Translations under genes and position numbers: made by a program
NCBI GenBank assembly: GCA_020444265.1
Contig: JAHLLH010000011.1
Location: forward strand, 26,290-90,289
Reading direction: 5' to 3'
Length of the DNA stretch: 64,000 nucleotides
DNA from: a bacterium
Lineage (GTDB): Bacteria > Electryoneota > Electryoneia > Electryoneales > Electryoneaceae
Notes under the pieces: model-generated
Database searches by the model: none
What the model saw: the letters and a program-made list of their open reading frames with translations, nothing else
What the model was told of the DNA's origin: nothing
In this document: positions 1 through 64,000 of the stretch, in pieces
How the letters are laid out: every line of letters starts with the position of its first letter
How positions within the stretch are numbered: position 1 is the stretch's first letter

Positions 1-873
1 CTCGTGCTGCTTCGCCACTTGCTCGATTTCCTCGAGTGGGAGGAAGGTGAAGTACTTGAGGAAAGCGACGACGTCGCGGTCATCCACCCTGACCAGGTAC
101 TGGTAAAAGTCCCAGATCGAGGTCTTGTCGGTGTCGAGGTAGATGGTCCCGCCCTCGCTCTTGCCAAGCTTCTGACCGGAGGCGGTGGTCACCAGCGGGA
201 AGGTGAGGCCGTAGGAAGGTTCGCCGCCACGCCTGCGGATCAGGTCGACACCCGACACAATGTTGCCCCACTGGTCGCCGCCGCCTACCTGGAAACGGCA
301 ACCATACTCGTCGTAGAGGTGAGCGAAATCGTTCGCCTGCACCATCATGTAAGTGAACTCGGTGTAGGAGATGCCCTGGTCACGGTCTTCCAGCCTTGCA
401 CGGACCGATTCCTTCGCCATCATGTAGTTGACCGTGAACTGCTTGCCGATGGTGCGCAGCCACTCGATGATGTTAATCTTCGAGGTCCAGTCGTAATTAT
501 CAACCATCACCGCCGGGGTGTAGCCCATTGAACCATCGAAGTCGATGAACTTGGAAAAACCTTCTTTCATCGTCTCGAGGTTGCTGCGCAGCGCCTCTTC
601 GGTAAGGAAGTTGCGTTCCGCGGACTTGCCCGAGGGATCGCCGATCATCCCTGTCGCGCCGCCCATCAGCACAATCACCTTGTGGCCGGCACGTTGCAGA
701 TGCGCCAACGCAAAAGTTGGGACAAGGTTGCCGAGTTGCATTGAGGATGCGGTCGGATCGAATCCGCAATAGATAGTCCGTGGCTGGTCAAGGTGCTCGC
801 GTACGGCTTCTTCATCGGTGCACTGGTTAAAAAGGCCACGTTCTTTCAAGGTATCCAAAGCATTCTTGCTCAT
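1..873 (-). CDS. tyrS: Tyrosyl-tRNA synthetase, 3'-truncated by the window edge. The N-terminus begins MSKNALDTLKERGLF and the start codon ATG is the complement of 871-873.
   Basis: The minus-strand translation aligns along its whole length to bacterial TyrRS (CGFDPTA...GGxDQWGNI...KLGKSEGG = KMSKS-like KFGKT motif). The ORF track omitted it because there is no in-window stop. Confidence 0.9.
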   Translation of the reverse strand, partial: MSKNALDTLKERGLFNQCTDEEAVREHLDQPRTIYCGFDPTASSMQLGNLVPTFALAHLQRAGHKVIVLMGGATGMIGDPSGKSAERNFLTEEALRSNLETMKEGFSKFIDFDGSMGYTPAVMVDNYDWTSKINIIEWLRTIGKQFTVNYMMAKESVRARLEDRDQGISYTEFTYMMVQANDFAHLYDEYGCRFQVGGGDQWGNIVSGVDLIRRRGGEPSYGLTFPLVTTASGQKLGKSEGGTIYLDTDKTSIWDFYQYLVRVDDRDVVAFLKYFTFLPLEEIEQVAKQHE

Positions 874-1698
874 CGATCCACTCAGGTTGGGGAATCTTGT
901 CTTTGTATGTAGTCAACGTGCGGAAACATACGCACCACCCACGGTTGGATCAATACAAGCGTAGCCCGGGCAGCCCACCGAGGGTGACTGGTACACAACC
1001 CACCCTTCTCGGCTCATCCACATCCAACAGTCCACGAACATGAACAGGCACACTCGTTCCTGACAGAGTGTACCGGTCACCAGCTCCCACCAGGCACACC
1101 AACAGGTGACAGGTACACTCGAGACTCAGCCTTTTTAAACTCGTTTGCGCCTTCGAATCGGTAACGAATTCTCCATCCTCGCCCTGAGACCGTTTACCAG
1201 GCACCTTCTTCCCGTCCCAAAAGAGAGCCCGATCTCTCGTTGTGTCTCTCCCAAACTTCAAGCAGCACTTTCAGCATTTCTCCAGCAACGAGAAAGGGAT
1301 ACTTGCAGGTCACTCCAAATTCTTGCTATAAACCTGAAGAATAGGCCTAAAAGTTAGAGTTCATGCGGAGTTCAAGCTATCCGACCGGCTAAAGATTGGT
1401 CAACAAGAAACCGATGAAATAGTTGTGGCACATGACCCGGAAACGGGACGAAGGACAGGGTGTCCAAGGTTGGACGATGTCGACGTATCATGACGGGTGG
1501 TGCGCGAAGACAACAACCCTGATTACCGAAAGCGTTCCGGATTCATGACCATGCCCAACCAGTCGCAGCAGTAGCGTCTTCGGCGAACGCGGAGGTACCG
1601 CACAATGAAGGCGATGCTCATGAAGCGGCGCGGGAGGGATTAAACCCCAGCGTGGATTGTGAGCAAGGGCTCCGTCTTCGGTCGGTAGGCCAGGGGAA

Positions 1699-1740
1699 GC
1701 CGCCAGGAAAGGGATTACCTATTCTGGCGGCTTATTTTTG
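1699..1740 (+). terminator. Rho-independent terminator on the plus strand at the end of a ~1 kb non-coding region
   Basis: GCCGCCAG-N-CTGGCGGC hairpin followed by TTATTTTT. There is no plus-strand CDS upstream, which suggests an ncRNA or leader transcript. Confidence 0.45.
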
Positions 1741-1897
1741 TACCTGAAAACCATGACAAAGCGTTGCACTGCGCCAACAAAGCAAATCCTGCGAATCCCA
1801 TTCTCTATCCCATCCATGACCAGCCTATGGCCAAACAGAGTAAACCCCGGCATCCAACTGCCGGGGTCAGGAAACGCTGAACCATCCATCCTCTACC

Positions 1898-3868
1898 CTA
1901 CTTCACGAGCACAAGCCGACGTTGATGCACTTGGCCGTAAGCTTCGAGACGCAGGAGATACACGCCACTCGCAAAGTTGCTACCGTTGATCGAGATGTGG
2001 TGAACACCGGCGGGCAAAACACCCTGGTTCAGGTTTGCCACCTGCTGGCCGAGCATGTTGTACAGCCCCGCACGTACCTCTTCATGGACCGGAATGGCGA
2101 GGGTGACACGTGTCATGCTGTTAAAGGGGTTGGGCGCGACGGCGAGGTAGATCTGGTATGGAAGGGGATCCGATTCCGCCGCATCCCCATGCAATCGAGA
2201 GAGGTATACCTTTTTCCCCTGCGCAATGTCTTCGGTTCCATCATTATCAAAGTCAAAGCAATAGGTTCCACTGTAAAAGCCAACATCCTCTGGCAAAGCT
2301 CCTGGCTCCTGGTCGAAGACCCTTTCCCCATCCCGCTCCTCATTCAGCAGCAGTTGGCTGAAGCTGCCCACCGTATAAATCAGGTCTGCATCGCCATCAC
2401 CATCCACATCGCCAAAAACGCGATTTCCTGTCCCCAACTGGAGGATGGTCGAAGCTAGGTTGTCGTTACGGTCCCAGAAGCGGCTGCCATCTTCTTCGGC
2501 CCCGCCCATATAGATCATCCAGTTGTTCTCGCGGAAAAACATGTAATCCACATAACCGTTCCCATCGAGATCATGCCCCTGGATGTTCCAGGGCGTGCTG
2601 AAGAGGTTCAGCGGGAACAGGGTTTCATCCGGGACATAGAACGGTTCATCTTCGCTGCCATCATTGCGAAAAGCTGTCATTTCGCCGGGATTTGTGATGA
2701 CCAGCAGGTCCAGCACCCCATCCCCGTTCATATCGTCGAAAATGCTCCCGGTTCGAGGAGTTGTTCCTCCTGTGCCGTACTCATCGGAGAGGATGTACCC
2801 TGCCCACCAGGTTGTCTGGAATCCGATGTCAGTCAGTTCCCCCGTGCGGTAGGTCCAGTGGTACCCAGTCGCCTCGTACCATGTGGGGCGATTGATGGTA
2901 CGAATGCTACCATCTGCGGTATGGTGAATCGCATCGGGTAGCCCGGAAATGAAGATTGTGGGATCATGCCACTGAAAGTGTGAAGGCTCAACCGCCTTCG
3001 CGTACCCGTTGACAAAGGCGAGGTCAAGTTCTTCATCACCATCCAGATCAACCGGGATCGCCTCTCCTTGCCAGGCAGGTAACGTTCTCAACTCTTGAAA
3101 ATAGGTACCCTGATTTACGAGAAGCTGATAGCTGTAATACTCGTTCTGATTGCTGTTGGTGAGGATGCAGTCTGTATCGCCATCACCATCGAGATCCGCC
3201 ACACGGATGGCCATGGCATTGACTGGCGGGTCAAATTCCATCAGCGTACGCTGGTATATCCATTCCTCAGCAGTTTCGTCCCATTCATAGTGAATCAAGC
3301 CTGTCTGGTACAGATAGAGCAAATCGACCAGATCATCGCCATCAACATTTCCCGTGCCTATCCCATAGGGAGGTTGTACTTCAATGGTTCGGGGAACAAA
3401 GTTGATGGAGGTTTGCCAGTCCGGGTTCTCGAGGGTGCCAAAATTCACCCAGATAGATGCACCACCATCTGGACTTATGAACATGAGCTGGGGACCATCA
3501 TGGTAGGGATTCCACTGGCCGAAAAAGATTTGGTAGGCCGAGATGGGAGCATTGATCCCGGCGAAGTGGTCCTGATCTTCGGTCCATCCGGTAATATTTC
3601 CGGACTCGTTCCACTGAGGGATCAGACGCAGCACCGTGCCATCCGATTCGAGCATCACCCAGGAGAGTTCATTCTGCGGACCTGGGTCATAGATCGACCA
3701 GACGGCGGTAATGATATTGTCAACAGGATACCCGGTAGGATTGAGGTAGCTGGTGTCCACCTCCCATTCCCAGGCTTGGACGAATTGTGGTATCAGAAGG
3801 ATCAATACGGCTAGCAGCATCAGGAATAAACGTCTCATCTCCCCCTCCGTATCTGATTTGAACTCCAT
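1898..3868 (-). CDS. Secreted FG-GAP/VCBS repeat protein with a T9SS C-terminal sorting domain
   Basis: Signal peptide MRRLFLMLLAVLILL. There are repeated DxDGDGxxD calcium-binding FG-GAP-like motifs (DLDGDGDTD, DMNGDGVLD, DLDGNGYVD, GDVDGDGDAD). The C-terminal tail ends SGVYLLRLEAYGQ...VLVK, typical of the Por_Secre_tail. Confidence 0.8.
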   Translation of the reverse strand: MEFKSDTEGEMRRLFLMLLAVLILLIPQFVQAWEWEVDTSYLNPTGYPVDNIITAVWSIYDPGPQNELSWVMLESDGTVLRLIPQWNESGNITGWTEDQDHFAGINAPISAYQIFFGQWNPYHDGPQLMFISPDGGASIWVNFGTLENPDWQTSINFVPRTIEVQPPYGIGTGNVDGDDLVDLLYLYQTGLIHYEWDETAEEWIYQRTLMEFDPPVNAMAIRVADLDGDGDTDCILTNSNQNEYYSYQLLVNQGTYFQELRTLPAWQGEAIPVDLDGDEELDLAFVNGYAKAVEPSHFQWHDPTIFISGLPDAIHHTADGSIRTINRPTWYEATGYHWTYRTGELTDIGFQTTWWAGYILSDEYGTGGTTPRTGSIFDDMNGDGVLDLLVITNPGEMTAFRNDGSEDEPFYVPDETLFPLNLFSTPWNIQGHDLDGNGYVDYMFFRENNWMIYMGGAEEDGSRFWDRNDNLASTILQLGTGNRVFGDVDGDGDADLIYTVGSFSQLLLNEERDGERVFDQEPGALPEDVGFYSGTYCFDFDNDGTEDIAQGKKVYLSRLHGDAAESDPLPYQIYLAVAPNPFNSMTRVTLAIPVHEEVRAGLYNMLGQQVANLNQGVLPAGVHHISINGSNFASGVYLLRLEAYGQVHQRRLVLVK

Positions 3869-4110
3869 GTCATTGCAACAACCATTCCCTAAACCCAGGC
3901 CTCACTTGCATGTTCGCAATGGCTTGTGATTCCGTTACTTCAAAAGTAAGCATACAACAATCAGCCCATCAAATGCTTCTCAATGATGCAGATGCTGCAT
4001 ACTCATGCACAGTAAACGGGGCGCATGGTACCATTCGATCCTTCCACGCTTGATTCCGGTCCCATTCTGCGCTACCCTTCAACGATTCGGCAGGTTACAC
4101 GAGGGCTGTC

Positions 4111-5061
4111 ATGAGCCGTTACCCGGAAGTAGATCTCTCAAAGGTACGTACCTATTCCGCTACAAGCCGTCCATCAAAAGTGAAAACGGATGAGGTGGCC
4201 ACGCCCCCGCGAGCGGGCATGACCATGCGTGACTTCCTCGATGGCTTGCCTCGTATCCTCAAAGCGGACGACCTCAAAGCGGTCGCGAAAGCGGTGGTTG
4301 AGGCGAAAAAAGCGGGCAAGCCAGTCGTGGCGATGCTCGGCGGTCATGTGATTAAAACCGGCTGCGCCCCCATCCTCGCCGACCTCGCCAGGCAGGGCTT
4401 CATACACCACTTTGCCAGCAACGGCGCGGCAGCGATCCATGATACCGAATTGGCTCGATTTGGCCATACCTCAGAAGATGTCGCCGCCCAACTCGAGGAT
4501 GGTTCATTCGGGATGGCGGATGATACTGCCGGCATGGTCAATGCAGCAGCCCGTCATGCGCAAGCTCGAGGCGAAGGTTTCGGCGAAGCGGTCGGCGCAC
4601 TATTAGTCGAAGAGCAAGGGCCCTACCTGGACCGTGCCCTACTCGCCACTGCCTGGAACATCGGTATTCCCTACACCCTCCATGTGGCGATGGGCACCGA
4701 TATTGTCCATCAGCATCCGACCGCCGATGGCGCGGCCATCGGGGATGCCAGCCTGCGCGATTTTCGTATCTTTGCTGCGACCGTGGCCAAGCTTGGGCAC
4801 GGCGGGGTGGTGCTGAATTTTGGCAGTGCAGTGGTGATGCCGGAGGTCTTCCTGAAAGCGCTTGCCGTGGCTCGCAACCTCGGACATGAGGTGGTCGATT
4901 TCACTACCGCCAATTTTGACATGCTGCAGCATTATCGCCCCACGGTCAATGTGGTCCACCGCCCGGTGTTACCCGGCGGCAAAGGTTACTCAATCACCGG
5001 GCATCACGAGATCATGATCCCGTTGCTGGCGGCAGCAGTTCTGGAAGAGGCAGAGGGCTAA
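4111..5061 (+). CDS. Deoxyhypusine synthase-like (DHS family) protein, putative
   Basis: Pattern similarity to the DHS fold: LGGHVIKTGxxxIxxL ~ LGYTSNLISSGxxxIxxL, SNGAAAIHDTEL ~ TTAGGVEEDLIK, and IPYTLHVAMGTD ~ IPVFSPALTDGS. The call is moderate because it rests on memory-based alignment only. Confidence 0.45.
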   Translation: MSRYPEVDLSKVRTYSATSRPSKVKTDEVATPPRAGMTMRDFLDGLPRILKADDLKAVAKAVVEAKKAGKPVVAMLGGHVIKTGCAPILADLARQGFIHHFASNGAAAIHDTELARFGHTSEDVAAQLEDGSFGMADDTAGMVNAAARHAQARGEGFGEAVGALLVEEQGPYLDRALLATAWNIGIPYTLHVAMGTDIVHQHPTADGAAIGDASLRDFRIFAATVAKLGHGGVVLNFGSAVVMPEVFLKALAVARNLGHEVVDFTTANFDMLQHYRPTVNVVHRPVLPGGKGYSITGHHEIMIPLLAAAVLEEAEG

Positions 5062-5091
5062 TACAGGGGGATTGCTTCGGCGCATTGTGCC

Positions 5092-5388
5092 GTGCAAAAA
5101 ATCATGGACCATCCAGCGAAAAAATTCGACCGGTCATGGCTGGACGAGGCAACCTACCGGACCCTCGGCCACTATGCGATGATCCTCCACCTCGACCCGG
5201 AGTCCTACAAGAAAGGGGACCGTTTCCCCGACTGGGCGAAACGGTGCGATGTCGTTGTCAGCGAAATGGATGAAGGCGGTGCGGTTGCCAAGCGCCTTGA
5301 AGATGGCGCGAGCTACTTCATCACCCCCGAACAATACACCGCGCTCTGCGCCGAACTGGCAGCTCTGAGTCCGGAGGGTGAGGGATGA
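5092..5388 (+). CDS. Small hypothetical protein (98 aa) between the DHS-like and GtrA genes. Its stop overlaps the gtrA start (ATGA).
   Basis: The ORF fits in-operon, with 4-bp overlap translational coupling to the next gene. No recognisable domain. Confidence 0.4.
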   Translation: MQKIMDHPAKKFDRSWLDEATYRTLGHYAMILHLDPESYKKGDRFPDWAKRCDVVVSEMDEGGAVAKRLEDGASYFITPEQYTALCAELAALSPEGEG

Positions 5389-5867
5389 TCAATCTGGTGA
5401 AACGGATCGGGAAGTTCGGCCTGGTCGGTATCCTGGGAGTGGCAGTCAATTTCGGCCTCTTCATCCTCTTCCGTGATGCCCTCGATATTCCCGACTTTTT
5501 CGCCAAATCCCTCGCGATTGAACTTTCCATCCTGCACAATTTCGCCTGGAATTTCGCCTGGACCTGGGCAGACCGTGGCCGCAGTTTCAAAATCCTCTGG
5601 CAACGGCTGCTGAAGTACCATGGCAGCACCTTCATCGCATCGTTCGTCATCACGATTGCCGTCAGCTATGCCATGCGCTGGTGGGTGGTCGGGCACGTCG
5701 ATTGGGACAACTTCCTGAGTCATTTCCTTATCCCCAGCCTGGGGCAGGAACGATGGGTCGCCTACATCTCCTACCTGATGGGGATTGGTGCGGGTATGAT
5801 CGCCAACTTCATCATGGCGGATCGATGGGTTTTTCGAGTGGCGAAACCGGTGGACGACGAGGACTAG
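5385..5867 (+). CDS. GtrA-family membrane protein (polysaccharide synthesis/glycosylation-associated)
   Basis: GtrA signatures: N-terminal FGLVGILGVAVNFGLF, and NFxxN motifs (LHNFAWNFAWTW, ANFIMADRWVF). The protein has four TM helices and is ~160 aa. Confidence 0.75.
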   Translation: MINLVKRIGKFGLVGILGVAVNFGLFILFRDALDIPDFFAKSLAIELSILHNFAWNFAWTWADRGRSFKILWQRLLKYHGSTFIASFVITIAVSYAMRWWVVGHVDWDNFLSHFLIPSLGQERWVAYISYLMGIGAGMIANFIMADRWVFRVAKPVDDED

Positions 5868-5881
5868 CAGTTGGCAGGTGC

Positions 5882-5910
5882 CCCGGCTTGGCTCGCAAGC
5901 CTGGTTTTTG
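5882..5910 (+). terminator. Intrinsic terminator after the GtrA gene
   Basis: CCCGGCTTGG-CTCG-CAAGCCTGG hairpin followed by TTTTT. Confidence 0.55.
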
Positions 5911-6056
5911 TAACCAGTTCATCAGATCGTACCCTATCGCGCCCTCGGCGCGATGGTGTTCCTCCGAGACTGCTGCAGATATGCACCTCAGGTGACCTGG
6001 GGCTTGCCCCGGGTATCCTATCCGTCTGATTGACCATCAATCGTGGCCACCCTACG

Positions 6057-6099
6057 GTGCTGACATGCAAGCTTGGGTGGCGGGGCACCCAAGCCACGG
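6057..6099. repeat. Copy A of a conserved ~45-bp hairpin element (GTGCTGAYATGYAARC-TTGGGTG-GCGGGG-CACCCAAG-CCACGG); copy B is at 61026-61070
   Basis: There are two near-identical copies in the window. The stem arms differ by compensatory changes (CTTGGGTG/CACCCAAG versus CGTGGGTG/CACCCACG). Confidence 0.5.
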
Positions 6100-6106
6100 T
6101 TACCCC

Positions 6107-6493
6107 CTACTCCCCGCCCGGCACATCCGTCTTTGTGCCACGCACCCATGCCAGATAATCCGGCAGGCCATGTTCGACTTCGAGGGCGATGAATTCCGGA
6201 AGGTCATAGGGATGCAACTCGAGGACTCGTTTCTCCAGGCCTACCAGGTTGCGTGAAGCCGTCTTGATGATCAGCAGTTCCTCGCTGTCACGGCAGAGCT
6301 TGCCCTCCCACATATAAGTCGAGGAGGTCAACGGTACCCGATTAACACAGGCCGCCAGCCCTTCCTGCACCAGGGCATCCGCTAAAACACGACCCACTGC
6401 CTGCTCCCCATCATCCGCGACAGGAACCGTCACCAACACTACATGTACACCCGACGGCATCTTGCTTCCCGGCTGCATCCCCTCCTCCTTCAT
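6107..6493 (-). CDS. cutA: Divalent-cation tolerance protein CutA. The likely true start is the internal Met near 6460.
   Basis: The CutA1 fold signature is present: VHVVLVTVP...EELLIIKT...LHPYDLPEFIALEVEHGLPDYLAWV. Confidence 0.8.
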   Translation of the reverse strand: MKEEGMQPGSKMPSGVHVVLVTVPVADDGEQAVGRVLADALVQEGLAACVNRVPLTSSTYMWEGKLCRDSEELLIIKTASRNLVGLEKRVLELHPYDLPEFIALEVEHGLPDYLAWVRGTKTDVPGGE

Positions 6494-6573
6494 CGATGAT
6501 ACTCGTCCCGGTAAAGTAAAACACCGGAAGACGAATCGCCTTCCGGTGTAGGGAAATCAAAATATCAGCGGGG

Positions 6574-7353
6574 TCAACGGCCCATCTTTTTCTTGTTCAT
6601 CGGGATCGGCTTCCATCCGTCCGCCGTCATTACCATGAGGTGCGTGTCCACCATGCCTACCGTACTAAAGGCGTGCTCTTCCTGGCGGCGCTTTGACTGC
6701 GGCATCGACATCGAAACGAGCGGAGTGACCGGCTTACGCTTCTGGGTCTGCTCCTGAAGCGAAACCTTCGGGGCTTCGCCACGGTGGCGCGGGATGTGCA
6801 GTACTGGACGGCGTTCCTTGCGGATGGTGCTGTACTTCTGTTGCACCTGTTGACGGGTCAAACCAAAATGCTCCGCCATCGCATCGGGACCGAGATCCTC
6901 ATAATGTTGCAACAGAAAGTTCTCGTCCTCTTCGGTCCAGCGACGTGGACCGACCTGAAGCTGTTCTGCCTCGCTGACACCCTTATCCGGCACCAACTCC
7001 GCAGCCTTGTGCTTGATCTTGCCGTACTTGACACGGACCGCTTTTTTGGTCACGGAGAAGTGACGGGCCAGCTCATCCAGGCTCATCGTGTTGTAGTTGG
7101 CCAACAGGTACCGTTCATCATCCTCGCTCCACTTGCGTGGACCACGGGGCTGGCTTCCCGGCGCAGGGGTCGGCGGCTCTTCCGGTGCCTTCTTCGCAAG
7201 GGTGTGGAAATCGGGACGGTCCCTCAGCTTTCCGTACTTGACACGGACTGCTTTTTTACTGACCGCGAACTGTTTCGCCAGTTCTTCGATCGGAACCTTG
7301 TTGTAGTTGGCGACGAGATAGGCTTCGTCTTCCGGTGTCCATTTCTTGGGCAT
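6574..7353 (-). CDS. Protein with three tandem Myb/SANT-like HTH repeats; putative DNA-binding protein
   Basis: There are three ~40-aa repeats: KKWTPEDEAYLVANYNKVPIEELAKQFAVSKKAVRVKYGKL, RKWSEDDERYLLANYNTMSLDELARHFSVTKKAVRVKYGKI and RRWTEEDENFLLQHYEDLGPDAMAEHFGLTRQQVQQKYSTI. These match the Myb pattern K-x-W-T-x-E-E-D-x-x-L...A...R-x-x-(W/Y). Confidence 0.6.
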   Translation of the reverse strand: MPKKWTPEDEAYLVANYNKVPIEELAKQFAVSKKAVRVKYGKLRDRPDFHTLAKKAPEEPPTPAPGSQPRGPRKWSEDDERYLLANYNTMSLDELARHFSVTKKAVRVKYGKIKHKAAELVPDKGVSEAEQLQVGPRRWTEEDENFLLQHYEDLGPDAMAEHFGLTRQQVQQKYSTIRKERRPVLHIPRHRGEAPKVSLQEQTQKRKPVTPLVSMSMPQSKRRQEEHAFSTVGMVDTHLMVMTADGWKPIPMNKKKMGR

Positions 7354-7570
7354 GCTTCAGCTCTCCAAATCGGGTTGTTCACGAGCGGCTAAGATAGGCT
7401 CCCGGAGGATTTACAAGGAGTATTTCTGGGCTCGGGGAGCCTCCTCCTGGAGCAAAGACCGGCTGGCGAAGATACAGATTCCAAGCTCTCTGTACGACCA
7501 CTCGAACCTTTGTGAGCGCTCGGTTCGAGCTGTTCTCGCTCCACCCACTTGACTCCAGCCAGCAAACCTC

Positions 7571-7628
7571 GTACGTTGAGTACGTGGAAACGAAAAGCCT
7601 TTATTCGTTTTTTCGTGTTTTCGTTTCC
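7571..7628. promoter_or_regulatory. Candidate operator(s) upstream of the TetR gene: palindrome CGTAC-GTTGA-GTACG (7571-7585), and a perfect 11-bp inverted repeat GGAAACGAAAA...TTTTCGTTTCC (7586-7596 / 7618-7628)
   Basis: Perfect inverted repeats lie 50-110 bp upstream of the tetR start. TetR regulators typically autoregulate through palindromic operators. Confidence 0.3.
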
Positions 7629-7678
7629 AGTGAAAGCGATATCCGACAGGACTTCAGCAGGGAGAGGGAAGAGGTATC

Positions 7679-8332
7679 ATGGCGGTAACCAAGCCAAAAG
7701 ACGTGGGCATGACAGATGAGGAACTGGCACGACGTGAGGAAAAACGTCAGCAGTTCTACGAGGCGGCTGAACCTCTTTTTGAACGGTTCGGGTTTAAAAA
7801 GACCACCGTCGAAGAAATCTGCCGAGACGCCGGTGCATCAAAACGGACCTTCTACGAATTGTTCAACGACAAAGGCGACCTCGCGCAGAACCTGATGTTG
7901 CATGTCGGTTTTGACATGTTCCGTCAGTTTAACGCGAAGGTGAAGGTCGGGATGTCTTCCCTCGACAAGCTGGACCTGATCATCGTCGAGTATGTAAACA
8001 TGGGACGGAGCCACAAGATCTTTCACATCCTGATGAAAGACCCCGACTTATTCGCATCCATGGGTGAACATGCGAACGAGTTGCAGTTTCGTCACATGAT
8101 CGAAGCGATGAAGCAGGTGCTGGATGAAGGAATTGAGCGTGGTGATTTTCGTACTCTGGATTCCGATGCCGCCACCTGGATGATATTTTCACTATTGGAC
8201 AGCATGTACTACCTCATCCCCGAATTTCAGATGGGGGTGGGCGCGTTCGAGGATCAACACCTCGCACGTGAGATCCGGGACTTTCTGATGCATGCCATCG
8301 TTCACCCGGACAAAGTGCGCGAATTGTCGTGA
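7679..8332 (+). CDS. TetR/AcrR-family transcriptional regulator
   Basis: N-terminal TetR HTH: TTVEEICRDAGASKRTFYELFNDKGDL. Confidence 0.85.
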   Translation: MAVTKPKDVGMTDEELARREEKRQQFYEAAEPLFERFGFKKTTVEEICRDAGASKRTFYELFNDKGDLAQNLMLHVGFDMFRQFNAKVKVGMSSLDKLDLIIVEYVNMGRSHKIFHILMKDPDLFASMGEHANELQFRHMIEAMKQVLDEGIERGDFRTLDSDAATWMIFSLLDSMYYLIPEFQMGVGAFEDQHLAREIRDFLMHAIVHPDKVRELS

Positions 8333-9120
8333 ACAACACTTCTGAAGACAGGAGAGTGATTGTGAAACGGTTATCCCCCATGTTGCTGGCAGCGATTGGC
8401 GTCCTCTTTGTCGCCTTTGCTGCCATGGCCCAGCCGGATGCGAAGGAGATCGTGCGCAAGGCCGACGAGCATCTGCGTGGCCAGACCAACAAAGCCGAAA
8501 TGACGATGCGTCTTGAACGGCCCGACTGGTCACGTGAAATCTCGATGAAGTCCTGGGCGAAAGGCACCCAACAGGCGTTGATCCTGATTACCGCCCCGGC
8601 TCGCGACGAGGGCACCACCTTCCTGAAGCGTGGGAACGAGGTTTGGAACTGGGTTCCTGCGGTGGAGAAGGTGATCAAGATTCCGCCCTCAATGATGATG
8701 CAGTCCTGGATGGGGTCGGACTTCACCAATGACGACCTTGTCAAAGAAAGCTCGATTGTCGAAGATTACCAGCACACGCTGCTGGGTGATACAACCATTG
8801 CAGATCGTGACTGCTGGAAAATTCAGATGATCCCGAAGGAAGAAGCGGCGGTGGTCTGGGGCAAGGTGCTGTTGTGGGTCGACAAGCAGGATGACTTGCA
8901 GCTCCGTGTCGAATATTTCGACGAGGACGAGGAGCTGATCAACGTCATGGAGATGTCCGACATCAAGATGATGGGTGGCCGTTTGATCCCGGCACGGATG
9001 GAGATGAGCCCCGTTGATGAACCGGGCAACAAGACCATCCTCACCTACCAGTCTCTCGACTTCAACATCAAGATCAAAGACAACTTCTTTTCAGAACAGA
9101 ACATGAAGCGAGTACGGTAG
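8329..9120 (+). CDS. LolA-like outer-membrane lipoprotein-sorting protein (periplasmic). It probably starts at the GTG near 8362, after a GGAGAG RBS.
   Basis: Signal peptide MLLAAIGVLFVAFAAMAQ. The LolA-like motif MGSDFTNDDLV is present. The gene is linked to FtsX/ABC genes, as is typical for this family. Confidence 0.6.
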   Translation: MNNTSEDRRVIVKRLSPMLLAAIGVLFVAFAAMAQPDAKEIVRKADEHLRGQTNKAEMTMRLERPDWSREISMKSWAKGTQQALILITAPARDEGTTFLKRGNEVWNWVPAVEKVIKIPPSMMMQSWMGSDFTNDDLVKESSIVEDYQHTLLGDTTIADRDCWKIQMIPKEEAAVVWGKVLLWVDKQDDLQLRVEYFDEDEELINVMEMSDIKMMGGRLIPARMEMSPVDEPGNKTILTYQSLDFNIKIKDNFFSEQNMKRVR

Positions 9121-9125
9121 GCCCT

Positions 9126-9185
9126 GTTCAGCCAGGTCTCCCGGCCTGGCTGAACGCCCATCAGGTCGGGAGACCTGACGGAACA
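9126..9185. repeat. Intergenic double-hairpin element E1 (GTTCAGCCAGG...CCTGGCTGAAC and TCAGGTC-GGGA-GACCTGA-CGGAACA)
   Basis: The second hairpin plus GGAACA recurs at 13215-13240 and 61135-61168. Confidence 0.45.
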
Positions 9186-9444
9186 ATGGTCGACGCGAAT
9201 AACCGACAGGCTCAAGGGCCTGACGTAACTGGCCAGGGCCGCCATGTGTGTCGCTGCGAGGAAGGAAGCGTCGCGACTGACGAAGCAGTCCCGCAGCACT
9301 CATCAAGTGAAAGCTGCGCGCGATGCGCGCAGGGAATCCAGGCAAGCGATACGAGATTGCTTCACCCCGCGGTTGCGGGATTCGCAACGACAACCATCGA
9401 GGCAGCGGGGGACAACCCCAACCAACGGACCGGAGACCGGATAG

Positions 9445-10671
9445 ATGAGACTCTACTTCTCCCTGGCATGGCGAAACATATGGCGTAATAAGCGTCGAAG
9501 CCTGATCTCCATGTCTTCGATCCTCTTTGCCGTGATGCTGGCCATCATGTCCCGTTCGATGATGATTGGCACCTTCGAGCGCATGATCGACACCATCGTC
9601 GGCACCTTCAGCGGGTACATCCAGGTCCATCAGGAGGGCTATTTCGATTCCTCCAGCCTTGATGACATCTTTGTCCCTTCCTCTGACCTGCTCGCTCAGA
9701 TCGAAGGCACGGAACATGTCACCCTTGCTGTCCCACGTCTCGAATCCTTCGCGCTTGTTTCCAGCGGAGACAACACCAATGGTGCACGGATCATCGGGAT
9801 CGACCCGGCCAAAGAGGACCAGATGACTGCGATCTCGGAACGCATCTCAACGGGGTCCTACTTCACCGAAGCAAGCGAAGGGATCATCCTCGGCAGCGAG
9901 TTGGCGAAAGATTTAAAGAAGACGGTTGGTGATACAATTATTCTGCTCGGATCGGGTTATCACGGCATCACTGCAGCGGGCCGTTTCGTGGTCGAAGGCC
10001 TGGTCAGCTTTCCAGCTGACGAGATGAGCGCCGCGCTCGCCTACCTGCCCCTCCCGGTCGCGCAACACCTCTACGGAGTCGAGGAGGGCATCACAACCCT
10101 CGCGGTGATGCTGGATCACGCCCGCAACCTGGAGAGGGCACGGAATGCCCTTGAAGTAGTCTTGTCCGACGAGTACGAAGTCATCACCTGGAAGATGATG
10201 GTGCCGGAGCTGGATCAGCTCGTCCAGATGAAATATGTCGGTCAGGATCTCGTCCTGGCATTGATCTACATCGTCGTAGGGTTCGGCATTCTTGGCACTG
10301 TGCTGATGATGACCATGGAACGATTGCGCGAATTCGGCATGGTGACTGCACTCGGGATGAAGAAGCGTACCCTCGCGATTATTGTCCTGATCGAAAGCAG
10401 CCTGCTGACGCTTTCCGGGGCGATTGCTGCGATGGTCCTGACCATCCCGATTCTCGCAAAACTGCAGCAGGAACCAATCCAGCTGACAGGGAAGATGGCA
10501 GAAGGGTACGAAAGCTATGGGTTCGAGCCTGTACTGGCATTTACCCTGCACGCACCGATCTTTTTCTGGCAGACCTTCTTTGTTCTGCTGATTGCCCTGG
10601 TTTCTTCCAGTTACCCCTTCTTCCGTATCTCCAAGCTGAATTCGGTCGAAGCGATGCGTACGGGACACTAG
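9445..10671 (+). CDS. ABC transporter permease, FtsX family (MacB/LolC/E-like, single FtsX domain), paralog 1
   Basis: N-terminal LAWRNIWRNKRRS motif and TM1, a large periplasmic domain, and a C-terminal FtsX four-helix region ending LNSVEAMRTG. Confidence 0.85.
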   Translation: MRLYFSLAWRNIWRNKRRSLISMSSILFAVMLAIMSRSMMIGTFERMIDTIVGTFSGYIQVHQEGYFDSSSLDDIFVPSSDLLAQIEGTEHVTLAVPRLESFALVSSGDNTNGARIIGIDPAKEDQMTAISERISTGSYFTEASEGIILGSELAKDLKKTVGDTIILLGSGYHGITAAGRFVVEGLVSFPADEMSAALAYLPLPVAQHLYGVEEGITTLAVMLDHARNLERARNALEVVLSDEYEVITWKMMVPELDQLVQMKYVGQDLVLALIYIVVGFGILGTVLMMTMERLREFGMVTALGMKKRTLAIIVLIESSLLTLSGAIAAMVLTIPILAKLQQEPIQLTGKMAEGYESYGFEPVLAFTLHAPIFFWQTFFVLLIALVSSSYPFFRISKLNSVEAMRTGH

Positions 10672-10708
10672 TGAACTGTCTGTACCAAACACCAGATAGA
10701 GGCAGAGA

Positions 10709-11929
10709 ATGATTTTCAAACTGGCGTGGCGGAACATCTGGCGGAACAAGCGCCGAAGCATCATCTCGATCGCTTCCGTGCTCTTTGCCGTCACCATCGC
10801 CCTGATGATGCGCTCGATGCAGCTCGGCTTTTACGCGCGAACGATCGACAATGTGGTCAGTTTCTACACCGGCTACCTGCAGGTTCACGCGCCAGGCTAC
10901 GAGGAAAAGAAAAGCCTCGACAAGAGCTTTGCCGATTCGGGTGAACTGGCCACCAGGATCGAGGGGATCAACAAGGTCACCTTTACCGCTCCCCGTCTCG
11001 AATCCTTCGCCCTGATTTCGGCGGGGGACATCACAGATGGTTCCCAAGTCATCGGCATCGACCCGGAACGAGAGGATCAGCTCACCGGCCTTTCCAATAA
11101 GGTCGAGGATGGCCGTTACCTGAATGCGGGAGACAACGGCATCCTGCTCGGATCGGGACTGGCGAAACACATGAAGATTGGTGTCGGGGATACGGTCGTG
11201 GTGATCAGTTCTGGTTATCACGGTGTTTCGGCTGCGGGCCGTTACCCGGTCATTGGAACTGTCACCTTCCCAACGCCTGAACTGAACTCGACTATGGCCT
11301 ACCTGGATCTGCCGGAAGCGCGATGGTTCTACGGCGCGACCAACCGGCTGACCTCCCTGGCTATCATGATCGAGGGAGAACGTTTCCTCAACCAGGTGGA
11401 AACTCAAGTGACTGCGATGTTGGGGGACGATTACGAAGTCGTTTCCTGGGAAGATATCATGCCGGAAATGGTAGAGTACATCGCAATGGACAATGCCTCC
11501 GGTGTGTTGATGCTGATCCTGATCTATGTCATTGTCGGTTTCGGGGTATTGGGTACGGTCCTGATGATGACCATGGAACGGATGCGCGAATTCGGTGTGC
11601 TGGTCGCGGTCGGCATGCAGAAAAGTGTCCTTCGCGGGATTGTCCTGTTGGAGAGTGTCATCCTCTCCATCAACGGTGCGATTCTCGGAATTGTGCTGGC
11701 ACTCCCCTCGCTTATCTGGCTTCGAGCCAATCCAATTCACTTGACAGGGGCGGGTGCGGATGCCTTGATCAGCTATGGCTTCGAGCCGATCCTGCCCTTT
11801 TCGATGGCACCGGAAATCTTTTTCTGGCAGACATTTACCGTGCTGCTGATCGCACTGACAGCTTCCGCTTATCCCCTCTTCCGCATCACCAAGCTCAATT
11901 CGGTGGATGCGATGCGGACGGGCAACTGA
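10709..11929 (+). CDS. ABC transporter permease, FtsX family, paralog 2 (highly similar to paralog 1)
   Basis: It has the same architecture as paralog 1, with N-terminal KLAWRNIWRNKRRS and C-terminal KLNSVDAMRTGN. Confidence 0.85.
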   Translation: MIFKLAWRNIWRNKRRSIISIASVLFAVTIALMMRSMQLGFYARTIDNVVSFYTGYLQVHAPGYEEKKSLDKSFADSGELATRIEGINKVTFTAPRLESFALISAGDITDGSQVIGIDPEREDQLTGLSNKVEDGRYLNAGDNGILLGSGLAKHMKIGVGDTVVVISSGYHGVSAAGRYPVIGTVTFPTPELNSTMAYLDLPEARWFYGATNRLTSLAIMIEGERFLNQVETQVTAMLGDDYEVVSWEDIMPEMVEYIAMDNASGVLMLILIYVIVGFGVLGTVLMMTMERMREFGVLVAVGMQKSVLRGIVLLESVILSINGAILGIVLALPSLIWLRANPIHLTGAGADALISYGFEPILPFSMAPEIFFWQTFTVLLIALTASAYPLFRITKLNSVDAMRTGN

Positions 11930-11977
11930 TACGAACTTGCGGGCCTGCGGGCTCGCTCAACGATACGAGGACTTCTC

Positions 11978-13192
11978 ATGATCTGGTCCATCGCCTGGAG
12001 AAATGTCTGGCGGAACGGCAAACGTAGCGGGATCCTGATTGGCGCGATCGCCTTCGGGATCTGGGCCGGGCTGCTGATGGTGGCCTTGATGAATGGCATG
12101 GCGGAACAGCAGGTGAAAGCGGCGATTGAAACGCGCACCTCGCACATCCAGATCCACTCCGAGGGCTTCCGCAGCCACCGTGACATTAAATCCATCATCC
12201 CGCAGGGCGACTCCCTGCTGACGGCGGTTCGCAACATGGATGAAGTCGTTGGTGCCGCCGAACGTGCGGTGTTGACTGCCATGGCCTCATCCGCCACGAC
12301 CGGCAGCGGAATTCAGCTGATCGGCATCGACCCGGATGCCGAAAAACAGGTGACCGATGTTTACACCAAAGTGATCGAGGGGGACTACTTCGAAACGAAG
12401 AAACGGAACCCTGTGATCATCGGAAAAGAACTGGCAGACAAGCTCGGTGTCCAGCTTGGTAAGAAAATCGTGCTGACCGGGCAGGCGAAGGATGGGTCCA
12501 TCGCCGCCGGCGCCTTCCGTATTGTCGGCATCTACCAGACGGTCAACTCGATGTATGACGAGATGACAGTCTTTGTGAAACGATCCGATGTGGCAAAGAC
12601 GTTCGGTATCGGGGATGATGTCCATGAAATCGCCATCGTGGTCAACGGAATCGCAGCAATTGACCCGGTAGCGAAAACCTTACGCGACAGCAATCCTTCA
12701 CTCGAGGTTGCCACCTGGCGTAACCTCTCCCCGGAAGTCGCCCTGACCAAGGATTCGACCGCCCAGATGAACGAGATATTTATGATCGTCATCCTGATCG
12801 CCCTGATCTTCGGGATCACCAACACGATGCTGATGGGGGTGCTCGAACGGATGCGTGAGCTGGGTGTCATCATCGCGCTGGGCATGAAACATGGGATGAT
12901 TTTCCTGATGGTGCTGCTGGAAACAGTCTTCCTCTCCCTGGTTGGCGGCCTGCTGGGAATCATCCTCGGTTGGGGAACAGTGGAATTACTGGGCAAGTCG
13001 GGCATTGACCTGTCAGCAGTTTCCTCCGGGCTGGCAGCGTTCGGGATGGATACGGTAATCTACCCGCAGATGGCGGCCTCGGAATACCCGGTTGTCGTTT
13101 TTCTGGTCATCATCACCGCGATTGTCGCGTCGATCTACCCGGGCTTGAAGGCGATCCGTCTCAACCCGATTCAGGCAATCCGGACGTATTGA
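11978..13192 (+). CDS. ABC transporter permease, FtsX family, paralog 3 (more divergent)
   Basis: N-terminal IAWRNVWRNGKRS and C-terminal FtsX domain ending RLNPIQAIRTY. Confidence 0.8.
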   Translation: MIWSIAWRNVWRNGKRSGILIGAIAFGIWAGLLMVALMNGMAEQQVKAAIETRTSHIQIHSEGFRSHRDIKSIIPQGDSLLTAVRNMDEVVGAAERAVLTAMASSATTGSGIQLIGIDPDAEKQVTDVYTKVIEGDYFETKKRNPVIIGKELADKLGVQLGKKIVLTGQAKDGSIAAGAFRIVGIYQTVNSMYDEMTVFVKRSDVAKTFGIGDDVHEIAIVVNGIAAIDPVAKTLRDSNPSLEVATWRNLSPEVALTKDSTAQMNEIFMIVILIALIFGITNTMLMGVLERMRELGVIIALGMKHGMIFLMVLLETVFLSLVGGLLGIILGWGTVELLGKSGIDLSAVSSGLAAFGMDTVIYPQMAASEYPVVVFLVIITAIVASIYPGLKAIRLNPIQAIRTY

Positions 13193-13214
13193 CAAGGTTG
13201 TCAGACAGTGTTGT

Positions 13215-13240
13215 GTCAGGTCGGGAGACCTGACGGAACA
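13215..13240. repeat. Intergenic hairpin element E2 (GTCAGGTC-GGGA-GACCTGAC-GGAACA)
   Basis: Same core as E1 and E3. Confidence 0.45.
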
Positions 13241-13283
13241 GAAGAAACACACAAGCGAACAGTCTATATAGGGAGTACGACCC

Positions 13284-13970
13284 ATGGCGGTCATCAAAAC
13301 AGATCATCTGAGCCGTGTCTATGAAGACCACGGCGTGCCTGTCAAAGCGGTTGACGATGTCAGTTTGTCAATTGAAGAGGGTGAATTCACGGCGATTGTC
13401 GGGCCCTCCGGTTCAGGCAAAACGACCTTCCTGAACATGGTCGGTGGTCTCGATGCGCCGAGTTCCGGTACCATCGAGGTGGATGGCAAGCAGATCAGCC
13501 AGATGAAACAGAACGAACTGATCGGCTTCCGTCTGCGACACATTGGATTCGTCTTTCAGGCCTACAACTTGATCCCGGTTTTGACGGCGAAGGAAAATGT
13601 TGAGTTCATCATGCTGCTGCAGAAGAAGAGCAAGGCGGAACGTGACAAACGTGCCACCGAGCTTCTCGATGCGGTCGGTCTTGGGGATCGACTGGGACGC
13701 CGTCCCCATGAGCTCTCCGGCGGTCAGCAGCAGCGCGTTGCAGTCGCACGTGCCCTCGCTTCGATGCCCTCGTTTGTGCTGGCCGACGAGCCCACCGCGA
13801 ACCTCGACTCGACCAGTGCGGAGAACCTGCTCGACATCATGGAACGTCTCAACAAGGAACAGAAGATGACCTTTGTCTTCTCGACCCATGACCCCCGAGT
13901 TGTCGCGCGTGCGCATCGTGTCGTTACCCTGCGTGATGGTGCCATTGAATCGGATGAAACCCGGTCCTGA
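13284..13970 (+). CDS. ABC transporter ATP-binding protein (LolD/MacB-type ATPase)
   Basis: Walker A GPSGSGKTT, signature LSGGQQQRVAVARAL, Walker B FVLADEPT. Confidence 0.9.
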   Translation: MAVIKTDHLSRVYEDHGVPVKAVDDVSLSIEEGEFTAIVGPSGSGKTTFLNMVGGLDAPSSGTIEVDGKQISQMKQNELIGFRLRHIGFVFQAYNLIPVLTAKENVEFIMLLQKKSKAERDKRATELLDAVGLGDRLGRRPHELSGGQQQRVAVARALASMPSFVLADEPTANLDSTSAENLLDIMERLNKEQKMTFVFSTHDPRVVARAHRVVTLRDGAIESDETRS

Positions 13971-15184
13971 TGATGAGACGGTTACGACTGCTACTAAGCG
14001 TCGCCCTGCTGGTGACAACCCTTCCGGCAGTCGCGGCCAGCCTGGATGATCTCGATTTCCGTGGCTATGTCCGCGAGACGGCTCTTTTCTGGAAGTTGCC
14101 GGCCTACTTGAGTACATCTGGTGCCGAAGAACAGCAGTTTACCAACCTGCTGCATACGCGTCAGAACCTGCGCTGGTATGCCAACATGGAGTTGACCTTT
14201 GGCTTTGAGCTGAAAACACGTCTCTTCAGCGGTGATGCTGTCCAGGCGATGCTCGCACAGACCGAACAGCTCGGTGGCAACCAGAGTTTGTTCAACTGGG
14301 AACGCCGATTTGTTGACGAGAACAACCAGCTGCTGGTCAGCGGCATTGACCGCGCATGGGCGGATTATTTTCTCGGCGATTGGCAGGTGACGGTGGGTCG
14401 TCAACGGATCGCGTGGGGCTCCACGATGGTCTGGAACCCAACCGACATCTTCAATCCCTCCTCCCCCATCGACTTTGACAACGAGGAGAAACCGGGTAGC
14501 GATGGGATCCGTGTCCAGCGCTATCTCGGCACCAACTCGAAGCTTGAACTGGCTTACGCATCCACCGATCTCGAGGATTCGGACGCTTCCACGGTCGCGG
14601 GACGTGTGCTTATCAATGCCTTCGATTTCGACTGGAACGTGCTGTTGGGCATGAAGGAAGGCAATACGATGTTTGGCGGAGGGTTTGAGGGCGATATCCT
14701 CGGAGGTGGCTTCCGTGGTGAAGTCTTGTACCGTGTCCACCAGCAGGAGGAAGAAGCACCGGACGGTGCCCCTCCCAGCCCCCGGGACCTGCCCAGCTAT
14801 ATCCGCTTCGCCATCGACGGGGATTACACCTTCACCAACTCGCTCTATCTGCACGCAGGGGTGCGCTACAACGAACTCGGGGCAACGAAGGATGCAGGAT
14901 CGTTGACCAACCAGTTCAAATCCTTCGAGAACCAGTGGCTCTCCCCAGCTCGTTGGTCGCTCTTCGGCCAGGTGGGTGGCAATGCAACCCCGTTGATGCG
15001 CCTTGATCTGATGGCCATCGTCAACCCGCAGGATGGCTCGTTTTACATCGGCCCTTCCGGCAGTTACTCGCTGATCACCAACCTCGACCTGATCCTGACC
15101 GGGTTGGTTTTTCAAGGCGAGGACGGCACCGAATTCGGTGCCCAGGGGACCATCCTGATGGGTCGGCTGAAGTACTCGTTCTGA
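13970..15184 (+). CDS. Putative outer-membrane beta-barrel protein (last gene of the ABC operon)
   Basis: It has a signal peptide LLLSVALLVTTLPAVAAS and alternating amphipathic beta-strand composition. The C-terminus ...GRLKYSF ends in an aromatic Phe, typical of OMPs. Confidence 0.45.
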   Translation: MMRRLRLLLSVALLVTTLPAVAASLDDLDFRGYVRETALFWKLPAYLSTSGAEEQQFTNLLHTRQNLRWYANMELTFGFELKTRLFSGDAVQAMLAQTEQLGGNQSLFNWERRFVDENNQLLVSGIDRAWADYFLGDWQVTVGRQRIAWGSTMVWNPTDIFNPSSPIDFDNEEKPGSDGIRVQRYLGTNSKLELAYASTDLEDSDASTVAGRVLINAFDFDWNVLLGMKEGNTMFGGGFEGDILGGGFRGEVLYRVHQQEEEAPDGAPPSPRDLPSYIRFAIDGDYTFTNSLYLHAGVRYNELGATKDAGSLTNQFKSFENQWLSPARWSLFGQVGGNATPLMRLDLMAIVNPQDGSFYIGPSGSYSLITNLDLILTGLVFQGEDGTEFGAQGTILMGRLKYSF

Positions 15185-15210
15185 TTGGATTTCGATCTGG
15201 AACTGAGTGG

Positions 15211-15238
15211 CCCGACTTGCTCGCAAGTCGGGTTTATT
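15211..15238 (+). terminator. Intrinsic terminator after the outer-membrane protein gene
   Basis: CCCGACTTGC-TCG-CAAGTCGGG perfect stem followed by TTTATT. Confidence 0.6.
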
Positions 15239-15345
15239 CATAGAGATAAATGCGTGAGGTCTTCGGACCTGACGCAACCAGTATGTATCCAATGTAGAGG
15301 ATGGGCAACGCCCATCGACCGTATCGCGTTCAGACGCGAAACAGC

Positions 15346-15460
15346 GTAGGCCGGATTCTTGAATCCGGCAAAGAAGAAGGGGCCTCAGGGCCCCTGACAC
15401 CTTGTCGAATGGAACGTCATGGCACGCCATGACAACGCCGGATTCAAGAATCCGGCCTAC
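15346..15460. repeat. MITE-like palindromic element, copy R1 (~115 bp): terminal 20-bp palindromes GCCGGATTCTTGAATCCGGC / GCCGGATTCAAGAATCCGGC flanking an internal GGGGCC-N-GGCCCC hairpin
   Basis: The second copy (16985-17092) is in the same orientation. Together the two copies bracket the EEP-family gene. Confidence 0.55.
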
Positions 15461-15616
15461 ATCTTCGTGCCCTGAGGCGCGGGAAGGAAAGAGAGAAAGG
15501 ATAAACCCGGGCCGCAGGCCCGGGCCAGGCTTTACAACTAGGCTCAGCATTCTCGCAAAATGAAGAAACCCGGGCAACAAGATTGCCCGGGCCAGAATCA
15601 TCCAATCATCGGTCAT

Positions 15617-16768
15617 CTACTTCACAATCACCGCACGCTTCACCTGGCTGTGGGGACCAGCCTCGAGACGAACAAAATAGATCCCGGTAGGAAGTCCGAC
15701 AGCATTCCAGCTCAGCTTGCCCGTCGTGTTGGTCACATCCCACTGCCGTACCTGACGACCCAATACATCGAACAGTTGCACCGAAGCCTCGCCACGCAAC
15801 GGCAGGCTGTAGCCGATGGTCACCATCGCATTGGCCGGAACCGGCCAGACACTCAGCTGGGATTCGGCGGGTTGGGCAACCCCATCTTCAGCCACCCCCA
15901 ACAGGGCATCGGTCGGGAAATAGGTGGCGACGGGACGATGGTCCGAGATGTAGTTCTCGTACTGACTGTATTCATCCTCCAGGTGCAGCACCTCTGTTTC
16001 GCCATACTCGGTGAAGTCAGCATAGAGAGCGTCTGTCACCATGAGGTGATCGTAGAAGAACCCCGCAGGAATCCAGGTGCCCCCATCGCCACCACCATCA
16101 ACGATCGGCAAGGTCAGGAAGTGAAAATCGGGGTCATCCAGCATCGGGGTGAAAACATTGGTGCTCGAGGGATCATCCAAATCGTCATTCCAGTCGCCGA
16201 CGAGCATCCAACGGTCATTGCCATCGTCGATCTGACGACCTACCCAGGCATGCAGCGAATCGACCGCTTCGGCGCGACGGGCCCGGTCATCGGAGTCATT
16301 CCGGCCCGCTTTCAGATGGAAAACCATGAAGTTGAAGGAAAGGGTGTCCTCCGCTTCGACCATGGTCACCGGCACCACCAACGGCGCACGTGGGAAAGGA
16401 TAGGAGTAGCTGGTGTAGATCTCGTAAGAGCTGCCAACCTCCACCTTGTCGGCATCGTAAAGGACCGCGTGACGTAAGCCATAGTAGTCCTCACCAATCA
16501 CCGTCCCCCACCCTCCGGCATTGGACGCGACCGAACGTAGCGCATCATCGTCCGTAATCTCCTGGCAGCCAATCAATTCGATCTCGAGATCATTGATCAT
16601 CAGGGAAAGAGCGTTGACAGTCTGGGCCGCATCGGGGAACTGACGGATGTTCCAGGTGGCAACATCAAAGGTGAGGTCGCTGCCATGCTGCTCGACAAGC
16701 TGCGCAGAGACTGGCAGGGCAACGGCAATCAACATCAGAACGGCGAGAATGAGACGATTTTGTGCCAT
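15617..16768 (-). CDS. Secreted endonuclease/exonuclease/phosphatase (EEP) family protein with a T9SS C-terminal sorting domain
   Basis: Signal peptide plus EEP motifs (WNIRQF, GDWN, SDHRPV). The C-terminal tail GIYFVRLEAGPHSQVKRAVIVK is a Por_Secre_tail. Confidence 0.8.
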   Translation of the reverse strand: MAQNRLILAVLMLIAVALPVSAQLVEQHGSDLTFDVATWNIRQFPDAAQTVNALSLMINDLEIELIGCQEITDDDALRSVASNAGGWGTVIGEDYYGLRHAVLYDADKVEVGSSYEIYTSYSYPFPRAPLVVPVTMVEAEDTLSFNFMVFHLKAGRNDSDDRARRAEAVDSLHAWVGRQIDDGNDRWMLVGDWNDDLDDPSSTNVFTPMLDDPDFHFLTLPIVDGGGDGGTWIPAGFFYDHLMVTDALYADFTEYGETEVLHLEDEYSQYENYISDHRPVATYFPTDALLGVAEDGVAQPAESQLSVWPVPANAMVTIGYSLPLRGEASVQLFDVLGRQVRQWDVTNTTGKLSWNAVGLPTGIYFVRLEAGPHSQVKRAVIVK

Positions 16769-16984
16769 GATCGTGCAGTCCTCTTGGAATCGGAATCGTC
16801 CTTCAAGGTAGGCCGGGTGGTAGAGGGGTTCAAGCCGGGGAAGAAAGGCCGTCTCTCGATTGTACAGTGGTCCGACTCTGAAGTGTCGGGTCTCTTCAGA
16901 ATGGGGAGCAGCGTTCCTCCTTATAATCGATGAAACTCGACACTGAAGAGTCGAGCCAAATGCAGGCCGGTCTAATCTGCATGT

Positions 16985-17092
16985 GGCCGGATTCTTGTAC
17001 CAGGCAAAAAAAGGGGCCCGAAGGCCCCTGACACATTATAGATGGATCGCCCGGCATCCGCCGGACCTCGCCGGATTCAAGAATCCGGCCTA
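16985..17092. repeat. MITE-like palindromic element, copy R2 (left terminus partly degenerate)
   Basis: It shares GGCCGGATTCTTG...AAGGGGCC-CGAA-GGCCCCTGACAC...CGCCGGATTCAAGAATCCGGCCTAC with R1. Confidence 0.55.
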
Positions 17093-17099
17093 CGCTCAT

Positions 17100-19181
17100 C
17101 TACTTCATCAACACCATCTTGCGGACCTTGCTGACGTCGCCGGAGGTCAGCTTGTAGAAGTAGACTCCGCTGGGCAGATCATCCGCGAGGAAGGTGATGG
17201 TATGGTTGCCCGCGCTCATGCCACGTTCAACCAGTGTCGCCACTTCTCGTCCCAACAGATCATAAACCGCCAGCTTCACCTGCCCGGCCTGACGCAGGTT
17301 GAAAGCAATCTGCGTACTCGGGTTGAAGGGGTTCGGGTAATTCTGTCCGAGCTCGAACTGATCCGGCTGCAGTGTGTTGGAGTGGCCGACGCTGTTGTCG
17401 CCGAAGAAGCCATTCCACTGCCAATCATCCGGATCCACCCAGTAGCCGGTGGAATCCCGCATCATCGGATAGTTCACCTGCCACTGCTGCCGTTCCTCGA
17501 AGATGTCGATCATCATCTGTTTTGAGAGACGGTGATAGACCATCGGGTTCTCGAGGATTTCGCCAACCGGGGCTGAACTGGAGACACCAACACCCGGGTC
17601 CCGGTCGACCATGTAGAGCAGGTGCAGATAATCACCATGACTGGTCGGTGCGATCGAGGGGCTGATCTCGCTGCGGCTGTCGCCGGGAGGCGCACCGCCA
17701 CCTTCAGTCCAGATCGTATTGGTGATGTTCACACCCTTCGCCCAACGAAGACCATTAAACTCGCCGGGGGGCGATGCAGAAACGTAGATGTCGCCATTCG
17801 CCTTGATTCCGCCTTGCCCGTAATCGGCTGTATCCGGTGCGGAGCTGATCTTACGGTAGGTACACCAAAGGATGCCCGTTTCGGGATCGTGGTAGAGGCT
17901 TGGGCGGTCGACCAGGCTGCCCCAGGCTTCCGATTGACCAACATCAAACTCGCTGTTCTCGTCAATCTGGGAGTAGACAGGATTACCACTTTCGTCCTGC
18001 ATCCAGTGGTAGAGACGGGCAGCATAGTACCGTGTATCCTCGAGGCCATCATAGATCGCCGACGTAAACGCGACATGAAGCTGATCATCACTGTCGTAAA
18101 TCACACTCCCATCGGTGTAGGGACGAAGTGTATCACCCAGGGCGGCGAGGGTGTCCGGGTAAAGATCCGGGTCCGGGCCGATGTGCGAGGTCACTTCAAT
18201 CGGGTTTTCCTGGTCCCAGGTCGCGCCCGCGTTGGTAGACTCGAAGACCCAGAAGTCATTGTTCCACTGAGTCCCCTCTCCGTCGCCGACCACTTCACCA
18301 ATTGTCGATTCACGCGCCATCACCAACCCGATCGCCACACGCTGTCCATCCGACGATGTAGTGATATCGCCCGAAATATTCATGTCTCCATCGGTGATCA
18401 GCACCTGCAAATCGTTGGGCGTCGCCTCGGCAAATTCCGGCACATTTGGATCGTACAGCCAACGCATGTAGGTGATTTCCATCGGATCGGCGTTATCGTC
18501 ACGCTGGTCATGCGAGATGATGTGCGCGTGCTGGGTCGCCGGGCTGAAGGTCGAATGGGGCCAGATGTGTGCACGTGTCCCATACTCTGGCGCAGCGTAC
18601 ATGTCATAGAAACCGGTCACAAACTCGCTTTCCAACGCAATCACACTCGCCGTCTCAGCACCCGCCGTCGCATCGTAATGGAAGGTGGGATAGGTGACAC
18701 CAGCAGCGTAATCAAAGGCGATCGTCGTATATCCGCTGCGATTGCCGGTATCGACATCACCTGTGGTTTCGTGGATGTACCAGCCAGCGCCATCGTCCGT
18801 CAGACGGACAAACTGAACGTGACGGCTGTTGCTGGTCACGCTGCCATAGAGCTTCGTAAAGATGATGTGCACTTCGGCTGGATTCTCGGCGGCATCACCG
18901 GGGAAGAAGCCAATCATACGGCTCACCTGCCCGTTGTGCTGCTGGTCCCAGTAGGAGGTGCCGACAATCATCGTGTCGCCGATGATCTCGTTCAGTTCGT
19001 TATGCGACCGGAATGATCCAGTCCAGGGGGCGAGGTCAGGGTTGATCACCACATCGTGCGAACCATCCTCCGATGCGGTAGGGGTGCGTTCGTACTCCAC
19101 CGGCGAGCCGAACGCTACCAGACCGATCAATAAAACCCATACCAATGACAATACCAGTCGTTGCATGTTCCCTCCGTACAT
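17100..19181 (-). CDS. BNR/Asp-box repeat secreted protein with T9SS C-terminal sorting domain, paralog 1 of 5
   Basis: Signal peptide. The conserved N-terminal motif is DTMIVGTSYWDQQHNGQVSRMIGF. Asp-box motifs are present (STNAGATWDQEN). The conserved C-terminal tail is FNPSTQIAF...YDLLGREVATLV...SGVYFYKLTSGDVSKVRKMVLMK. Confidence 0.8.
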   Translation of the reverse strand: MYGGNMQRLVLSLVWVLLIGLVAFGSPVEYERTPTASEDGSHDVVINPDLAPWTGSFRSHNELNEIIGDTMIVGTSYWDQQHNGQVSRMIGFFPGDAAENPAEVHIIFTKLYGSVTSNSRHVQFVRLTDDGAGWYIHETTGDVDTGNRSGYTTIAFDYAAGVTYPTFHYDATAGAETASVIALESEFVTGFYDMYAAPEYGTRAHIWPHSTFSPATQHAHIISHDQRDDNADPMEITYMRWLYDPNVPEFAEATPNDLQVLITDGDMNISGDITTSSDGQRVAIGLVMARESTIGEVVGDGEGTQWNNDFWVFESTNAGATWDQENPIEVTSHIGPDPDLYPDTLAALGDTLRPYTDGSVIYDSDDQLHVAFTSAIYDGLEDTRYYAARLYHWMQDESGNPVYSQIDENSEFDVGQSEAWGSLVDRPSLYHDPETGILWCTYRKISSAPDTADYGQGGIKANGDIYVSASPPGEFNGLRWAKGVNITNTIWTEGGGAPPGDSRSEISPSIAPTSHGDYLHLLYMVDRDPGVGVSSSAPVGEILENPMVYHRLSKQMMIDIFEERQQWQVNYPMMRDSTGYWVDPDDWQWNGFFGDNSVGHSNTLQPDQFELGQNYPNPFNPSTQIAFNLRQAGQVKLAVYDLLGREVATLVERGMSAGNHTITFLADDLPSGVYFYKLTSGDVSKVRKMVLMK

Positions 19182-19423
19182 GTCCTGCCCGAATCCTCGG
19201 ATTCAGGCTATCCAGCGGGGATAGCGACCCTTCTCGACCGGCTCATCGTGTGGGGGTCCATCATAAGAGAAACGGGGATGGGAGGAAGCGGACGCTTGGT
19301 TTCGTCCACTTCCCCTCATCCCCGGCTCTGGGGTCTTGCACAGGTAAAATAGGGGTCCGTTACGGCATAGAGCAACGCATGCGGCACATTCAACAAAAGT
19401 TACCCGGGTCAATAAAAAAGGGG

Positions 19424-19449
19424 CTGCCGAAGCAGCCCCATTGAATCGC
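19424..19449 (-). terminator. Intrinsic terminator downstream of BNR paralog 2
   Basis: On the minus strand, a GGGGCTGC-TTCG-GCAGCCCC hairpin followed by a U-tract. Confidence 0.6.
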
Positions 19450-19464
19450 TCAAGAAAGGCGACG

Positions 19465-21513
19465 TTACTTCATGAGGATCATCTTGCGGACCTTGGTGGA
19501 TTCACCAGAGGTCAGCTTGTAGAAGTAGACGCCACTGGGCAGGTCGTCGGCCATGAAGCTGACCTGGTGGCTGCCCGCACCCATCGCACGGTTCACGAGG
19601 GTGGCCACTTCACGACCGAGCAGGTCGTAGACCGCCAGCTTGACGTTTGCAGACTTGTTCAGGCTGAAACGAATCTGGGTGCTCGGGTTGAAGGGGTTCG
19701 GGTAGTTCTGCTCAAGCTGGAACTCGTTCGGCTTGAGGGTGCCGTCACCTTCAACACTGTTGTCACCGAAGAAGCCGTTCCAGGCCCAGTCATCCGGATC
19801 CTGGAAGAAGCCGGTGCTGTCGATGTGCATCGGGTAGTTCGGCAGCCAACCGTCGAACATGTCGATCAACTCCTGCTTGTTCGCCTTGTGATAGACGACG
19901 GGGCAGAGGGTGGCTTCGGTGTCGGTGGCACGATCCGGCCAGGTGTCGATGACGTACATGAAGTGCAGGAAGTCGCCATCGCTCTGCAGCGCAATGCTGG
20001 GATCGATTTCGGACTGCGCATCACCCGGGGCCATCGCATCGTCCGACAGCCATTTGGTGTCGGTCAGGTTGATCGGCTGGGTCCAACGCAAACCATTGTA
20101 CTCTCCGGGGGGAGAAGCCGTCAGGTAGACTTCACCACAGGCATACTCACCGGCAAAGTCGGTGGTGTCCGGGTTGTCGCCAAAGTTACTCGTGCGACGA
20201 TAAATCGCCCAGAGAATACCGGTGTCCGGGTCGCTGTAAAGGCTCGGACGGTCAGCGGTTTCACCGAAGACCTCGGGACGGCCCATGAAGCCTTCCGTAC
20301 CATCGGCCATCAGGGTGTACATGCCGCTTTCACGGTCCCAATGGAAGATGCGGCTGGTGTAGGTAATCGTACCCTGGAACTCGAAATATTCCGGGGTCGT
20401 GAAGGCCGCATGCAGGTTGTCTTCGAAGTCATACAGGACGGTTCCGTCCATGTAGCAACGGAGGGTGTCCTTGTTCGCCGCGGTGGTGTCGGGCAGCAGG
20501 TCGCCATCCGGCGGAATCCACTGGGTAACATCAAGCGGCTCGCCCCAGGTGGCGCCACCATCGGTGGACTCCCACAGCCAGAGGTCGTTGTCCCACTGAG
20601 TCGCCTCTTCACCTTCACCGATGGTGTAGAAACGCGGCATGGTTTCCGTATAGGCAACCATCGAACCGTCGCTGCTGGTGTGGATGTCGGACGAGTTGTT
20701 CATGCCGACTTCCGTCATCAGCACCTGCTGATCGTTCGGGACGGCAGCGGTCAGGACATTGTTTGCCGGGTCGTACAGCCAACGCATGTAGTACTTCTTG
20801 GTCGCATCGGCGGCACCAGCCGGGAAGTCGCTGTTGATCTGATGGATGTAGTTCTCCGGGCCGAAGGTGCTGCGCGGGAAGAGAACATCGTTGTCCGTCG
20901 AAGCCGGATCCGGCGCGGCGAACAGATCGAAGAAACCAGGCACGAAGGTGGATTCAAGCGCCACTTTCGGTGCGTACGGTGTGCCGTCGCCCGAATCGTG
21001 GTGGAAGGTCGGGAAGGCTTTGTTGGTGGCAACATCAACACCCAACGTACCAAAGCCGGAACGACCCGAACCATTGTCCACACCATCCGTACCGATCACA
21101 TTGACGACCGGAGCATCGGTGGACGCATCGGCAACCTGGATGTACATGATGTGACGCGACGCACTTGCCGCATCAAAACCACGCATATAAATCATGTGGA
21201 CCATGTCCTGTTCGGGGACATAGCCAATCATACGCCCGTTCTGGGCGTTGTGCTGAATGTCGTACCAGGTGTAGCCGACATGCAGCGTATCACCCACCGC
21301 CTCATCAAGAGGATTCGGCACGGGGTTACGATACTGAACATCCTGTGTCTTCTGAAGTGCTTCAGTGCCGGTCAACGGCATGTCGTTGGAAATCGGCGCC
21401 TTTGCATCAAATGCGGACGCGACACCAGCGACGAGGAGCACCATCAGGGAGACCATTAACGCTTTACGCATACTCCCTCCAAATAACAACGTGAGTTTGT
21501 TTTTACTTCCCAC
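19465..21513 (-). CDS. BNR/Asp-box repeat secreted protein with T9SS CTD, paralog 2
   Basis: GDTLHVGYTWYDIQHN...; STDGGATWGE; C-terminal ...VYFYKLTSGESTKVRKMILMK. Confidence 0.8.
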   Translation of the reverse strand: MGSKNKLTLLFGGSMRKALMVSLMVLLVAGVASAFDAKAPISNDMPLTGTEALQKTQDVQYRNPVPNPLDEAVGDTLHVGYTWYDIQHNAQNGRMIGYVPEQDMVHMIYMRGFDAASASRHIMYIQVADASTDAPVVNVIGTDGVDNGSGRSGFGTLGVDVATNKAFPTFHHDSGDGTPYAPKVALESTFVPGFFDLFAAPDPASTDNDVLFPRSTFGPENYIHQINSDFPAGAADATKKYYMRWLYDPANNVLTAAVPNDQQVLMTEVGMNNSSDIHTSSDGSMVAYTETMPRFYTIGEGEEATQWDNDLWLWESTDGGATWGEPLDVTQWIPPDGDLLPDTTAANKDTLRCYMDGTVLYDFEDNLHAAFTTPEYFEFQGTITYTSRIFHWDRESGMYTLMADGTEGFMGRPEVFGETADRPSLYSDPDTGILWAIYRRTSNFGDNPDTTDFAGEYACGEVYLTASPPGEYNGLRWTQPINLTDTKWLSDDAMAPGDAQSEIDPSIALQSDGDFLHFMYVIDTWPDRATDTEATLCPVVYHKANKQELIDMFDGWLPNYPMHIDSTGFFQDPDDWAWNGFFGDNSVEGDGTLKPNEFQLEQNYPNPFNPSTQIRFSLNKSANVKLAVYDLLGREVATLVNRAMGAGSHQVSFMADDLPSGVYFYKLTSGESTKVRKMILMK

Positions 21514-21956
21514 AGTTCCCTACAAAAATCGGTCAAGCTGGTTTGTTCCTCCGGCTCGTTGTTTGTTTATCTCTCCCACACACTTTTTATCAATCCACGT
21601 TTTCCCCTAATGGAAACGCGATCAAATGCCTTGTAAACAGGTGAATCGTGTAGAGTACATCGAGAACTCCGCGCATGCAATATCAGGCGGAGGCTCGGAC
21701 CATCTTTCAAGCCTTGCGGGTAGGCTCTCGGTTGTTCCCTCTCTTTAATATATCGAAAACAACCCCCCTCTTCTACCTTCAAAACACTTCTCCCCCTCCT
21801 CTCCTCATCAGATAGAGCCCCAAATATCCCCTAACTCCGGCAATAAAAGCCTACTACACATCTTCCCTGCCCGATTCTGAACCAGGGGTACCGTTGTGAT
21901 ACAATCTCAAAGAAGAGAAGATAGAAATGATCTTACTACAGGATTAACAAGACATT

Positions 21957-21982
21957 AAAAAAGGGGCCGCCGAAGCAGCCCC
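21957..21982 (-). terminator. Intrinsic terminator downstream of BNR paralog 3
   Basis: AAAAAAGGGGCCGC-CGAA-GCAGCCCC (minus-strand hairpin followed by a U-tract). Confidence 0.55.
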
Positions 21983-22048
21983 TCTATTACTGGCTACCCA
22001 CGGACAATCCATGGACTGTCCTGGGCATAACAAGCGCCACGGCGATGA

Positions 22049-24103
22049 TCACTTCATCAGGATCATCTTGCGAACCTTCGAGACATCACCGGAGGTCAGC
22101 TTGTAGAAGTAGACACCGCTGGCCAAGTCGCTCGCGAGGAAGGAGACGCTGTGGTTTCCGGCGCTCATCGAACGATTCACCAGGGTCGCCACCTCACGGC
22201 CCAACAGGTCATACACCGTCAAGGAAACCTGGCCCTGGGCATGCAGCGTAAAATTGATCTGCGTGCTCGGGTTGAAGGGGTTCGGATAGTTCTGGTTCAG
22301 CTCGAACTGATCGGGCTGAAGGGTACGTCCCTCGGGGACCGACACATCCCAGAAACCATTCCATTCCCAGCCATTCGGGTCCTCATAGTACCCGGCACTG
22401 TCGATGTGCATCGGGTAATTGACGACCCATTCAGCATTCTCCTCGAATTGGGCCATCAGTTCCACTTTCGGGACACGATGATAGACCATCTGGTTCAGGG
22501 TCGCGACACCTTCTTCCTGGCCTGCGACTGCCGAAATGCCCGCCTCATAGTCCATGGTGTAGAAGAGATGCAGGTAAGGACCATCGCTGTTGTAGGCCAT
22601 GCTCGGGTCACGTTCTGTCTGGCTTTCACCCGGTTCCAGAGCATTTTCCATCAAGCGGGTATCGGTCACATTCACGCCTTTAGTCCAACGTAACCCGTTG
22701 TCCGGAGATGCGGCAACATAGACATCGCTGTTCGCATAGCCGGCCGCAGTCGCATCCAGCGGCCCACCATTCAGCGTGTCCCCCGGTTCCCCATACTGGC
22801 ACCAGCTCGCCCAGAGGACGCCTGTTTCCTCATCCTTGTAGAGGTTGGCATGGCACACGGTCAGCTCCCACGCCGCGGGCTGGGCACCATTCCAGAAGTC
22901 ACCATCCGCAATCTGGGAATAGACCTCGTTCTCGCTGTCCCAGTGCCAGAGACGACCATTCAGCGAGGATGCACCTGCGCTGCGGAAGAAGTCGAGGCTG
23001 AGGGTGTTGAATGCCGTATGAATCGTGTTGTCACCATCGATGATAACATCGACTTCGGAGTAGGCACGCAAGGTGTCCTTGTTGGCGGCTGAGGTGTCCG
23101 GCAGCAAGTCACCATCCGGAGCGATGAAACTGGTCACATTCTGGGGATTCTCCCAGTCCCAGGTATCGCCCCCATCATCGCTGGTCCACAGGTAAATATC
23201 ATTGTTGCTCTGGGATGCGCGGGATTCTGCCCAGTCATCTGGTCCTTCGCCCTGGAGGAAACGGCTCACCGATCCGGCAACAGCGATCAGGCTGCCATCG
23301 CTGTTGGATGCCGGAATAGTGGATAGAACGGCGGAATAGGTGGTGACAAACATGCTGTTCGCCCCGCCGGGTGTAGCGTTCGTCCAAAGACTACTCACGG
23401 GATCGTACAAAGCACGATGGTAGTAGACATTCTCCGAAATCAGATCCTCATAGCCATTGCTGATGATGTGCACGTACAGGCCACCATCATAGCGGGTCAC
23501 CACATGTTGCGGCCAGATAAAATCGCCACCATCAGGACGGGGGAGATCGTACGGATCGAAAAAGCCCGGCACGAAAATCGATTCGGTCATCAGGCTGGAG
23601 AAATAGCCGCCATTCGGGTCCGGCTGGTGCATCATGACGTAGGGCGCACCCTCTGTTGGGTCGAGACTGATCACCGGGTACCCGGCACCAGACACTCCCA
23701 CCTGCGCCGGGCTGCCTTCCTGACGGGTGACATCCCCCGCTGCATCGACAAACAGCTTGTAATAGGAGACGTTCCGAGACCCGGTTTCGGTCGGATGCTG
23801 GGTCCAGGTCAGATGAATGACCTTGTTGTCCTCGTCGCTATCATGGACCGCGATCAGGCGGGTAAACCCGGCATTGTGCTGCTGATCGCGCCAGTTGCTG
23901 CTGAGGTGCAACGTGTCGCCGACCATATCGTCCAGCTCATCGCTGAAGAGAAACGGCCCCTCCAGGCCCTGCCCTGACGGCGTGCCATAGCCGGCATTGT
24001 TGTGGTTCTTTTCGGCGGACCAGGCCGGAGTCTGGCTGGCTGGCGATGGTCCAGCAACCAGAACCATCCCCAGTATCAATACAATCCCTAACACGTTCTT
24101 CAT
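22049..24103 (-). CDS. BNR/Asp-box repeat secreted protein with T9SS CTD, paralog 3
   Basis: GDTLHLSSNWRDQQHN; SDDGGDTWDWEN; SPDNGLRW; C-terminal ...VYFYKLTSGDVSKVRKMILMK. Confidence 0.8.
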   Translation of the reverse strand: MKNVLGIVLILGMVLVAGPSPASQTPAWSAEKNHNNAGYGTPSGQGLEGPFLFSDELDDMVGDTLHLSSNWRDQQHNAGFTRLIAVHDSDEDNKVIHLTWTQHPTETGSRNVSYYKLFVDAAGDVTRQEGSPAQVGVSGAGYPVISLDPTEGAPYVMMHQPDPNGGYFSSLMTESIFVPGFFDPYDLPRPDGGDFIWPQHVVTRYDGGLYVHIISNGYEDLISENVYYHRALYDPVSSLWTNATPGGANSMFVTTYSAVLSTIPASNSDGSLIAVAGSVSRFLQGEGPDDWAESRASQSNNDIYLWTSDDGGDTWDWENPQNVTSFIAPDGDLLPDTSAANKDTLRAYSEVDVIIDGDNTIHTAFNTLSLDFFRSAGASSLNGRLWHWDSENEVYSQIADGDFWNGAQPAAWELTVCHANLYKDEETGVLWASWCQYGEPGDTLNGGPLDATAAGYANSDVYVAASPDNGLRWTKGVNVTDTRLMENALEPGESQTERDPSMAYNSDGPYLHLFYTMDYEAGISAVAGQEEGVATLNQMVYHRVPKVELMAQFEENAEWVVNYPMHIDSAGYYEDPNGWEWNGFWDVSVPEGRTLQPDQFELNQNYPNPFNPSTQINFTLHAQGQVSLTVYDLLGREVATLVNRSMSAGNHSVSFLASDLASGVYFYKLTSGDVSKVRKMILMK

Positions 24104-24285
24104 TCAATCCCTCCTTGCGGGGCCTTGCGGAAGTTTCCCGTTGCCCACGGACCATCGTCCAGATGGACGGCCATCCCTGTACCCCGGGTTGAAAAGCGGG
24201 GCCTCGGTTTTCTCGGTACCTGAATAGTAAAACAATCGGGCGAAATCGGGCAACAGAATCTGCCGAAAACATGGAAAAACAGACG

Positions 24286-24311
24286 AAAAAAGGGGCTGCC
24301 GAAGCAGCCCC
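24286..24311 (-). terminator. Intrinsic terminator downstream of BNR paralog 4
   Basis: AAAAAGGGGCTGC-CGAA-GCAGCCCC. Confidence 0.6.
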
Positions 24312-24359
24312 TTTGAAAATCTGGATACCCGCGGCCAGTCCACTGGACTGTCCTGGGCA

Positions 24360-24383
24360 TAACCATCGCCATGGCGATGGTTA
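24360..24383. repeat. Perfect 24-bp palindrome TAACCATCGCCATGGCGATGGTTA overlapping the stop codon of BNR paralog 4
   Basis: Read directly from the sequence. The TAA stop is the complement of 24381-24383. Confidence 0.6.
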
Positions 24384-26522
24384 CTTCATCAGGATCATCT
24401 TGCGGACCTTCGAGACATCACCGGAGGTCAGCTTGTAGAAGTAGACACCGCTGGCCAAGTCGCTCGCGAGGAAGGAAACCGTGTGGCTTCCTGCGCTCAT
24501 CGGACGGTTCACCAGGGTAGCTACCTCACGGCCCAGCACATCATAGACCGTCAGCTTGACCGCACCCGCTGCCTGCAGGTTGAAGCTGATCTGCGTGCTC
24601 GGGTTGAAGGGGTTCGGGTAGTTCTGGTTCAGCTCGAACTGGTCGGGACGCAAGGTGGTCGTCGGTTCGTCAACAGAAGTCAGCCCATCCCAGGCCCAAT
24701 CCTCCGGATCAACCCAATAATCGGTCGAGTCAACGTGGATCGGGTAGTTGCGGATCCACTCGGCCTGCTCATTCATCACATCGATGATGTCGCTCTTCAG
24801 GACGCGCTGGTAAATCAGCTGGCCTTCCGTTTGGACACCTTCTTCCCAGGTGTAGGAACGGCCACCATCACGATCCTGCAGGTAGAAGAGATGCAGGAAG
24901 TCGCCGTTTACATTCTCGGCAAGGCTGGGGTGGATTTCACTACGGCACTCGCCAGCCGCGATACCACCCGCCAAGGCTGTTTCGAGGCTGGTGTCACGTG
25001 TATTGGTCACATTAACCGGCTTGGCCCAACGCAACCCATCCGGGCTGAGAGAAACATAGATGTCTGCCAAGGCGTAGTTGCCACCTGTAGAACTGGTGGA
25101 CTGGGCAAAATCGACAGGCGTCCAGAATTCCTCGCCATCTTCCGTGTAATGCAAGGTGTCATCCACTTCACCATACTGCGACCAGGCCGCCCAGACCCAA
25201 CCGGTGTTCTCGTCCACACCGAGCTGGCACTGGTTGGTAAAGGTCTGCCAGGCACCCGGGACCACGCCATTCCAGATACGGTCCTGCATCTGGACACAGA
25301 GGCTGTCACGGCTGTTCCAGTACCACATGCGCGCGGAGTAGGAGGATTCACCCTCGGAACGGACGAAATCAATGAACGGGGTGGTGAAGGTGACATGCAC
25401 AATACCTTCATTGTCCACCAGGCAGTTCACGTCCGCATAAACACGCAACGTGTCACCATTCGCAGCGAGAGTATCTTCCGCCGAACCGGGCAGCAGATCG
25501 AGGTTCGGATCGATAAAATCAGTGATGTTCAGCCCGTTTTCCCAATCCCAGGTTGCTCCGCCATCCTCACTCGTCCAGAGGTAGACATCGTTGCAGGTCT
25601 GGGAGATACGGGACCCTTCGAAGAAGCCGTTATCCTCGCCATCTTTCAGGTGACGGCTGACAGGAAGCACAATCGCGACAACACCCGATTCGTCATTCGC
25701 CGAAACCGCACCCTCGACATCTTCGTTGTACTCGGAGACGATCACCTGCGGGTTGGTGCCGGGTGTGGCGTTCTCGTACGAAGGATTGTCATCCACCCCG
25801 TTGATCTGCATCCTGTTGTAGAAGGTGTACTTATCGAACGGGTTGTCCTCTTCACTGGAGAAGTTGACGGTGTGGGCATAGAGCTGGCCTTCCACTTCCT
25901 GCAGTGCCATCGAGGGCCAGACCGCCTGAGCGGTGTTGTTGTACCGCTCGACCCACTGGTAATCGAAGAAACCTTCGACCCACTGGGATTCACGCATCAC
26001 AGACGGGTCCCACAACGCATCTCCGAACCCATTCTGGGAATGGAGCCCGATGAAGGGGTTGGTCGCCGAATCAATGTCGAGGACCGGGTAGCCGTCCAGG
26101 GCCTCACCAACATTAGACGGAAGCCCATTGACAACAAGTTCACCCTCATCATTTTCGAAAATCATGATGTAGTGTGTCAGACGACCGGCGCTTATTGTCG
26201 CATGCTCCTGCCATGTCAACTTCACCACACCATCCGGGTATGCCGGATCATCTTCGGTGTAGGCCAGGAATCGTGTGTTTGAGCTTGTGCCAAGCTGGTC
26301 ACGCCAGGTGGTAGAGATCGCGAGGGTATCCCCCATCATCTCATCCAACTCACTCGGCATGAAACTGCGAAGCGGGATGCCATTACCCGCAGGCGGGTTC
26401 CCCGATGGATCGGCGAGACGATTGAACTGGTCGGTGCCAGTTGGTGCAGGGGCAAATGGGGCTGCAACCGCCGTCCCACTGATCAGCAATAACGCGATCA
26501 GCGTCATCTGTACAACTTTCAT
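24381..26522 (-). CDS. BNR/Asp-box repeat secreted protein with T9SS CTD, paralog 4
   Basis: GDTLAISTTWRDQ; SEDGGATWDWEN; SPDGLRW; C-terminal ...VYFYKLTSGDVSKVRKMILMK. Confidence 0.8.
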   Translation of the reverse strand: MKVVQMTLIALLLISGTAVAAPFAPAPTGTDQFNRLADPSGNPPAGNGIPLRSFMPSELDEMMGDTLAISTTWRDQLGTSSNTRFLAYTEDDPAYPDGVVKLTWQEHATISAGRLTHYIMIFENDEGELVVNGLPSNVGEALDGYPVLDIDSATNPFIGLHSQNGFGDALWDPSVMRESQWVEGFFDYQWVERYNNTAQAVWPSMALQEVEGQLYAHTVNFSSEEDNPFDKYTFYNRMQINGVDDNPSYENATPGTNPQVIVSEYNEDVEGAVSANDESGVVAIVLPVSRHLKDGEDNGFFEGSRISQTCNDVYLWTSEDGGATWDWENGLNITDFIDPNLDLLPGSAEDTLAANGDTLRVYADVNCLVDNEGIVHVTFTTPFIDFVRSEGESSYSARMWYWNSRDSLCVQMQDRIWNGVVPGAWQTFTNQCQLGVDENTGWVWAAWSQYGEVDDTLHYTEDGEEFWTPVDFAQSTSSTGGNYALADIYVSLSPDGLRWAKPVNVTNTRDTSLETALAGGIAAGECRSEIHPSLAENVNGDFLHLFYLQDRDGGRSYTWEEGVQTEGQLIYQRVLKSDIIDVMNEQAEWIRNYPIHVDSTDYWVDPEDWAWDGLTSVDEPTTTLRPDQFELNQNYPNPFNPSTQISFNLQAAGAVKLTVYDVLGREVATLVNRPMSAGSHTVSFLASDLASGVYFYKLTSGDVSKVRKMILMK

Positions 26523-26759
26523 GGTTACCTCGTGCTTTTCCCTCTTTCCCTATCCAATGGATGTAGAGGCCTCCCTCAAGGCCACACATACTCGTAACGT
26601 TTGTACGGGATGAGGATTTCCGGCTCACTCTGCGGGGGTACGACTCATTGTTCATCATCAAAATACCCCCAAACCCCATCATTCGCAAGCGGCTCAAGCT
26701 CTCTTCCTACGGATTCCCATCAGCCACGCAATTCGTGACACGGCACGTTTCCAGAATAG

Positions 26760-26784
26760 AAAAAGGGGCCGCCGAAGCAGCCCC
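26760..26784 (-). terminator. Intrinsic terminator downstream of BNR paralog 5
   Basis: AAAAAGGGGCCGC-CGAA-GCAGCCCC. Confidence 0.55.
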
Positions 26785-26796
26785 TTACTATCCAGA

Positions 26797-26820
26797 TAAC
26801 AATCGCCATGGCGATTGTTA
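26797..26820. repeat. Perfect 24-bp palindrome TAACAATCGCCATGGCGATTGTTA overlapping the stop codon of BNR paralog 5
   Basis: Read directly from the sequence (coordinates +/-1). It differs from the paralog-4 copy only at symmetric positions (C/G to A/T). Confidence 0.55.
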
Positions 26821-28905
26821 CTTCATCAACACCATCTTACGGACCTTGCTGACATCACCCGACGTGAGTTTATAGAAATAAACACCACTTGGCAGATCGT
26901 CAGCCATGAAGCTGATGCTGTGACTACCTGCAGCCATCGCACGATTTGCAAGCGTGGCGACTTCACGACCGAGTACATCATAGACCGCGAGCTTGACGTT
27001 CCCCGGAGCGTTCAGCGCGAAGCTGATCTGCGTGCTCGGGTTGAACGGGTTCGGGTAGTTCTGGTTCAGCTCGAACTGCTCGGGACGCAGGTTGGTCGCA
27101 TCGTCAACAGAACCGCCAACAAAGGGATTGCCTTCCCAGGCCCAGTCGTTCGGGTCGATGTACATATCCGTCGAATCGACGTGCAAGGGATAATTGCGAT
27201 GCCAGGCTTCGTTCGCGACAAACATGTCGATCAGTTCCTGCTTCGGCACACGGTGGTAGATCTGCGGGTTGTCCGTTGCAGCACCGGATCCTTCATCCGC
27301 GATCGGTGCCTGGATGCCGCCATCACGATCCATCGTGTAGAAGAAGTGCAGGTAGTCATCCCCATCCGGGCTGACCATGCTCATTTCACGTTCACCTTCG
27401 CCTTCACCGGAAGGAATCGCACCGCCGGTGCCGCTGGTGTTGGTGATGTTCACACCTTCCGTCCAACGCTTTCCATTGTCTGGAGAGGCGGAGACCCAGA
27501 TCTCAGCGTTGATGTAGTGGGCAGCATTAGCATCGGCAGCCCAGCCACCTTCAACCGTATCCGTCTCAACACCGTATTGAACCCAACTTGCCCAGAGAAT
27601 GCCTGTAGCATCGTCCTTCTGAATCAGGGGCGAGTCAACGATCAACTCCCACGCCGGTGCATAGCCGGTGAACCAGCTCAAGCCATCCGCGAATTCGCTG
27701 AAGGTCTGGTCCTGATCATTCCAATAGAAGCAACGGCCACCACGTGAGCTGGCGCCGGTGGAACGGTAGTAGTCAAGCATCAATACGTTGAACGCAGCAT
27801 GCAGAACATCATCCTGGTCATACTGCAGGTCGATGTTGGTGTAGGCGCGCAGAGTATCCATATTCGAACCGGTTGTGTCGCCCGGATCGAGTTCCACAGG
27901 CGCGATGAAATCGGTCATGTTAATGGGGTTGTCAAAATCCCAGGTCACGCCGGCATCTGTGCTGGTCCAAAGGTAAATGTCGTTGTTGCTCTGCGAAGCA
28001 CGGGTATCTTCCCAAGAGGAGGGACCCTCGCCCTGCAGGAACCGACTTGCGGTCTGACCGAGGGTGACCAGGGAACCATCATCTGACGCTGCCAACGCAC
28101 CGGACAGGTTCATCGCAACTTCAGTAACCAGGCGCTGATTGATACCGTCCGGCATCGAAGAGACTGCCAGCGAATTCACAGGATCCCACTCTGCACGGTG
28201 GTAGAAAAGCTTTGTATCGTCGGTATCATAGCCGTTGATGAGGGTGTGGAAATAGAGCGTCCCATCATGGGTGGCTGTCACCATACGGGGCCAAAGCCCT
28301 TCGACACCTGCGTAGTGCGGGATGTCATAGGCCTGGAAGAAGCCAGGTACGAAAGGTGACTCAGAGCCGATCCTGCTTGAATAAGCGTAATCACCGGTGC
28401 CAGGAGCATGGTAGTTGATGTACGGCGCCCCGTTGACAGGATCGACGTGGAGTTCCTGGTAGGCTGACCAACCTTCCGTGTTGACACTCGACCCATTAAA
28501 ATCACTGTCCAGGTAGGGCGCACCCTCTTCGAAGAGAATTTTCACATACCTCGAGTCCGATGTACCATCTGCGGAAGCGCGGTAGCACCAGCTTACCTGC
28601 ACGGACTGGTCATCACCTTCCCCATGAACTGCAATCATGCGGCCAATGGTACCATTGTGCTGCATATCGCGCCAAGTGGTGCCGACCCACAGAGTGTCCC
28701 CAACCTGCTCATCCAGCTCATTGTGATGAGCATAGGGTACATCCACGCTCGACTCAGTTGGAGTCGTGGAATGCCAGATTTCCTGATCAGGCGTCGATTT
28801 CATCGCCTGTTCCGGCAATGCATAGGCTGAACCTGCGATGCCAACCATGAGCACAGCCGCTATCAACCAACCCTTTACAACCTTCATCTCTCTCTCCTTT
28901 TGCAC
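26818..28905 (-). CDS. BNR/Asp-box repeat secreted protein with T9SS CTD, paralog 5
   Basis: GDTLWVGTTWRDMQHN; STDAGVTWDFDN; SPDNGKRW; C-terminal ...VYFYKLTSGDVSKVRKMVLMK. Confidence 0.8.
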   Translation of the reverse strand: MQKEREMKVVKGWLIAAVLMVGIAGSAYALPEQAMKSTPDQEIWHSTTPTESSVDVPYAHHNELDEQVGDTLWVGTTWRDMQHNGTIGRMIAVHGEGDDQSVQVSWCYRASADGTSDSRYVKILFEEGAPYLDSDFNGSSVNTEGWSAYQELHVDPVNGAPYINYHAPGTGDYAYSSRIGSESPFVPGFFQAYDIPHYAGVEGLWPRMVTATHDGTLYFHTLINGYDTDDTKLFYHRAEWDPVNSLAVSSMPDGINQRLVTEVAMNLSGALAASDDGSLVTLGQTASRFLQGEGPSSWEDTRASQSNNDIYLWTSTDAGVTWDFDNPINMTDFIAPVELDPGDTTGSNMDTLRAYTNIDLQYDQDDVLHAAFNVLMLDYYRSTGASSRGGRCFYWNDQDQTFSEFADGLSWFTGYAPAWELIVDSPLIQKDDATGILWASWVQYGVETDTVEGGWAADANAAHYINAEIWVSASPDNGKRWTEGVNITNTSGTGGAIPSGEGEGEREMSMVSPDGDDYLHFFYTMDRDGGIQAPIADEGSGAATDNPQIYHRVPKQELIDMFVANEAWHRNYPLHVDSTDMYIDPNDWAWEGNPFVGGSVDDATNLRPEQFELNQNYPNPFNPSTQISFALNAPGNVKLAVYDVLGREVATLANRAMAAGSHSISFMADDLPSGVYFYKLTSGDVSKVRKMVLMK

Positions 28906-29142
28906 TCAATCCCAAATGTCAAATCAGTCTTATACTGCATCTCGCTGCAAGGGTCCACCCGTCAACGGACAGCAATCCGGACATGGTTCTCACCCATTGA
29001 TGCGTGCGAGGTATATGTTCGGCGGGGACAAACACGATCCTCCCGGGCAGTATCGGAAGGATTATCTCAAACTACTCAATCACGAGGTCTGGAGACAACT
29101 ACTGACCTCTGTTCTGTTCATCTTCACATCTGCCTGATTCTG

Positions 29143-29973
29143 TCACCCGACCAATTTGCCTGCCAGGTTCATCATTCCGGTTACGATCGGTCCGCCGAAC
29201 ATGTAGACCGTCCACGCACCCACGGCAAGGGCTGTCCCGAAGGGGATTTGTGCTTCTTTCACCGACCCTCTGGATGCCTGGGTCGCGTAGGCCCAGATCA
29301 GGGTCGCGATCAGGGCGATCACGGCGGAGAAGAGCATGGTCAGGATTAACATCATGGGCGTCATATAAAGCGCAAACGCCACAGTCATTGTCACATCCCC
29401 ACTCCCAAGCGCCTCTCTCTTCCGCAGCACAAACCGTGCAATCAGGTAGATCAGGGTGAAGAAGATAGCGGCGATGGCCGCAGAAATTAACGGGTCGAGC
29501 AGGTAAGCCAGACCACCGCGCAGGAAGGCGATCAGCAGTCCAAACAGGGCCATCGGAAGGACAATCTGGTCTGGCAGGGTACGGGTTTCGAAATCGATCA
29601 CGGCAAGGGCAATCAAGTGCCAGCCCAGGATAATCCCGCCAACCGTATCCCAAGTCATCCCGTATCGCAGAAAAGCCACTACGGCAACCAGGCCACCGAG
29701 GAATTCAACCAGCGGATAGCGGGGTTTGATGGGCCAACCGCAGGTCCGGCAACGTCCCTGTAAGAAGAGGTACGAGATCACCGGAATGTTTTCCCACGGG
29801 CGTATCGGTGTCTTGCACTGCGGACAGCGACTGGCAGGCAGTACAATCGATTCCGCACGCGGAATGCGGTGAATGATCACGTTTAAAAAACTGCCGACCG
29901 CCAGGCCAACGATCCCAGCAAAGATCGCGACGAGTGCGGTCGGCAGTGTATTCACTAGTTCCTGAACGCCCAT
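29143..29973 (-). CDS. pilD: Prepilin peptidase / N-methyltransferase (A24 family)
   Basis: GSFLNVIIHRIP...CPQCKTPIRPWENIPVISYLFLQGRCRTCG zinc-binding motif; a polytopic membrane protein. Confidence 0.9.
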   Translation of the reverse strand: MGVQELVNTLPTALVAIFAGIVGLAVGSFLNVIIHRIPRAESIVLPASRCPQCKTPIRPWENIPVISYLFLQGRCRTCGWPIKPRYPLVEFLGGLVAVVAFLRYGMTWDTVGGIILGWHLIALAVIDFETRTLPDQIVLPMALFGLLIAFLRGGLAYLLDPLISAAIAAIFFTLIYLIARFVLRKREALGSGDVTMTVAFALYMTPMMLILTMLFSAVIALIATLIWAYATQASRGSVKEAQIPFGTALAVGAWTVYMFGGPIVTGMMNLAGKLVG

Positions 29974-29997
29974 GATTCTCCGAACCGTTCAGCCGGT

Positions 29998-31251
29998 TTA
30001 GCCAAGACCGGCGCGCATAACACGACCGATCTGGAAAATAGGCAGGTAAATCGAGACGACAATGACAATCACAACCGCACCGAGCATCATAATCATCAAC
30101 GGCTGAATCAAGCTCGTCATCCGTTCGACCACCGCTTCCACCTGCTTCTCGTAGAAGTAGGAGGCGCGTTCCAACAGACGGTCCATTTCACCAGTTTCTT
30201 CACCGGTCGCTACAAGCTGAACCATGGTCGAGGGGAACACACCGGTTTTCTTCAGCGCCACTGAAATGGCGAAACCATCCCTGATCATAGTTTTAACATC
30301 ATCCAGCGCCTTCTTGAACACCCGGTTTCCAACCACCTTTTGACAGTGGTTGACCGATTCAAGCACCGGGACACCTGCACCCATCAGGATGCCGAATGTC
30401 TTGGCGAAACGGGTCATCATGCTGTCTTGATGGAGCTGGCCGAGAACCGGGAACTTGAGACGGAAGCTGTCGTAAATCAGCCCGCCTCGTTCGGTCAGCG
30501 TAAGAATCCAGCCGACAATGAAGACAACTATGGCCAAGCTGGCAAACTGGAAGAAGTTTTCACTTAATATCTGGCTCAAACCGACCAGCAGACGAGTCTG
30601 GAGAGGCAGACGCGCACCGAAGCTGGCATAAATGTCGGTAAACCGCGGGACAATGAAGACCAGCAACCCGGCTAGAATACCGAACATGAAGATGATGACG
30701 ATGGTTGGATAGGTCAACGCGGAAATCACTTTCCGGCGTGTATCGGCCATCGACTCAAGGAAATCACTGAGCTGCTCGAGAACGACATGCAACGAACCGG
30801 AAATCTCACCGGCATTCACCAGGGCGACAAACAGGTTGTCAAATACACCCGGGTGCTGTGCAAGAGCATCAGACAGCGCTTTGCCTCGCTTCAGGTCGTT
30901 GGCGATTGCCGCCAGGGTCTTCCTGAACCGGGGGTGACGCTCTTCCTGCATCAGGTTCGCAATCGACTTCTCAATGGTCAAACCGGCAGAGAACATCGTT
31001 GAGAGCTGGCGTGTGAAGAAGACCAGCGTCTGCAACGGCACCGCCGTACGCATCTTGTAAATCGTGGTTGAGATCTGATCGACGATCGACGCACTATTTG
31101 CCTGATCTGCGATTTTGATCTCACGCAGGGAGACAATCTTCGCCCCGCGTTTCGTCAACTGACTCCAAGCCGCCTCATAACTGGCGGCGCGCAAACGGTC
31201 TTCCTTCCGCGTGCCATCCGGTTCTGTGACGATGTACGAAAAATTCGGCAT
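29998..31251 (-). CDS. pilC: Type IV pilus inner-membrane platform protein (GspF/PilC family)
   Basis: There are two GspF-type domains (…LSTMFSAGLTIEKSIANL…, …FAKTFGILMGAGVPVLESV…). The protein has three TM segments and is ~417 aa. Confidence 0.85.
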   Translation of the reverse strand: MPNFSYIVTEPDGTRKEDRLRAASYEAAWSQLTKRGAKIVSLREIKIADQANSASIVDQISTTIYKMRTAVPLQTLVFFTRQLSTMFSAGLTIEKSIANLMQEERHPRFRKTLAAIANDLKRGKALSDALAQHPGVFDNLFVALVNAGEISGSLHVVLEQLSDFLESMADTRRKVISALTYPTIVIIFMFGILAGLLVFIVPRFTDIYASFGARLPLQTRLLVGLSQILSENFFQFASLAIVVFIVGWILTLTERGGLIYDSFRLKFPVLGQLHQDSMMTRFAKTFGILMGAGVPVLESVNHCQKVVGNRVFKKALDDVKTMIRDGFAISVALKKTGVFPSTMVQLVATGEETGEMDRLLERASYFYEKQVEAVVERMTSLIQPLMIMMLGAVVIVIVVSIYLPIFQIGRVMRAGLG

Positions 31252-31275
31252 AACCGCGCTCCGTCCTGGCTTACG

Positions 31276-32997
31276 CTACTCTGTGGTCACGCGCAATACT
31301 TCTGCAAGAGTGGTAATGCCGCGTTCCGCCTTGCTGATCCCGTGCAGGCGAAGCGTCTCCATCCCTTGCTCAATCGCGGTGTCGCGGATCTCGTCCTGGC
31401 TGGCATTTTCGAAAATTAAACGGCGAATCTCAGGGGATACCTGGAGAATTTCGAAGATGCCTGTACGACCGTAGTACCCGGTGTCGCGGCAATGCACACA
31501 GCCGCGCCCCTTGTACCATGTCTTTTTCTTGCCTTCTTCCGGATCGATGTCAACGTACTCAAGCTCCCAATCCTTCGGAGTGTACTCTTCCTTACAGTGC
31601 GTACAGATGGTACGCACGAGACGCTGGGCCATCACCAACAATAGCGAAGAACCTGCCAGGAAGGGTGGAACACCGATATCGATCAAACGGGTAACTGTGG
31701 ACGGCGCATCGTTCGCGTGAACGGTCGAGAACACAAGGTGACCCGTCAGCGAGAACTTGACCGCGATATCTGCTGTTTCTTCATCTCGAATTTCACCGAT
31801 GAGCAGGCGGTCAGGGTCCTGACGCAGAATCGACCGGAGGCTCGCGGCGAAGGTCAGCCCGATCTTCGGCTTGACCTGCACCTGGTTAATCCCGTCCAGG
31901 TGATATTCGACCGGATCCTCGACCGTGGTGATGTTGTCCTCGGTGCTCATAATTTCCTGCAGCGAGGCATACAAAGTGGTCGATTTACCCGAACCGGTCG
32001 GTCCGGAAACAATGATCATGCCGTAAGGCTTGATGATGTTCCGCTTGAAGATCTTGAAGTGATGATCTTCAAAACCGAGGGTGGAAAGGCTGAACCCGAA
32101 GCTGCCCTTGTCGAGCAGACGCATGACGACCTTTTCGCCATTCACAGTCGGCAGGATCGAAACACGAACGTCCACCTCGCGCTCCTTGCTGCGGATGGTG
32201 AATCGACCATCCTGCGGCAGACGCTTTTCGGCGATGTTCAGCTTCGCAATAATCTTGATACGGGCAACAATACCGCTGTGGGCGTTTTTCGGCGGCTCCA
32301 TGACGCTGGTTAGCACGCCGTCTACACGGTACCGTACTTCGACGTTGTTTTCTTTCGGCTCAATGTGGATATCCGTTGCACGCTCTTTCATCCCTTCGCC
32401 GATGATCATATTCACCAGCTTGATGATTGGCGCATCTTCATCCGCTTTGGCCTTGGTCATGTCGACCATGCCCTCGTCGCCCTCTTCCGACTCGGCGAAG
32501 AAGTGCAGGTCTCCGATGACCTCTTTGGTCTCTTTCTGCTTACGGATACGGACATAGAGCTGTTCGATGGCGCGGCGAATCCCCTGGGGTGCTGCCATCG
32601 CAACCTGGAGTTCAATCCCTTCACCGGCGATCTTGTTCAGGTTGTCAATCGCGATGATATCATCCGGATCGGACATCGCCACCCAGAGAGTGTTATCCTC
32701 TCGACGAACGGCGAGCAGAGTGTTTTCTTTCGCAAACTCTTCCGGAACGGTTCTCACCACGTCTTCACGAGATTCGAGCAATTGCTCGTTCGTGAAGTAT
32801 CGATACCCCATTTGCTTGGAAAGCCCGAAATAAACATTCTCCTCGACCGCGAACCCGAGAGCGACAAGACTTTCGCCTAACTTCAGGTTCTTCTCGGTGG
32901 CTTCATCAAGGCTCTTACTGAGCTGATCTTCGTTGATGAAGCCCTCTTCGAGGAGGATTTGCCCCAATTTCGGTGCAGCGCCGAAATCCGCCATCAT
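31276..32997 (-). CDS. pilB: Type IV pilus assembly ATPase (GspE/PilB family)
   Basis: The N-terminal GspE_N domain is followed by Walker A VSGPTGSGKSTTLYA, an Asp box, and a tetracysteine CTHCKEE...CVHC motif. Confidence 0.9.
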   Translation of the reverse strand: MMADFGAAPKLGQILLEEGFINEDQLSKSLDEATEKNLKLGESLVALGFAVEENVYFGLSKQMGYRYFTNEQLLESREDVVRTVPEEFAKENTLLAVRREDNTLWVAMSDPDDIIAIDNLNKIAGEGIELQVAMAAPQGIRRAIEQLYVRIRKQKETKEVIGDLHFFAESEEGDEGMVDMTKAKADEDAPIIKLVNMIIGEGMKERATDIHIEPKENNVEVRYRVDGVLTSVMEPPKNAHSGIVARIKIIAKLNIAEKRLPQDGRFTIRSKEREVDVRVSILPTVNGEKVVMRLLDKGSFGFSLSTLGFEDHHFKIFKRNIIKPYGMIIVSGPTGSGKSTTLYASLQEIMSTEDNITTVEDPVEYHLDGINQVQVKPKIGLTFAASLRSILRQDPDRLLIGEIRDEETADIAVKFSLTGHLVFSTVHANDAPSTVTRLIDIGVPPFLAGSSLLLVMAQRLVRTICTHCKEEYTPKDWELEYVDIDPEEGKKKTWYKGRGCVHCRDTGYYGRTGIFEILQVSPEIRRLIFENASQDEIRDTAIEQGMETLRLHGISKAERGITTLAEVLRVTTE

Positions 32998-33089
32998 GGA
33001 CCCTATCCCTTCTTTCTACTGGAACGGGGAGTGACCCTCGCGGGCCACTCCCCGCCCTTCAACTTACGTCATGTTGCGAACGACAGATC

Positions 33090-35480
33090 TTACTCTGTTC
33101 CACCACCCTGGTAGAGGAAGACGGTGAACGGTTCGATGTTCGCATCTTCCACACCAACGATCTCAGCGTTGATGGTGCAGGTATTGATCGGTGCAGTCGG
33201 ATCCGGGAACGCTTCGACCTGGGTAATCAGCAGGTAGCGCTTGCAGACACCTTCAGGATCATCATCCGGAACTTCAGACTGATAGTCCGCCGGGCCGGTC
33301 AGTGCATACGGACGCTGCGGGTTCTGCGGAAGCAGGGTCGCGGTGTCATACATCCGGCCAAACTGCGGGCTGTAGTGAATCTCCTGGTCGTTGATCAAGT
33401 GCTGGTGGCCATCATAGACATAGATTGTCACCAGAATCTGAGCATAACCCGGGTTCGGAACGTGCTGGTCAAAGTGGAAGTTCGAGGGCGACACGTTCAT
33501 CACACCCACCGCTCGCTGAATCGGCAGCTTGAGGGTGTAGGTGTCGGTCGCGAGCAGACCGTCAGAACCACGAATGACCTGCGCTGAAACGTTCACAACC
33601 TGGTTCGTCAGGCGGCTGTGGTAGGCGAGCCCGGTGAAAGCAACTCCCCGTTCCGGGTTATCAGTGATCGGACCAATGTTGCCAGTGAAACCATCACCAA
33701 TGTGCGCGTCTTCGTTATCCAGTGTGAAGATCACCTGGTAGCCGTCCGCGACATCATTGTTCATGCTATCCTGGACACGGGCGGACACTTCAAGCAACCA
33801 GACCGCACCACCACCATCTTCCGCTTCGCCGCGATTGTCAACTTCGACATATTCCGGCGGACCGGCGACAACAGCGACACCATCGTAGTTCGCGACTACC
33901 GAATCGGTGCGCGCAGCATCAAGGTAGGTCCATGCCTTCAGACGCATACCACCCTTGCGGCTACCCGCTGTCAGGGTGATGGCTGCTTCCCCGCCGTTGG
34001 TTACCGTGGAGTCAAACGGCAAGCCATAGCCGGAGCCGGGATGAAGCGGATCATCGTACGGGCTGTCTGTACCATCGCTCTCACCGACGATAATGCGAGC
34101 TTCATCGGTATTCTGATACTGGAACTGGGTTAGCAGGAAGAAAACCTTCTTGCCATCTTCGACCGCGTTGCCGTTCTGGTCGGTAACCATCGCGCGAAGC
34201 TGCGTGGTCGAAATTCCGTTGGTCCCAAAGACCGCGATACGAGTCGTATCGGCAGCCATCTGAAGCTGCTGCGCGGAACCGGTGACCACTTCAACCGTGT
34301 CGACAAAGACACTATTGAATGTGGGGCCCGAGCTCGCTTCGATCGTCCAGGTGCCGTAGCGCAGGTTGGTCGAGAGTGTGGCTGTGGTCATACCGGTATC
34401 ATCGGTCAGTACGGGTGTACTGATCGAACCGGCAACCTGACCATCAAGGATGTTACGAACACGGACGTAGAGCTGGAGCTGGCCAACGCCGTTGTTGTTC
34501 TCGTCGTATGCAACCAGGGTCACCGTCGACTGCTGCGATTCACCCGGGGCAACCACCATCCGGTTCGGATCGGCGTTGACAAAGATCGAGGAAACACGGG
34601 AGTTGGACGGGGTCATGCTGACTATGATCGTATCGGAGGTCACACTTGCGGCGATCTGGCGGTTGCCTTTGCCCTTCGACTGGCGGACCGGCGCTGCCGG
34701 TGGTTCTTCGCCATTGCCGTCATCATTCGAGGACGCCATCTTGCCGTTGCCGCCACCACCGATGTACGTAATCTCGCCACCCGGATTGACAAACGCACGA
34801 ACCTGGGTTTCCACTGCTTCGTCAACAGCGTCGACAGTCAGGGTTGAGAGATAGGCGTTATCCGTGGTGCTGTATTCCGGCAGGCTCAGGGTACCAGTAC
34901 CGTTCAGAAGCTGAAGTCGGATCGGTACACCCGATACTGCCACACCAAGGTTGTCCTGGATGCGAATCTTCAACTCAGCCTGGCCCTGCTCACCGGTAAC
35001 CACTTCCTGGGTCGCCGGGGTTGCGGTCATGCTGACACGGACATCTTCCACAGAGATGGCAACAGTCCTGTTGACCGTAATACCATTGCAAACTGCGCTG
35101 ATGACTGTGGATGTATCGAGAAGCGAAGTAATAACAAATTTACCCGTTACTTCACCGTTCTCATCGGTCACATTCTCGTTCGGAAGGGACATCGATCCCG
35201 GACCGGTAAGCGTAAACTCGATGGTCGCTTCTTCGACCGTCGTGTTGTCACTACGCTTGGCGACAGCGGTAACTGAAATCGAATCCGTTTCGCCATAGTA
35301 GTTTGCGATGCTGGTCCGGCCGACGGTCAGAGCGACAATTGCCACTTCACCATCGTTCGGTGTCGGGTTTTCCCCTCCACCACCACCTGGAGTCGTTGGA
35401 TCCTCCGTACATGCCACAAAGAGGAATGCCACCATCAGCACCATCATGAGGGCCGTCAGAGTAAACCGTACACGTTGCAT
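33090..35480 (-). CDS. Large lipoprotein with multiple bacterial Ig-like (Big/invasin-type) domains, embedded in the pilus cluster
   Basis: The likely start is MQRVRFTLTALMMVLMVAFLFVAC (lipobox LFVAC), preceded by a GAGGAGG RBS. There are repeated ~90-aa Ig-like units with VTDxNGNAV-type motifs. Confidence 0.6.
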   Translation of the reverse strand: MQRVRFTLTALMMVLMVAFLFVACTEDPTTPGGGGGENPTPNDGEVAIVALTVGRTSIANYYGETDSISVTAVAKRSDNTTVEEATIEFTLTGPGSMSLPNENVTDENGEVTGKFVITSLLDTSTVISAVCNGITVNRTVAISVEDVRVSMTATPATQEVVTGEQGQAELKIRIQDNLGVAVSGVPIRLQLLNGTGTLSLPEYSTTDNAYLSTLTVDAVDEAVETQVRAFVNPGGEITYIGGGGNGKMASSNDDGNGEEPPAAPVRQSKGKGNRQIAASVTSDTIIVSMTPSNSRVSSIFVNADPNRMVVAPGESQQSTVTLVAYDENNNGVGQLQLYVRVRNILDGQVAGSISTPVLTDDTGMTTATLSTNLRYGTWTIEASSGPTFNSVFVDTVEVVTGSAQQLQMAADTTRIAVFGTNGISTTQLRAMVTDQNGNAVEDGKKVFFLLTQFQYQNTDEARIIVGESDGTDSPYDDPLHPGSGYGLPFDSTVTNGGEAAITLTAGSRKGGMRLKAWTYLDAARTDSVVANYDGVAVVAGPPEYVEVDNRGEAEDGGGAVWLLEVSARVQDSMNNDVADGYQVIFTLDNEDAHIGDGFTGNIGPITDNPERGVAFTGLAYHSRLTNQVVNVSAQVIRGSDGLLATDTYTLKLPIQRAVGVMNVSPSNFHFDQHVPNPGYAQILVTIYVYDGHQHLINDQEIHYSPQFGRMYDTATLLPQNPQRPYALTGPADYQSEVPDDDPEGVCKRYLLITQVEAFPDPTAPINTCTINAEIVGVEDANIEPFTVFLYQGGGTE

Positions 35481-35670
35481 ACAACACCTCCTCGTTCGGC
35501 GGGTCGAACCCCAACCGTCAGAAGACCCGTCCGCCGCCGCAGACGGTCTGTCGGGAGCAGACCCCGTAGCACCATGTGCCATCGTTGCCCGCACATTCAT
35601 GGCCTTATCATTGGCCTTACGTTTTATGCGCCCACTGATACAGCTTCCCCGGCGCTTTCATGTTTTCGTG

Positions 35671-37356
35671 TTACAACGTCCTCACGACCAGCACATAGAG
35701 GGTGGCGAACTGGAGAATGATGCCGACAACATCTCGGAACAACTCCCAATCGGTCCCTACCGGCTTGGCCGGAACGAAAATCATTGACCCCGCTTCGACA
35801 GGTGTCCCGCCACTCGGATGCTGCCAGAGGGGAGATTCATACCCGACAAGCCGTGCGCGGCTCTTGTGTGCGCCCTTGGCGTACCCACCAGCCACTGAGA
35901 TGTAGTCCCCGTAATCACCACCCTCGATAAAGGGATAGTATCCCGGCTTCTCCACCTGGCCAGAGACAAGCACCATTTCCGGCTTACGCGGAATGTCAAC
36001 GATCAAACTGTCAAACAGGGCGACATCGGCATCACTGTTTACGCTGCCGTTGTCCCCGAAAATGCGCTCCATCTCAACCGGGAAATAATCACGGGACTGG
36101 GTGCGCCAGTAATACTTCAAAAACTCAACATCCATCGCGTCGCGATCTGCGCCGACGAGTGTGTCAATCCGTGCCGCTTCGGTCACCCGAAAATCGCTGG
36201 TGGACATCTCACGGAAAATCCGTCCAGCTGGCAGGTAAGCATAGTCGGTCAATCCACCGGCACGAGCCACGAGGTCCGACAACCGGGTCTCACCTGCAAT
36301 GATCGGATAGACTCCCGGCCGCTTCACTTCGCCACGCAGGGTAATGCTGGCACTTCGCGGTCGGCTCATGACCTCCGGCACATTGACCAGATCGCCAGGA
36401 AACAACTCCGGACCCCGCTGCCCCGCTTCACGAATCTCGGAAAGATTGTAAAACGTGGTTTCAGCAGGCCCATCCTGGTCAAACCGGACAAGCTCGACCG
36501 AATCGGTCACTGCAAAGCTGCTCGTCCCCCCAGCCACTTCAATCAGGTCTGCGAGGTGATCGCCTTGCACATACTCGTAGGTTCCAGCCACCCGAACACC
36601 ACCACCAACCTGGATCGTTGGACCGTGCTGTTCTTTTGTTTCAACAATCAGATGGTCGCCGGAGACCATGCGCGGATTCGCATCCTTGCTTCCTGAACGC
36701 AGGTAGCGCAGGAGATCCACATGCCGGGTGCTGCCATCCTGACGTGTCAGCCATGCTCGCCTTAGCGAAGCCTCTTTCACGATCAGGCCGCCTGCAAGCT
36801 GCATCAGGGTGGTGGCACGATCCGCACCGGTGACGATGTATTCACCGGGCAAGTTTACCGCACCGCCAACCGAGACTCGCATCGGGCGAAGCTGCACCAG
36901 GGTGATGTCAACCTGGGAACCTTCCCCGCCACCCCAAAGCACTCGAGCCGTATCTTTGGCGGCGGCGAGGGTCAATCCACCAAGCCTGATCAATGGCAGC
37001 CTTGGTACCAGAAGCGTTCCATCCGGGCTGATCATCGACTGGAAAAACCAGCCTGATCCACTTCGCAGGTTGACGCCGATGACATCGCCGGGTCCAAGAA
37101 CGTAGACCTCGGGATCAATCGGTTCATCCAATGCAAAGACCGCTTCTTCCGGCACACGCAGGGGAATGTCCAGTTCACCCAGTCCGAGTACTTCGGACGG
37201 CTTCTGCTGGGCCATTTCCTCTGCTCCGAACAGGCTGGAGCGCCCGCTGGAGGTCTGCGCGAACAGACCTGCCTGCACAGTCAGCAACAGGAATACGAGG
37301 AGGCTGAAAGCCTTTATCCAACGGCGAACTACCATGTTCAAGCGCTTCTCACACAT
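35671..37356 (-). CDS. Wza-like polysaccharide-export / SLBB-domain outer-membrane protein, immediately downstream of pilQ
   Basis: The N-terminal Poly_export-like segment (GPGDVIGVNL) is followed by several SLBB-like repeats (VxVxGxVxxPGxY: VGGAVNLPGEY, VGGGVRVAGTY, LRGEVKRPGVY, VSGQVEKPGYY). The C-terminus is a hydrophobic helix. Confidence 0.55.
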   Translation of the reverse strand: MCEKRLNMVVRRWIKAFSLLVFLLLTVQAGLFAQTSSGRSSLFGAEEMAQQKPSEVLGLGELDIPLRVPEEAVFALDEPIDPEVYVLGPGDVIGVNLRSGSGWFFQSMISPDGTLLVPRLPLIRLGGLTLAAAKDTARVLWGGGEGSQVDITLVQLRPMRVSVGGAVNLPGEYIVTGADRATTLMQLAGGLIVKEASLRRAWLTRQDGSTRHVDLLRYLRSGSKDANPRMVSGDHLIVETKEQHGPTIQVGGGVRVAGTYEYVQGDHLADLIEVAGGTSSFAVTDSVELVRFDQDGPAETTFYNLSEIREAGQRGPELFPGDLVNVPEVMSRPRSASITLRGEVKRPGVYPIIAGETRLSDLVARAGGLTDYAYLPAGRIFREMSTSDFRVTEAARIDTLVGADRDAMDVEFLKYYWRTQSRDYFPVEMERIFGDNGSVNSDADVALFDSLIVDIPRKPEMVLVSGQVEKPGYYPFIEGGDYGDYISVAGGYAKGAHKSRARLVGYESPLWQHPSGGTPVEAGSMIFVPAKPVGTDWELFRDVVGIILQFATLYVLVVRTL

Positions 37357-37394
37357 GTATTAACAGGAGGACGGCAGAAGCCGTCCGCGAGGAC

Positions 37395-38819
37395 TTACTT
37401 GTCCTCTTCCTTCATCTTCTCGTCCTTCTCGGCGTTCTTCTGCTTCTCACGCTCTTTCGCCATCTCCATCTCGATAGTGGAGGGCTCGAGGGCGTGCTCT
37501 TCCGCCGCCTGGACCAGATCACTCTTCTTGAGCGAGCTTTCTTCACCATCGCGGATGATACGCGGTGTGATCTGGATAATCAGGTCTGTCTTCTTCGCGG
37601 TAACCGACTTGTGACGGAACAGGCCACCGAGGAAGGGGATGTCGCCAAGGAAGGGCACTTTGTAGATGGTGTGCTTCCGATTGACACCCAGGAGACCGGC
37701 GATGATGATCGACTGGCCGTCCTTCACACGGATCGTGGTGGTCGCGCTACGGCTGACGACCCACGGGATGTTCTGGTCGGGACCGATCAGCTGGAATACG
37801 TTGGAGACTTCCGGGCTGATCTCGGTGGTAATGTAACCATCGGTGTTGACCGTCGGACGAATGCGGAGCTTGATGCCCACTTCTTCCGTCTGGGTACGCA
37901 CCTGACCACCGACACCACCTGCGGAAAGGATGAACGGAATCCGGTCGACCACTTCAATCGCGGCCGGCTTGTTGTTCATCGTAGCGATCTGGCTGTTCGC
38001 CAAAACTTCCGCGAGGTTGTTTTTCAGCAAGTAATCGATCGCAAGCTGGAAAATCGGCTGCTGGTAACCAAAGTTACCGAAGTCGTTCAGGTTATCCACC
38101 TGCACATAAGGAACCTGCTGCGGCAGCTCGGCAGGACGGAAGGGGTTCGGCACATCCGGACCTTCATAGAGCACCGTCTCAAACGGGGTCAGCTTGTTCC
38201 AGTTGATGCCGAGCTTTTCCTCGTCCTCAACCGCGACTTCGATCAAGCGGGCTTCCAGCATAATCTGGAGCGGTGGCTTGTCGACTTCGGCGATGACGTC
38301 ACGGATCTCATTGATCACCTTGGGGCTGGTGATCAACAGCAGCTTGTTGCCGCTGAGATCCATCTGGACAGAAGCATTGAAGTCCGACAGCAAGTCTGCG
38401 ATATCCTGCGCCTGGGCATACTGAAGGTTGACAACATAGGATGTCAGACCAACTTCTTCCTTCAGTTTCCGGGAATCGGCGATCAGGAACGACTTGCCAA
38501 CGACCTCGTAGGACAGACCCGCAGCGCGGACGACGAGGTTCATGGCTTCTTCAATCGGCGTGTCCTTCAGGTGGATTGAAATCCGCTCCTGCTGGTTCAC
38601 TCCGGGTCCTGTCACAATGTTGTACCCGCTCTCGGCAGCGAGAATGGACAGAACGGTCGGCAGGCTGGCATCGTCTGCGTCGATGGTCACGGTCTTACTA
38701 AGGGCCGTGCTGCGATCCAGTGATGTCGCGTCCATCGAATCACCCGTGGCTGCGAAAGCCAGCGGGGCAGCCACTACCAGGGCTGCGATGAGCAGAACGC
38801 GGATGCAATTGCGATGCAT
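37395..38819 (-). CDS. pilQ: Type IV pilus secretin
   Basis: Secretin N-domain (VTIDADDASLPTVLSILAAESGYNIV) and C-terminal secretin domain (VPFLGDIPFLGGLFRHKSVTAKKTDLIIQITPRII). Confidence 0.85.
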   Translation of the reverse strand: MHRNCIRVLLIAALVVAAPLAFAATGDSMDATSLDRSTALSKTVTIDADDASLPTVLSILAAESGYNIVTGPGVNQQERISIHLKDTPIEEAMNLVVRAAGLSYEVVGKSFLIADSRKLKEEVGLTSYVVNLQYAQAQDIADLLSDFNASVQMDLSGNKLLLITSPKVINEIRDVIAEVDKPPLQIMLEARLIEVAVEDEEKLGINWNKLTPFETVLYEGPDVPNPFRPAELPQQVPYVQVDNLNDFGNFGYQQPIFQLAIDYLLKNNLAEVLANSQIATMNNKPAAIEVVDRIPFILSAGGVGGQVRTQTEEVGIKLRIRPTVNTDGYITTEISPEVSNVFQLIGPDQNIPWVVSRSATTTIRVKDGQSIIIAGLLGVNRKHTIYKVPFLGDIPFLGGLFRHKSVTAKKTDLIIQITPRIIRDGEESSLKKSDLVQAAEEHALEPSTIEMEMAKEREKQKNAEKDEKMKEEDK

Positions 38820-38881
38820 GGGAGAATCTCCTCCAGGCTCAATCTCTATGGCACTCAGTCCTTGTTCACGAAATCGCTGGC

Positions 38882-39463
38882 TCAGTAGCCCTTACCACTA
38901 TCCGCCCAATCATCCGGCGGTTGCACACTGAGCATTTGTCCTGTCGACGCAAGATTTTCACGCGCCGGGCGGTTTTTCAGGACCTTTGTCTGACCACCCT
39001 TCCTCAGGATGACCTCACGCTTCTCGATCTTCGACACCTTCCATCCCTCGAGGACATCCCCGAGACGCAGAACATGGCTGTGGCCGAGATAGCGGATCAC
39101 GATCGCGGCAGTCCCATCATCACCCACCACTGTTGCGGCAAGGCGCATGACGTTCGCATCGGGATCGTTCTTATCCGCTCCAAGCTTCTCGAGAAATTTC
39201 CTGCTCGTGATCACCCTGGTCAGGTCAAGCGGGTCCGTTTCCGTAATGAACTGGTAGGAAATCCGCTCACGAAGAGTTTCTTCGAGGTTTTGCACGGTTT
39301 CTTCCAGAACACGGTCTGTACCGATGACTCGACGGGCATCTTCAGCATGAATCTTGTCGATGGTCCGATTTACGAAATAGTAACGGCCCATGCCGACTGC
39401 GAAGATGACAACGAGAACGAGCAACAGGAGGCTCGAGATGGTGTCTGCACGACGACTGTTCAC
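38882..39463 (-). CDS. PilP-like pilus assembly protein (putative)
   Basis: Its size (193 aa), N-terminal TM/lipoprotein-like segment and position between pilO and pilQ support the call. No strong motif was found. Confidence 0.4.
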   Translation of the reverse strand: MNSRRADTISSLLLLVLVVIFAVGMGRYYFVNRTIDKIHAEDARRVIGTDRVLEETVQNLEETLRERISYQFITETDPLDLTRVITSRKFLEKLGADKNDPDANVMRLAATVVGDDGTAAIVIRYLGHSHVLRLGDVLEGWKVSKIEKREVILRKGGQTKVLKNRPARENLASTGQMLSVQPPDDWADSGKGY

Positions 39464-39470
39464 GGCTTCC

Positions 39471-40031
39471 TCACGAACTATGCTTAATCAGCGTCAGTGT
39501 GCTGATCGTGACTTCAAACAGGTGCGAATCCCAGCGACGGCGATCCTTGCGTGACTCAACCTGCCCGGGCTGATTGTTCACCTCGAAGTTCTCAACCGTA
39601 ATCATACGGTCCGACTTCTCGAGATCGTTGATGAACTTCCCGAATTCCTCGTAGGTGCAATCGACGATCACCGCGTACGAGGTACGCACGTAGTCATGTC
39701 GCGACTGACGGCGCTTGCTGGGCTCGAGCTCCACCAGAGTGATCTGATGTTCGTTGATCTTCTCGGTGATGTACTCGAGGAAGGGCAGGCTGGCATCCTG
39801 CGCCAGGCTGTCTTCTTTGCTGATCGCAAGGTTGCGATCGATCAGGTTCGCCACCAGGTCCAACTCCTGGGCCAGGATCTGGGCGCTGATCAACTTCTCG
39901 TTCTTCGCTTCGATTCGACGGTTCAGGCTTTCGATCTCGCGCGGCATCTTGGGATACTCGATCCGGTAGTAGTAGAAGAGGCCGAGTCCGAAGACAAGCG
40001 TCATGACGAGCAAATAAATAACTCTTTTCAT
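39471..40031 (-). CDS. pilO: PilO-like pilus assembly protein
   Basis: Single N-terminal TM segment followed by a coiled coil. Its position after pilN supports the call. Confidence 0.55.
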   Translation of the reverse strand: MKRVIYLLVMTLVFGLGLFYYYRIEYPKMPREIESLNRRIEAKNEKLISAQILAQELDLVANLIDRNLAISKEDSLAQDASLPFLEYITEKINEHQITLVELEPSKRRQSRHDYVRTSYAVIVDCTYEEFGKFINDLEKSDRMITVENFEVNNQPGQVESRKDRRRWDSHLFEVTISTLTLIKHSS

Positions 40032-40035
40032 CCTC

Positions 40036-40677
40036 TTAGCCCCCTACTGCACGGTTGACTCGACCGGAACGCGCACCACCGACCGCACGACGTGCGGAGA
40101 TGGTACCAGGCGATCCAAGCTCACAGGTGACGATAAAGCTGAGGATTTCCTGCTCGTCACGCTTCACTCGCTTCGATTCCTTGAACTTGATGTCGCGGAA
40201 ATCTTCCATAAACATCGGCGTGGCCTTGAGCTGGTCCATCAGCTGCTTGACCTTGTCGAACTCCTTCTCGGCAGGATCGATCTGGCTGATCGCCGAGATC
40301 GAAAAGGTGCCACGATCAAACTTGAGTTCCACAATCGCCATCTGTTCCGGAAGCCGTTCGGCAACCGCGGTAAACTTCTTTGTCCAGAGAACACGATCAT
40401 CGTCCAGACGCGCCAGTGCGAGTACGTCTTCCTTACTGACGTTCTGGCCTTCCTTCTGCAGCGAATCAATCTGTGCGATAATGTGGTTCAACTGGTATTC
40501 CTTGCCGCGAACCATGCCGCGAAGTTCGGCATCGTTTTTGTAGGTCAACGAACCTACAGTCAGCAGCAGGGCGCTGATAACAATCAGCGTGATCCGCTCA
40601 CGAAGCTTGCGCTTACGCTCTTCACGCTGCGCGAAGCCTTCCTGACGGTTCAGGTTGATGCGAAATTGGCGTACCAT
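40036..40677 (-). CDS. pilN: PilN-like pilus assembly protein
   Basis: N-terminal FRINLNRQE...RKRKLRERITLIV (PilN INLLP-type motif plus TM). The gene follows pilM with a 3-bp gap. Confidence 0.6.
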   Translation of the reverse strand: MVRQFRINLNRQEGFAQREERKRKLRERITLIVISALLLTVGSLTYKNDAELRGMVRGKEYQLNHIIAQIDSLQKEGQNVSKEDVLALARLDDDRVLWTKKFTAVAERLPEQMAIVELKFDRGTFSISAISQIDPAEKEFDKVKQLMDQLKATPMFMEDFRDIKFKESKRVKRDEQEILSFIVTCELGSPGTISARRAVGGARSGRVNRAVGG

Positions 40678-40680
40678 CGG

Positions 40681-41738
40681 TCAGACCTCCCGAATCGCAA
40701 GTCCGACGGCCGCCGCATACTGCGAAGGATGGCCGCCCCCGTTCTCAGCTGTCACGTCCATGAAGGCGAAGGGGTCGTACACCTCAGCAGATGCATTGAA
40801 TTTGTTCGCGAGGTAATCGCGGACATCTTCAAGGCCGGCACCACCGCCCACGAGGACAAATTTGGTGAAGTGGCTCTGCCCCGTCTCCTTGACGTAGTAA
40901 CGCAAGGTGCGGTTGACCTCTTCTCCGAAACGGTCAATTGTGCTCTTGGACGCGAGACGCAATTCACCGGATTCAGAGTCAGCCTTGGGCAGATCGGGCT
41001 TCAAGCCCTGCTCTGCTTTCACCTTTTCGGCCTCTTCCCAGCTCAAGCCGTAGTTCTTGATCAGCTCATCCGTAAAGGCCTGTCCACCGACAGGAACTTC
41101 ACGTGTGAAGAACCGATCTTTACGGCCCATCAGGGTGATGGAGGTTTTTCGACAACCGATATCCACCAGCACAACCAGCCCCTCATCGGGCAAGTCGTTG
41201 AACGCGAGGTAGGAGTTGGTGTACGCAAGCGGCTCGATATCGACTACCGTCGGTCGAACCTCAATCTCCTTCAGGGTCTGAAGGTGGCCCTCGAACTGCT
41301 TCTTCGAAGAGGCGACCAGGAGGACGCGGACCTTGTCCGATTCCTCATGATGCTCACCCAGCACCTGATAGTCGACTTGCGTATCGCTGCCGTCCAGTGG
41401 AATGTGCTTCCGCGCCTCGAGAAGCATCGCGGAGGCCATCTCACGGTCCTCGAGCGGAACAGCAATGATTTCTTTTGCTGCTACCTGGGAACCGGCGATC
41501 AGAGACCGGATGTTCTTGAGCCGCTTCGGCGCCATTTTGAATGATGCGAAGAGGTCCATCAACTGGGGAACAATCTGGCCTCGCTTCGGTCCATCGGGAT
41601 CGAAAACGTTGCCACCACCCCAAAGGGGCCTCACCGCGCGGTGGACAACCTTAAATCGGTTGCCGCTCTTTTCGACCACGACGGCCTTGATGGAGTGACT
41701 GCCGATGTCGAGGCCTACCCGTACTTTGCTGCTTAGCA
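40681..41738 (-). CDS. pilM: Type IV pilus assembly ATPase-fold protein PilM (actin-like). The likely start is MLSSKVRVGLDIGS.
   Basis: VGLDIGSHSIKAVVV actin/HSP70-fold N-terminus. It is the first gene of the pilMNOPQ operon. Confidence 0.85.
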
Positions 41739-41970
41739 TGCCCCACCCTGTGTAGAAAAAAGCCCTGATCCGAACCTCACACCCGTGGTCAGCCGTGCTG
41801 CGCGCCACCCGTGAGGCCAATGCGGTTTATCTGCCGTCGGATCGGGACTATACGATAGCTTCCAACCTTGTTTCAAGCTTCACTCGGACCACCGTGGCCG
41901 GGTCAGCCGTGCACCCACGGTCCCGGAAGCTCAGCACTGGATGACCAGTGCCAACTACGATGGTATCCTG

Positions 41971-43545
41971 TCAGTAAAAATCGTTTCGCCGCTCGGGATC
42001 CTGATCCCAGGAGCTGCTGATGTAGAACTCGTACCGGTCGCCATCAAGCCTCTCTTTCGGGAAGTGAGGCGGCGGTGTTTTCCACATCCGAATATCGTAC
42101 GCGTATTCTTTGTCGTACCCGGTGCCACCGCAATTGTTCGCGCCACGGTGGACATAACCTCGCTGACGCATCAGAATCACACCCCGCAGGTAAATCGCCC
42201 CGCGTTCGTCCTGCTCGCCTGCATGGTCACCCTCAGGATCGCACCACCAGTATCCATCCCAGCCGTTCGGGTCATCCGGTCGATTGTTCTGGTTTTCAAA
42301 GGTGACCGAACCGCGCCCCGTACTCTCGTCACCCAACGCGATCAACGCCGCCTGAATGACAATGTGCTTGTTCGAATGGTCCGTCCAAGCCCCCTCGTTC
42401 GCCCCATTTCCTTTCCCGTTGGCATCCGTATTGGCGATCACAATATTCTGTTCGCCAATCAGGCCAAGGATCGGATCAGTACCCACCAGGTAATAAATAT
42501 TCGCCTGATTTGCTTCGTCCAGGCTATGGGGGGTAAACCCTTCATAGGTGACATCATCGATCAACCGCATGTCGCCTTCGCAACCAATGCTCGTCCGACC
42601 GCTGATCTGCTCACCCTTCAATTCGAGGTTTCCCTCAACAAAGATGGCCCGGTTCTGCGCGTACGAGATCCGGACATCGTTGTTCAGATTCTCCTCGTCA
42701 AAGGGGGTGCCAGCATCCCACTGCATTACATGCCAGCCGAGCGCATCCCCTTCAATCCGGGTCGTCCAAAGTCCATCGCGATTGTCAAAGTAGGTACCGA
42801 GGGCCTGTGCCCCGGCACGTAACTCGTTTGCCTTGTTTTCAAAAAGCACTTCCGGTGCATTGAACAGGGTGTCGGCATGAAAAATGGGATTGTACCCAGC
42901 CCCCTCGATAAAATTCGGCATCGAGGTTGTCACACTCATGAAAAACTCGGGCCGCCCCTGCATCGCGATGAAATCATTCGACCGAACCGGGCCATACAAC
43001 ACATCGCGTCCAAAGAACCAGATCACCTCATCGTACTGGGTGTTCTCATCTATCGTAAAATAGAAGTACTTGCTGAGTGACGGTTTTGTCGCGGTCAGGT
43101 TGAAAGAGCGTTCCACATCCTCAACCTCACCATTGGGTTGACGAAACTTCACAACCCCGGTTGCACTGACGACATACTCCTCGATCAGGGCATCATCGTC
43201 GATCGACATGTTCTCGTTCAGAACACTCCAGACCGGCGTCAAGGTACAATCCTTATAGTAGCCGCGAAACTCCCCGTACTCTCCCTCTCCACCGTTGGGC
43301 AGAGTCATCAAAACGTTGGGCAATTCCACTGCTGTACGGCTTCGCAGTTCAGCCAGGCCGCGCTCCAGCGCTCCACGCTGGGCGATATAATACGCCTGCG
43401 TCCGTGCCAGATCGAATCGTGCCTGGTACCCCTCGTCCGATGTCCACTTGAGAAACGCTACGCCAGTCATCAAGAGAACCAGCATCAGGATGACGGAGTT
43501 TACGAGCAAGCTGCCAATGCGGTCATTTCGAAGCATCATCTTCAT
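41971..43545 (-). CDS. Large pilus-associated protein with a PilX_N/GspK-like N-terminal pseudopilin helix (paralog A)
   Basis: N-terminal ...RIGSLLVNSVILMLVLLMTGVAFLKWTSDEGYQARFDLARTQAYY. ~50-60% identity to the neighbouring ORF. C-terminal region WDGYWWCDPEG. Confidence 0.45.
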   Translation of the reverse strand: MKMMLRNDRIGSLLVNSVILMLVLLMTGVAFLKWTSDEGYQARFDLARTQAYYIAQRGALERGLAELRSRTAVELPNVLMTLPNGGEGEYGEFRGYYKDCTLTPVWSVLNENMSIDDDALIEEYVVSATGVVKFRQPNGEVEDVERSFNLTATKPSLSKYFYFTIDENTQYDEVIWFFGRDVLYGPVRSNDFIAMQGRPEFFMSVTTSMPNFIEGAGYNPIFHADTLFNAPEVLFENKANELRAGAQALGTYFDNRDGLWTTRIEGDALGWHVMQWDAGTPFDEENLNNDVRISYAQNRAIFVEGNLELKGEQISGRTSIGCEGDMRLIDDVTYEGFTPHSLDEANQANIYYLVGTDPILGLIGEQNIVIANTDANGKGNGANEGAWTDHSNKHIVIQAALIALGDESTGRGSVTFENQNNRPDDPNGWDGYWWCDPEGDHAGEQDERGAIYLRGVILMRQRGYVHRGANNCGGTGYDKEYAYDIRMWKTPPPHFPKERLDGDRYEFYISSSWDQDPERRNDFY

Positions 43546-43651
43546 AGCAACCTCGCAACAGATTCAAAGGAACCGTCTTCTCAGATTTCGCTTGTCAACT
43601 CCCGGGGGCCTGGGCCCCCGGGTCCATCACACTGCTATTGCCGGGTACAAC

Positions 43652-45331
43652 TCAATTAAAATCTTCACGACGATCGGGATTCTTATCCCAGGTCTCTGTA
43701 ATCTGGAAATCGTACAACCCCTCGTCGTTCGTCTCTTTCGGGAAGTACGGCGGCGGGGTCTTCCACATGCGGATATCGTACGCGTATTCCTTGTCGTAGC
43801 CCGTGCCATTACAGTTGCTGCGATGGACATAGCCACGCTGACGCTGAATCACGGAACCACGCAACCAGATTTCGCCACGTTCATCCGGCGTGTTGGCGTT
43901 CGGTCCTTCTGGATCACACCACCAGTAACCATCCCAACCGAACGGATCATCAGGCGAATTGTTCTGGTTCTCGAAATCGAAGCAACCATAGGGGTCTTCA
44001 GGTGCTACAGGTAGCCCAAGAGCAATCAAGGCTGCGGTGATTATGATATGCTTGTTGCTGTGGTCTGTGGTTGCTCCGCTCGTAGCACCGTTCCCTTTAC
44101 CATTTGCAACGGTATTGGCAATTCGTATTCGGCTTTCGCTGATGATTCCGAGAACGTTGCTCGATCCGCGATCGGCCAGGTAATAGCTGTCCGCCTGGTT
44201 CTCCGAAGTAAGATCACGTGGGCCGTAATCCGAGTAGCGGATATCGTCCATTAGACGAATATCACCTTCGGCACCAACGGTACCACGTCCCTGCACACGG
44301 TCTCCCCAAAGCTGGAGCGGACCTTCGCAGAAAATCGCGCTGTTGTTCGAATAGGGGACAAACTCGTCGGTCTCAAGGTTTCCATCATCCGGGAAAGGTG
44401 TACCGGCACCCCACTGCATCACATGCCAACCGGACGGTTCGGCCACGATACGGGTCTGCCAATCACCATTGCTGTCGTCGTAGTAGTTGCCAACTGCCGC
44501 AGCCGCATCCCGAAGCTGAGACGCTCGGTCATCAAGATGTACCGAGTCGGCCTCAAAAACCGGTTCCGGCCCGAGAAATTCCGGGTTAAAACCGGAACCA
44601 TGAATGAAGTCGTCTGCGACAGAAATCACATCCGAGTAAAAGGTAGGCGTGTTTTTAATCCCGATCGCATCATTTGAACGAACCGGACCATAGAGCACGT
44701 CTTCCTGGTAGAACCAGATGACTTCACCAAACTCGGTCACTTCGCTGTCGGAGAAATAGAAGTACTTGCTGAGCGCCGGCTTCTGAACCACCATGTTGAA
44801 TTGGCGCTTCACTTCATAAATTTCACCGTTGGGCTGGGAGAATTCAATAACGCCTACTGATGAGATCGTGTATTGGTCAGGCGAAAGCTGTTCAACTTCC
44901 GAGTTGAAAATCTGGTCGACCGGATCAACCTTACAGTCAGTATAGTAGCCGTTCATCGTACCATACGGACGGGGGCTACCAGGGGCAAAGTGCTGCTCGA
45001 CACGCGGCAGGGCGATATCGTCCATGCTGCGGAGGCTTGCCAACCCTCTTTCCAAGGCACCATGCTGCGCGACATAATAGGCCTGCGTACGCGCGAGATC
45101 GAACCGTGCCTGGTAGGCTTCGTCTGCCGTCCATTTCAGGAAAGCTGCGCCGGTGAGCAGCAGCACCACCATCAGCACGACGGAGTTGACAAGGATACTT
45201 CCTTTTCGGTTGCGCAACAGTTTCTTCATCCTGCAACCTCCTGCAATCGTCAGTCGACCATCCCCATCACGGCTCTCAGTGGGGGGAATCATGGTTGTTT
45301 CCACGCCGCCGGAAATGGCCAAACATAGCAA
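43652..45331 (-). CDS. Large pilus-associated protein with a PilX_N/GspK-like N-terminus (paralog B). The likely start is MKKLLRNRKGS near 45229.
   Basis: N-terminal ...KGSILVNSVVLMVVLLLTGAAFLKWTADEAYQARFDLARTQAYY; C-terminal WDGYWWCDPEG as in paralog A. Confidence 0.45.
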   Translation of the reverse strand: MLCLAISGGVETTMIPPTESRDGDGRLTIAGGCRMKKLLRNRKGSILVNSVVLMVVLLLTGAAFLKWTADEAYQARFDLARTQAYYVAQHGALERGLASLRSMDDIALPRVEQHFAPGSPRPYGTMNGYYTDCKVDPVDQIFNSEVEQLSPDQYTISSVGVIEFSQPNGEIYEVKRQFNMVVQKPALSKYFYFSDSEVTEFGEVIWFYQEDVLYGPVRSNDAIGIKNTPTFYSDVISVADDFIHGSGFNPEFLGPEPVFEADSVHLDDRASQLRDAAAAVGNYYDDSNGDWQTRIVAEPSGWHVMQWGAGTPFPDDGNLETDEFVPYSNNSAIFCEGPLQLWGDRVQGRGTVGAEGDIRLMDDIRYSDYGPRDLTSENQADSYYLADRGSSNVLGIISESRIRIANTVANGKGNGATSGATTDHSNKHIIITAALIALGLPVAPEDPYGCFDFENQNNSPDDPFGWDGYWWCDPEGPNANTPDERGEIWLRGSVIQRQRGYVHRSNCNGTGYDKEYAYDIRMWKTPPPYFPKETNDEGLYDFQITETWDKNPDRREDFN

Positions 45332-45481
45332 TCTACATACTACAACCCTAAAACCATGGGCGATCTACCCGCTGACATTAAGGTTAGGAGAGGCGATCTT
45401 CACTCTACCCTACCACTTACAAGATTATTACGAGCTCGATATCATCTTGACAGTAGATTCGCTCAAACTACTGACAGCAGC

Positions 45482-46165
45482 TTAATCGTTTGCCGATGAC
45501 GAAGTATCGGCTGATTCTCCGCCCTGCCAATTCACATTGACCAGGTAACCGCGGCTGCTGAACGGCAGTGTTTTTTCGAACACACCACGGCTCAAAAGCG
45601 CCGGATAACGGCGATAATACATCGTAAAACTCAAGTCGTATACATATTTGCGATAGCGCGAATCATACACATTAGGAAGCACATCAGAGGGTGCTGGCTC
45701 AGGTATTCTTTCTATTAAGAAGGAGCTGGGGTCGACAAACACTTCATCACGACCACTCGGGGACGATGGCGGAAAATTCGGGTAGTCCACCACTTGATTT
45801 CCCCTTCGAATGACGGGGATGCGTGCACGCCGGTCAAACTCGAAGGTGTACGTTTCCCATTCCTCGATCGGCTCCCAAGGGTCCGCATATTCGACAGATA
45901 TCTCACAGGGTGGAGTTTCACGGATCACCTTCAGATTCCGACCGTTGTGGATTTTCTCCCGGAACTCTGCGGTGTAGTAATATCCATACTCTTCCATGTC
46001 GCGCAGCTGCCAGGCCATGCGCATCTGCTCAGTTGCTTCCACGAAGAAAAAACCGAAGCCAAGCATGACCGTTGAAGCGATGATGACGGTCACCACCACC
46101 TCAACCAGCAACATGCCTGCACGCTGTGTCAGCATCAGCTTCTTCATGCTCTCCATCACCTTCAT
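45482..46165 (-). CDS. Type IV minor pilin / pseudopilin (PilW-like)
   Basis: Prepilin N-terminus QRAG|MLLVEVVVTVIIAS (cleavage after Gly, Glu at +5). Confidence 0.6.
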   Translation of the reverse strand: MKVMESMKKLMLTQRAGMLLVEVVVTVIIASTVMLGFGFFFVEATEQMRMAWQLRDMEEYGYYYTAEFREKIHNGRNLKVIRETPPCEISVEYADPWEPIEEWETYTFEFDRRARIPVIRRGNQVVDYPNFPPSSPSGRDEVFVDPSSFLIERIPEPAPSDVLPNVYDSRYRKYVYDLSFTMYYRRYPALLSRGVFEKTLPFSSRGYLVNVNWQGGESADTSSSAND

Positions 46166-46183
46166 GATTGAGCCCCCTTCGAC

Positions 46184-46696
46184 TTACTGAGACTTCAACC
46201 AGAATGAGGTCAACTCCTGGGTAATCTGCACAGGTGATCCATCGGGTGTTTTCGCAGGCTCCCACCACCGGATCAAAACAGACACCTCGTAAAAATCCGG
46301 ATTCTGAGGACTATCCTCGACGTCCATCTTCTTAATCGGCTGGCGACGCACCTCTCCCCAGATATCATCTGCATCGCCAGGTCCACGTGGGTCGATCAAG
46401 ACCTCTTCCCACACGGTAGCCTGCTGCAGTTCACGCTCTCCGGGAAAAACACTGGTGATGTGGATACGGCCTGTCCACTTCTCCATCTCGTTGCGAAGCA
46501 AGTCGTTGGCACGCATCCGACGACGCTGCTCGGCGAGGGATCCGTAGGCACTATGGAAGGCGATGGTGGTTCCAACAGCAGCCGTTGCGATCACGATCAT
46601 GCCAACCAGCAGCTCGACGAGGGTCATACCCCTCCGATCACGCCGTAGCCTGAATCGCTTCATCATCCGTGCACGCAGCCTCGTCACCAACGACAC
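46184..46696 (-). CDS. Type IV minor pilin / pseudopilin (PilV-like)
   Basis: Prepilin N-terminus RRG|MTLVELLVGMIVIA. Confidence 0.6.
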   Translation of the reverse strand: MSLVTRLRARMMKRFRLRRDRRGMTLVELLVGMIVIATAAVGTTIAFHSAYGSLAEQRRRMRANDLLRNEMEKWTGRIHITSVFPGERELQQATVWEEVLIDPRGPGDADDIWGEVRRQPIKKMDVEDSPQNPDFYEVSVLIRWWEPAKTPDGSPVQITQELTSFWLKSQ

Positions 46697-46739
46697 TCCT
46701 TAGCCCCGGGGTAGCCCCAGAGACCCATGCGAAACCACT

Positions 46740-47795
46740 CTAAGCAGTCAAGTCCACTTCGAACAGCTTCGGGTTATCCGCAACAAACGCTGCGGTTTCC
46801 CGGTCAATCACCCCTTGGTGCAGCAGACGCTGCAGGTCCTGATCCAGCGAGTGCATACCTTCCTTGCCGCTGGACTGGATGACCGAGGGAATCTGGAAAA
46901 TCTTATCTTCACGAATCAGGTTCCTGACCGCCGTATTGGCAACCATCACCTCAGTCGCAACCACACGACCCTTCCCATCACGTTTGGTCAGCAGCTTCTG
47001 CTGCACAACCGCTTCGAGCGACTCGGCCAGCATGGAGCGAACCTGGGTCTTCTGCGAAGCCGGGAAAATATCAATGATACGGTCAATCGTCTTGGCCGCA
47101 GAACTGGTATGCAGCGTTGCGAGCACCAGGTGACCCGTCTCAGCGGCGGTCAACGCCAGCGAGATGGTTTCCAGGTCACGCATTTCGCCAACCAGAATCA
47201 CATCAGGATCTTCACGCAACGCCGAACGCAGCGCGTTGGCGAAACTGTGGGTCGAGGCGCCCAGCTCACGCTGGTTCAGCATGCAGTTCTTCGAATTATG
47301 GAAGAACTCGACCGGGTCCTCGATGGTAATGATGTGAAGCTGCTTGTTCTCGTTAATGTGATCGATCATGGTCGCGAGCGTCGTGCTCTTACCCGAACCG
47401 GTTGGACCGGTCAACAGGATCAAGCCACGGTCACGAAGCGACAGATCACGCAAAACCTCGGGAACACCCAGCTCCTCAAAGGAGCGAATTTCCTCAGGAA
47501 TGGTACGGAAAACCGATCCGACACCCTGGATTTGCTCGAAGATGTTCACACGGAAACGTGCCAAGCCATCAACCTTGTAACTAAGGTCGATTTCCTTCAG
47601 CTCTTCCAACCGCTCCTGCTGCTCTTCGTTGAGCAGACCCATCAACGCATCGCGCAACTCTTCATCCGTCGCGATGGGCAGATCGAGCTTTTGCAGTTTA
47701 CCGTGGATGCGTACCATCGGAATCGTGCCGGAAGACATGTGCAAGTCAGATGCGCCCATGTTCACGGAAAAGCGGAGCAGATCAGGAATATTCAC
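46740..47795 (-). CDS. pilT: Twitching-motility retraction ATPase
   Basis: Walker A LTGPTGSGKSTTLATMI, IITIEDPVEF, ~350 aa; classic PilT. Confidence 0.9.
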   Translation of the reverse strand: MNIPDLLRFSVNMGASDLHMSSGTIPMVRIHGKLQKLDLPIATDEELRDALMGLLNEEQQERLEELKEIDLSYKVDGLARFRVNIFEQIQGVGSVFRTIPEEIRSFEELGVPEVLRDLSLRDRGLILLTGPTGSGKSTTLATMIDHINENKQLHIITIEDPVEFFHNSKNCMLNQRELGASTHSFANALRSALREDPDVILVGEMRDLETISLALTAAETGHLVLATLHTSSAAKTIDRIIDIFPASQKTQVRSMLAESLEAVVQQKLLTKRDGKGRVVATEVMVANTAVRNLIREDKIFQIPSVIQSSGKEGMHSLDQDLQRLLHQGVIDRETAAFVADNPKLFEVDLTA

Positions 47796-47820
47796 CCTGG
47801 TACCTCAAGTCTTACAAATC

Positions 47821-47867
47821 AAAACCAAACAAGCAGAAACACGGGGTCGCGCCCGTGAGGGCGCGAC
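47821..47867 (-). terminator. Strong intrinsic terminator downstream of pilA
   Basis: GGTCGCGCCC-TCAC-GGGCGCGACC 10-bp stem followed by a U-rich tract (minus-strand sense). Confidence 0.65.
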
Positions 47868-47878
47868 CACCGAAAAAC

Positions 47879-48304
47879 TTAGAAGCCGCCGTCACCGCCA
47901 CCTTCGCTAGGCAGCCCATATCCAAAGAACTTGCCCTGCTGAATGTCAAAGGTTACTTCCTTACCGGCGCCACCAGGCATTTCGCCAGTGGAGGTTGCTA
48001 CGATGGTTTCCTGACCGTTCAGCGAGAACTCCCACGAACGCCGTGTAGCATCGTCCATCTGCAGGTAACCGAACTCTTCGAGTTCTTCTACCGTGGTCGG
48101 CCAACGGTCTTTGTCCATGTAGAACATCTTCGCCGAGTTGTAAATCGCACCAATCTGCGATTGTGCGTCAGAAGCACGGGCACCCTGAACGTACTGGATG
48201 TAAATCGGTACCGAGATCGCGGCCAAAATCGCGATGATAACAACAACCACGAGAATCTCGATAAGGGTGAATCCCTTGCGCTCCCGGTTCAGCAGGTCCT
48301 TCAT
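47879..48304 (-). CDS. pilA: Type IVa major pilin
   Basis: N-terminus KG|FTLIEILVVVVIIAILAAI; 141 aa. Confidence 0.85.
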   Translation of the reverse strand: MKDLLNRERKGFTLIEILVVVVIIAILAAISVPIYIQYVQGARASDAQSQIGAIYNSAKMFYMDKDRWPTTVEELEEFGYLQMDDATRRSWEFSLNGQETIVATSTGEMPGGAGKEVTFDIQQGKFFGYGLPSEGGGDGGF

Positions 48305-48679
48305 CAGAATGTCTCCTCACCCGGGGGAACCGAGTCAACGGTCCCCTTTCTCAGTCCAAGTGTCACCCTGCATAGTCCAGGTGACTACCTTCAGTCTTTC
48401 GAAGGTGGCAATATAGGTAAACGCTCTGTCCAATTCCACAGGACGCGAGCATCGCTACAAGTTGACGTTGGATAAATCCAGAAATACTGTCCCCAAAGCC
48501 CATTGTAACCTTGCAAGCCTCGTACCAGCAGAGCACTTACAGGCTCGCGAGCACGGGCAAGAGGCAACTACAACGTATAAACGGCGTAAGGTGACCCAGA
48601 TCACACGGGGAAAAAGAAGAGAGTTTCTACGGGGGACCAAACTCGTGCAAGACAAGCGCGGATCGTGCAAACTTTGCAT

Positions 48680-49183
48680 CTAGTCTCGGGATCGCAACGC
48701 CCGAACTGTCCAGAAAACCCCGCCAAGAACGAGAGCCGCAGAGACAATGCCGACCCCCCCGACGAGATTCCCAAGCGATCCGTTGACCGCCACTCCGGCG
48801 AGGTCGCCGAGCCAGCCGCCGATAGTGGGCAGGAAATCAACCTTGCCTGAGAGGAATTGAGCGGTTGCTGCACAGCCAACCCCAACACCGAGGGCGACCA
48901 GGAGTGTGTCCATGCTGAACCAGCTTGCGCTCGCTGATTCGCCGACCGCTTCCTTGACTGCATGGGCGACCAGCCCACGAGGCAAAGGTATTTCGGGCAT
49001 GGCGGCGAGGGAATCGACCATGACCTGTTCACGTGCCGCTTCGGCACGGAACATCGCATTTTCCCTGAGCAGCAGAGAGAGCTTGTGAGCCTGCGCTGGG
49101 CTCAGCTCCCCACGGTGATACGCGGGAATCTGTTCCAGCAGCTCATCAAACTCGTTGTTCTGCATGTTCTGTTCAGTCATCAT
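48680..49183 (-). CDS. Putative anti-sigma factor (membrane-anchored). It starts at ATGATG overlapping the sigma-factor stop.
   Basis: It is translationally coupled to the upstream ECF sigma gene, after a GGAGG RBS. Cytoplasmic N-terminal helix, then C-terminal glycine-rich TM segments. Confidence 0.5.
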   Translation of the reverse strand: MMTEQNMQNNEFDELLEQIPAYHRGELSPAQAHKLSLLLRENAMFRAEAAREQVMVDSLAAMPEIPLPRGLVAHAVKEAVGESASASWFSMDTLLVALGVGVGCAATAQFLSGKVDFLPTIGGWLGDLAGVAVNGSLGNLVGGVGIVSAALVLGGVFWTVRALRSRD

Positions 49184-49742
49184 GGGGGTAGCCCCCCTCC
49201 TCAAGGACCTTGCGCAGGGCGCCACGTGCCCGGTGCAGGTAGACCTTCACCGTATTGACAGGTCGGTCGCTTACCTGGGCGATCTCTTCCATGCTCAACC
49301 CCTGCCAATAGAAAAGGATGACCATGGCACGCCATTCCGGGGAAATACGTTCCAACCCCTTCAGAATGGCATCGCTTGCTGCGACACGATTTTCAAGTAA
49401 CCCTCCGGAAGCTCCCTCATCTTCCGGTTCGAACCCGACCGTCTCAAGACGTTCATCAAGACTGTCAGTTTCATTTCTTGCAGCCGATGTATTGAGTCCA
49501 TCCAGACAGACACGGTAAGCGATCCGGTATAACCAGGTGGACAACTTGCTGCTCCCCTGAAAACTCGGAAGCCCTTTCCAGAAACGGATCACCGTCTCCT
49601 GAAAGAGATCCTGGGCCAGGGCGGAGTCGCCGGTCATCCGGTTGATCACCGTCCATATCACAGGTGCATGCCGGTCAACGAGCCTGCGGAAGGCTTGTTC
49701 GTCGCCACCCTGTGCTTTCCGGATCCAAACCTCCTCGCTCAG
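49173..49742 (-). CDS. ECF-family RNA polymerase sigma-70 factor. The N-terminus is extended to a probable CTG start; the ORF track starts at the internal GTG at 49661.
   Basis: Region 2 (LSEEVWIRKAQGGDEQAFRRLVDRHAPVIWTVINRMTGD...TWLYRIAYRV) aligns from its first residues to the RpoE N-terminus. Region 4 HTH is MEEIAQVSDRPVNTVKVYLHRAR. An AGGAGGG SD lies 4 nt upstream of the CTG. Confidence 0.8.
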   Translation of the reverse strand: MSEEVWIRKAQGGDEQAFRRLVDRHAPVIWTVINRMTGDSALAQDLFQETVIRFWKGLPSFQGSSKLSTWLYRIAYRVCLDGLNTSAARNETDSLDERLETVGFEPEDEGASGGLLENRVAASDAILKGLERISPEWRAMVILFYWQGLSMEEIAQVSDRPVNTVKVYLHRARGALRKVLEEGGYPHDD

Positions 49743-50144
49743 CGTTCCCTCCTGACGCCTGCATCCCTGGGGGGCTCCCTAGCGCCCACTCCCTCCCGGG
49801 TGGACAGCCCCACTCACGGCCGGCTACCGTGCATGCCACCGTAAGACGGCACCCGAAGCACTCCGGTTACACCCCCGGAGTCACGGCACCTCTCCTCCCC
49901 GCTCTTTTACCGGCCTTCTTGGAAGGTACTCACGTTGCATGTATAGAGGAAGGAGAAACGGCGGATCACCGAAGTCATTTCGAGGCTTGCCCACCTCCGG
50001 CGGGAATCCGGCTGTTGCCGGATGATGTAGCAACACGCTTTGCCACGGGGAGCACTCTCCCTTGTAACCGGACTCGAAAAAGGTCCGTCTTATGGGCGAC
50101 ACAGAAAACCAACATCAGCCGGCCCTGCCGGAGGAGGTACGACC

Positions 50145-50633
50145 ATGGGCATGGATTTCATAGGAACAACAGCCGTCATCGGAGTTCTTATTCCGATCTT
50201 CGCGATGCTGATCGGATTGATCATCGCCCTCTTCTCGATTCAGCGCAGCTACAAAAACCGTCAGCTCGAGCATGAACTGCGAATGAAAGCTCTCGAAAAG
50301 GGGTATGACATCCCCGCGATGCCGCCGGACAAAGAAAAAAAACCAGCGTATCCCTTTACCTGGCCCTTCATGTTCCTGGGGTTTGGAATCGCGTTGATCT
50401 GCATCTACCTCTTCGCAGATGGGGATGAATCATCTCTTGGCTTTGGCTTCGTGATCTTATTCATCGGCGCTGGACTATTCGCCAGCCGTTTCTACGGTGT
50501 CCGCAAAGATGAAATCAGCGAAGCGGAACGTGCGGCGCAGAGCACCTGGTCTGCTCCGCCCAAAACAGTCGAGCAGCCCAAACCATCTACTGAAGTTGCC
50601 AGCGAATTTCCGAAGGATGAGGAGAAGAGTTGA
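50145..50633 (+). CDS. Small hypothetical membrane protein (two TM helices, charged C-terminal tail)
   Basis: GGAGGAGG RBS followed by ATG; MGMDFIGTTAVIGVLIPIFAMLIGLIIALF TM segments. It is divergent from the ECF sigma gene. Confidence 0.5.
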   Translation: MGMDFIGTTAVIGVLIPIFAMLIGLIIALFSIQRSYKNRQLEHELRMKALEKGYDIPAMPPDKEKKPAYPFTWPFMFLGFGIALICIYLFADGDESSLGFGFVILFIGAGLFASRFYGVRKDEISEAERAAQSTWSAPPKTVEQPKPSTEVASEFPKDEEKS

Positions 50634-50655
50634 CCTCTCTACCCTTTACCGCACA

Positions 50656-50688
50656 GAAACGGCCCCGGAGAACCGGGGCCGTTTTTTC
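50656..50688. terminator. Bidirectional intrinsic terminator between convergent genes
   Basis: AAACGGCCCCGG-AGAA-CCGGGGCCGTTTTTT. Confidence 0.65.
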
Positions 50689-50704
50689 TCGTTCGAAGGA
50701 CAAC

Positions 50705-52435
50705 CTACTTCAGCAGAACCAGTTTCTGCGTCAATCCCTGCTGTCCGGGGATCGTCGCACGCAGGTAATAGACCCCGGTCGGCAGGGTACGAGCATCCAT
50801 CGTCATGCGGTGCACTCCGGCTTGCATCACACCCTCCTGCAAAACCACAACCCGCTGGCCAACCTGATTGAAAACCTCGACCCGAACCATTGACCGATTC
50901 GGCAATTCCAGCTCGATGGTGGACATGGAGTTAAATGGATTCGGATGGGGCACACTCAGCCGGAACTCATTCGGGAGATGGCCAACCGGATCATTGTCGA
51001 CCGCCTCGGTCGCAACACAGACCCCGGAGATGGGAATTTCAGATGGTGAGTTCGCAGCCGTGCTGGAAAAGCCGAATGGTCCACCGTATTCGCCCGGCTC
51101 GCTGGGGGCAAAACGGAAGGTGGTGGTCCACTCCTCGTCCGGTTGCAGGGTCACTTGCGGTCCCAGCGTTACGAAAAAACCATTCGGCACACGTGCCGAG
51201 GTGAGGGTCATCTCGCCATCCCCGATGTTTGTCACCGTAATCTCCTGGTGTTGCACTTCACCCGGGGCGAGCGTATCGAACACCATGGATGTGAGACTTA
51301 GCGATGAGATGCCCGCCGGGAAGTGTTCAAACTCCCCACCGTACGCACCCATGTCGCTTTGAAACGTCCCCAGCCCATCAATCGGCGAGAGATAGGTATC
51401 CAGCAGATCGGGATCGCCAGCATCGATGCAGGGCGAATCCGCTTCGTCCCCCCATTCCTGCGCCTGAAGGTGGTAATCATCATCCCAGACAGCGCGGAAC
51501 AAAGGATCCGCATCGATGTTCCCCACGCCTGTCCACCCACCTTCGATGTTGCAATACGTGGCAGCAATTGTTCCACCAGCCTCGCTGAACTGATCACCAT
51601 CGCCTGACGCCTGATTGCTTCGTACGATGGTATTGACAAGGGTTACTGTTGACCCGTCACGAGCATCAATCCCGCCGCCTTGGGTTGCGGAGTTGCCCAC
51701 AAGGACATTGTTGGCGAGTAGAACCTGGGAATTATCGATCCGCAACCCGCCACCGATGTCCATCGCTGCATTGTCGATGATGATGTTGTGGTGAATGGAA
51801 GGGGAGGAGTTTACGACGGCAATACCACCGCCATCCTGGTTCGAGTTGTCCTTGATCAGGTTGTACGCGATTTCGCATGTCGTGCCCTCCGCGACACGAA
51901 TCCCGCCCCCTGGATTGCCCAGCGGACTGAGAAAATCATTGTTGAAGATCTCGTTGTACTTCACCACTCCCGTGCAATTCACAAGCGAGATGCCACCTCC
52001 CTGATCACTACGATTGTTGACGATGCGATTGTGCTCGATTCGCACATCTGAGTCTTCTGCACGTATCCCACCACCCGGTCCATCATCATTCTGTCCCAGA
52101 AGAATCGTAAACCCAATGATGGCTCGTGTATTTACACCACCGTCCACGATGGTGACCACTGAACCGTCACGACCTCCATCAATCCGGGTATCTCGTTCAT
52201 AGCTCACATATGGATTCATGATATACTTGGAGGCGAGAACCACCGAAATGGTTGGCATGACGATGTTTTCTTCGTAGGTCCCAGGATCTACCAAGACCGT
52301 ATCTCCCTCGGTAGCTGCATCGAGTCCAGCCTGGATGGTCGGCTGATCATCCGGGACTTCGATGATGGCGGCGAGGAGTGGCTGCGCGACGATACAAGAG
52401 ACAAGCAGGAGAAGGATATGTTTTGAAGGAAGCAT
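50705..52435 (-). CDS. Secreted right-handed parallel beta-helix (pectin-lyase-fold) repeat protein with T9SS CTD
   Basis: Signal peptide. Repeated PbH1-like units (NxxxxNxGGGI: NNRSDQGGGISL, NSNQDGGGIAV, NAAMDIGGGLRI, NSATQGGGIDA). The C-terminal tail is PNPFNSMSTIEL...GVYYLRATIPGQQGLTQKLVLLK. Confidence 0.75.
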   Translation of the reverse strand: MLPSKHILLLLVSCIVAQPLLAAIIEVPDDQPTIQAGLDAATEGDTVLVDPGTYEENIVMPTISVVLASKYIMNPYVSYERDTRIDGGRDGSVVTIVDGGVNTRAIIGFTILLGQNDDGPGGGIRAEDSDVRIEHNRIVNNRSDQGGGISLVNCTGVVKYNEIFNNDFLSPLGNPGGGIRVAEGTTCEIAYNLIKDNSNQDGGGIAVVNSSPSIHHNIIIDNAAMDIGGGLRIDNSQVLLANNVLVGNSATQGGGIDARDGSTVTLVNTIVRSNQASGDGDQFSEAGGTIAATYCNIEGGWTGVGNIDADPLFRAVWDDDYHLQAQEWGDEADSPCIDAGDPDLLDTYLSPIDGLGTFQSDMGAYGGEFEHFPAGISSLSLTSMVFDTLAPGEVQHQEITVTNIGDGEMTLTSARVPNGFFVTLGPQVTLQPDEEWTTTFRFAPSEPGEYGGPFGFSSTAANSPSEIPISGVCVATEAVDNDPVGHLPNEFRLSVPHPNPFNSMSTIELELPNRSMVRVEVFNQVGQRVVVLQEGVMQAGVHRMTMDARTLPTGVYYLRATIPGQQGLTQKLVLLK

Positions 52436-52601
52436 GATGGAATCCTGATACAGTTATCCCAGAGCACCATATACGTTACCAGGCAACACTCCAAACTACC
52501 GTCCATGCCCACGATTCGCAATAAAAAACACGAAATACTGACACAAGAAAACGGCAGGGTTTCCCCTGCCGTTTAACAGAAACTTCGTTTTAGACGAATA
52601 C

Positions 52602-54121
52602 TTACGCTTCCATCGCCTTACGCTTCTTGATGTCGGCTTCGAGCCAGAAGTGGTAGATGACCATCGCCAATGTCGCGATCAGGCCGATGCCAGCGAAGTA
52701 GACCCAGGTGATCCAGGGATTGTACATGTCCCAGAGGATCTGGGTCGCCTGGAACTGGTCGGTGACCCCTTGTAAATGCTCCACCATCTTCGGCATTACA
52801 TCGACAATGGCAAGGTTGTTCACCATGTCCGCGTTCAATCCCAGCTCCTCGACCATGTAGCGACGTGCCAGCATGTACTTGTCGGAATAGACACCGTAGG
52901 TGATACCCGACAAAACACCCGCCAACCCCCAGCCGATCGCGAAGGGGATATTGCTGTAGCCCATGTAGAGCGCCTTCTTCTCCGGCGGGGCCATCAGGCC
53001 GATGTACTCGCTGAACTTCGGGCTGCAGGTCATTTCGCCGACGGCGAAGATGAAGATGCCGAGCAGCACCATCGCGCCACCGTTCATCATACCAGCAAAC
53101 AGAATCGCGAAGGTCGAGATGAGCATCCCGACAATCATCATCACAACGGGTTTGAATTTACCCGTGATGAAACCGATCAGCGGCATCATCAGGACAATTG
53201 CACCAGCGTCGAGGTTGATCATGTATTCTGGCGGGACATTGCCGAAATCATCCGCGTTGATGAAGTTCAGCCCGATGCTGTGTAGCCAGGCGAGGGTGCC
53301 ACGGCTGTCGACCCACTCGTTGATGAAGATCGGGAAGGTGTCGAACAGCTGCATGAACATCAGCCAGAAACCGCTGAAAATCAGCAGGAAGATCATGAAC
53401 TTGGTGTCTTTGATCAGCGTACCCATCGAATCGGCAAAGGTCGCAAAGGCGCCCTTTTCCGCTTCGCCGCGCTTTTTCTTCTCCTCACGCGCTTCCACCG
53501 AGAAATCCTTGAGGAAGAACATGGTGGGGATGATGTTGATCAGGATGATGATCGCGGAGGCATAAAAGACATAGTCCCAGCTGAGCGCACGCATTTTGCC
53601 GGCGATGAAGGGTCCGACAAAGCCGCCGATGTTAACCAGCTGGTAGAAGAAAGCCCAACCGACCGAGGAGTTTTTCTCGGAGACTGTGTGCGCGAGGGTG
53701 CCATGAAGCGGTGGCTTGAAGATCGCCGTACCAGTCGCGAGCATGACCACGCCCAGCATGAAGAAGCCGTAGCTGTCCGCCATTCCCATGATCACATAGG
53801 CGATGGCATTCATCACGAAGGCGATGTAGAGGGACTTTTTGTAACCGTAACGGTCGCTGAAGCCACCGGTAAACATCGGCAACAGGGTCTGGATGATCGC
53901 CCAGATGGTGAAGATGACACCACGTTCAATGTGGGTCAGTTCAAGCCCGCCGCGCGCTGCTGCATCGACGATGTAAATACCGACGACAGCACGCACGCCG
54001 AAGTAGGCGAGACGTTCGAACATCTCCATCACGTTTGCCACCCAGAAATGGCGGCTGAAGCTCTTTACTTGGTCCCAGAAACCGAGTTTTTCCACGGCTC
54101 CGGCCTGGTCATTTGTGCTCA
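52602..54121 (-). CDS. POT/PTR2-family proton-dependent oligopeptide transporter. The likely start is the GTG at VSTNDQ.
   Basis: POT signature FERLAYFGVRAVVGIYIV (ExxERFxYYG-like); ~12-14 TM segments; the FYxxINIGG motif is present as FYQLVNIGGF. Confidence 0.8.
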
Positions 54122-54290
54122 CATGTCCCTCACAGGTTGTCCGTCTTCCGGCTGGTGCTTGATCGCACCCACGCCTCCTCCCTGCAACGGCGCGGGTACG
54201 ACCCCGCCAAAGTACGCTCTCTATCGGGGATGAGCAAACAACCCGCCTCGGATAGACCATTTGCCTTGTCCAAACAATTGAGGCCTATCT

Positions 54291-55202
54291 TTGCGCATCA
54301 CCTCATCACTGGAGTCCATCATGCTTCGATTTGTTCTACTGATGCTGTTCGCCCTCCATTCCCTCTCTGTCGCCGCTGCCCCACTTGATGAGTGGGTTAA
54401 AATCGGAGACGATTACAACCGTGACATCTCCGGCCTTGTCATGCTGGGCGAGACAGCCGAGGGACCGGTGATGCTGGTCGCCCATGACAACAAGTACGAG
54501 GACGAAGACCGTATCGCACGTGTTACCATCCGTGGCGACTCCGTCGAGTACCAGCCCTTCTCCTGGCCGGAAGGTGTCAAGAAACCGGTGGACATCGAGG
54601 CGATGACCTTCGCCCCGGACAGGCACGGCCTCTACATCACCACCAGCCGTGGAGATGCAGCCTGGATCGCAGTGGATTATGTCAAGAAAGCAGTTACTGA
54701 GGTAAAGCGTTTCGTGCTCGAAGTGCCGGAAGTGCAACGTCCCCAGATCGAGGGGCTGCAGGTGGTTGAACTCGGTGGGAAGACGTGGATTGTTTGGGGC
54801 CACCGTGGTAGTGATGGCCATCCTGCGATTCTGCACTGGGGCTCGTTCGACGAGAAAACCCTGACCGTTACCCCCATCAGCAGCACCTACCTCCATGTCC
54901 CCTGGCCGACGATAAGCGAAGTGCGTCACTTAAGCGATTTACACATCACTCTGGACGGTACCCTCTACATCAGCTCTGCCTCTGAAGCGAGCAATGATGG
55001 GCCCTTTGATGGAGCACTGTACAAGGCCGGAAAGTTCACTGCACTCGATGACAACCTGCGTTTCCAGGTCACCCCACTCAAAGAAGCACTGAAACGCTTC
55101 CCTGGACGAAAAGTGGAAGGCTTTGACCGGACGAAAGAGGGGATCTACTTCCTGGGGACAGATGATGAAAACCTGGGGAGTTTTGTGATTCGGGCAGAGT
55201 GA
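54291..55202 (+). CDS. Hypothetical secreted protein. The likely start is MLRFVLLMLFALHSLSVAAAP.
   Basis: It has a signal peptide but no recognisable motif. It may have a beta-rich fold. Confidence 0.5.
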   Translation: MRITSSLESIMLRFVLLMLFALHSLSVAAAPLDEWVKIGDDYNRDISGLVMLGETAEGPVMLVAHDNKYEDEDRIARVTIRGDSVEYQPFSWPEGVKKPVDIEAMTFAPDRHGLYITTSRGDAAWIAVDYVKKAVTEVKRFVLEVPEVQRPQIEGLQVVELGGKTWIVWGHRGSDGHPAILHWGSFDEKTLTVTPISSTYLHVPWPTISEVRHLSDLHITLDGTLYISSASEASNDGPFDGALYKAGKFTALDDNLRFQVTPLKEALKRFPGRKVEGFDRTKEGIYFLGTDDENLGSFVIRAE

Positions 55203-55290
55203 CCGATTCCGGCGGAGCTGGCCTGAATTATACCCCGGCTTGTCTTGCAAGCCGTGTCACGTTCTATACGACGTAAAAGGGATCGGAGTA

Positions 55291-56175
55291 CTACTCCCCC
55301 TCCACCTTCGCCTCTTCGGCGAGGACGGTGGGGCGTCCTGTCATCCAGCTCAGGAATTCCGCGATACGCTGCTTGACCTCGAGACGCGGAACCACCTGGT
55401 CGAGGAAGCCGGTATCTTTCAGGAATTCACTCCGCTGGAAGCCTTCGGGCAGATCCTGGCCGATGGTCTGCTTGATGACACGCGGGCCGGCGAAACCGAT
55501 CAGGGCGCCCGGTTCGGCGATGTTCAGGTCGCCGAGCATCGAGAAACTGGCGGTGGTGCCTCCGGTGGTCGGGTCCGTCATCAGGGAAATGAACGGAAGG
55601 CCCGCTTTTGCGAGACGAGTCAGCCGTGCGGAGGTCTTTGCCATCTGCATCAGGCTGAGGATGCCCTCCTGCATACGCATCCCGCCGGACGAGGAGATAA
55701 TGATCAACGCTCGCTTGTTCTCGACCGCATAGTCGACGGCTCGTGCGATCTTCTCGCCGACCACGCTTCCAACCGATCCGCCGAGGAACTGGAAATCCAT
55801 GATCGCGAGCACGACGGGGTGACCATGCAGGGCGGCCTCGCCGGTGACCACCGCTTCGTTACGTTCCGTCTTCTTCATTGCGGCGCTGATACGGTCCGAG
55901 TACTTCTTCGAATCTTTGAAGCCGAGCGGGTCGAGCGATTTCAGCTCGCCGAAAAGCTCCTTGAAGGTCTTTTCATCGCTGAGCAGATCAACATAGCCGC
56001 CAATCGGTAGACGGTTATGGTGCCCGCATTCGGGGCAGACGAGGAAATTTCGTTCCAGCTTGCGGGAGTAGAGGACTGTCTCACACCCGGGGCACTTGGC
56101 CCAGACACCTTCCGGAACTTCACGTTTCTGTGAGCTCTTCAGGTTTTCTTTGTCACGTTTAAACCAACTGCTCAT
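55291..56175 (-). CDS. accD: Acetyl-CoA carboxylase carboxyltransferase beta subunit
   Basis: N-terminal zinc ribbon CPGCETVLYSRKLERNFLVCPECGHHNRL followed by the carboxyltransferase domain (GGSVGSVVGEKI, GGMRMQEG). Confidence 0.9.
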   Translation of the reverse strand: MSSWFKRDKENLKSSQKREVPEGVWAKCPGCETVLYSRKLERNFLVCPECGHHNRLPIGGYVDLLSDEKTFKELFGELKSLDPLGFKDSKKYSDRISAAMKKTERNEAVVTGEAALHGHPVVLAIMDFQFLGGSVGSVVGEKIARAVDYAVENKRALIIISSSGGMRMQEGILSLMQMAKTSARLTRLAKAGLPFISLMTDPTTGGTTASFSMLGDLNIAEPGALIGFAGPRVIKQTIGQDLPEGFQRSEFLKDTGFLDQVVPRLEVKQRIAEFLSWMTGRPTVLAEEAKVEGE

Positions 56176-56184
56176 GCCTGCTCC

Positions 56185-56613
56185 CTATCCGTCACCCAGC
56201 GCCAGCATCATCTCCAGCGCATCCTCGCCATTGCTGTAGTAGCCTTTTCGCTTCCCGACAACTTCAAATCCGAAGCTCTCGTACAGCGCGATGGCGGGTT
56301 GGTTGTCGTCACGTACATCCAGAAAAACGGCACGAAACCGTTGCTCGCGCAACCGTTTAAGCCAGTTTTTCAACAGGCCGCGGCCCAGACCGCGTCCACG
56401 TTCCTCGGGCAAAATCGCGATGTTAAGCAGTTCGCCCTCGTCAATAATCTCCCAGGCCACAAGATACCCGATCAAACGGCCCGCTTCCTCAAGAACAACT
56501 CCATGAAATGCGGGAAGAGAGAGGATGCTGGAGAAGGCATCCCCGGTCCAGGGATCCTCCGGGAAACAGCGGAGTTCGGCTGCCACAAGCTGATCGACAT
56601 CGCCGACATCCAT
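56185..56613 (-). CDS. GNAT-family N-acetyltransferase (RimI-like)
   Basis: Acetyl-CoA-binding motif NIAILPEERGRGLGRGLL. The probable start is the internal Met MDVGDVDQ. Confidence 0.6.
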   Translation of the reverse strand: MDVGDVDQLVAAELRCFPEDPWTGDAFSSILSLPAFHGVVLEEAGRLIGYLVAWEIIDEGELLNIAILPEERGRGLGRGLLKNWLKRLREQRFRAVFLDVRDDNQPAIALYESFGFEVVGKRKGYYSNGEDALEMMLALGDG

Positions 56614-56647
56614 CGGTCGTTCCACCGGATCCTGCCCTGCTACCACA

Positions 56648-57664
56648 TCACTTCCTTCCCCGGCCCTGCACTTGTGAGATTCGTATCCGATCCGCGACTC
56701 GCACTGCCTGGACGGTTTCCGCCACATCGTGCACACGGACCACTTCGACCCCCGCCAAGGTGCAAGCAGTCACTGCTGCGAGAGTGCCGGGGAGACGATC
56801 TTCGGTCTCATGGGCTCCGACCAGCTTAAGAAAACTTTTGCGCGATGGGCCAACCAGCAAGGGCACCCCATGCACGCGAAATTCCTCCAGGTGGCCCAGC
56901 AAATCGTAATTGTGTTCCGGTGCCTTGCCGAAGCCGATACCCGGGTCGAGGATCACCTTCTCCCTTTCGATACCGGCGTTGGCGAATACTTCAAACCGTT
57001 CCTCGAAATAACGGTTCATCTCCCCGATCAGATCGCCGTAGGAGGTGTCCTTCTGCATTGTTTTCGGCGTGCCACGCATGTGCATCGCGACATAGGGCAC
57101 CTTCGCCTGAGCGACCACCTCGAGGATATCCGGGTCCAACAGGCCGGCGGAGACATCATTCACCCAGTGCGCACCCGCCTCGAGCGCCGCACGTGCTACA
57201 CCTGCCTTGACCGTATCAATCGAGATCGGGACAGTCACCCGCCCGACAAGTTGTTCTATCACGGGGATGGTCCGTGCCAGCTCATCTTCGATGGAAACAG
57301 GGTCGGAGCCGGGACGAGTCGATTCACCGCCAATGTCGAGGATATCAGCCCCCTGTTCGACGAGCATCAGGGCATGCGCGACCGCCGCATCGGTAGTCGA
57401 GTGATGGCCGCCATCGAAAAAGCTGTCCGGGGTGACATTCACAATCCCCATGACAAGCGTTCGCTCGCCAAGACGGATCGAGATCCCGTTCCCTGCAACC
57501 GTACGAATCACTTCACCGTCCTCGTCGTAGCACGATTCCACTCCCACAGGCAGGGCAATATAGTGCCGGGAGCCTCCGACACAAAGCGCCGTTTTCAGGG
57601 ATCTTGAGGGGGAGAATAGGCGTATAACCCGTAGACTTTCTCCACTCGAAGGAGTGTTGTACAT
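56648..57664 (-). CDS. folP: Dihydropteroate synthase. The ORF as given is probably N-terminally over-extended, and the true start is likely ~20-40 aa upstream of VMGIVNVTPDSFFDGG.
   Basis: DHPS signatures GIVNVTPDSFFDGG, ILDIGGESTRPG, VNDVSAG, ILDPGIGFGK. Confidence 0.85.
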   Translation of the reverse strand: MYNTPSSGESLRVIRLFSPSRSLKTALCVGGSRHYIALPVGVESCYDEDGEVIRTVAGNGISIRLGERTLVMGIVNVTPDSFFDGGHHSTTDAAVAHALMLVEQGADILDIGGESTRPGSDPVSIEDELARTIPVIEQLVGRVTVPISIDTVKAGVARAALEAGAHWVNDVSAGLLDPDILEVVAQAKVPYVAMHMRGTPKTMQKDTSYGDLIGEMNRYFEERFEVFANAGIEREKVILDPGIGFGKAPEHNYDLLGHLEEFRVHGVPLLVGPSRKSFLKLVGAHETEDRLPGTLAAVTACTLAGVEVVRVHDVAETVQAVRVADRIRISQVQGRGRK

Positions 57665-57712
57665 TGTATTACGAGCGGGAGAGCGTATCTTGAAAGAGAG
57701 ATCGTAGAGCCT

Positions 57713-60700
57713 ATGAGATCAAACGATCCACGGGAATTGCTGTCCAATAGATGTGAGCCAATTGAGCCTATCGCTCCCAAACGGAGGGCGACAACAATGT
57801 ATTCCAGAAATGTCATTCGACCAATGGCACGTCTGCTGACTGTCGTATGCCTCAGCATGCTGCTGACCGCCGCCGGACCTGGGGTAGGTCTGTTGGTTGG
57901 GCAACCTGTTGTTTCGGGTGCAGCGACCGCGGCCCATCAGGATTCCGACAAGGCAAAGCCACGGCCCAAACCAGACCCGGACACCCCAAAGACGAAGAAG
58001 AGTTCAACAAGCAGCTCGAAAAGCAAGTCAAACAATTCCTCCTCGTCCCGCTCAACAAAGAGCACCGCCAAACCGGTCAGTAAACCGAAAAACAAGCCCA
58101 TCAGTAAGCCGGTGAGCAAGCCGAAAAGCCATTCTGTGGCACGGTCAAGTTCGACCTCCAAAACCACTCCGAAGTCAACCACGTCGACGAACACACGTAA
58201 CCGCCGGGTGACTCGGGACCCTGTTGAGAAACGATCCACCACCCCCTCAACCGCACGACCCAGGCCTGAGCGAGTTGAAGAGGAGACGACTCCCTCGGTG
58301 AGGGAACGTCAACCCGATCCGCCACCTCGTGAGCCAAGGCAGCCTCGCGACCCCATCGTTGAAGACCCCGACAGCGATTATCAGCCCCCGTCCGACCGGG
58401 AGAACGACGTTCCGGACATTTACTTCCGAACCGGGTATGATGAGGATCGTAGACGCCCACTGGGCGATGTCTACGATTATTACGAGTACGACTGCACGCT
58501 GGTTGTCAGCTCTGACCCACCCGGTGCGGATGTCTTCCTCGACAATCTCTACCTTGGACAGACCCCGCTTACTCGCACCGGCATGCAAGCGGGAGCCGCG
58601 ATGCTACGTCTCGAGCTGGAAGGCTACCGTACCATCGAACGCTACATCTCGCTTCGTCGCAAACAGACCAACCGAGTATCGTTCACTCTCGAGCCGTTGC
58701 CCGGTACCTTCGCCTCACTCGATGTCAACAGTGATCCTCAAGGTGCGACGTTGCTCGTCAACGGTGAGGTCCGTGGCACCACCCCCTACGCGGAGTTGTT
58801 GGTCCCACCTGGCTTGGTCCACCTCGAACTGCGGAAAAAGGGCCACTTGACGGTGGAGCGTGATATTGAAGTCGAGGAAGGCCAGCACAAGGCGGTGGAA
58901 GTCTATCTGCCCTTGGCGAATGTCCCCACGTCACCCGCGACCATTCATGTGACCAGTGACCCCCCGGATGCCGAGATTTACCTTAACGGCACCCGTTTAG
59001 GGCGTACTCCACTCACTCATGAGGGGATTCAGCCGGGGAAAGCAGTGATCTTCGCGCGCAAGGAGGGGTATGCCAATGCACGTCAGTCGCTCCCCCTCGG
59101 CTCGGGCGAGGATCGTGACATCAGCTTCACACTGAATCCTCTTGTCGGGAATCTGCACGTCCAGACCGATCCGATTGGAGCGGTGGTCTATGTGGATGGT
59201 GTCAAGCTCGGGCAGGCAGGAAATGGCGGAGTGACCAGGAACGATATCGCCATCGGTGCTCATATCGTAAGGGCTGTGAAGCATGGCTACCTCGATGCTG
59301 AGGAGCTGGTGATGGTCTCCGCAGGTGAAACCAGCCGAGTTTCCCTGACACTTCCCTCGACTGATGACATTCCTTATGACCCTGCGGATTACGGACAGCT
59401 CTCTGTCGAGACGTTCCCGAGCGGAGTGGAAATCTTCCTCAATTACGCGCCTACAGGAAAGCTATCCCCCGCCCTCTTTACTGGCCTTACGCCTGGACGT
59501 TACCTGGTCAGTGTATCCCTCGATGGGTACGGATGGGATGAACAATATGTCATGGTGCGCGCGAATACCCGCGCCAGGGTCAACCTTACCCTCGACATGC
59601 GGCCTTACACTGCTACCAGATGGCAGCATCCGCGTCATACCCCTCTAAACCCGGTCGGACCGTACGGTGGGTACGGAGTCTATGGCGCGTACGATCCTTC
59701 CTATCCACGTGGGCGAGTCGGTTCAAACGATCCCTGGAATGAAGTGGATCGTTACCTGGTTGACTGGGACCACTCCTATGACGAAGGCGGTGCTGAAGAG
59801 ATCGCCGATGTTCTCGTGCTCAAAGATGGATCGCTCCTGATGGCTGGATATCGGGATGAGGCAGGGGCACGTGACGGCTTGCTGATGAAAGTGGATCCCT
59901 TTGGTGAAAAGGAATGGAGCCTAACCTACGATGCCCGTGGCTTCGATGCCTTCACCTCCATTGCCGCCACAGAAGACTTCGGCTTCATTGTTGCCGGGGT
60001 GACCAGTCCTGACTCGGCCAACGAGGCGGACGGCTGGCTGCTTTTGTGCGACAACGATGGGACAGAAATCTGGTCAAGGACCTATGGCGGCAGTCGCTGG
60101 GATGGTGCCAGCGCGGTCATCCAGGCCGAGGACAAGGGATTCTATTTCGCAGGGGAAACCTGGTCGGAAGGTCTGGGCTTCAGCGATGGCTGGCTGGTGA
60201 AAACCGCCCCGGATGGCTTTGTGCAATGGTCACGTCGCTACGGCGGTCGGGGCGAGGACCGTTTCACCGACATCGCACTCGATTCCAAAGGGGACATCTA
60301 CCTGGTCGGCAGCAGACGTGATCCGCTCACCGAACGATCTGATGGCTGGCTCGTCCGAGCTGCGCCAACTGGGCGAGAACGTTCCTCAAGAACCTTCGGG
60401 GGGAATTTTGACGATGGCTTCAGCAGCCTCGCGTTGACCCAGGATGGCGGGCTGGTGATGGCAGGCTACACCGATTCAGAAGGAATGCTCGAGCGCAATG
60501 CCTGGATGGTTCGTCTCAACGGAAAGGGAATTGAATCCTGGAGCCGAACTTTCGGAGGTTACGATGCCGGGATCGCACGGGATATCAAGGTGCAGCGCTA
60601 TGGCTACATCCTTTGCGGCACCACCAAGCCGATGGACGAGACCTTTGACCCGAAGGAGCATGCCTGGGTGATCCGTACCGATTTCCGTGGCGAAGCCACC

Positions 60701-60925
60701 TGGTACCGTGACTTCAGCGACACCGGTGCCACATCGCTCCATGCAATTGGTGTTCTGAACCGAGGCGAATTTGCCATCGTCGGCGACTTGCAGCGGGTCA
60801 ACCAACCGTCCGATGCCTGGGCGATGATGCTCACCCCGGAAGAACCACCACCGAGTGAGGATGATGTCCTGGTCACTCCGACCGGGCTGATGCTTAGGCT
60901 CGTGGATTACTTGATTTTCAGATAG
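57713..60925 (+). CDS. Giant secreted/surface protein: signal peptide, ~230-aa basic Ser/Lys/Pro-rich low-complexity linker, five PEGA domains, and a C-terminal SBBP-type beta-propeller. The real start is probably an internal Met (MARLLTVVCLSML).
   Basis: PEGA units (SDPPGADVFLDNLYLGQTP..., SDPQGATLLVNGEVRGTTP..., SDPPDAEIYLNGTRLGRTP..., TDPIGAVVYVDGVKLG..., TFPSGVEIFLNYAPTG...). C-terminal repeated W-x-RTYGG-x-x-D-x-G units (SBBP-like). Confidence 0.7.
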   Translation: MRSNDPRELLSNRCEPIEPIAPKRRATTMYSRNVIRPMARLLTVVCLSMLLTAAGPGVGLLVGQPVVSGAATAAHQDSDKAKPRPKPDPDTPKTKKSSTSSSKSKSNNSSSSRSTKSTAKPVSKPKNKPISKPVSKPKSHSVARSSSTSKTTPKSTTSTNTRNRRVTRDPVEKRSTTPSTARPRPERVEEETTPSVRERQPDPPPREPRQPRDPIVEDPDSDYQPPSDRENDVPDIYFRTGYDEDRRRPLGDVYDYYEYDCTLVVSSDPPGADVFLDNLYLGQTPLTRTGMQAGAAMLRLELEGYRTIERYISLRRKQTNRVSFTLEPLPGTFASLDVNSDPQGATLLVNGEVRGTTPYAELLVPPGLVHLELRKKGHLTVERDIEVEEGQHKAVEVYLPLANVPTSPATIHVTSDPPDAEIYLNGTRLGRTPLTHEGIQPGKAVIFARKEGYANARQSLPLGSGEDRDISFTLNPLVGNLHVQTDPIGAVVYVDGVKLGQAGNGGVTRNDIAIGAHIVRAVKHGYLDAEELVMVSAGETSRVSLTLPSTDDIPYDPADYGQLSVETFPSGVEIFLNYAPTGKLSPALFTGLTPGRYLVSVSLDGYGWDEQYVMVRANTRARVNLTLDMRPYTATRWQHPRHTPLNPVGPYGGYGVYGAYDPSYPRGRVGSNDPWNEVDRYLVDWDHSYDEGGAEEIADVLVLKDGSLLMAGYRDEAGARDGLLMKVDPFGEKEWSLTYDARGFDAFTSIAATEDFGFIVAGVTSPDSANEADGWLLLCDNDGTEIWSRTYGGSRWDGASAVIQAEDKGFYFAGETWSEGLGFSDGWLVKTAPDGFVQWSRRYGGRGEDRFTDIALDSKGDIYLVGSRRDPLTERSDGWLVRAAPTGRERSSRTFGGNFDDGFSSLALTQDGGLVMAGYTDSEGMLERNAWMVRLNGKGIESWSRTFGGYDAGIARDIKVQRYGYILCGTTKPMDETFDPKEHAWVIRTDFRGEATWYRDFSDTGATSLHAIGVLNRGEFAIVGDLQRVNQPSDAWAMMLTPEEPPPSEDDVLVTPTGLMLRLVDYLIFR

Positions 60926-61025
60926 GAACGGTTGCCGAGTACGTAGCAATCTGTAAACCCTGGTCTTGGATGCCGGGGTTTTTGTTGAGTGGGGGTGTCG
61001 ATAATCGCTGCTGGCTATCCAGGGC

Positions 61026-61070
61026 GTGCTGATATGTAAACGTGGGTGACGGGGCACCCACGCCACGTGG
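61026..61070. repeat. Copy B of the conserved hairpin element (GTGCTGATATGTAAAC-GTGGGTG-ACGGGG-CACCCACG-CCACGTGG)
   Basis: See copy A at 6057-6099. The stems carry compensatory substitutions. Confidence 0.5.
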
Positions 61071-61099
61071 GGCGATCCGTCAGGAAGGTGCCCCCTGTT

Positions 61100-61168
61100 C
61101 CGTCAGACGCCCACGTCTGACGGATTATGCTGTTCTGTCAGGTCCGTAGCGAAGCGGAGACCTGACAG
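61100..61168. repeat. Intergenic double-hairpin element E3 (CCGTCAGACG-CCCA-CGTCTGACGG and CTGTCAGGTC-N14-GACCTGACAG)
   Basis: It shares the GTCAGGTC...GACCTGAC core with E1/E2 and CTGTTCCGTCAG (= reverse complement of CTGACGGAACAG) with E2. Confidence 0.45.
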
Positions 61169-61381
61169 ATGAATCGCGCCGGAAGGCGCAAATGGTGTGC
61201 GATGCACACGAATCTTTTGGCACATACTTTCGCGCAGAGAATGACAGCTGCAGGAGCAAGAAAACTCCCCTTCCCGGCTGGGTCCGGCGCTGTGGTGCGG
61301 TAAAAGCGTTCCATCCCGGCTGAGGGAGTTGAAACGTTGAACCGTGCACAGGGAGCCTCGCCGGACCCAGCCCGAAAGGGG

Positions 61382-63820
61382 TTATTCCACCTTCAAAATA
61401 TCCGCGGGATTGGTTTGGGAAGCACGCCAGGCCATCACTCCCGCCACGACGAACGAAATCACAAACGTTCCCGCTCCCGCCACCAGGAAAGCACTCGGAG
61501 CAATCGGGGCATTAAACGCATAATTGCTGTTCCACTCGCGAATCACCAGCCAGGCAACCGGCCAGGCAACCACATTCGCCAGCAGGACGAGCCGAAGCAT
61601 CGGGCGAGTCAACTGTACCACAATTCCCCGTCCCGATGCACCCAGCACCTTACGGATACCGATCTCACGCGTCCGTCTCGCTACCTCAAGACCGATCATC
61701 CCCAGCAACCCAAGCAGCGCAATAACAATCGCAAGCGAGGAGGATGCGGTGACAATCGAGATCCAGCGACGGTCATTCACATATCGTTCCTGGATCGTCT
61801 CATCGAGGAAGCTGAACTCAAAGGGCTGCTCGGGCAACACCTCCTCCCAGGTCGTCTGGATCTGGTTGATCGCTTCCTGCAAGTCACCGGGTGCGATCTG
61901 GAAGAGAACCTGCTGGATGGTGAACCACTGGTTCAACTGGATGTCGAGGCCGGTGCTGCGTGCGAGGACGGTTTGCGGACGTATAATCAGCACAAGTGGA
62001 CGGATCGCATCGTGCATCGTGCTGAAGTGGAAATCCTCCACCACCCCGATCACCTGGTGTTCTGGCCATCCTTCACCGGGAAGCTGCTCCCCAACCGGGT
62101 TATCCCACCCCATGTATTCGGCCATCGCCCGATTGATCACCATCCCCGTCGAATCGGACGTCCCTTCACGGAAGAGATGGCCCTCAATCGGCTTCAGGTC
62201 AAGCATCCGTGCCCACTGGGCATCGGCCACATTTACATAAACATCCTGATATTCACGGCTGTCGTCCAGCCAGTTCATCACCATCCACGGCGCTTCGAAA
62301 TTGCACGCCGATCCGGCCACTCGTGTGATACGTGGGTTGTCCGCCAATGCGGCACGCATCTTCTGTGTCGCCTCGGCTCCCCTGTTGCCGAGATCGGGCA
62401 CTTCAACCGAGATGATGCGATCATAGTTGTAGCCAAGGTCGGAATTGAGCACGTATCGCAGTTGGTTACCCATAAGCAGTGTGGCGGCAACCAGGGTGAT
62501 CGAGAGGGCATATTGGATGAAGACAAGGGATTGCCGTAAACGGTTTCTCCCACCGAGGTTCACCTCCCCACGCAGGGCGGCGTTGGGCGTAAATTTCGAG
62601 ATGACCAACGCCGGGTAAAAACCTGCCGCGAAAACAATCAACGCCCAGAGGCCGATCATCCCGGCGATGGAGATCCCATCAAATCCCACTTTCACCGTTC
62701 GCTGTGTAAAGTCGTTGAACAGGGGTGTAGCCAATTCCGCCCCAATCACACCCAGCAACAGGGCAACGGCTGTCAGCAGGCCAGTTTCCACCCAGAATTG
62801 CGCCATCAGGCTGCGTCGCCCGGAGCCCAATACCTTCCGGACTCCCACCTCTCGGGCTCGTGTGGTCGATTGCCCGATCATCAGGGTGGTGAAATTGATA
62901 CAGGCTATGAAGAGGATGGTCAACCCGATTGCCAGCAGGGTGACCATCCCATCCGTCGATTCTTCTGTTGGCAAACCTCGAGGATTATCGAACGCCATGT
63001 GGATATCGTTCAGCGGCTGCAGCAGGTAGGATCGTGCCCCGGCCATGTCGCTCTGATCCTCGCCGACGGCAACAAGGATATCGTGAATCCGTTCCTCGAT
63101 CACCGCTGGATCAACACCTGGCTCAAGCTTGATGTAGCTCTGCCCGAATGCCATCCGCCAGTGGTCCCCGAAGCGACTTCGGAAGGTGAGGTAGGGGACT
63201 TCGTAAGGCAGCAACAGATCATACGTCAGGCTGCTGTTGGACGGCGGATCTGCGACAACGCCGGATACCGTATAAGTGCGTTCTTCGGTAACAAGTTCGA
63301 CCTGCAGTTCCTGCCCAATTGGATCGATGTCGCCGAACAGCTGCTGCGCGTAAGAATGGGTCAACACCGCTCCGTGCATATCGGCGAGAGCAGTGGCCGG
63401 ATCACCCTTCAGTAGAGGTTGGCCGAAGAAGGAGAAGACGGTGGTATCTGCAAAGAAGGCGGTAGGTTGAAATTCGGCCACCTCACCTTCCCTCTCCAGA
63501 CGCAGGATCACTTCCGTATCCATTGTCCGAATCATCGACTCGATACCTGGTACCGCCCCATCAACCGATGGACGCAACAGGGAGGTGACAATCGTACGAA
63601 GCGTCGGTTCCCCGGATTCAGGGACCAGTTTCTCGATTACACGGTAGCTGCGGTCGATGTCAGCGAGGTGATGATTCCAGGTGACTTCGCGCTGGAGGTA
63701 GAGATAGATCAGCAGGCAAACCGTGATCCCGGTTGCGAGACCGATCACATTGATCAGGGTATGCCCTTTATGGCGAGCCAGGTTGCGTAACCCGACCCGC
63801 AGATAGTTGCTCCACATCAT
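61382..63820 (-). CDS. ABC transporter permease with two FtsX domains (MacB-like, ~810 aa). The likely start is MMWSNYLRVGLRNL.
   Basis: N-terminal LRNLARHKGHTLINVIGLATGI (MacB_PCD/FtsX N-terminal TM), an internal second copy (LTIGQSTTRAREVGVRKVLG), and a C-terminal FtsX four-helix region (REIGIRKVLGASGRGIV). Confidence 0.85.
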   Translation of the reverse strand: MMWSNYLRVGLRNLARHKGHTLINVIGLATGITVCLLIYLYLQREVTWNHHLADIDRSYRVIEKLVPESGEPTLRTIVTSLLRPSVDGAVPGIESMIRTMDTEVILRLEREGEVAEFQPTAFFADTTVFSFFGQPLLKGDPATALADMHGAVLTHSYAQQLFGDIDPIGQELQVELVTEERTYTVSGVVADPPSNSSLTYDLLLPYEVPYLTFRSRFGDHWRMAFGQSYIKLEPGVDPAVIEERIHDILVAVGEDQSDMAGARSYLLQPLNDIHMAFDNPRGLPTEESTDGMVTLLAIGLTILFIACINFTTLMIGQSTTRAREVGVRKVLGSGRRSLMAQFWVETGLLTAVALLLGVIGAELATPLFNDFTQRTVKVGFDGISIAGMIGLWALIVFAAGFYPALVISKFTPNAALRGEVNLGGRNRLRQSLVFIQYALSITLVAATLLMGNQLRYVLNSDLGYNYDRIISVEVPDLGNRGAEATQKMRAALADNPRITRVAGSACNFEAPWMVMNWLDDSREYQDVYVNVADAQWARMLDLKPIEGHLFREGTSDSTGMVINRAMAEYMGWDNPVGEQLPGEGWPEHQVIGVVEDFHFSTMHDAIRPLVLIIRPQTVLARSTGLDIQLNQWFTIQQVLFQIAPGDLQEAINQIQTTWEEVLPEQPFEFSFLDETIQERYVNDRRWISIVTASSSLAIVIALLGLLGMIGLEVARRTREIGIRKVLGASGRGIVVQLTRPMLRLVLLANVVAWPVAWLVIREWNSNYAFNAPIAPSAFLVAGAGTFVISFVVAGVMAWRASQTNPADILKVE

Positions 63821-64000
63821 GATGGGTCCTGCTCGGTCTTTCCGGCAGGTAGATTCTTTACAAACGATATGCCGAAATGGTAACCCTTGTTTTTCTAATG
63901 CTGGACTCGGATAGGAGAGCGGGGATTCGTCCGTATACGGACACTGGTTGTCCTCATTCGGACAGGGAATAAACACAAAAAGCCCCCTGGATACCCAGGG

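Follow-up and report, generated by a model that had tools for sequence, protein, structure and literature searches.

The locus and the encoded protein

The window analysed here, i.e., the whole 64-kb stretch of DNA, contained on its minus strand a complete gene encoding 259 amino acids plus a stop codon, referred to below as the triple-HTH gene (Table 1). It started with ATG, with a GGAG Shine-Dalgarno-like sequence 5' of it, and the N-terminus MPKKW was common to all orthologues in the alignment. The encoded protein was devoid of cysteine; it comprised three HTH repeats with conserved linkers and, at the C-terminus, a beta-hairpin followed by a basic tail. The gene is genuine, is strongly conserved and belongs to an uncultured bacterial lineage; its family is uncharacterised, in agreement with the first-pass annotation of this DNA: source databases name its members "hypothetical protein", "HTH domain-containing protein" or, at JGI, "biotin operon repressor".

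The cutA gene adjoined the triple-HTH gene downstream on the same strand, an adjacency retained in 13 of 15 related loci, and a TetR/LolA-like/ABC cluster started at position 7679 on the plus strand. The first-pass annotation had placed the gene on the strand opposite to both neighbours; this holds for the TetR/LolA-like/ABC cluster, which is divergent, but not for cutA. A terminator-like hairpin lay between the triple-HTH stop codon and cutA, and in four orthologous loci cutA abutted or overlapped that stop codon. Orthologous loci often also carried a GtrA gene and a gene of 316 aa. A sigma-70 promoter scan from 5900 to 7800 found none; the lineage may use another promoter type. Rfam at gathering thresholds detected no RNA family over the whole window, and therefore no known leader or riboswitch.

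Table 1. Coordinates of the triple-HTH gene, of its parts and of neighbouring features in the window (aa, residues of the encoded protein)
Feature	Coordinates	Strand	Description
cutA (CutA1 family)	6107..6493	minus	Pfam CutA1, 1.8e-29
Terminator-like hairpin	6521..6549	minus	13-bp stem then TTTACTTTAC; consensus scan
Triple-HTH gene	6574..7353	minus	ORF list, orthologue clusters, AF2 model
C-terminal beta-hairpin and basic tail	6577..6657	minus	aa 233-259, THLMVMTxDGWKPhxh+K+h
Linker 3	6658..6810	minus	aa 182-232, basic, low-confidence region with conserved PLVSMSMP motif
Repeat 3	6811..6948	minus	aa 136-181, most divergent repeat, pI 5.55 in this genome
Linker 2	6949..7005	minus	aa 117-135 (19 aa), acidic, AAELVPDKGVSEAEQLQVG
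Repeat 2	7006..7140	minus	aa 72-116, tri-helical HTH, pI 9.83
Linker 1	7141..7215	minus	aa 47-71 (25 aa), Pro-rich, PDF..LAKKAP..PP.P.PG.QPRG
Repeat 1	7216..7350	minus	aa 2-46, tri-helical HTH, pI 9.75, recognition helix SKKAVRVKYGKLR
Palindrome CTCCGGGAG	7399..7407		54 nt upstream of ATG; candidate operator
Related palindrome CTCCCCGAG (CTCNNNGAG site)	7431..7439		86 nt upstream of ATG
Palindrome CTCCAGGAG	7444..7452		99 nt upstream of ATG

Repeats, linkers and C-terminal hairpin

The three repeats proposed by the first-pass annotation were borne out (Table 1). Local BLOSUM62 scores reached 157 between repeats 1 and 2, 119 between repeats 2 and 3 and 89 between repeats 1 and 3, against shuffle controls with means of 20-21.5, standard deviations of 4-4.5 and maxima of 40-61. 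The pattern that it had described (K-x-W-T-x-E-[ED]-[ED]..L...Y, hAxxF and [KR]xxV[RQ]xKY) was present in the protein, as were the basic C-terminal stretches KRKPVTPL, SKRRQEE and NKKKMGR. Repeat starts were 70 and 64 aa apart, and neither the rest of the window nor the orthologous loci analysed contained a paralogue of the repeat.

The AF2 model of the 259-aa protein had a mean pLDDT of 73 and, at full length, a pTM of 0.27, because of which its inter-domain geometry is unreliable. The annotation had held that a Myb-like reading would fall if three helices per repeat were missing: repeats 1 and 2 were each predicted with three (residues 7-16, 22-29 and 33-44 in repeat 1), while in repeat 3, also helical, DSSP ran the first two helices together (141-163) ahead of helix 3 (167-181). 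To judge from the sequence, this merged helix is probably kinked at Gly155-Pro156. Repeats 1 and 2 carried the classical bacterial HTH signature hAxxFGV[ST]KKAV, and their third helices were strongly basic and had the same core, KKAVRVKYGK. Recognition-helix residues K33, K34, A35, R37, V38, K39, G41 and K42 were invariant in 24 sequences. Mean column conservation was 0.93 in repeat 1 and 0.76 in repeat 3.

Linkers 1 and 2 (25 and 19 residues) were predicted as mostly non-helical with low pLDDT, with the exception of a short helix at residues 49-54 in linker 1. Mean column conservation was 0.76 in linker 1 and as high as 0.92 in linker 2 although pLDDT was below 50 there, which suggests that linker 2 is a constrained interaction surface. 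Linker 3 had a pI of 11.4, a mean column conservation of 0.57 and a pLDDT of 52-58. The C-terminal hairpin was modelled with strands at 234-243 and 246-253 (pLDDT of about 82 for aa 241-250), and G233, H238, T243, G246 and W247 were invariant across the orthologue alignment.

Relation to Myb and other HTH families

The first-pass annotation had described the repeats as Myb/SANT-like, which is supported in the sense of three-helix HTH modules of the Myb/SANT/homeodomain-like kind, with helices 2 and 3 forming the HTH. The Pfam comparison that it had called for placed Myb_DNA-binding (PF00249; 26.4 bits against a cut-off of 24.4, aa 137-176) and Myb_DNA-bind_6 (PF13921; 23.7 bits against 22.9, aa 139-180) on repeat 3, the sole repeat reaching Pfam Myb models; repeats 1 and 2 were left unmatched by them. 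HTH_11 (33.7 bits) and Sigma70_r4_2 (28.2 bits) scored above the Myb models, and PF00249 matched at E <= 0.01 in only 18 of 125 related repeat units. When a repeat profile built on these 125 units was searched against PDB sequences, the best natural matches were B-Myb, v-Myb and c-Myb (E 7e-8 to 3.5e-6, B-Myb 7e-8). For single domains, the profile scored Cbp2 (26.7 bits) and GcrA (24.8 bits) above a Myb repeat (18.9 bits). The leading matches by structure and by profile (GcrA, Reb1, Tc3, Myb R2R3 and Cbp2) were sequence-specific DNA binders.

The tri-helical fold and its use in tandem are common to the triple-HTH protein and to eukaryotic Myb/SANT proteins (c-Myb/B-Myb R1R2R3, CDC5/CEF1, SNAPC4, Reb1), and in both W-[ST]-x-E-E-D opens helix 1. 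Of the three Myb tryptophans only the first was retained in each repeat (W5, W75, W139). The third aligned with a tyrosine of helix 3 (Y40, Y110, Y174; AVRVKY against Myb AVKNHW), a pairing obtained by extending by hand an HMM alignment that ends at profile position 37. The annotation had seen the tryptophans partly substituted by Tyr/Ile; the second has no direct equivalent because it falls within a 2-residue Myb insertion, with Ile/Leu close by. The three aromatics regularly spaced 18-19 residues apart in Myb were not found, the spacing here being shorter; the H1-H2 loop was about 2-3 residues shorter than that of Myb, and the HTH turn, which was of the classical bacterial type, was shorter by 1 residue. 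The proposed R1R2R3 arrangement of c-Myb fails, since Myb repeats are contiguous units of ~52 aa whereas those of the triple-HTH protein are separated by the 19-25 residues of the linkers. "Myb-like" holds at fold level only, no one Pfam model captures the repeats, and the protein is probably not a true counterpart of animal c-Myb.

The closest solved structure to the repeat was the DNA-binding domain of GcrA (matched at profile positions 4-44), and the protein, like GcrA, carried a tri-helical domain of this DNA-binding type at its N-terminus. The signature W-[ST]-x-E ... L ... IA..LG..[ST]..AV of the repeat is presumably common to GcrA as well. PF07750 (GcrA) had no match on the triple-HTH protein in the Pfam search, even at E <= 10, and matched 8 of the 125 related repeat units. 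In GcrA of Caulobacter crescentus (PDB 5YIU/5YIV), the N-terminal domain folds into a compact bundle of three helices, the second and third of which make up the HTH reading the major groove, and the C-terminal domain is a CCCH zinc finger binding sigma70 region 2 (PMC5887438). GcrA is described as a sigma70 cofactor at most active promoters (PMC4647560; PMC5887438). The three-helix bundle with HTH is common to both proteins, and their layouts follow a similar logic (N-terminal HTH, linker, small C-terminal module), but GcrA has one DNA-binding domain where the triple-HTH protein has three, and a zinc finger where the latter ends in a beta-hairpin; as cysteine is missing from the protein altogether, the sigma-interacting domain of GcrA type is absent. 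GcrA has been described from Alphaproteobacteria (PMC3667746) and occurs in some phages, whereas the triple-HTH family belongs to candidate phyla of the FCB group.

The crenarchaeal proteins Cbp1 (three HTH repeats) and Cbp2 (two) are prokaryotic linked-HTH proteins, like the triple-HTH protein with its three repeats and linkers. [quoted passage not shown] Among PDB structures, Foldseek ranked Cbp2 (2LVS) first for the full model (E 0.037, probability 0.93), and its second HTH gave the best single-domain profile score (profile positions 5-45). Cbp1 and Cbp2 bind CRISPR repeats and, unlike the protein studied here, are without a C-terminal hairpin; TRF detected no tandem or CRISPR-like repeat array in the window. 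Against the PDB, a whole-protein sequence search gave no match at E <= 10 and a Foldseek search of the full-length model brought up generic linked-HTH proteins alone, none of them at E <= 1e-3.

Two further families were considered and rejected. Sigma-70 region 4 (PF08281/PF04545; TIGR02937), named in the first-pass annotation as an alternative fold, is accompanied by region 2 (and 3), and these were not found alongside the repeats. The best stretch of HTH_11 (PF08279, BirA-type winged HTH) covered profile positions 11-33 of 55 (aa 15-37), and the predicted structure displayed no beta wing after any repeat. This partial match is the probable source of the label "biotin operon repressor" at JGI.

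A palindrome conserved upstream of the gene

Three related palindromes preceded the gene (Table 1). CTCYNGGAG occurred in the whole window only at 7399-7407 and 7444-7452, the latter in a position class (-93 to -113) common to most orthologous loci, while the palindrome at 7431..7439 formed an inverted repeat with 7396-7407. The window held nine CTCNNNGAG sites, against 21 +/- 4.5 expected, and three of them were inside the 54-bp upstream stretch. Across 140.7 kb of orthologous loci, 15 of the 18 occurrences of CTCYNGGAG fell within 260 bp upstream of the orthologue. The motif preceded the orthologue in 13 of 15 loci, whatever gene lay upstream, at about 55-155 nt from the start codon (mostly about 93-113 nt). 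As a control, CTC-N3-4-GAG was present in 16 of 16 upstream regions, against a shuffle mean of 1.65 and a maximum of 6. Apart from the palindrome, the upstream regions were poorly conserved in global alignment.

CTCYNGGAG is thus a candidate (auto)operator of the triple-HTH gene. A reading as RNA structure was dropped because a 9-mer palindrome alone cannot form a hairpin; MFE folds of the 160-nt leaders had no common structure, and most loci carried a single copy. The likeness of the arms to CIRCE was rejected as well, the spacing being 3 nt against the 9 nt of CIRCE, with different flanks.

Distribution, relatives and origin

Orthologues formed 23 clusters sharing 65-97% identity over the full length, and the full-length family was found only in MAGs related to Candidatus Electryoneota. 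Across 15 species-level genomes the protein was far more conserved (65-80% identity) than its neighbours at the same loci (CutA 42-55%, GtrA 43-59%, TetR 23-42%). The repeat unit was much more widespread: it was found in 764 cluster representatives at 50% identity, many of which appear viral, so that its rarity in bacteria had been overstated at first pass. Arrays comprised up to 9 matched stretches, or 1-8 copies with a stricter repeat profile.

A family of ~130 aa with one HTH (two in a few members) and a C-terminal hairpin was found in Calditrichota, KSB1 and related MAGs, and is also uncharacterised. Its members share the N-terminus of the triple-HTH protein (MAKKWT... in this family) and carry an HTH nearest to repeat 1, against which single-repeat relatives scored best; a variable charged linker then leads to the same hairpin, h.h.T.[DE]GW.P...KKR. 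This motif also ended one- and two-HTH relatives of 89-215 aa from KSB1 and Calditrichota. Several single-HTH genes had the order C25 peptidase - gene - CMD-like - DnaK - ClpB around them and others a different context, and no CTCNNNGAG motif was found upstream of these relatives. Neighbouring genes vary from lineage to lineage and do not hint at a regulon. The single-HTH family is the probable orthologue or ancestor group of the triple-HTH gene, which most likely arose from it by internal duplication within the FCB group; two extra HTH modules would have been inserted into a protein with one HTH and a C-terminal hairpin.

Phage multi-HTH proteins have tandem arrays of the ~45-aa module in common with the triple-HTH protein. 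PHROG matches were obtained with phrog_323 (8.3e-29, aa 68-187; "transcriptional regulator, D5-like"), phrog_11013 (3.6e-17) and phrog_14101 (1.4e-13), and the best BFVD matches in Foldseek were multi-HTH phage proteins (E 6e-5 to 1e-3; e.g., A0A172Q0C1 and A0A6J5MJ02). These proteins are mostly uncharacterised, are often fused to helicase, HNH or other domains, and show no BLAST-level similarity to the triple-HTH protein; tblastn against 50,697 phage records returned nothing at E <= 1e-3. Tandem arrays of the module were frequent on phage-like contigs, and none of the phage-context and multi-repeat relatives whose sequences were inspected had the C-terminal hairpin. Two multi-repeat relatives (P0029 and P0033) lay on contigs of many small co-directional ORFs, the first with HNH, MazG-like and ribonucleotide reductase genes, the second with only one AAA/MCM-like match. 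In two two-HTH relatives (P0064 and P0079) the C-terminal segment resembled, by eye only, a small Tudor/SH3-like beta domain.

Possible function

We lean towards the triple-HTH protein being a chromosomal, lineage-specific DNA-binding protein that arose by HTH duplication and regulates its own transcription through CTCYNGGAG. Three tri-helical modules resembling the GcrA N-terminus and Myb would be carried on conserved linkers, followed by the hairpin and basic tail. Repeats 1 and 2 would each place a basic recognition helix in the DNA major groove and, the core of these helices being identical, read the same short half-site, with flexible linkers allowing the modules to occupy neighbouring sites. 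The hairpin and tail may serve self-association or contact with a partner. The protein would act as a transcription regulator, with its own promoter probably among its targets. The first-pass annotation had likewise proposed a DNA-binding regulator: the three-helix HTH modules and the basic repeats 1 and 2 speak for this predicted role. The palindrome could be bound by another factor or be a promoter element, and it is not obvious why a monomer of three modules should favour a palindrome of 9 bp. With repeat 3 acidic in this genome, DNA binding need not extend to every module, and the unusual conservation of the linkers, linker 2 above all, fits partner binding at least as well as a simple tether.

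A role as general RNA-polymerase/sigma cofactor or as nucleoid-associated architectural protein, instead of classical site-specific regulator, has a smaller but appreciable chance. By analogy with GcrA, the HTH modules would give affinity for DNA while linkers and hairpin would dock on a partner such as RNA polymerase. The nearest solved structure being that of a sigma70 cofactor, the very high conservation, well above neighbouring genes and including non-globular linkers, the lack of a functional neighbourhood conserved across lineages and the Tudor/SH3-like segments seen by eye in P0064 and P0079 are consistent with such a role, but PF07750 did not match, the zinc finger is missing, and the gene-specific upstream palindrome argues for at least some site-specific regulation. 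It is improbable that the modules are SANT-like protein-interaction or RNA-binding domains of a protein not acting on DNA; the acidic repeat 3 would agree with this, but the strongly basic third helices and the classical bacterial HTH signature of repeats 1 and 2, and the DNA-binding nature of the top matches, argue against it.

Even less probable is that the gene derives from a phage, as a prophage gene or a domesticated phage regulator, and is not a core gene of the cell. The PHROG and BFVD matches and the contigs of P0029 and P0033 point that way; against them stand the empty tblastn search and a cutA neighbourhood, often with GtrA and the 316-aa gene, that 13 of the 15 species-level genomes had in common and that was free of phage genes. 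Any acquisition from a phage would need to be older than the radiation of the lineage. Horizontal acquisition of a true c-Myb R1R2R3 homologue is extremely improbable: Pfam Myb models passed their cut-offs on repeat 3 and Myb proteins headed the natural PDB matches, but the interposed linkers, the shorter loop and turn, the absent second tryptophan, the higher per-domain scores of Cbp2 and GcrA and the bacterial and phage nature of the closest relatives all speak against it.

More speculatively, and unlikely as it stands, the whole "HTH + C-terminal hairpin" family may serve the Calditrichota-KSB1-Electryoneota branch of the FCB group as a core and possibly essential protein, either a global transcription factor or an RNA-polymerase cofactor. 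In function it would parallel GcrA with a different partner-binding module, its DNA-reading head having been triplicated in Electryoneota and its expression governed by the lineage-wide CTCYNGGAG.

Implications

No established view is overturned by these results. Pfam models now divide a widespread module among Myb, GcrA, sigma-4 and HTH_11, and a dedicated family model would better annotate hundreds of phage and bacterial proteins. If the favoured reading of an autoregulating DNA-binding protein is true, the triple-HTH protein would be a compact case of a bacterial multi-module DNA reader, in which a GcrA/Myb-like HTH was duplicated within one polypeptide, a strategy with more familiar examples among phages, in archaeal Cbp1 and in the Myb, Pax and homeodomain proteins of eukaryotes. 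Together with its palindrome it would also allow an initial view of how transcription is controlled in candidate phyla without cultured members.

Architecture and predicted fold of the repeats

All of the 23 related protein clusters share the N-terminus MPKKW in an end-to-end alignment; one is longer at the N-terminus, presumably because its start was called further upstream. The three helix-turn-helix (HTH) repeats R1, R2 and R3 scored 157 (R1/R2), 119 (R2/R3) and 89 (R1/R3) in pairwise local alignment, far above shuffled controls (about 20-21.5, sd 4-4.5, maxima 40-61). As the repeat residue pattern and basic C-terminal stretches reported in the first-pass annotation were also found, that observation is real. 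Its c-Myb R1R2R3 arrangement is contradicted by the spacing, with repeat starts 70 and 64 residues apart and linkers of 25 and 19 residues. The recognition-helix core KKAVRVKYGK is identical in R1 and R2, both basic (pI 9.8). R1, R2 and linker 2 (between R2 and R3) are nearly invariant (mean column conservation 0.93, 0.96 and 0.92), and R3 is more variable, and acidic in the window genome.

Features of the locus and its surroundings in the window
Feature	Position	Strand	Remark
FG-GAP/Por_Secre_tail protein	1898-3868	-	
316-aa protein	4111-5061	+	weak ArgZ-like Rossmann match only
98-aa ORF	5092-5388	+	no Pfam match
cutA	6107..6493	-	Pfam CutA1 1.8e-29; directly downstream of studied gene, same strand
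Terminator-like hairpin	6521-6549	-	strong; 13-bp stem, inside 80-nt gap between studied gene and cutA
Studied ORF	6574..7353	-	259 residues (ORF list)
R1, R2, R3	aa 2-46, 72-116, 136-181	-	local alignment between repeats
CTCYNGGAG 9-bp palindrome	7399-7407		54 nt from ATG of studied gene
CTCNNNGAG site	7431-7439		between the two palindromes
CTCYNGGAG 9-bp palindrome	7444-7452		99 nt from ATG of studied gene
Inverted repeat TGGAAACGAAAA / TTTTCGTTTCCA	7585-7596 and 7618-7629		12 nt, perfect; 21 nt between arms
Large ORF, 540 aa	13994-15616	-	no Pfam match at E <= 1e-5
Five tandem genes, 682-713 aa	17100-28905	-	
Large ORF, 524 aa	41971-43545	-	no Pfam match at E <= 1e-5

Pfam matches on the protein were weak and competing. 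Both Myb models passed their cut-offs (Myb_DNA-binding 26.4 bits, cut-off 24.4; Myb_DNA-bind_6 23.7 bits, cut-off 22.9), but on repeat 3 only, and were outscored by HTH_11 (33.7 bits, profile positions 11-33 of 55 only) and Sigma70_r4_2 (28.2 bits); membership of Myb_DNA-binding is marginal. NCBIfam gave no match over cut-offs. Scanned singly, 125 repeat units scattered across HTH_11 (31), Sigma70_r4_2 (27), Myb_DNA-binding (18), AsnC-type (18), Myb_DNA-bind_6 (15) and GcrA (8), so that the module falls between existing models. Against PDB sequences, the profile of these units gave B-Myb, v-Myb and c-Myb as best natural matches (E 7e-8 to 3.5e-6), which gained from having two repeats in each chain. 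When single domains were ranked, Cbp2 repeat 2 came first (26.7 bits over the full length), followed by LrpA (25.2, limited to its HTH) and the DNA-binding domain of GcrA (24.8, over almost the full length); Myb R3 reached 18.9 bits. Relative to the profile, Myb has a 2-residue insertion in its H1-H2 loop, containing its second Trp, and one residue more in the HTH turn; its third Trp is Tyr here (AVRVKY vs AVKNHW, by hand extension beyond profile position 37). The label Myb/SANT-like is thus fair at the level of fold and does not extend to c-Myb R1R2R3. Membership of the GcrA, sigma-70 and BirA-type HTH_11 families was rejected, the HTH_11 match being partial and no cysteine being available for a GcrA zinc finger.

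The full-length AlphaFold2 model, run on a 24-sequence family alignment, had a mean pLDDT of 73 and pTM of 0.27, and does not fix the arrangement of the modules relative to each other because its linkers are of low confidence. Three helices were predicted in R1 (7-16, 22-29, 33-44) and R2 (77-86, 92-99, 103-120), as a Myb-like repeat would have; R3 is helical, but DSSP merges helices one and two (141-163) ahead of the last (167-181). Repeat 2 alone, modelled on 125 diverse repeat units, reached pLDDT 94.4. The closest structure to this predicted module is the GcrA DNA-binding domain, a compact three-helix bundle that resembles sigma-4 and reads the major groove with helices 2 and 3 (PMC5887438). 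Below it ranked Reb1 (7.0) and Tc3 transposase (7.0), with further matches to CEF1/Cdc5 (6.7, 6.5), SNAPC4 (6.4), CDC5L (6.4), R2R3-MYB WER (6.3) and c-Myb R1 (6.1).

Distribution and origin

A word-index search found only 23 clusters, 65-97% identical and 258-261 aa long except for one extended member (294 aa); an exhaustive search found one full-length representative at 50% identity clustering. The gene is carried by 15 species-level genomes, among them Candidatus Electryonea clarkiae, of the FCB-group phylum Candidatus Electryoneota, and one MAG with the label Calditrichaeota. Across the orthologous loci, identity to the window copy was 65-80% for the studied protein, 42-55% for CutA, 43-59% for GtrA and 23-42% for TetR; the only comparably conserved neighbour was the 316-aa protein (73-79%). 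The gene of the latter is followed 3' by the 98-aa ORF and a GtrA-like membrane protein, a block syntenic in six of the 15 loci.

By itself, the repeat unit has a broad distribution: at E <= 1e-3 it was found in 764 representatives, in some of them fused to helicase domains. A single protein may contain as many as 9 matched stretches, or 1-8 copies when a stricter repeat profile is applied. An HTH-plus-hairpin family was found in Calditrichota, KSB1 and unclassified MAGs; most members have 127-139 aa, and two of the 93 new clusters listed are longer. Its members combine one N-terminal HTH, or in a few cases two, with the C-terminal motif h.h.T.[DE]GW.P...KKR of the studied protein. The HTH of single-HTH relatives matched R1 best (99-137; R2 83-104, R3 79-108). 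The studied protein looks like a lineage-restricted three-module expansion of this family, both being uncharacterised; on the simplest reading, it is the Electryoneota version, with two modules gained after the ancestral HTH and ahead of the tail.

In two-HTH relatives P0064 and P0079 the beta-hairpin tail is replaced by a segment Y.VGD.I.H..... G.V......G....V.F..G..K.L, which resembles, by eye only, a small Tudor/SH3-like beta domain; in Pfam this segment was unmatched and only N-terminal HTH-type matches were obtained. Small domains of this kind occur in some RNA-polymerase-binding proteins.

A conserved palindrome upstream of the gene

The conserved cis element upstream of the studied gene is a new observation. 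The two CTCYNGGAG palindromes there are the only ones in the 64-kb window. The 15 orthologous loci (140.7 kb) contain 18 sites, of which 15 fell within the 260 bp ahead of the orthologue; these belong to 13 loci and lie mostly at -93 to -113, with the same placement whether a divergent TetR or a co-directional gene stood upstream. CTC-N3-4-GAG occurred in 16/16 upstream regions, against a shuffle mean of 1.65 (maximum 6), and flanking bases often extended the symmetry (e.g., GGTCTCTAGGAGACC in locus L002). CTCYNGGAG was not found upstream of the single-HTH relatives. Since the 9-mer cannot fold alone, and predicted folds of the 160-nt leaders had no RNA structure in common, a protein-binding DNA site is favoured; CTCYNGGAG as a candidate site of this kind is the most economical reading, and the protein encoded downstream may itself bind it.

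The CTCNNNGAG sequence was under-represented in the window (9 sites vs 21 +/- 4.5 expected from dinucleotide shuffles), with three of the nine upstream of the studied gene. Avoidance of a regulatory site, or of one of restriction type, is a possible cause of this scarcity.

Genomic neighbourhood

Contrary to the first-pass annotation, which placed the gene on the strand opposite to both neighbours, cutA shares its minus strand; the divergent genes are limited to those for TetR, the LolA-like protein and the FtsX permease, starting at 7679. cutA lay 3' of the gene in 13/15 loci and abutted or overlapped its stop codon in four; with a terminator-like hairpin between the two in the window, co-transcription of cutA probably varies between genomes. 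A divergent TetR gene was present in roughly half of the 15 loci. Among the genes of single-HTH relatives, several were preceded by a C25 peptidase gene and followed by genes for a CMD-like protein, DnaK and ClpB, and others had efflux or ABC genes as neighbours. Together, these neighbourhoods support no pathway inference.

In four Calditrichota-like loci (L017, L019, L021, L024), the C25 peptidase is T9SS-type and all genes from it to ClpB lie on one strand; a link of the ~130-aa relative to heat-shock genes is possible, with the DnaK/ClpB context not kept in L023 and L025. The TGGAAACGAAAA / TTTTCGTTTCCA repeat, 50-95 nt upstream of the TetR gene, is likely a TetR operator for the divergent cluster, and similar AACGAAAA/CGTTT-rich sequence was found in loci L001 and L002. 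The five tandem genes look like a paralogous array for secreted proteins of unknown function; in each of the three that were scanned, the sole domain was a T9SS sorting domain (Por_Secre_tail) at the C-terminus.

Likely mode of action

The best-supported reading, which we hold at somewhat better than even, is that of a DNA-binding regulator. R1 and R2 would read the same short half-site, and the C-terminal hairpin and basic tail may serve self-association or partner contact. The likely mode of action resembles that of linked-HTH DNA readers such as archaeal Cbp1/Cbp2 (PMC3597662), Myb R2R3 and paired domains. The main rival, a general cofactor along the lines of GcrA or an architectural protein, would fit linkers as extremely conserved as these and the fact that no regulon neighbourhood is conserved; it is nevertheless unlikely, given that the cysteine-free protein has no zinc-finger sigma-binding domain and that the operator-like site is specific to its gene.

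Next to the basic R1 and R2, a SANT-like role away from DNA appears improbable. Two multi-repeat relatives sit on phage- or virus-like contigs, phrog_323 was a strong PHROG match (8.3e-29), and in BFVD the top matches by structure were phage proteins with several HTHs; a phage-derived element is given slightly less weight still. A true Myb gained by horizontal transfer, set beside the repeat spacing and per-domain scores, is the least credible.

The fold and principle of this DNA-binding candidate are already familiar. Its strong conservation, clear duplication history and candidate operator offer a testable entry to regulation in uncultured FCB-group phyla.

Follow-up and report, generated by a model that had tools for sequence, protein, structure and literature searches.

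REP sequences consist of a palindrome of 20 to 50 nt located right after a conserved tetranucleotide, usually GTAG (PMC8266576). Their stems are 6 to 9 bp long with loops fitting the pattern TY, and their head-to-head (HH) dimers have conserved spacers of 20 to 100 bp, in which small stem-loops are allowed (PMC3733652). Inverted REP doublets form hairpins (PMC3116915). In a 2013 survey, GTAG repeats were found only in Proteobacteria, Cyanobacteria, Chloroflexi, and PVC (PMC3733652). Low-copy REP populations have been documented, as have RAYTs in a class of the FCB group, the Chlorobia (PMC5581495).

In the 64-kb window (i.e., the whole stretch of DNA that was analyzed), we identified two direct copies of one element, R1 (15346 to 15460) and R2 (16983 to 17093), lying one on each side of a minus-strand EEP-family gene (15617 to 16768). 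This arrangement agrees with an earlier interpretation made from the DNA letters alone (the sequence-only reading). The EEP gene is resident and lies outside the repeat; its product, which has a T9SS C-terminal sorting domain, matched Exo_endo_phos and Por_Secre_tail in Pfam. R2 is located between two minus-strand genes and begins 6 nt past the stop codon of T9SS-tailed paralog 1 (17100 to 19181, minus strand), the first of five tandem paralogs, whose 3' end abuts the element. R1 is located in a convergent intergenic region, next to a plus-strand gene encoding 404 aa (13970 to 15184). Both copies are extragenic and downstream of ORFs with unidirectional or convergent neighbors, which is the location typical of REPs, and the genes around them are conserved chromosomal genes.

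R1 is a complete REP head-to-head dimer, with arms that are complementary at 24 of 24 positions and enclose a structured spacer of 67 nt. The left arm (15346 to 15369, plus strand) comprises the GTAG tag and the palindrome GCCGGATTC-TT-GAATCCGGC; when folded, it leaves GTAG unpaired and forms a stem of 8 to 9 bp. The right arm (15437 to 15460) reads as GTAG plus the palindrome on the minus strand. The spacer contains an inner hairpin (15378 to 15395, minus strand; GGGGCC-N4-GGCCCC) and a variable hairpin (15416 to 15433, minus strand; GTCATGG-CACG-CCATGAC). R2 has the same orientation and includes an intact right arm (17070 to 17093, minus strand), an inner hairpin (17012 to 17029, minus strand; GGGGCC-TTCG-GGCCCC) followed by T7 (17012 to 17006), and a variable hairpin (17049 to 17066) in which 7 bp, one of them a G.U pair, form on the minus strand and only 5 bp on the plus strand. 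The left arm of R2 (16983 to 17005, plus strand) is decayed: the tag has lost its A and now reads GT-G, the palindrome (GT-GGCCGGATTCTTGTACCAGGC) carries three substitutions, and the stable hairpin is lost, the sequence folding no better than shuffled sequence (z = 0.2). The two R2 arms, 64 nt apart, are complementary at 18 of 21 positions (86%). As single-stranded DNA, R1 folds with -44.1 kcal/mol (z = -9.6), and fold scores relative to shuffled sequences ranged from -9.6 to -11.4 for R1 and from -4.9 to -6.8 for R2. Three of the four arms, as well as the arm of a copy found in a related lineage (see below), have the GTAG tag directly 5' of the stem, and an intact arm is composed of a 9-bp stem and a TT loop. 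The sequence-only reading had assigned a 20-bp palindrome and a GGGGCC hairpin to both copies, which is correct for R1 and requires amendment for the degenerate left palindrome of R2; it had also overlooked the variable hairpin, the sequence of which differs between R1 and R2, yet the pairing of which is kept in both.

R1 and R2 are identical at 25 of 25 positions in the right arm, 42 of 66 in the spacer, and 18 of 24 in the left arm, compared with 1 of 10 in each flank. Because the homology ends at the termini GTAG...CTAC, the copied unit is exactly the element bounded by the inverted repeats. Inspection of the element ends for target-site duplications revealed none at R1 (flanks AGC/ATC) or R2 (CAT/GCT), and a DDE-type MITE was rejected on this ground, although terminal inverted repeats are present. 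We consider it fairly likely that R1 and R2 each represent a REP doublet of about 110 to 115 nt (i.e., a head-to-head dimer of GTAG-tagged palindromes of the REPIN/BIME type, constructed like those of proteobacteria), copied to two neighboring intergenic regions. The R elements probably add a new member, possibly of low copy number, to the GTAG-REP/REPIN kind. The MITE/BIME-like character initially proposed for them is borne out by the GTAG tag, the 9-bp stem with its TT loop, the inverted arms 64 to 67 nt apart, and the structured spacer, and further by the extragenic 3' location, the lack of target-site duplication, and another copy in a related lineage. Alternatively, the elements may be a fixed, nonmobile module, i.e., a structured 3'-end or terminator cassette of single origin that underwent one local copying by gene conversion or template switching, with no transposase, and that the host keeps for termination or mRNA 3'-end protection. 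We regard this combined account as unlikely. It is in line with the detection of only two copies, 1.6 kb apart, but a random local duplication is not expected to stop exactly at both inverted-repeat termini, and the GTAG tag is left unexplained.

Terminator-like hairpins with T-runs occur in R1 and R2 on the minus strand only. In R2, the intrinsic-terminator form consists of AGGGGCCTTCGGGCCCCT with T7 behind it; in R1, it consists of AGGGGCCCTGAGGCCCCT and then TCTTCTTT, and the R1 site looks like an intrinsic terminator because its inner hairpin is followed by TTCTTCTTT (15377 to 15370) on this strand. The R2 inner hairpin is the sole terminator-like site downstream of T9SS paralog 1, and plain terminators occupy the equivalent position in relatives and paralogs; judged from these sequences, R2 appears to have taken over 3'-end formation of paralog 1. 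The EEP gene has two terminator-like hairpins of its own on the minus strand (15567 to 15593 and 15504 to 15526, together spanning 15504 to 15593), both of which are kept in an 86% relative (L017; ERR15087788), and the 404-aa gene on the plus strand is likewise followed by a terminator of its own. The proposal that the elements provide the terminators of the adjacent genes is thus retained for paralog 1 and dropped for the other two genes.

Several of these features would suit a fixed terminator cassette. The inner GGGGCC-TTCG-GGCCCC resembles the paralogs' own terminators (GGGGCYGC-TTCG-GCRGCCCC), the decayed arm is the distal arm of R2, which would be located past the point of termination and so not be part of the RNA, and pairing within the variable hairpin is better on the transcribed strand owing to a G.U pair. 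However, R1 lies behind both EEP terminators and should therefore be transcribed only rarely; its two arms are nonetheless perfect. In addition, a plain hairpin role tolerates compensatory change, as seen in the variable hairpin, whereas the arm sequence is invariant. Another account, in which the element is a self-contained "portable terminator" (i.e., a REPIN-type doublet with an oriented terminator in its spacer, spread by an as yet undetected RAYT in a candidate FCB-group lineage from which no GTAG REPs have been described and kept by the host as a substitute for native terminators), is put forward only tentatively and seems rather doubtful to us; it would explain an arm unchanged across species-level divergence.

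Such an arm was found in an independent 2.1-kb metagenome contig (L028; assembly ERZ23491051), which carries a third R copy at the R1-equivalent site, after the orthologue of the 404-aa gene. This copy is identical to R1 at 24 of 24 arm positions and at 37 of 41 positions overall, whereas the fourfold-degenerate sites of the gene beside it are 57.5% identical (P of about 2e-6 for the arm), which indicates that the arm sequence is constrained. The kept position of R1 and its unchanged arm also fit a fixed module. Long in-place host conservation accounts for a copy at R1's own intergenic site at least as well as mobility does. The same conservation, far past the neutral expectation, of near-perfect 20-bp palindromic arms, together with the bracketing of one gene by four sites, could point to operator or architectural sites of a dimeric DNA-binding protein that regulate or insulate EEP, e.g., by looping. 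We view this explanation as improbable: the repeated unit is the whole 110 nt, including the spacer and terminator, rather than the palindromes alone; decay has affected one of the four; none is at a promoter, their positions being either 217 to 324 nt upstream of where EEP starts or past the end of the gene; and EEP orthologues in two relatives (L018 and L027) lack them. A scan of the region revealed no promoter-like site.

Three relatives lack the element at orthologous sites, whereas L028 possesses it, a distribution that fits either gain or loss; no polymorphism at the R sites was seen between close strains. In L018, no element is present at the R1-equivalent site, and EEP still adjoins the 404-aa gene. 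In the distant relative L027 (40% identity in EEP and 45% in pilD), both equivalent sites are free of the element and the paralog-to-EEP adjacency is present. L021, which lacks EEP at the syntenic locus, has no element at either site and no R remnant at the junction. These comparisons bear on the suggestion in the sequence-only reading that EEP was acquired via the elements. Palindrome-ended direct repeats bracketing a single gene, and the missing EEP in L021, are what would be expected if EEP were cargo mobilized or acquired between the direct copies, in the manner of a composite transposon or, with attC-like sites, of an integron cassette. The synteny in L018, L021, and L027 contradicts this idea, since the gene arrangements exist without R copies and the EEP-free junction retains no trace of one; moreover, the window encodes no integrase or transposase, and the bracketed segment includes an upstream region and two terminators that belong to EEP itself. 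We therefore judged acquisition as cargo to be extremely improbable and rejected it. Integron attC sites have the core sequences RYYYAAC (R'') and GTTRRRY (R') and occur close to an integron integrase or a cassette array. An attC/integron cassette was likewise rejected, given that the termini GTAGGCC...GGCCTAC do not match these core sites, the window has no integrase, and the neighbors are conserved chromosomal genes. The R repeats are thus no marker of horizontal EEP acquisition.

To count copies, we used the core 20-mer palindrome (GTAGGCCGGATTCTTGAATCCGGC) as a query with at most three mismatches, which matched four places in the 64-kb window (7 strand-matches) against a chance expectation of 0.01. 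For the spacer motif GGGGCC-N4-GGCCCCTGACAC, there were two occurrences in the window versus 0.05 expected. No copies beyond R1 and R2 were detected in the window, and none were detected in about 18 kb of L025, a contig that is probably from the same genome; tetranucleotide profiles gave an r of about 0.9 for L025 and for L021, a value that does not separate the same genome from a related species. Extension past the window from its terminal gene (61382 to 63976) yielded no record. Exact scans, with the 20-mer against one genome per GTDB species and metagenome contigs and with the 24-mer of GTAG plus palindrome against viral contigs, returned 13 scattered single matches or none; those of the 20-mer were only scattered single matches in unrelated organisms, and the source MAG lies outside the searched collections. 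A blastn search of a plasmid collection produced no match to the element. Rfam gave no match in the window at gathering thresholds, and the hits within 15100 to 17300 were all subthreshold and at chance level; a known RNA family for R1 and R2 was rejected on this basis. Pfam annotation of about 46 ORFs in the window revealed no Y1_Tnp, RAYT, or other transposase and no integrase. Several observations speak against the REPIN reading, namely, the count of two copies in 64 kb with none in about 18 kb of L025, the merely scattered single matches of the exact 20-mer scans in unrelated organisms, the R1-R2 identity of only 82%, whereas copies in a family that is actively spreading are nearly identical, and the lack of a transposase gene in the window.

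All four Logan (short-read) contigs from this organism that cover the region end at hairpins, R elements among them (15454, 15567/15578, 17064, and 17089). These ends were considered as evidence of multiple copies and rejected as such, because breaks also occur at ordinary nonrepeated hairpins. R1 and R2 have no 31-mers in common, and the overlap between two of the contigs (L014 and L020) is just 26 nt, which is less than k-1 for k = 31, the value assumed for Logan assemblies. The contig breaks presumably reflect hairpin-related coverage loss, and the presence of hairpins at all four ends implies that such elements are often missed or truncated in metagenome assemblies.

Under the favored interpretation as REP doublets, two copies would have been inserted in the 3' regions of adjacent genes in the lineage of an uncultured FCB-group bacterium. 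The constancy of the arms would be due to recognition by a sequence-specific protein. We infer that the likeliest such protein is an HUH tyrosine transposase (RAYT/TnpA-REP type) with a single gene outside the window; this enzyme would copy the doublet by way of single-stranded DNA. With its oriented terminator, a doublet that lands downstream of a gene could take over 3'-end formation; the transcript end predicted for paralog 1 comprises three hairpins, i.e., the REP arm, the variable hairpin, and the terminator with U7. The bracketing of EEP would be a by-product of the two insertions, not a mechanism that moved the gene. The 25 nt of perfect direct identity shared by the two right arms could in principle serve as a deletion substrate, and no evidence of such a deletion was found. 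If confirmed genome-wide, these elements would add an uncultured FCB-group lineage to the hosts of GTAG-REP/REPIN systems. They would also be a clean example of a REP doublet with a functional-looking terminator as its spacer, showing concretely how a mobile repeat can be put to use in forming mRNA 3' ends.

Among known systems, MITEs derived from insertion sequences with DDE transposases are similar in being small, noncoding, bounded by terminal inverted repeats, and precise as a duplication unit. The R elements differ from them in that each terminus is a GTAG-tagged palindrome, no target-site duplication is present, and no parent insertion sequence with matching ends was seen. The y-type REP/BIME of Escherichia coli (crystallized REP, GTAGGACGGATAAGGCGTTTACGCCGCATCCG; PMC3479197) shares the tag and stem foot GTAGGnCGGAT...ATCCG and the pairing of a REP with an inverted REP, as in BIMEs; the resemblance spans about 16 nt and may be no more than a likeness in sequence. 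The R stem is short and perfect with a 2-nt loop (group-3 style), whereas the E. coli stem is long and bulged, as its transposase requires. Transcription termination and mRNA 3'-end stabilization are among the roles proposed for REPs. Like intrinsic (Rho-independent) terminators, the R inner hairpin has a GC-rich stem of 6 to 7 bp, a 4-nt loop, and a T-run on the transcribed strand, at a site matching the plain terminators of relatives and paralogs; unlike them, it is embedded between conserved 24-nt inverted arms and repeated with them as one unit. REPINs and GTAG-REP HH dimers (Bertels and Rainey 2011, PMC3116915; Di Nocera et al. 2013, PMC3733652) likewise have inverted GTAG-tagged palindromes with outward tags, a conserved structured spacer in the 20- to 100-nt range, a whole unit that forms a long hairpin, an extragenic location downstream of ORFs, no target-site duplication, and arms more conserved than the spacer. 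The R elements are distinguished from these dimers by the two copies seen so far in 64 kb, with no RAYT within the window, by a host from an unclassified FCB-group lineage outside the phyla of the 2013 survey, and by a spacer that holds a complete, oriented intrinsic terminator.

The sequence-only reading had described two direct repeats of ~110 bp on either side of EEP, a minus-strand nuclease/phosphatase gene, and their sequences agree with that description. R1 (15346-15460) comprises GTAG-GCCGGATTCTTGAATCCGGC, a 67-nt spacer, and GCCGGATTCAAGAATCCGGC-CTAC, with arms complementary at 24/24 positions. R2 (16983-17093) has the same layout and orientation, with a degenerate left arm (GT-GGCCGGATTCTTGTACCAGGC). 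The copies are identical at 25/25 positions of the right arm, 42/66 of the spacer, and 18/24 of the left arm, versus 1/10 in each flank; thus, the repeated unit is bounded exactly by GTAG...CTAC. Four sites (seven strand-matches) in the window match the core 20-mer with ≤3 mismatches (0.01 expected), and two sites carry the spacer motif GGGGCC-N4-GGCCCCTGACAC (0.05 expected). The proposed MITE/BIME-like character is supported, with a REP head-to-head dimer as the best fit to published definitions; target-site duplications are absent at both R1 and R2. We consider it probable that R1 and R2 are REP head-to-head dimers (REPIN/BIME-type) with a built-in, oriented putative terminator, placed at two adjacent gene 3' ends.

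In predicted folds, an intact arm alone leaves GTAG unpaired ahead of an 8-9-bp stem (DNA, -8.6 kcal/mol; z = -5.1). Each arm can also pair with the other, turning the whole element into one long hairpin (R1: RNA, -77.7/-77.8 kcal/mol, z about -11; DNA, -44.1 kcal/mol, z = -9.6), with a weaker fold in R2. The spacer contains two local hairpins. GGGGCC-N4-GGCCCC is followed on the minus strand by T7 (R2) or TTCTTCTTT (R1), and a consensus scan found it terminator-like on that strand only. The variable hairpin (15416-15433 in R1; 17049-17066 in R2) differs in sequence between the copies and is paired in both; for R2, a G.U pair makes the minus-strand form the better paired one. The nearby genes able to read into R1 and R2, namely, EEP (15617-16768) and paralog 1 (17100-19181), are all on the minus strand. 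Termination at the internal T-run would leave an RNA 3' end with three hairpins (REP arm, variable hairpin, and terminator). Both R1 arms are perfect, whereas the R2 arm beyond the terminator shows decay.

The window is ordinary chromosome of an FCB-group MAG, with Calditrichota, Zixibacteria, TA06, and WOR-3 as the nearest named relatives. Pfam searches of its ~46 ORFs identified a type IV pilus operon, MacB/FtsX ABC transporters, a class I (Trp/Tyr-type) tRNA synthetase, a pterin-binding (folP-like) enzyme, and a carboxyl-transferase (accD-like) subunit, and no transposase, integrase, or RAYT. The EEP protein (MCB2200717.1), encoded on a 133.7-kb contig, carries Exo_endo_phos and T9SS sorting domains, and five T9SS-tailed paralogs form a tandem array upstream of its gene. 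Paralogs 2-5 each have a 3' terminator, GGGGCYGC-TTCG-GCRGCCCC-T5-6, and in paralogs 3-5 one or two small hairpins lie ahead of it; for paralog 1, the terminator position is taken by R2, which begins 6 nt past the stop codon. EEP has two terminator-like hairpins of its own (15567-15593 and 15504-15526) ahead of R1, and a separate plus-strand terminator follows the convergent 404-aa gene. Repeat finding, blastn-short, and nhmmer detected no third R copy in the 64-kb window, exact-pattern scans of public collections returned chance-level matches only, and approximately 18 kb of sequence probably belonging to the same genome (L025) contains no R copy. The main alternative to a REP dimer is a fixed, host-maintained 3'-end module copied once locally; we regard it as distinctly less probable.

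Several other features of this region were observed. The paralog array (17100-28905) encodes five 680-715-aa proteins with a T9SS tail, no other Pfam domain, and 35-48% mutual identity, from a small family (24 database hits). It lies directly downstream of pilB, pilC, and pilD, a linkage kept in relatives (contigs L021/L022 and L027); L021 lacks a counterpart of paralog 4. Paralogs 4 and 5 each have their stop codon within a perfect 24-nt palindrome (TAACCATCGCCATGGCGATGGTTA and TAACAATCGCCATGGCGATTGTTA; 24360-24383 and 26797-26820) upstream of the shared terminator GGGGCYGC-TTCG-GCRGCCCC, and a similar palindrome is found at about 22028-22051. The segment 9445-15184, syntenic in L021, contains three tandem MacB/FtsX permease paralogs, an ABC ATPase, the 404-aa gene, and TetR and LolA-like genes; the 404-aa protein has no Pfam hit, yet hundreds of homologues across FCB-group MAGs. 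A CCCGAC-loop-GTCGGG(C)CAC hairpin serves as the terminator of the 404-aa gene (15210-15232) and recurs upstream of EEP (16872-16893), as it does in L017 (1-24) and L018 (about 14-45). An unrelated hairpin of ~115 nt, present once in the window (61267-61381; RNA, -71 to -75 kcal/mol, z = -5 to -6), with 23-nt arms 91% complementary and an almost fully paired interior, occupies the convergent intergenic region between a PEGA-domain gene and an FtsX/MacB gene.

Among related loci, EEP is present without R at the sites covered in L018 and L027, and absent, also without R, from L021-L024. In the latter JGI contigs, the orthologues of paralog 1 and the 404-aa gene are each ~64% identical, and synteny holds across the locus: four paralogs come right before the convergent 412-aa gene, EEP and R-like sequence both being absent. 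The ENA contig L018 (EEP and 404-aa orthologue each 68% identical) has the convergent arrangement of the window, with no R1 within the 326-nt spacer, and ends before the R2 site. In a distant relative (L027; NCBI GCA_020444425.1; EEP 40%, pilD 45%, and paralog 48% identical), a paralog is followed by a same-strand EEP, with a plain terminator alone between them and no R. A Logan contig (L017) with an 86% identical EEP conserves both EEP terminators and reaches neither R site. These sequence comparisons show EEP as a long-standing resident beside the array of paralogs and the 404-aa gene, and suggest that the R elements were added later and that the L021 lineage lost EEP with no R copy left behind; cargo and acquisition readings are therefore not supported. 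The proposal that the elements brought in EEP was thus not borne out, as relatives show the EEP neighborhood without R, and a cassette reading, despite the direct copies on both sides of the gene, is highly improbable. The EEP-less junction in L021 (10629-11014) holds several ordinary terminators and a local repeat of its own (two copies of GAACGCGCTKAGTAACTGTCAC and a partial one in inverted orientation).

An R copy was found at the R1-equivalent site of another ENA contig (L028; ERZ23491051), whose 404-aa orthologue (82.5% identical) is followed after the stop codon by a terminator, TATCCAGT, GTAGGCCGGATTCTTGAATCCGGCAAAAGAGAAGGGGCCCG, and then the contig end. Its arm is identical to that of R1 at 24/24 positions (37/41 overall), whereas fourfold-degenerate sites of the 404-aa gene are only 57.5% identical between L028 and the window; at this neutral rate, the chance of an unchanged arm is P about 2e-6. 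The R family thus occurs in at least two lineages, species-level divergence or more apart, and the arm is constrained as sequence, not merely as a hairpin, in contrast to the variable hairpin, an example of structure-only constraint. An operator-site reading is unlikely. Next to R1, GTATCCAATGTAG of the window (15285-15297) matches GTATCCAGTGTAG of L028 (within 2062-2082), which directly abuts the R arm; the window has 48 extra nt with two small hairpins (15298-15345) between the GTAG of GTATCCAATGTAG and that of R1. This segment resembles an insertion beside a GTAG; immediately upstream of it (about 15236-15284) is a second, hairpin-containing indel of about 48 nt.

Logan contigs end in both R right arms (15454 and 17064/17089). 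The four contigs carrying R1/R2 or neighboring genes (L014/L015, 15567/15578-17089; L016, 6068-15454; L020, 17064-19707) all end inside hairpins, and L014 shares just 26 nt with L020. These ends were rejected as a sign of multi-copy R, because contigs break at non-repeated hairpins too. We infer that the breaks reflect hairpin-related loss of coverage; if so, short-read metagenome assemblies would tend to contain R-type elements in truncated form.

A REP is a palindrome of 20-50 nt with GTAG in front of it, often paired with an inverted REP as a BIME; its processing takes place on single-stranded DNA and is carried out by an HUH transposase (TnpA-REP/RAYT), usually present in single copy, that requires GTAG (PMC8266576). 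Typical GTAG repeats have 6-9-bp stems and 2-3-nt loops, often fitting 'TY'; head-to-head dimers are common, with conserved spacers of 20-100 bp that can contain small stem-loops, and the repeats lie mostly downstream of ORFs, between genes that are unidirectional or convergent (PMC3733652). The proposed replicative unit, the REPIN, is an inverted doublet folding into a hairpin (PMC3116915). Full REPIN-RAYT membership would take two features, many dispersed copies and a cognate RAYT. In a 2013 survey (PMC3733652), the only groups with GTAG repeats were Proteobacteria, Cyanobacteria, Chloroflexi, and PVC. Chlorobia commonly carry Group 4 RAYTs, and the 16-mers flanking Group 1 and Group 4 RAYTs number only about 12-14 per replicon (PMC5581495), making a low-copy REP family in an FCB lineage plausible. 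The more interesting reading, that a candidate FCB lineage has a mobile REPIN system acting as a 'portable terminator', can be put forward only tentatively. An unrelated metagenome contig (L012) contains a head-to-head dimer of the R palindrome with an unrelated spacer; this GTAG dimer of the same 20-nt palindrome (119-216 of RRZT013049906.1) has a partly degenerate second arm, and the contig also contains the Neisseria DNA-uptake sequence GCCGTCTGAA. Overall, the architecture of R1 and R2 closely fits the published REP/REPIN definitions, and the tag and stem foot of the R arm, GTAGGnCGGAT...ATCCG, also occur in the crystallized Escherichia coli REP (PMC3479197), a resemblance rather than a demonstrated homology.

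Follow-up and report, generated by a model that had tools for sequence, protein, structure and literature searches.

Several described systems resemble the genes reported here. Known T9SS type A cargo proteins of Bacteroidota have a common plan, an N-terminal signal peptide followed by a C-terminal sorting domain of ~75 aa, which the proteins of this study share, their signal peptide being putative. BNR/Asp-box propellers of the Pfam Sialidase clan (GH33, BNR_2, BNR_4) carry an SxDxGxTW box in a blade loop, as do these proteins. Seven-bladed BNR_4 propellers include the PL42, PL24 and PL25 lyases, and in one lyase, FoRham1, the catalytic Tyr and Arg are Y150 and R166, a Tyr(x15)Arg spacing (PMC8377490). 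In Porphyromonas gingivalis, homologous recombination moves segments between T9SS cargo genes and thereby keeps parts of different genes alike (PMC5266723).

We analysed a 64-kb stretch of DNA, called the window below, in which an array of five related genes occupies positions 17100-28905:

26818..28905, minus strand: g5, paralog 1 in transcription order, ORF of 695 aa
24381..26522, minus strand: g4, paralog 2, ORF of 713 aa, with the most divergent body
22049..24103, minus strand: g3, paralog 3, 684 aa, identical to database protein P0001
19465..21513, minus strand: g2, paralog 4, ORF of 682 aa
17100..19181, minus strand: g1, paralog 5, ORF of 693 aa

We consider it fairly likely that these are five old, diverged tandem paralogs of one uncharacterised family of secreted propellers, probably acting on glycans. 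The array is a tidy but fairly ordinary expanded family of secreted surface proteins. All five ORFs are intact, consecutive and on the minus strand (682-713 aa as listed), which matches the original prediction exactly in position, and the intergenic spacers of 295, 277, 535 and 283 bp agree with its range of 270-540 bp. The paralogs align over the full length of the proteins. Their bodies are 34-47% identical in pairwise alignment, lower than the predicted 40-60%. A proposed N-terminal motif is partly conserved: G-D-T is invariant in all five, but QHN is found in only four and R-M-I in only three, with R-L-I and R-F-L in the remaining two.

The real start codons of g1, g2 and g5 probably lie a few codons inside the listed ORFs. 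For g1 the start is probably M6 at 19166 (giving 688 aa) and for g5 probably M7 at 28887 (689 aa); P0011 (688 aa) and P0005 (689 aa) fit these shortened versions, and both are encoded on the same 133,710-bp contig as P0001. The likely start of g2 is M15 at 21471, with GGAGGGAGT just ahead.

A related metagenome contig, L004, has four copies, each a positional ortholog of a window gene (g5 of copy 1, g3 of copy 2, g2 of copy 3 and g1 of copy 4), and none corresponds to g4. Given that four copies pair by position, the duplications are old, in line with the expectation that the divergence does not reflect recent duplication. Two neighbours of the array are relevant:

29143..29973, minus strand: prepilin peptidase (PilD-like), last gene of a pilB-pilC-pilD block; context, outside the propeller family
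15617..16768, minus strand: Exo_endo_phos-family protein with a T9SS tail unlike that of the array; conserved downstream neighbour

The array is bordered by the pilB-pilC-pilD block in six genomes, and the number of copies varies from 2 to 5. When we compared genomes as to whether the array is conserved or lineage-specific, the order of pilBCD, 2-5 copies and a T9SS-tailed nuclease/phosphatase-family gene recurred in six genomes; the Exo_endo_phos-family gene lies downstream of the array in the window and in L008, L010 and L011.

The prediction of T9SS C-terminal tails was confirmed for all five proteins by HMM search at curated cut-offs. Their C-termini match Pfam PF18962 at 40-45 bits (cut-off 27), and the extreme C-termini match TIGR04183 at 45-49 bits (cut-off 23). 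The resulting domains are as follows:

26821..27057, minus strand: T9SS type A C-terminal sorting domain of g5 (PF18962 and TIGR04183)
24384-24620, minus strand: the same domain of g4 (PF18962 and TIGR04183)
22052-22288, minus strand: the same domain of g3 (PF18962 and TIGR04183)
19468-19704, minus strand: the same domain of g2 (PF18962 and TIGR04183)
17103-17339, minus strand: the same domain of g1 (PF18962 and TIGR04183)

The tails are 73-88% identical at the protein level among the paralogs, whose final 20 residues read VYFYKLTSG[DE][VS][ST]KVRKM[IV]LMK. This tail is specific to the family, and three other T9SS cargo genes of the window have unrelated tails. Read directly from the sequence, the N-termini have a K/R-containing start, a hydrophobic stretch of 12-17 residues and a small-x-small (A-x-A-like) end, for example MKVVQMTLIALLLISGTAVA with AP following; none of the five has a lipobox Cys. 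The combination of a Sec-type signal peptide and a T9SS type A domain would leave the propeller released or anchored at the surface, and we infer that the five proteins are indeed secreted. Genes for PorK/L/M/N, Sov/SprA, PorU and PorV do not occur within the 64-kb window. Since the window contains eight genes with T9SS C-terminal domains, a working T9SS in the organism is likely.

Between signal peptide and tail, the predicted plan is a seven-bladed Asp-box-type beta-propeller of ~490 aa and a conserved linker of ~55 aa. An AlphaFold2 model of g3, built with 80 homologs, is a seven-bladed propeller (pLDDT 90.0, pTM 0.83), and its neighbours in a PDB comparison are at the fold level only. A seven-fold sequence repeat, [DG]G.hhh[H/W/A]hh[FWY], starts at g3 residues 97, 159, 212, 275, 362, 431 and 512. 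In this the predicted fold differs from that of GH33 sialidases, which have six blades. Asp-boxes are present as the original prediction proposed, although each protein has one canonical and one degenerate box rather than several. The SxDxGxTW box lies at g3 308-315 (in g1 it reads STNAGATW, which matches only a relaxed pattern), the degenerate one, of the SPDNGLRW type, is at g3 466-473, and the remaining five blades have none.

At the HMM level, the sialidase-like character of the body was not recovered: the BNR, BNR_2 and Sortilin models have no match above threshold in the five proteins. The only Pfam match in a body is BNR_4 in g3 (E 0.043, 13.6 bits vs a cut-off of 27.3), and the Asp-box region of g2 weakly matches NF045728 (E 0.065). 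Sub-threshold matches recur across the family, to BNR in 19 of 66 sampled members, to BNR_4 in 7 and to BNR_2 in 4. A profile of the family also retrieves GH33 sialidases from the PDB, weakly and over single blades (best 4bbw_A, E 1.5e-4); nearly all of its weak PDB matches are of this kind, and sialidases also appear among the Foldseek matches (E about 1e-8). Together with the one canonical and one degenerate Asp-box, these matches are what favours true GH33-type sialidases, the lead of the original prediction. That identity is disfavoured by the predicted seven blades, as opposed to six in GH33, and we regard it as highly improbable. The proteins further differ from GH33 sialidases in that the canonical box is single, no model reaches its cut-off, and the arginine of the RIP motif is not strictly conserved. 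Given the failed BNR thresholds, the seven blades and the weak single-blade similarity to GH33, we read the body as an unmodelled family with distant kinship to the BNR clan.

The family is large. A profile search found 893 cluster representatives (clusters at 50% identity) at E<=1e-3, of which 227 were found at E<=1e-30; the members occur in uncultured FCB phyla. No Pfam or NCBIfam model covers the propeller family, no Pfam model spans the body of any member examined, and database annotation of members is limited to "T9SS type A sorting domain-containing protein". Of 66 sampled members, 59 have Por_Secre_tail. CBM20, BACON_2, Rha78A-type Ig or GlgE N/S domains are present in some of the long members and, like the seven-bladed BNR_4 fold of the PL42, PL24 and PL25 lyases, hint weakly at glycans. 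The accessory domains are mixed, also including Ig-like, P_proprotein, LVIVD and MAM domains, and few are associated with glycans.

Among about 117 members with a mutual identity of 25-45%, a set of polar residues is near-invariant, namely D343, R346, D356, H362, E497, Y515, D518, H212 and Y228 in g3 numbering. The arginine of the R-M-I motif is R in 66% and K in 31% of these 117 members, while R110, R346, Y515, E497 and D343 are conserved. We assume that the conserved polar residues together form one pocket. The propeller would be the sole effector domain of each protein. Given this, and the near-invariance of the polar set despite such low identity, the propeller most likely is enzymatic or binds a specific ligand in a pocket, and glycans are the probable target. 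The paralogs would differ in specificity. The five proteins are probably exported carbohydrate-active enzymes or binders, and a glycan-related role is plausible; any such role, catalytic or not, is one that we infer.

Two alternatives bear on these residues. The proteins might be non-catalytic surface proteins (adhesins, lectins or a coat) anchored by the T9SS at the outer membrane, in which case their divergence would provide binding or antigenic variety, not enzyme specificity. This explanation is possible, if rather unlikely. Asp, Glu, His, Arg and Tyr residues that stay near-invariant among members with only 25-30% identity would be expected of a catalytic or fixed ligand site more than of diversifying binders, and the body DNA of g5 is 69-81% identical to that of copy 1 in L004, which argues against rapid antigenic turnover.

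The other alternative is that they are lyases or hydrolases of the PL42 (formerly GH145), PL24 or PL25 kind, cleaving uronic-acid glycans with one His as base/acid and a second as helper, a Tyr, and an Arg that acts as neutraliser. The predicted seven-bladed fold is common to both groups. However, no family member reaches the BNR_4 cut-off, and the family profile retrieves no PL42, PL24 or PL25 chain from the PDB at E<=1. The Tyr-15 residues-Arg spacing of the lyases is not matched by Y228-x-R230, so the catalytic motif spacing differs. Identity to the lyases is 10-12%, generic WD40 propellers score equally, and no link was detected at the sequence level. The blades are also larger here, giving a propeller of ~490 aa compared to ~380-420 in the lyases. 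We therefore consider membership in this group quite improbable.

Each gene had been predicted to have its own terminator, and this is well supported by a strong predicted hairpin behind every copy, of the same design for g2-g5 and shorter for g1 (energies are from predicted RNA hairpin folding):

26763..26786, minus strand: intrinsic terminator hairpin behind g5, GGGGCTGC-UUCG-GCGGCCCC and a U-run (-21.9 kcal/mol, z -5.1)
24289..24314, minus strand: intrinsic terminator hairpin behind g4 (-21.2 kcal/mol)
21960..21985, minus strand: intrinsic terminator hairpin behind g3 (-21.5 kcal/mol)
19420..19439, minus strand: intrinsic terminator hairpin behind g2 (-19.0 kcal/mol)
17012..17029, minus strand: shorter terminator hairpin behind g1, GGGGCC-UUCG-GGCCCC and U7 (-15.1 kcal/mol, z -1.9)

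The sequence GGGGCTGCTTCGGCRGCCCC plus a T-run is found behind g2-g5 and nowhere else in the 64 kb (4 occurrences, 0 expected), and the shorter g1 terminator is GGGGCCTTCGGGCCCC. The layout of one terminator per copy also occurs in L001 and L004, with differing hairpin sequences. The spacers had also been described as containing promoters, a claim that our analysis does not bear out: a sigma-70 scan found no sigma-70-like consensus site in any array spacer, and there is no conserved upstream block between the window and L004. As every copy possesses a Shine-Dalgarno site and a strong terminator of its own, the array is most likely transcribed as five monocistronic units. Because neither a promoter nor a conserved upstream block was found, transcription may instead run on from the pil genes, or from one copy into the next.

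The array also contains a repeated 3' cassette, of which two copies are given here:

22012..22311, minus strand: 300-nt 3' cassette (end of the CDS and start of the 3'UTR), g3 copy, repeat family D1
24344-24643, minus strand: 300-nt 3' cassette, g4 copy, 87% identical to the g3 copy

Five repeats of this cassette occur with a period of 2332-2584 nt. In the pairs g3/g4, L004 copies 1/2 and L004 copies 3/4, sliding-window DNA identity is 53-58% up to the last ~290 nt, where it jumps to 90-96%, and it stays high beyond the stop codon. Orthologs in different genomes show greater similarity in the body than in the tail. Gene conversion between neighbouring copies homogenises a cassette made up of the sorting domain, 3'UTR and terminator; the last ~290 nt, the 3'UTR and the terminator thereby stay alike among neighbours as the bodies diverge. 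A fuller version of the proposal is that these genes represent a new family of secreted carbohydrate-active hydrolases or lyases confined to uncultured FCB phyla (Electryoneota, Calditrichota). The paralogs would then cover a series of specificities towards a complex polymer, and the 3' module of tail and terminator, shared via gene conversion, would match all copies to one secretion machinery. We consider this version unlikely in its entirety. Going further, and more speculatively, the conserved adjacency of the array to pilBCD and the secreted nuclease/phosphatase-family protein would reflect a single surface-associated module for foraging or uptake.

If the proteins are enzymatic, they constitute a sizeable CAZyme-like family (about 890 clusters) without a current model, with a bearing on views of polymer degradation by uncultured FCB bacteria of sediments and lakes. 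Modular evolution is another process that the array illustrates cleanly in nature: bodies diverge in the long term, and local gene conversion keeps the export signal, 3'UTR and terminator uniform. This is relevant wherever the age or orthology of paralogs is inferred from C-terminal sequences of T9SS cargo.

Compared to the cargo of Bacteroidota, the present proteins come from an uncultured FCB host outside that phylum, whose relatives are labelled Electryoneota, Calditrichota or "bacterium". At least three further cargo genes in the window suggest that this organism uses the T9SS widely. By contrast to neighbouring cargo tails, the array tail is a family-specific variant that is unusually constant among paralogs (73-88%). 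The closest parallel to the homogenisation is in P. gingivalis, where segments of T9SS surface virulence-factor genes are likewise kept alike. The exchange there involves adhesin domains and alleles of different strains and is discussed as a way to generate antigenic variation, whereas the converted tract of the array comprises the sorting signal, 3'UTR and terminator of neighbouring tandem paralogs, whose functional bodies remain distinct.

Five long minus-strand open reading frames (ORFs), here called g1 to g5 and transcribed in the order g5, g4, g3, g2, g1, had been predicted in the window, and our ORF list contains all five at exactly the predicted coordinates:

17100-19181, minus strand, g1, 693 aa as ORF
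19465-21513, minus strand, g2, 682 aa as ORF
22049-24103, minus strand, g3, 684 aa as ORF
24381-26522, minus strand, g4, 713 aa as ORF
26818-28905, minus strand, g5, 695 aa as ORF

The true starts likely lie a few codons inside three of these ORFs, at M6 in g1, M15 in g2 and M7 in g5, each of which is preceded by a GGAGG-like site. Database proteins P0011 (688 aa) and P0005 (689 aa), encoded on the same 133,710-bp contig as P0001 (identical to g3), have lengths that fit the g1 M6 and g5 M7 starts, respectively. Antisense ORFs of 310-672 aa occur on the plus strand over the array (17622-19016, 19441-21459, 24483-26282 and 26815-27747); we judge plus-strand ORFs that overlap g1-g5 to be shadows of the minus-strand genes.

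The T9SS C-terminal tail that had been proposed is confirmed, as both Pfam Por_Secre_tail and NCBIfam TIGR04183 match the C-terminus of all five proteins above curated cut-offs. A signal-peptide-like N-terminal segment, with no lipobox cysteine, can also be read from each sequence. Three other genes in the window encode T9SS tails:

1898-3868, FG-GAP protein
15617-16768, Exo_endo_phos protein
50705-52435, 576 aa, no other Pfam domain

Their tails are unrelated in sequence to that of g1-g5, which rules out the latter as a genome-wide T9SS signature; the near-identical tail thus characterizes the g1-g5 family. The five proteins align end to end; pairs are 34-47% identical across the body and 73-88% identical over the final 90 residues. 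The bodies are thus more divergent than originally estimated (roughly 40-60%).

No curated Pfam or NCBIfam model covers residues about 60-600 of g1-g5, where the only hints are BNR_4 in g3 (E 0.043) and NF045728 over the Asp-box region of g2 (E 0.065). Only 13 relatives came out of a word-indexed search of 5.8 billion proteins. When 1.84 billion cluster representatives were searched exhaustively with a profile, 893 matched at E<=1e-3, including 227 at E<=1e-30. These relatives are annotated only as “T9SS type A sorting domain-containing protein” or “hypothetical protein”, and their source MAGs are labelled Electryoneota, Calditrichota, Bacteroidota or simply “bacterium”. Por_Secre_tail is present in 59 of 66 diverse members; in the body, only sub-threshold matches recur, to BNR in 19, BNR_4 in 7 and BNR_2 in 4 of the 66. 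Against PDB sequences, a profile of the five paralogs gave insignificant matches to sialidases only (E 0.2-7). An 80-member profile gave 42 weak matches, nearly all to sialidases or BNR proteins, among them GH33 sialidases at E 1.5e-4, each over one blade and its Asp-box. We read these profiles as suggesting a family remotely related to the BNR clan and belonging to no described family.

An AlphaFold2 model of g3 based on 17 sequences was mediocre (pLDDT 73.5), and one based on 80 sequences was confident (pLDDT 90.0, pTM 0.83).

PDB structural neighbours of the g3 model (entry, protein, score)
2z2n, virginiamycin B lyase, 25.3
7ron, CylK, 24.6
3ow8, WDR61, 24.5
5mum, GH145/PL42 (354 residues aligned), 24.4
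3vgz, YncE, 24.0
7esk, PL42, 22.4
5uam, PL25, 21.7

None of the top 60 structural neighbours is a six-bladed sialidase. Foldseek lists sialidases as well as GH32 and GH43 enzymes, but their rmsd is large and their TM-scores, normalised to the query, are 0.22-0.35. A blade repeat, [DG]G.hhh[H/W/A]hh[FWY], is present in seven copies in g3, at residues 97, 159, 212, 275, 362, 431 and 512, so the count of seven blades in the model is independently visible in the sequence. There is one canonical Asp-box (308-315) and one degenerate one (466-473). The BNR/sialidase identity originally proposed is not upheld, given the HMM thresholds and the number of blades.

Over 117 family members, with identities as little as 25%, a set of polar residues (g3 numbering) is almost invariant: D343 and D518 (100%), D356 and E497 (98%), R346 (97%), H212 and Y228 (95%), Y515 (94%), Q75 (93%), H362 (91%), D424 (89%), H159 (87%), and R110 and D302 (85%). 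Apart from Ig-like spacers and the tail, nearly all members have no domain other than the propeller. A few long members also carry CBM20, BACON_2, a Rha78A-type Ig domain or a GlgE N/S domain, and others P_proprotein, LVIVD or MAM; the accessory domains of 26 long members are a mixed set that includes no second catalytic domain. Our best reading is that g1-g5 are exported and that each is an enzyme or a specific binding protein, probably for glycans; the paralogs would differ in specificity. The family could possibly be an undescribed one whose members, in uncultured FCB phyla, are secreted enzymes active on glycans.

Comparison across genomes finds the array in relatives, with 2-5 or more copies. 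In six genomes (those of the window, L004 and L008-L011), the order pilM...secretin, SLBB, Big_1, pilB, pilC, pilD is kept and is followed by 2-5 family copies; this pil block occupies 29143-41820 in the window. On L004, an 83-kb contig from JGI, the same genes SLBB, Big_1, pilB, pilC and pilD are present and are followed by four copies (c1-c4). In L008-L011, pilB-pilC-pilD adjoin two or three copies, of which the one next to pilD is inverted. The Exo_endo_phos-T9SS gene comes after the copies in the window and also in L008, L010 and L011. The 3.5-Mb contig L001/L002 carries five or more tandem copies and, within the part examined, no pil genes. An ArgZ-like gene lies beside an FG-GAP protein with a T9SS tail both in the window (1898-5061) and in L001 (20118-22109), 12 kb and 8 kb from the respective arrays; synteny thus extends in part to the wider surroundings, even in L001, the more distant genome. 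Elsewhere in the window are two ORFs (524 and 559 aa) among the pil genes with no Pfam match (41971-45331) and a 1070-aa protein with five PEGA domains (57713-60925).

We built trees of the copies from their bodies (by neighbour-joining) and, separately, from their tails. The body tree pairs copies of the window and L004 by position (g5/c1, g3/c2, g2/c3 and g1/c4, with g4 partnerless). It also separates two ancient types, g1/g2-like and g3/g4/g5-like, both already present in two-copy genomes. The L001 copies group together, which indicates an independent expansion. It follows that the duplications are old and that copy number differs between lineages, in agreement with the earlier view that the duplication was not recent.

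The tails, unlike the bodies, cluster by genome. At the DNA level, identity between certain pairs of copies rises sharply in the tail:

DNA identity of paired copies (body; last ~290 nt; past stop codon)
g3/g4: 53%; 90-96%; 82%
L004 c1/c2: 58%; 91-94%; 89%
L004 c3/c4: 57%; 88-93%; 90%

Orthologs from different genomes resemble each other more closely in body than in tail; windows of g5 against c1 are 69-81% identical in the body and 59-70% in the tail. All five tails of the window have K...KVRKM, and those of L004 have T...QTRKM. The jump in identity that extends past the stop codon, the ortholog pattern and the genome-specific residues are together the signature of gene conversion, which acts on a cassette of C-terminal domain, 3′UTR and terminator. 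Since the window pairs other than g3/g4 are only 71-77% identical in the tail (third-position identity 44-64%), conversion occurs in episodes and chiefly affects neighbouring copies. Synonymous sites look saturated between the window and L004, where about 45-65% of third positions are identical.

A terminator behind each copy had been predicted, and indeed all five stop codons are followed, at a distance of 22-70 nt, by a G+C-rich hairpin that is capped by a UUCG loop and trailed by 5-7 consecutive U. Predicted stabilities are -19 to -22 kcal/mol for g2-g5 (z about -4.4 to -5.4) and -15 kcal/mol for the shorter g1 hairpin. The 64 kb contain four occurrences of the 20-mer GGGGCTGCTTCGGCRGCCCC, all of them behind g2-g5, with none expected by chance. 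The L001 and L004 arrays keep the layout of one terminator per copy with different hairpins (ACAGGAGTTGC...GCAACTCCTGT and GGCAGGTC...GACCTGCC, respectively), which argues that termination after each copy is under selection.

Other elements accompany these 3′ ends. A 24-nt palindrome, TAAC[CA]ATCGCCATGGCGAT[GT]GTTA, opens with the TAA stop of g5 (26797-26820) and of g4 (24360-24383), with a degenerate copy near 22030-22051; it makes up an additional hairpin, or potentially a site for protein binding, between stop codon and terminator. The 3′UTRs of g4 and g3 have a further hairpin in common, GCCCAGGACAGTCCA.TGGA.TG.CCG.GG. A 21-nt inverted repeat (16985-17005 and 17070-17090, 86% complementary) flanks the g1 terminator hairpin and could pair into a longer stem around it, directly downstream of the g1 stop codon.

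The spacers measure 295, 277, 535 and 283 bp from g5 to g1. The g3-g2 spacer (21514-22048), twice the length of the others, is purine-rich (GGAGAGGAGGGGGAGAAG), has a G+C content of 0.47 versus about 0.56, and contains no family remnant, Rfam match or long ORF. Six-frame HMM scans found no pseudogene remnants in any spacer, and Rfam and tRNA scans found no RNA genes in the window. The spacers had been predicted to contain promoters, but a sigma-70 scan placed no sites in them, and blastn against the orthologous spacers of L004 revealed no conserved upstream block. Compared with one another by blastn, the spacers of the window have only the 3′UTR and terminator in common. As independent transcription units, the genes thus have well-supported 3′ ends, whereas their 5′ ends we only infer. 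The L004 spacers (9434-10000, 12086-12635, 14646-15226 and 17276-17661) are dense with several families of repeated hairpins, e.g., TTCGGGCAGGTCCGAAGANCTGCCCGA and CCGCCAGATCTNCGGATCTGGCGG, that are like REP-type extragenic palindromes and that the spacers of the window lack.

The array is real and cleanly organized; what is new is the unmodelled family, and the type of system is already known. The proteins match T9SS type A cargo in their C-terminal domain and have a putative signal peptide, and they differ from BNR/sialidase proteins in HMM searches and blade count. PL42, PL24 and PL25 enzymes, whose BNR_4 propellers have seven blades, employ two His, a Tyr and an Arg (PMC8377490). Their resemblance in fold to our family is suggestive, but the motif spacing differs and we detected no sequence link; the fold is all that PL42-like lyases have in common with g1-g5. 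Tandem T9SS cargo families are known, and so is recombination among such genes, which resembles the gene conversion in the g1-g5 tails; P. gingivalis provides an example (PMC5266723).
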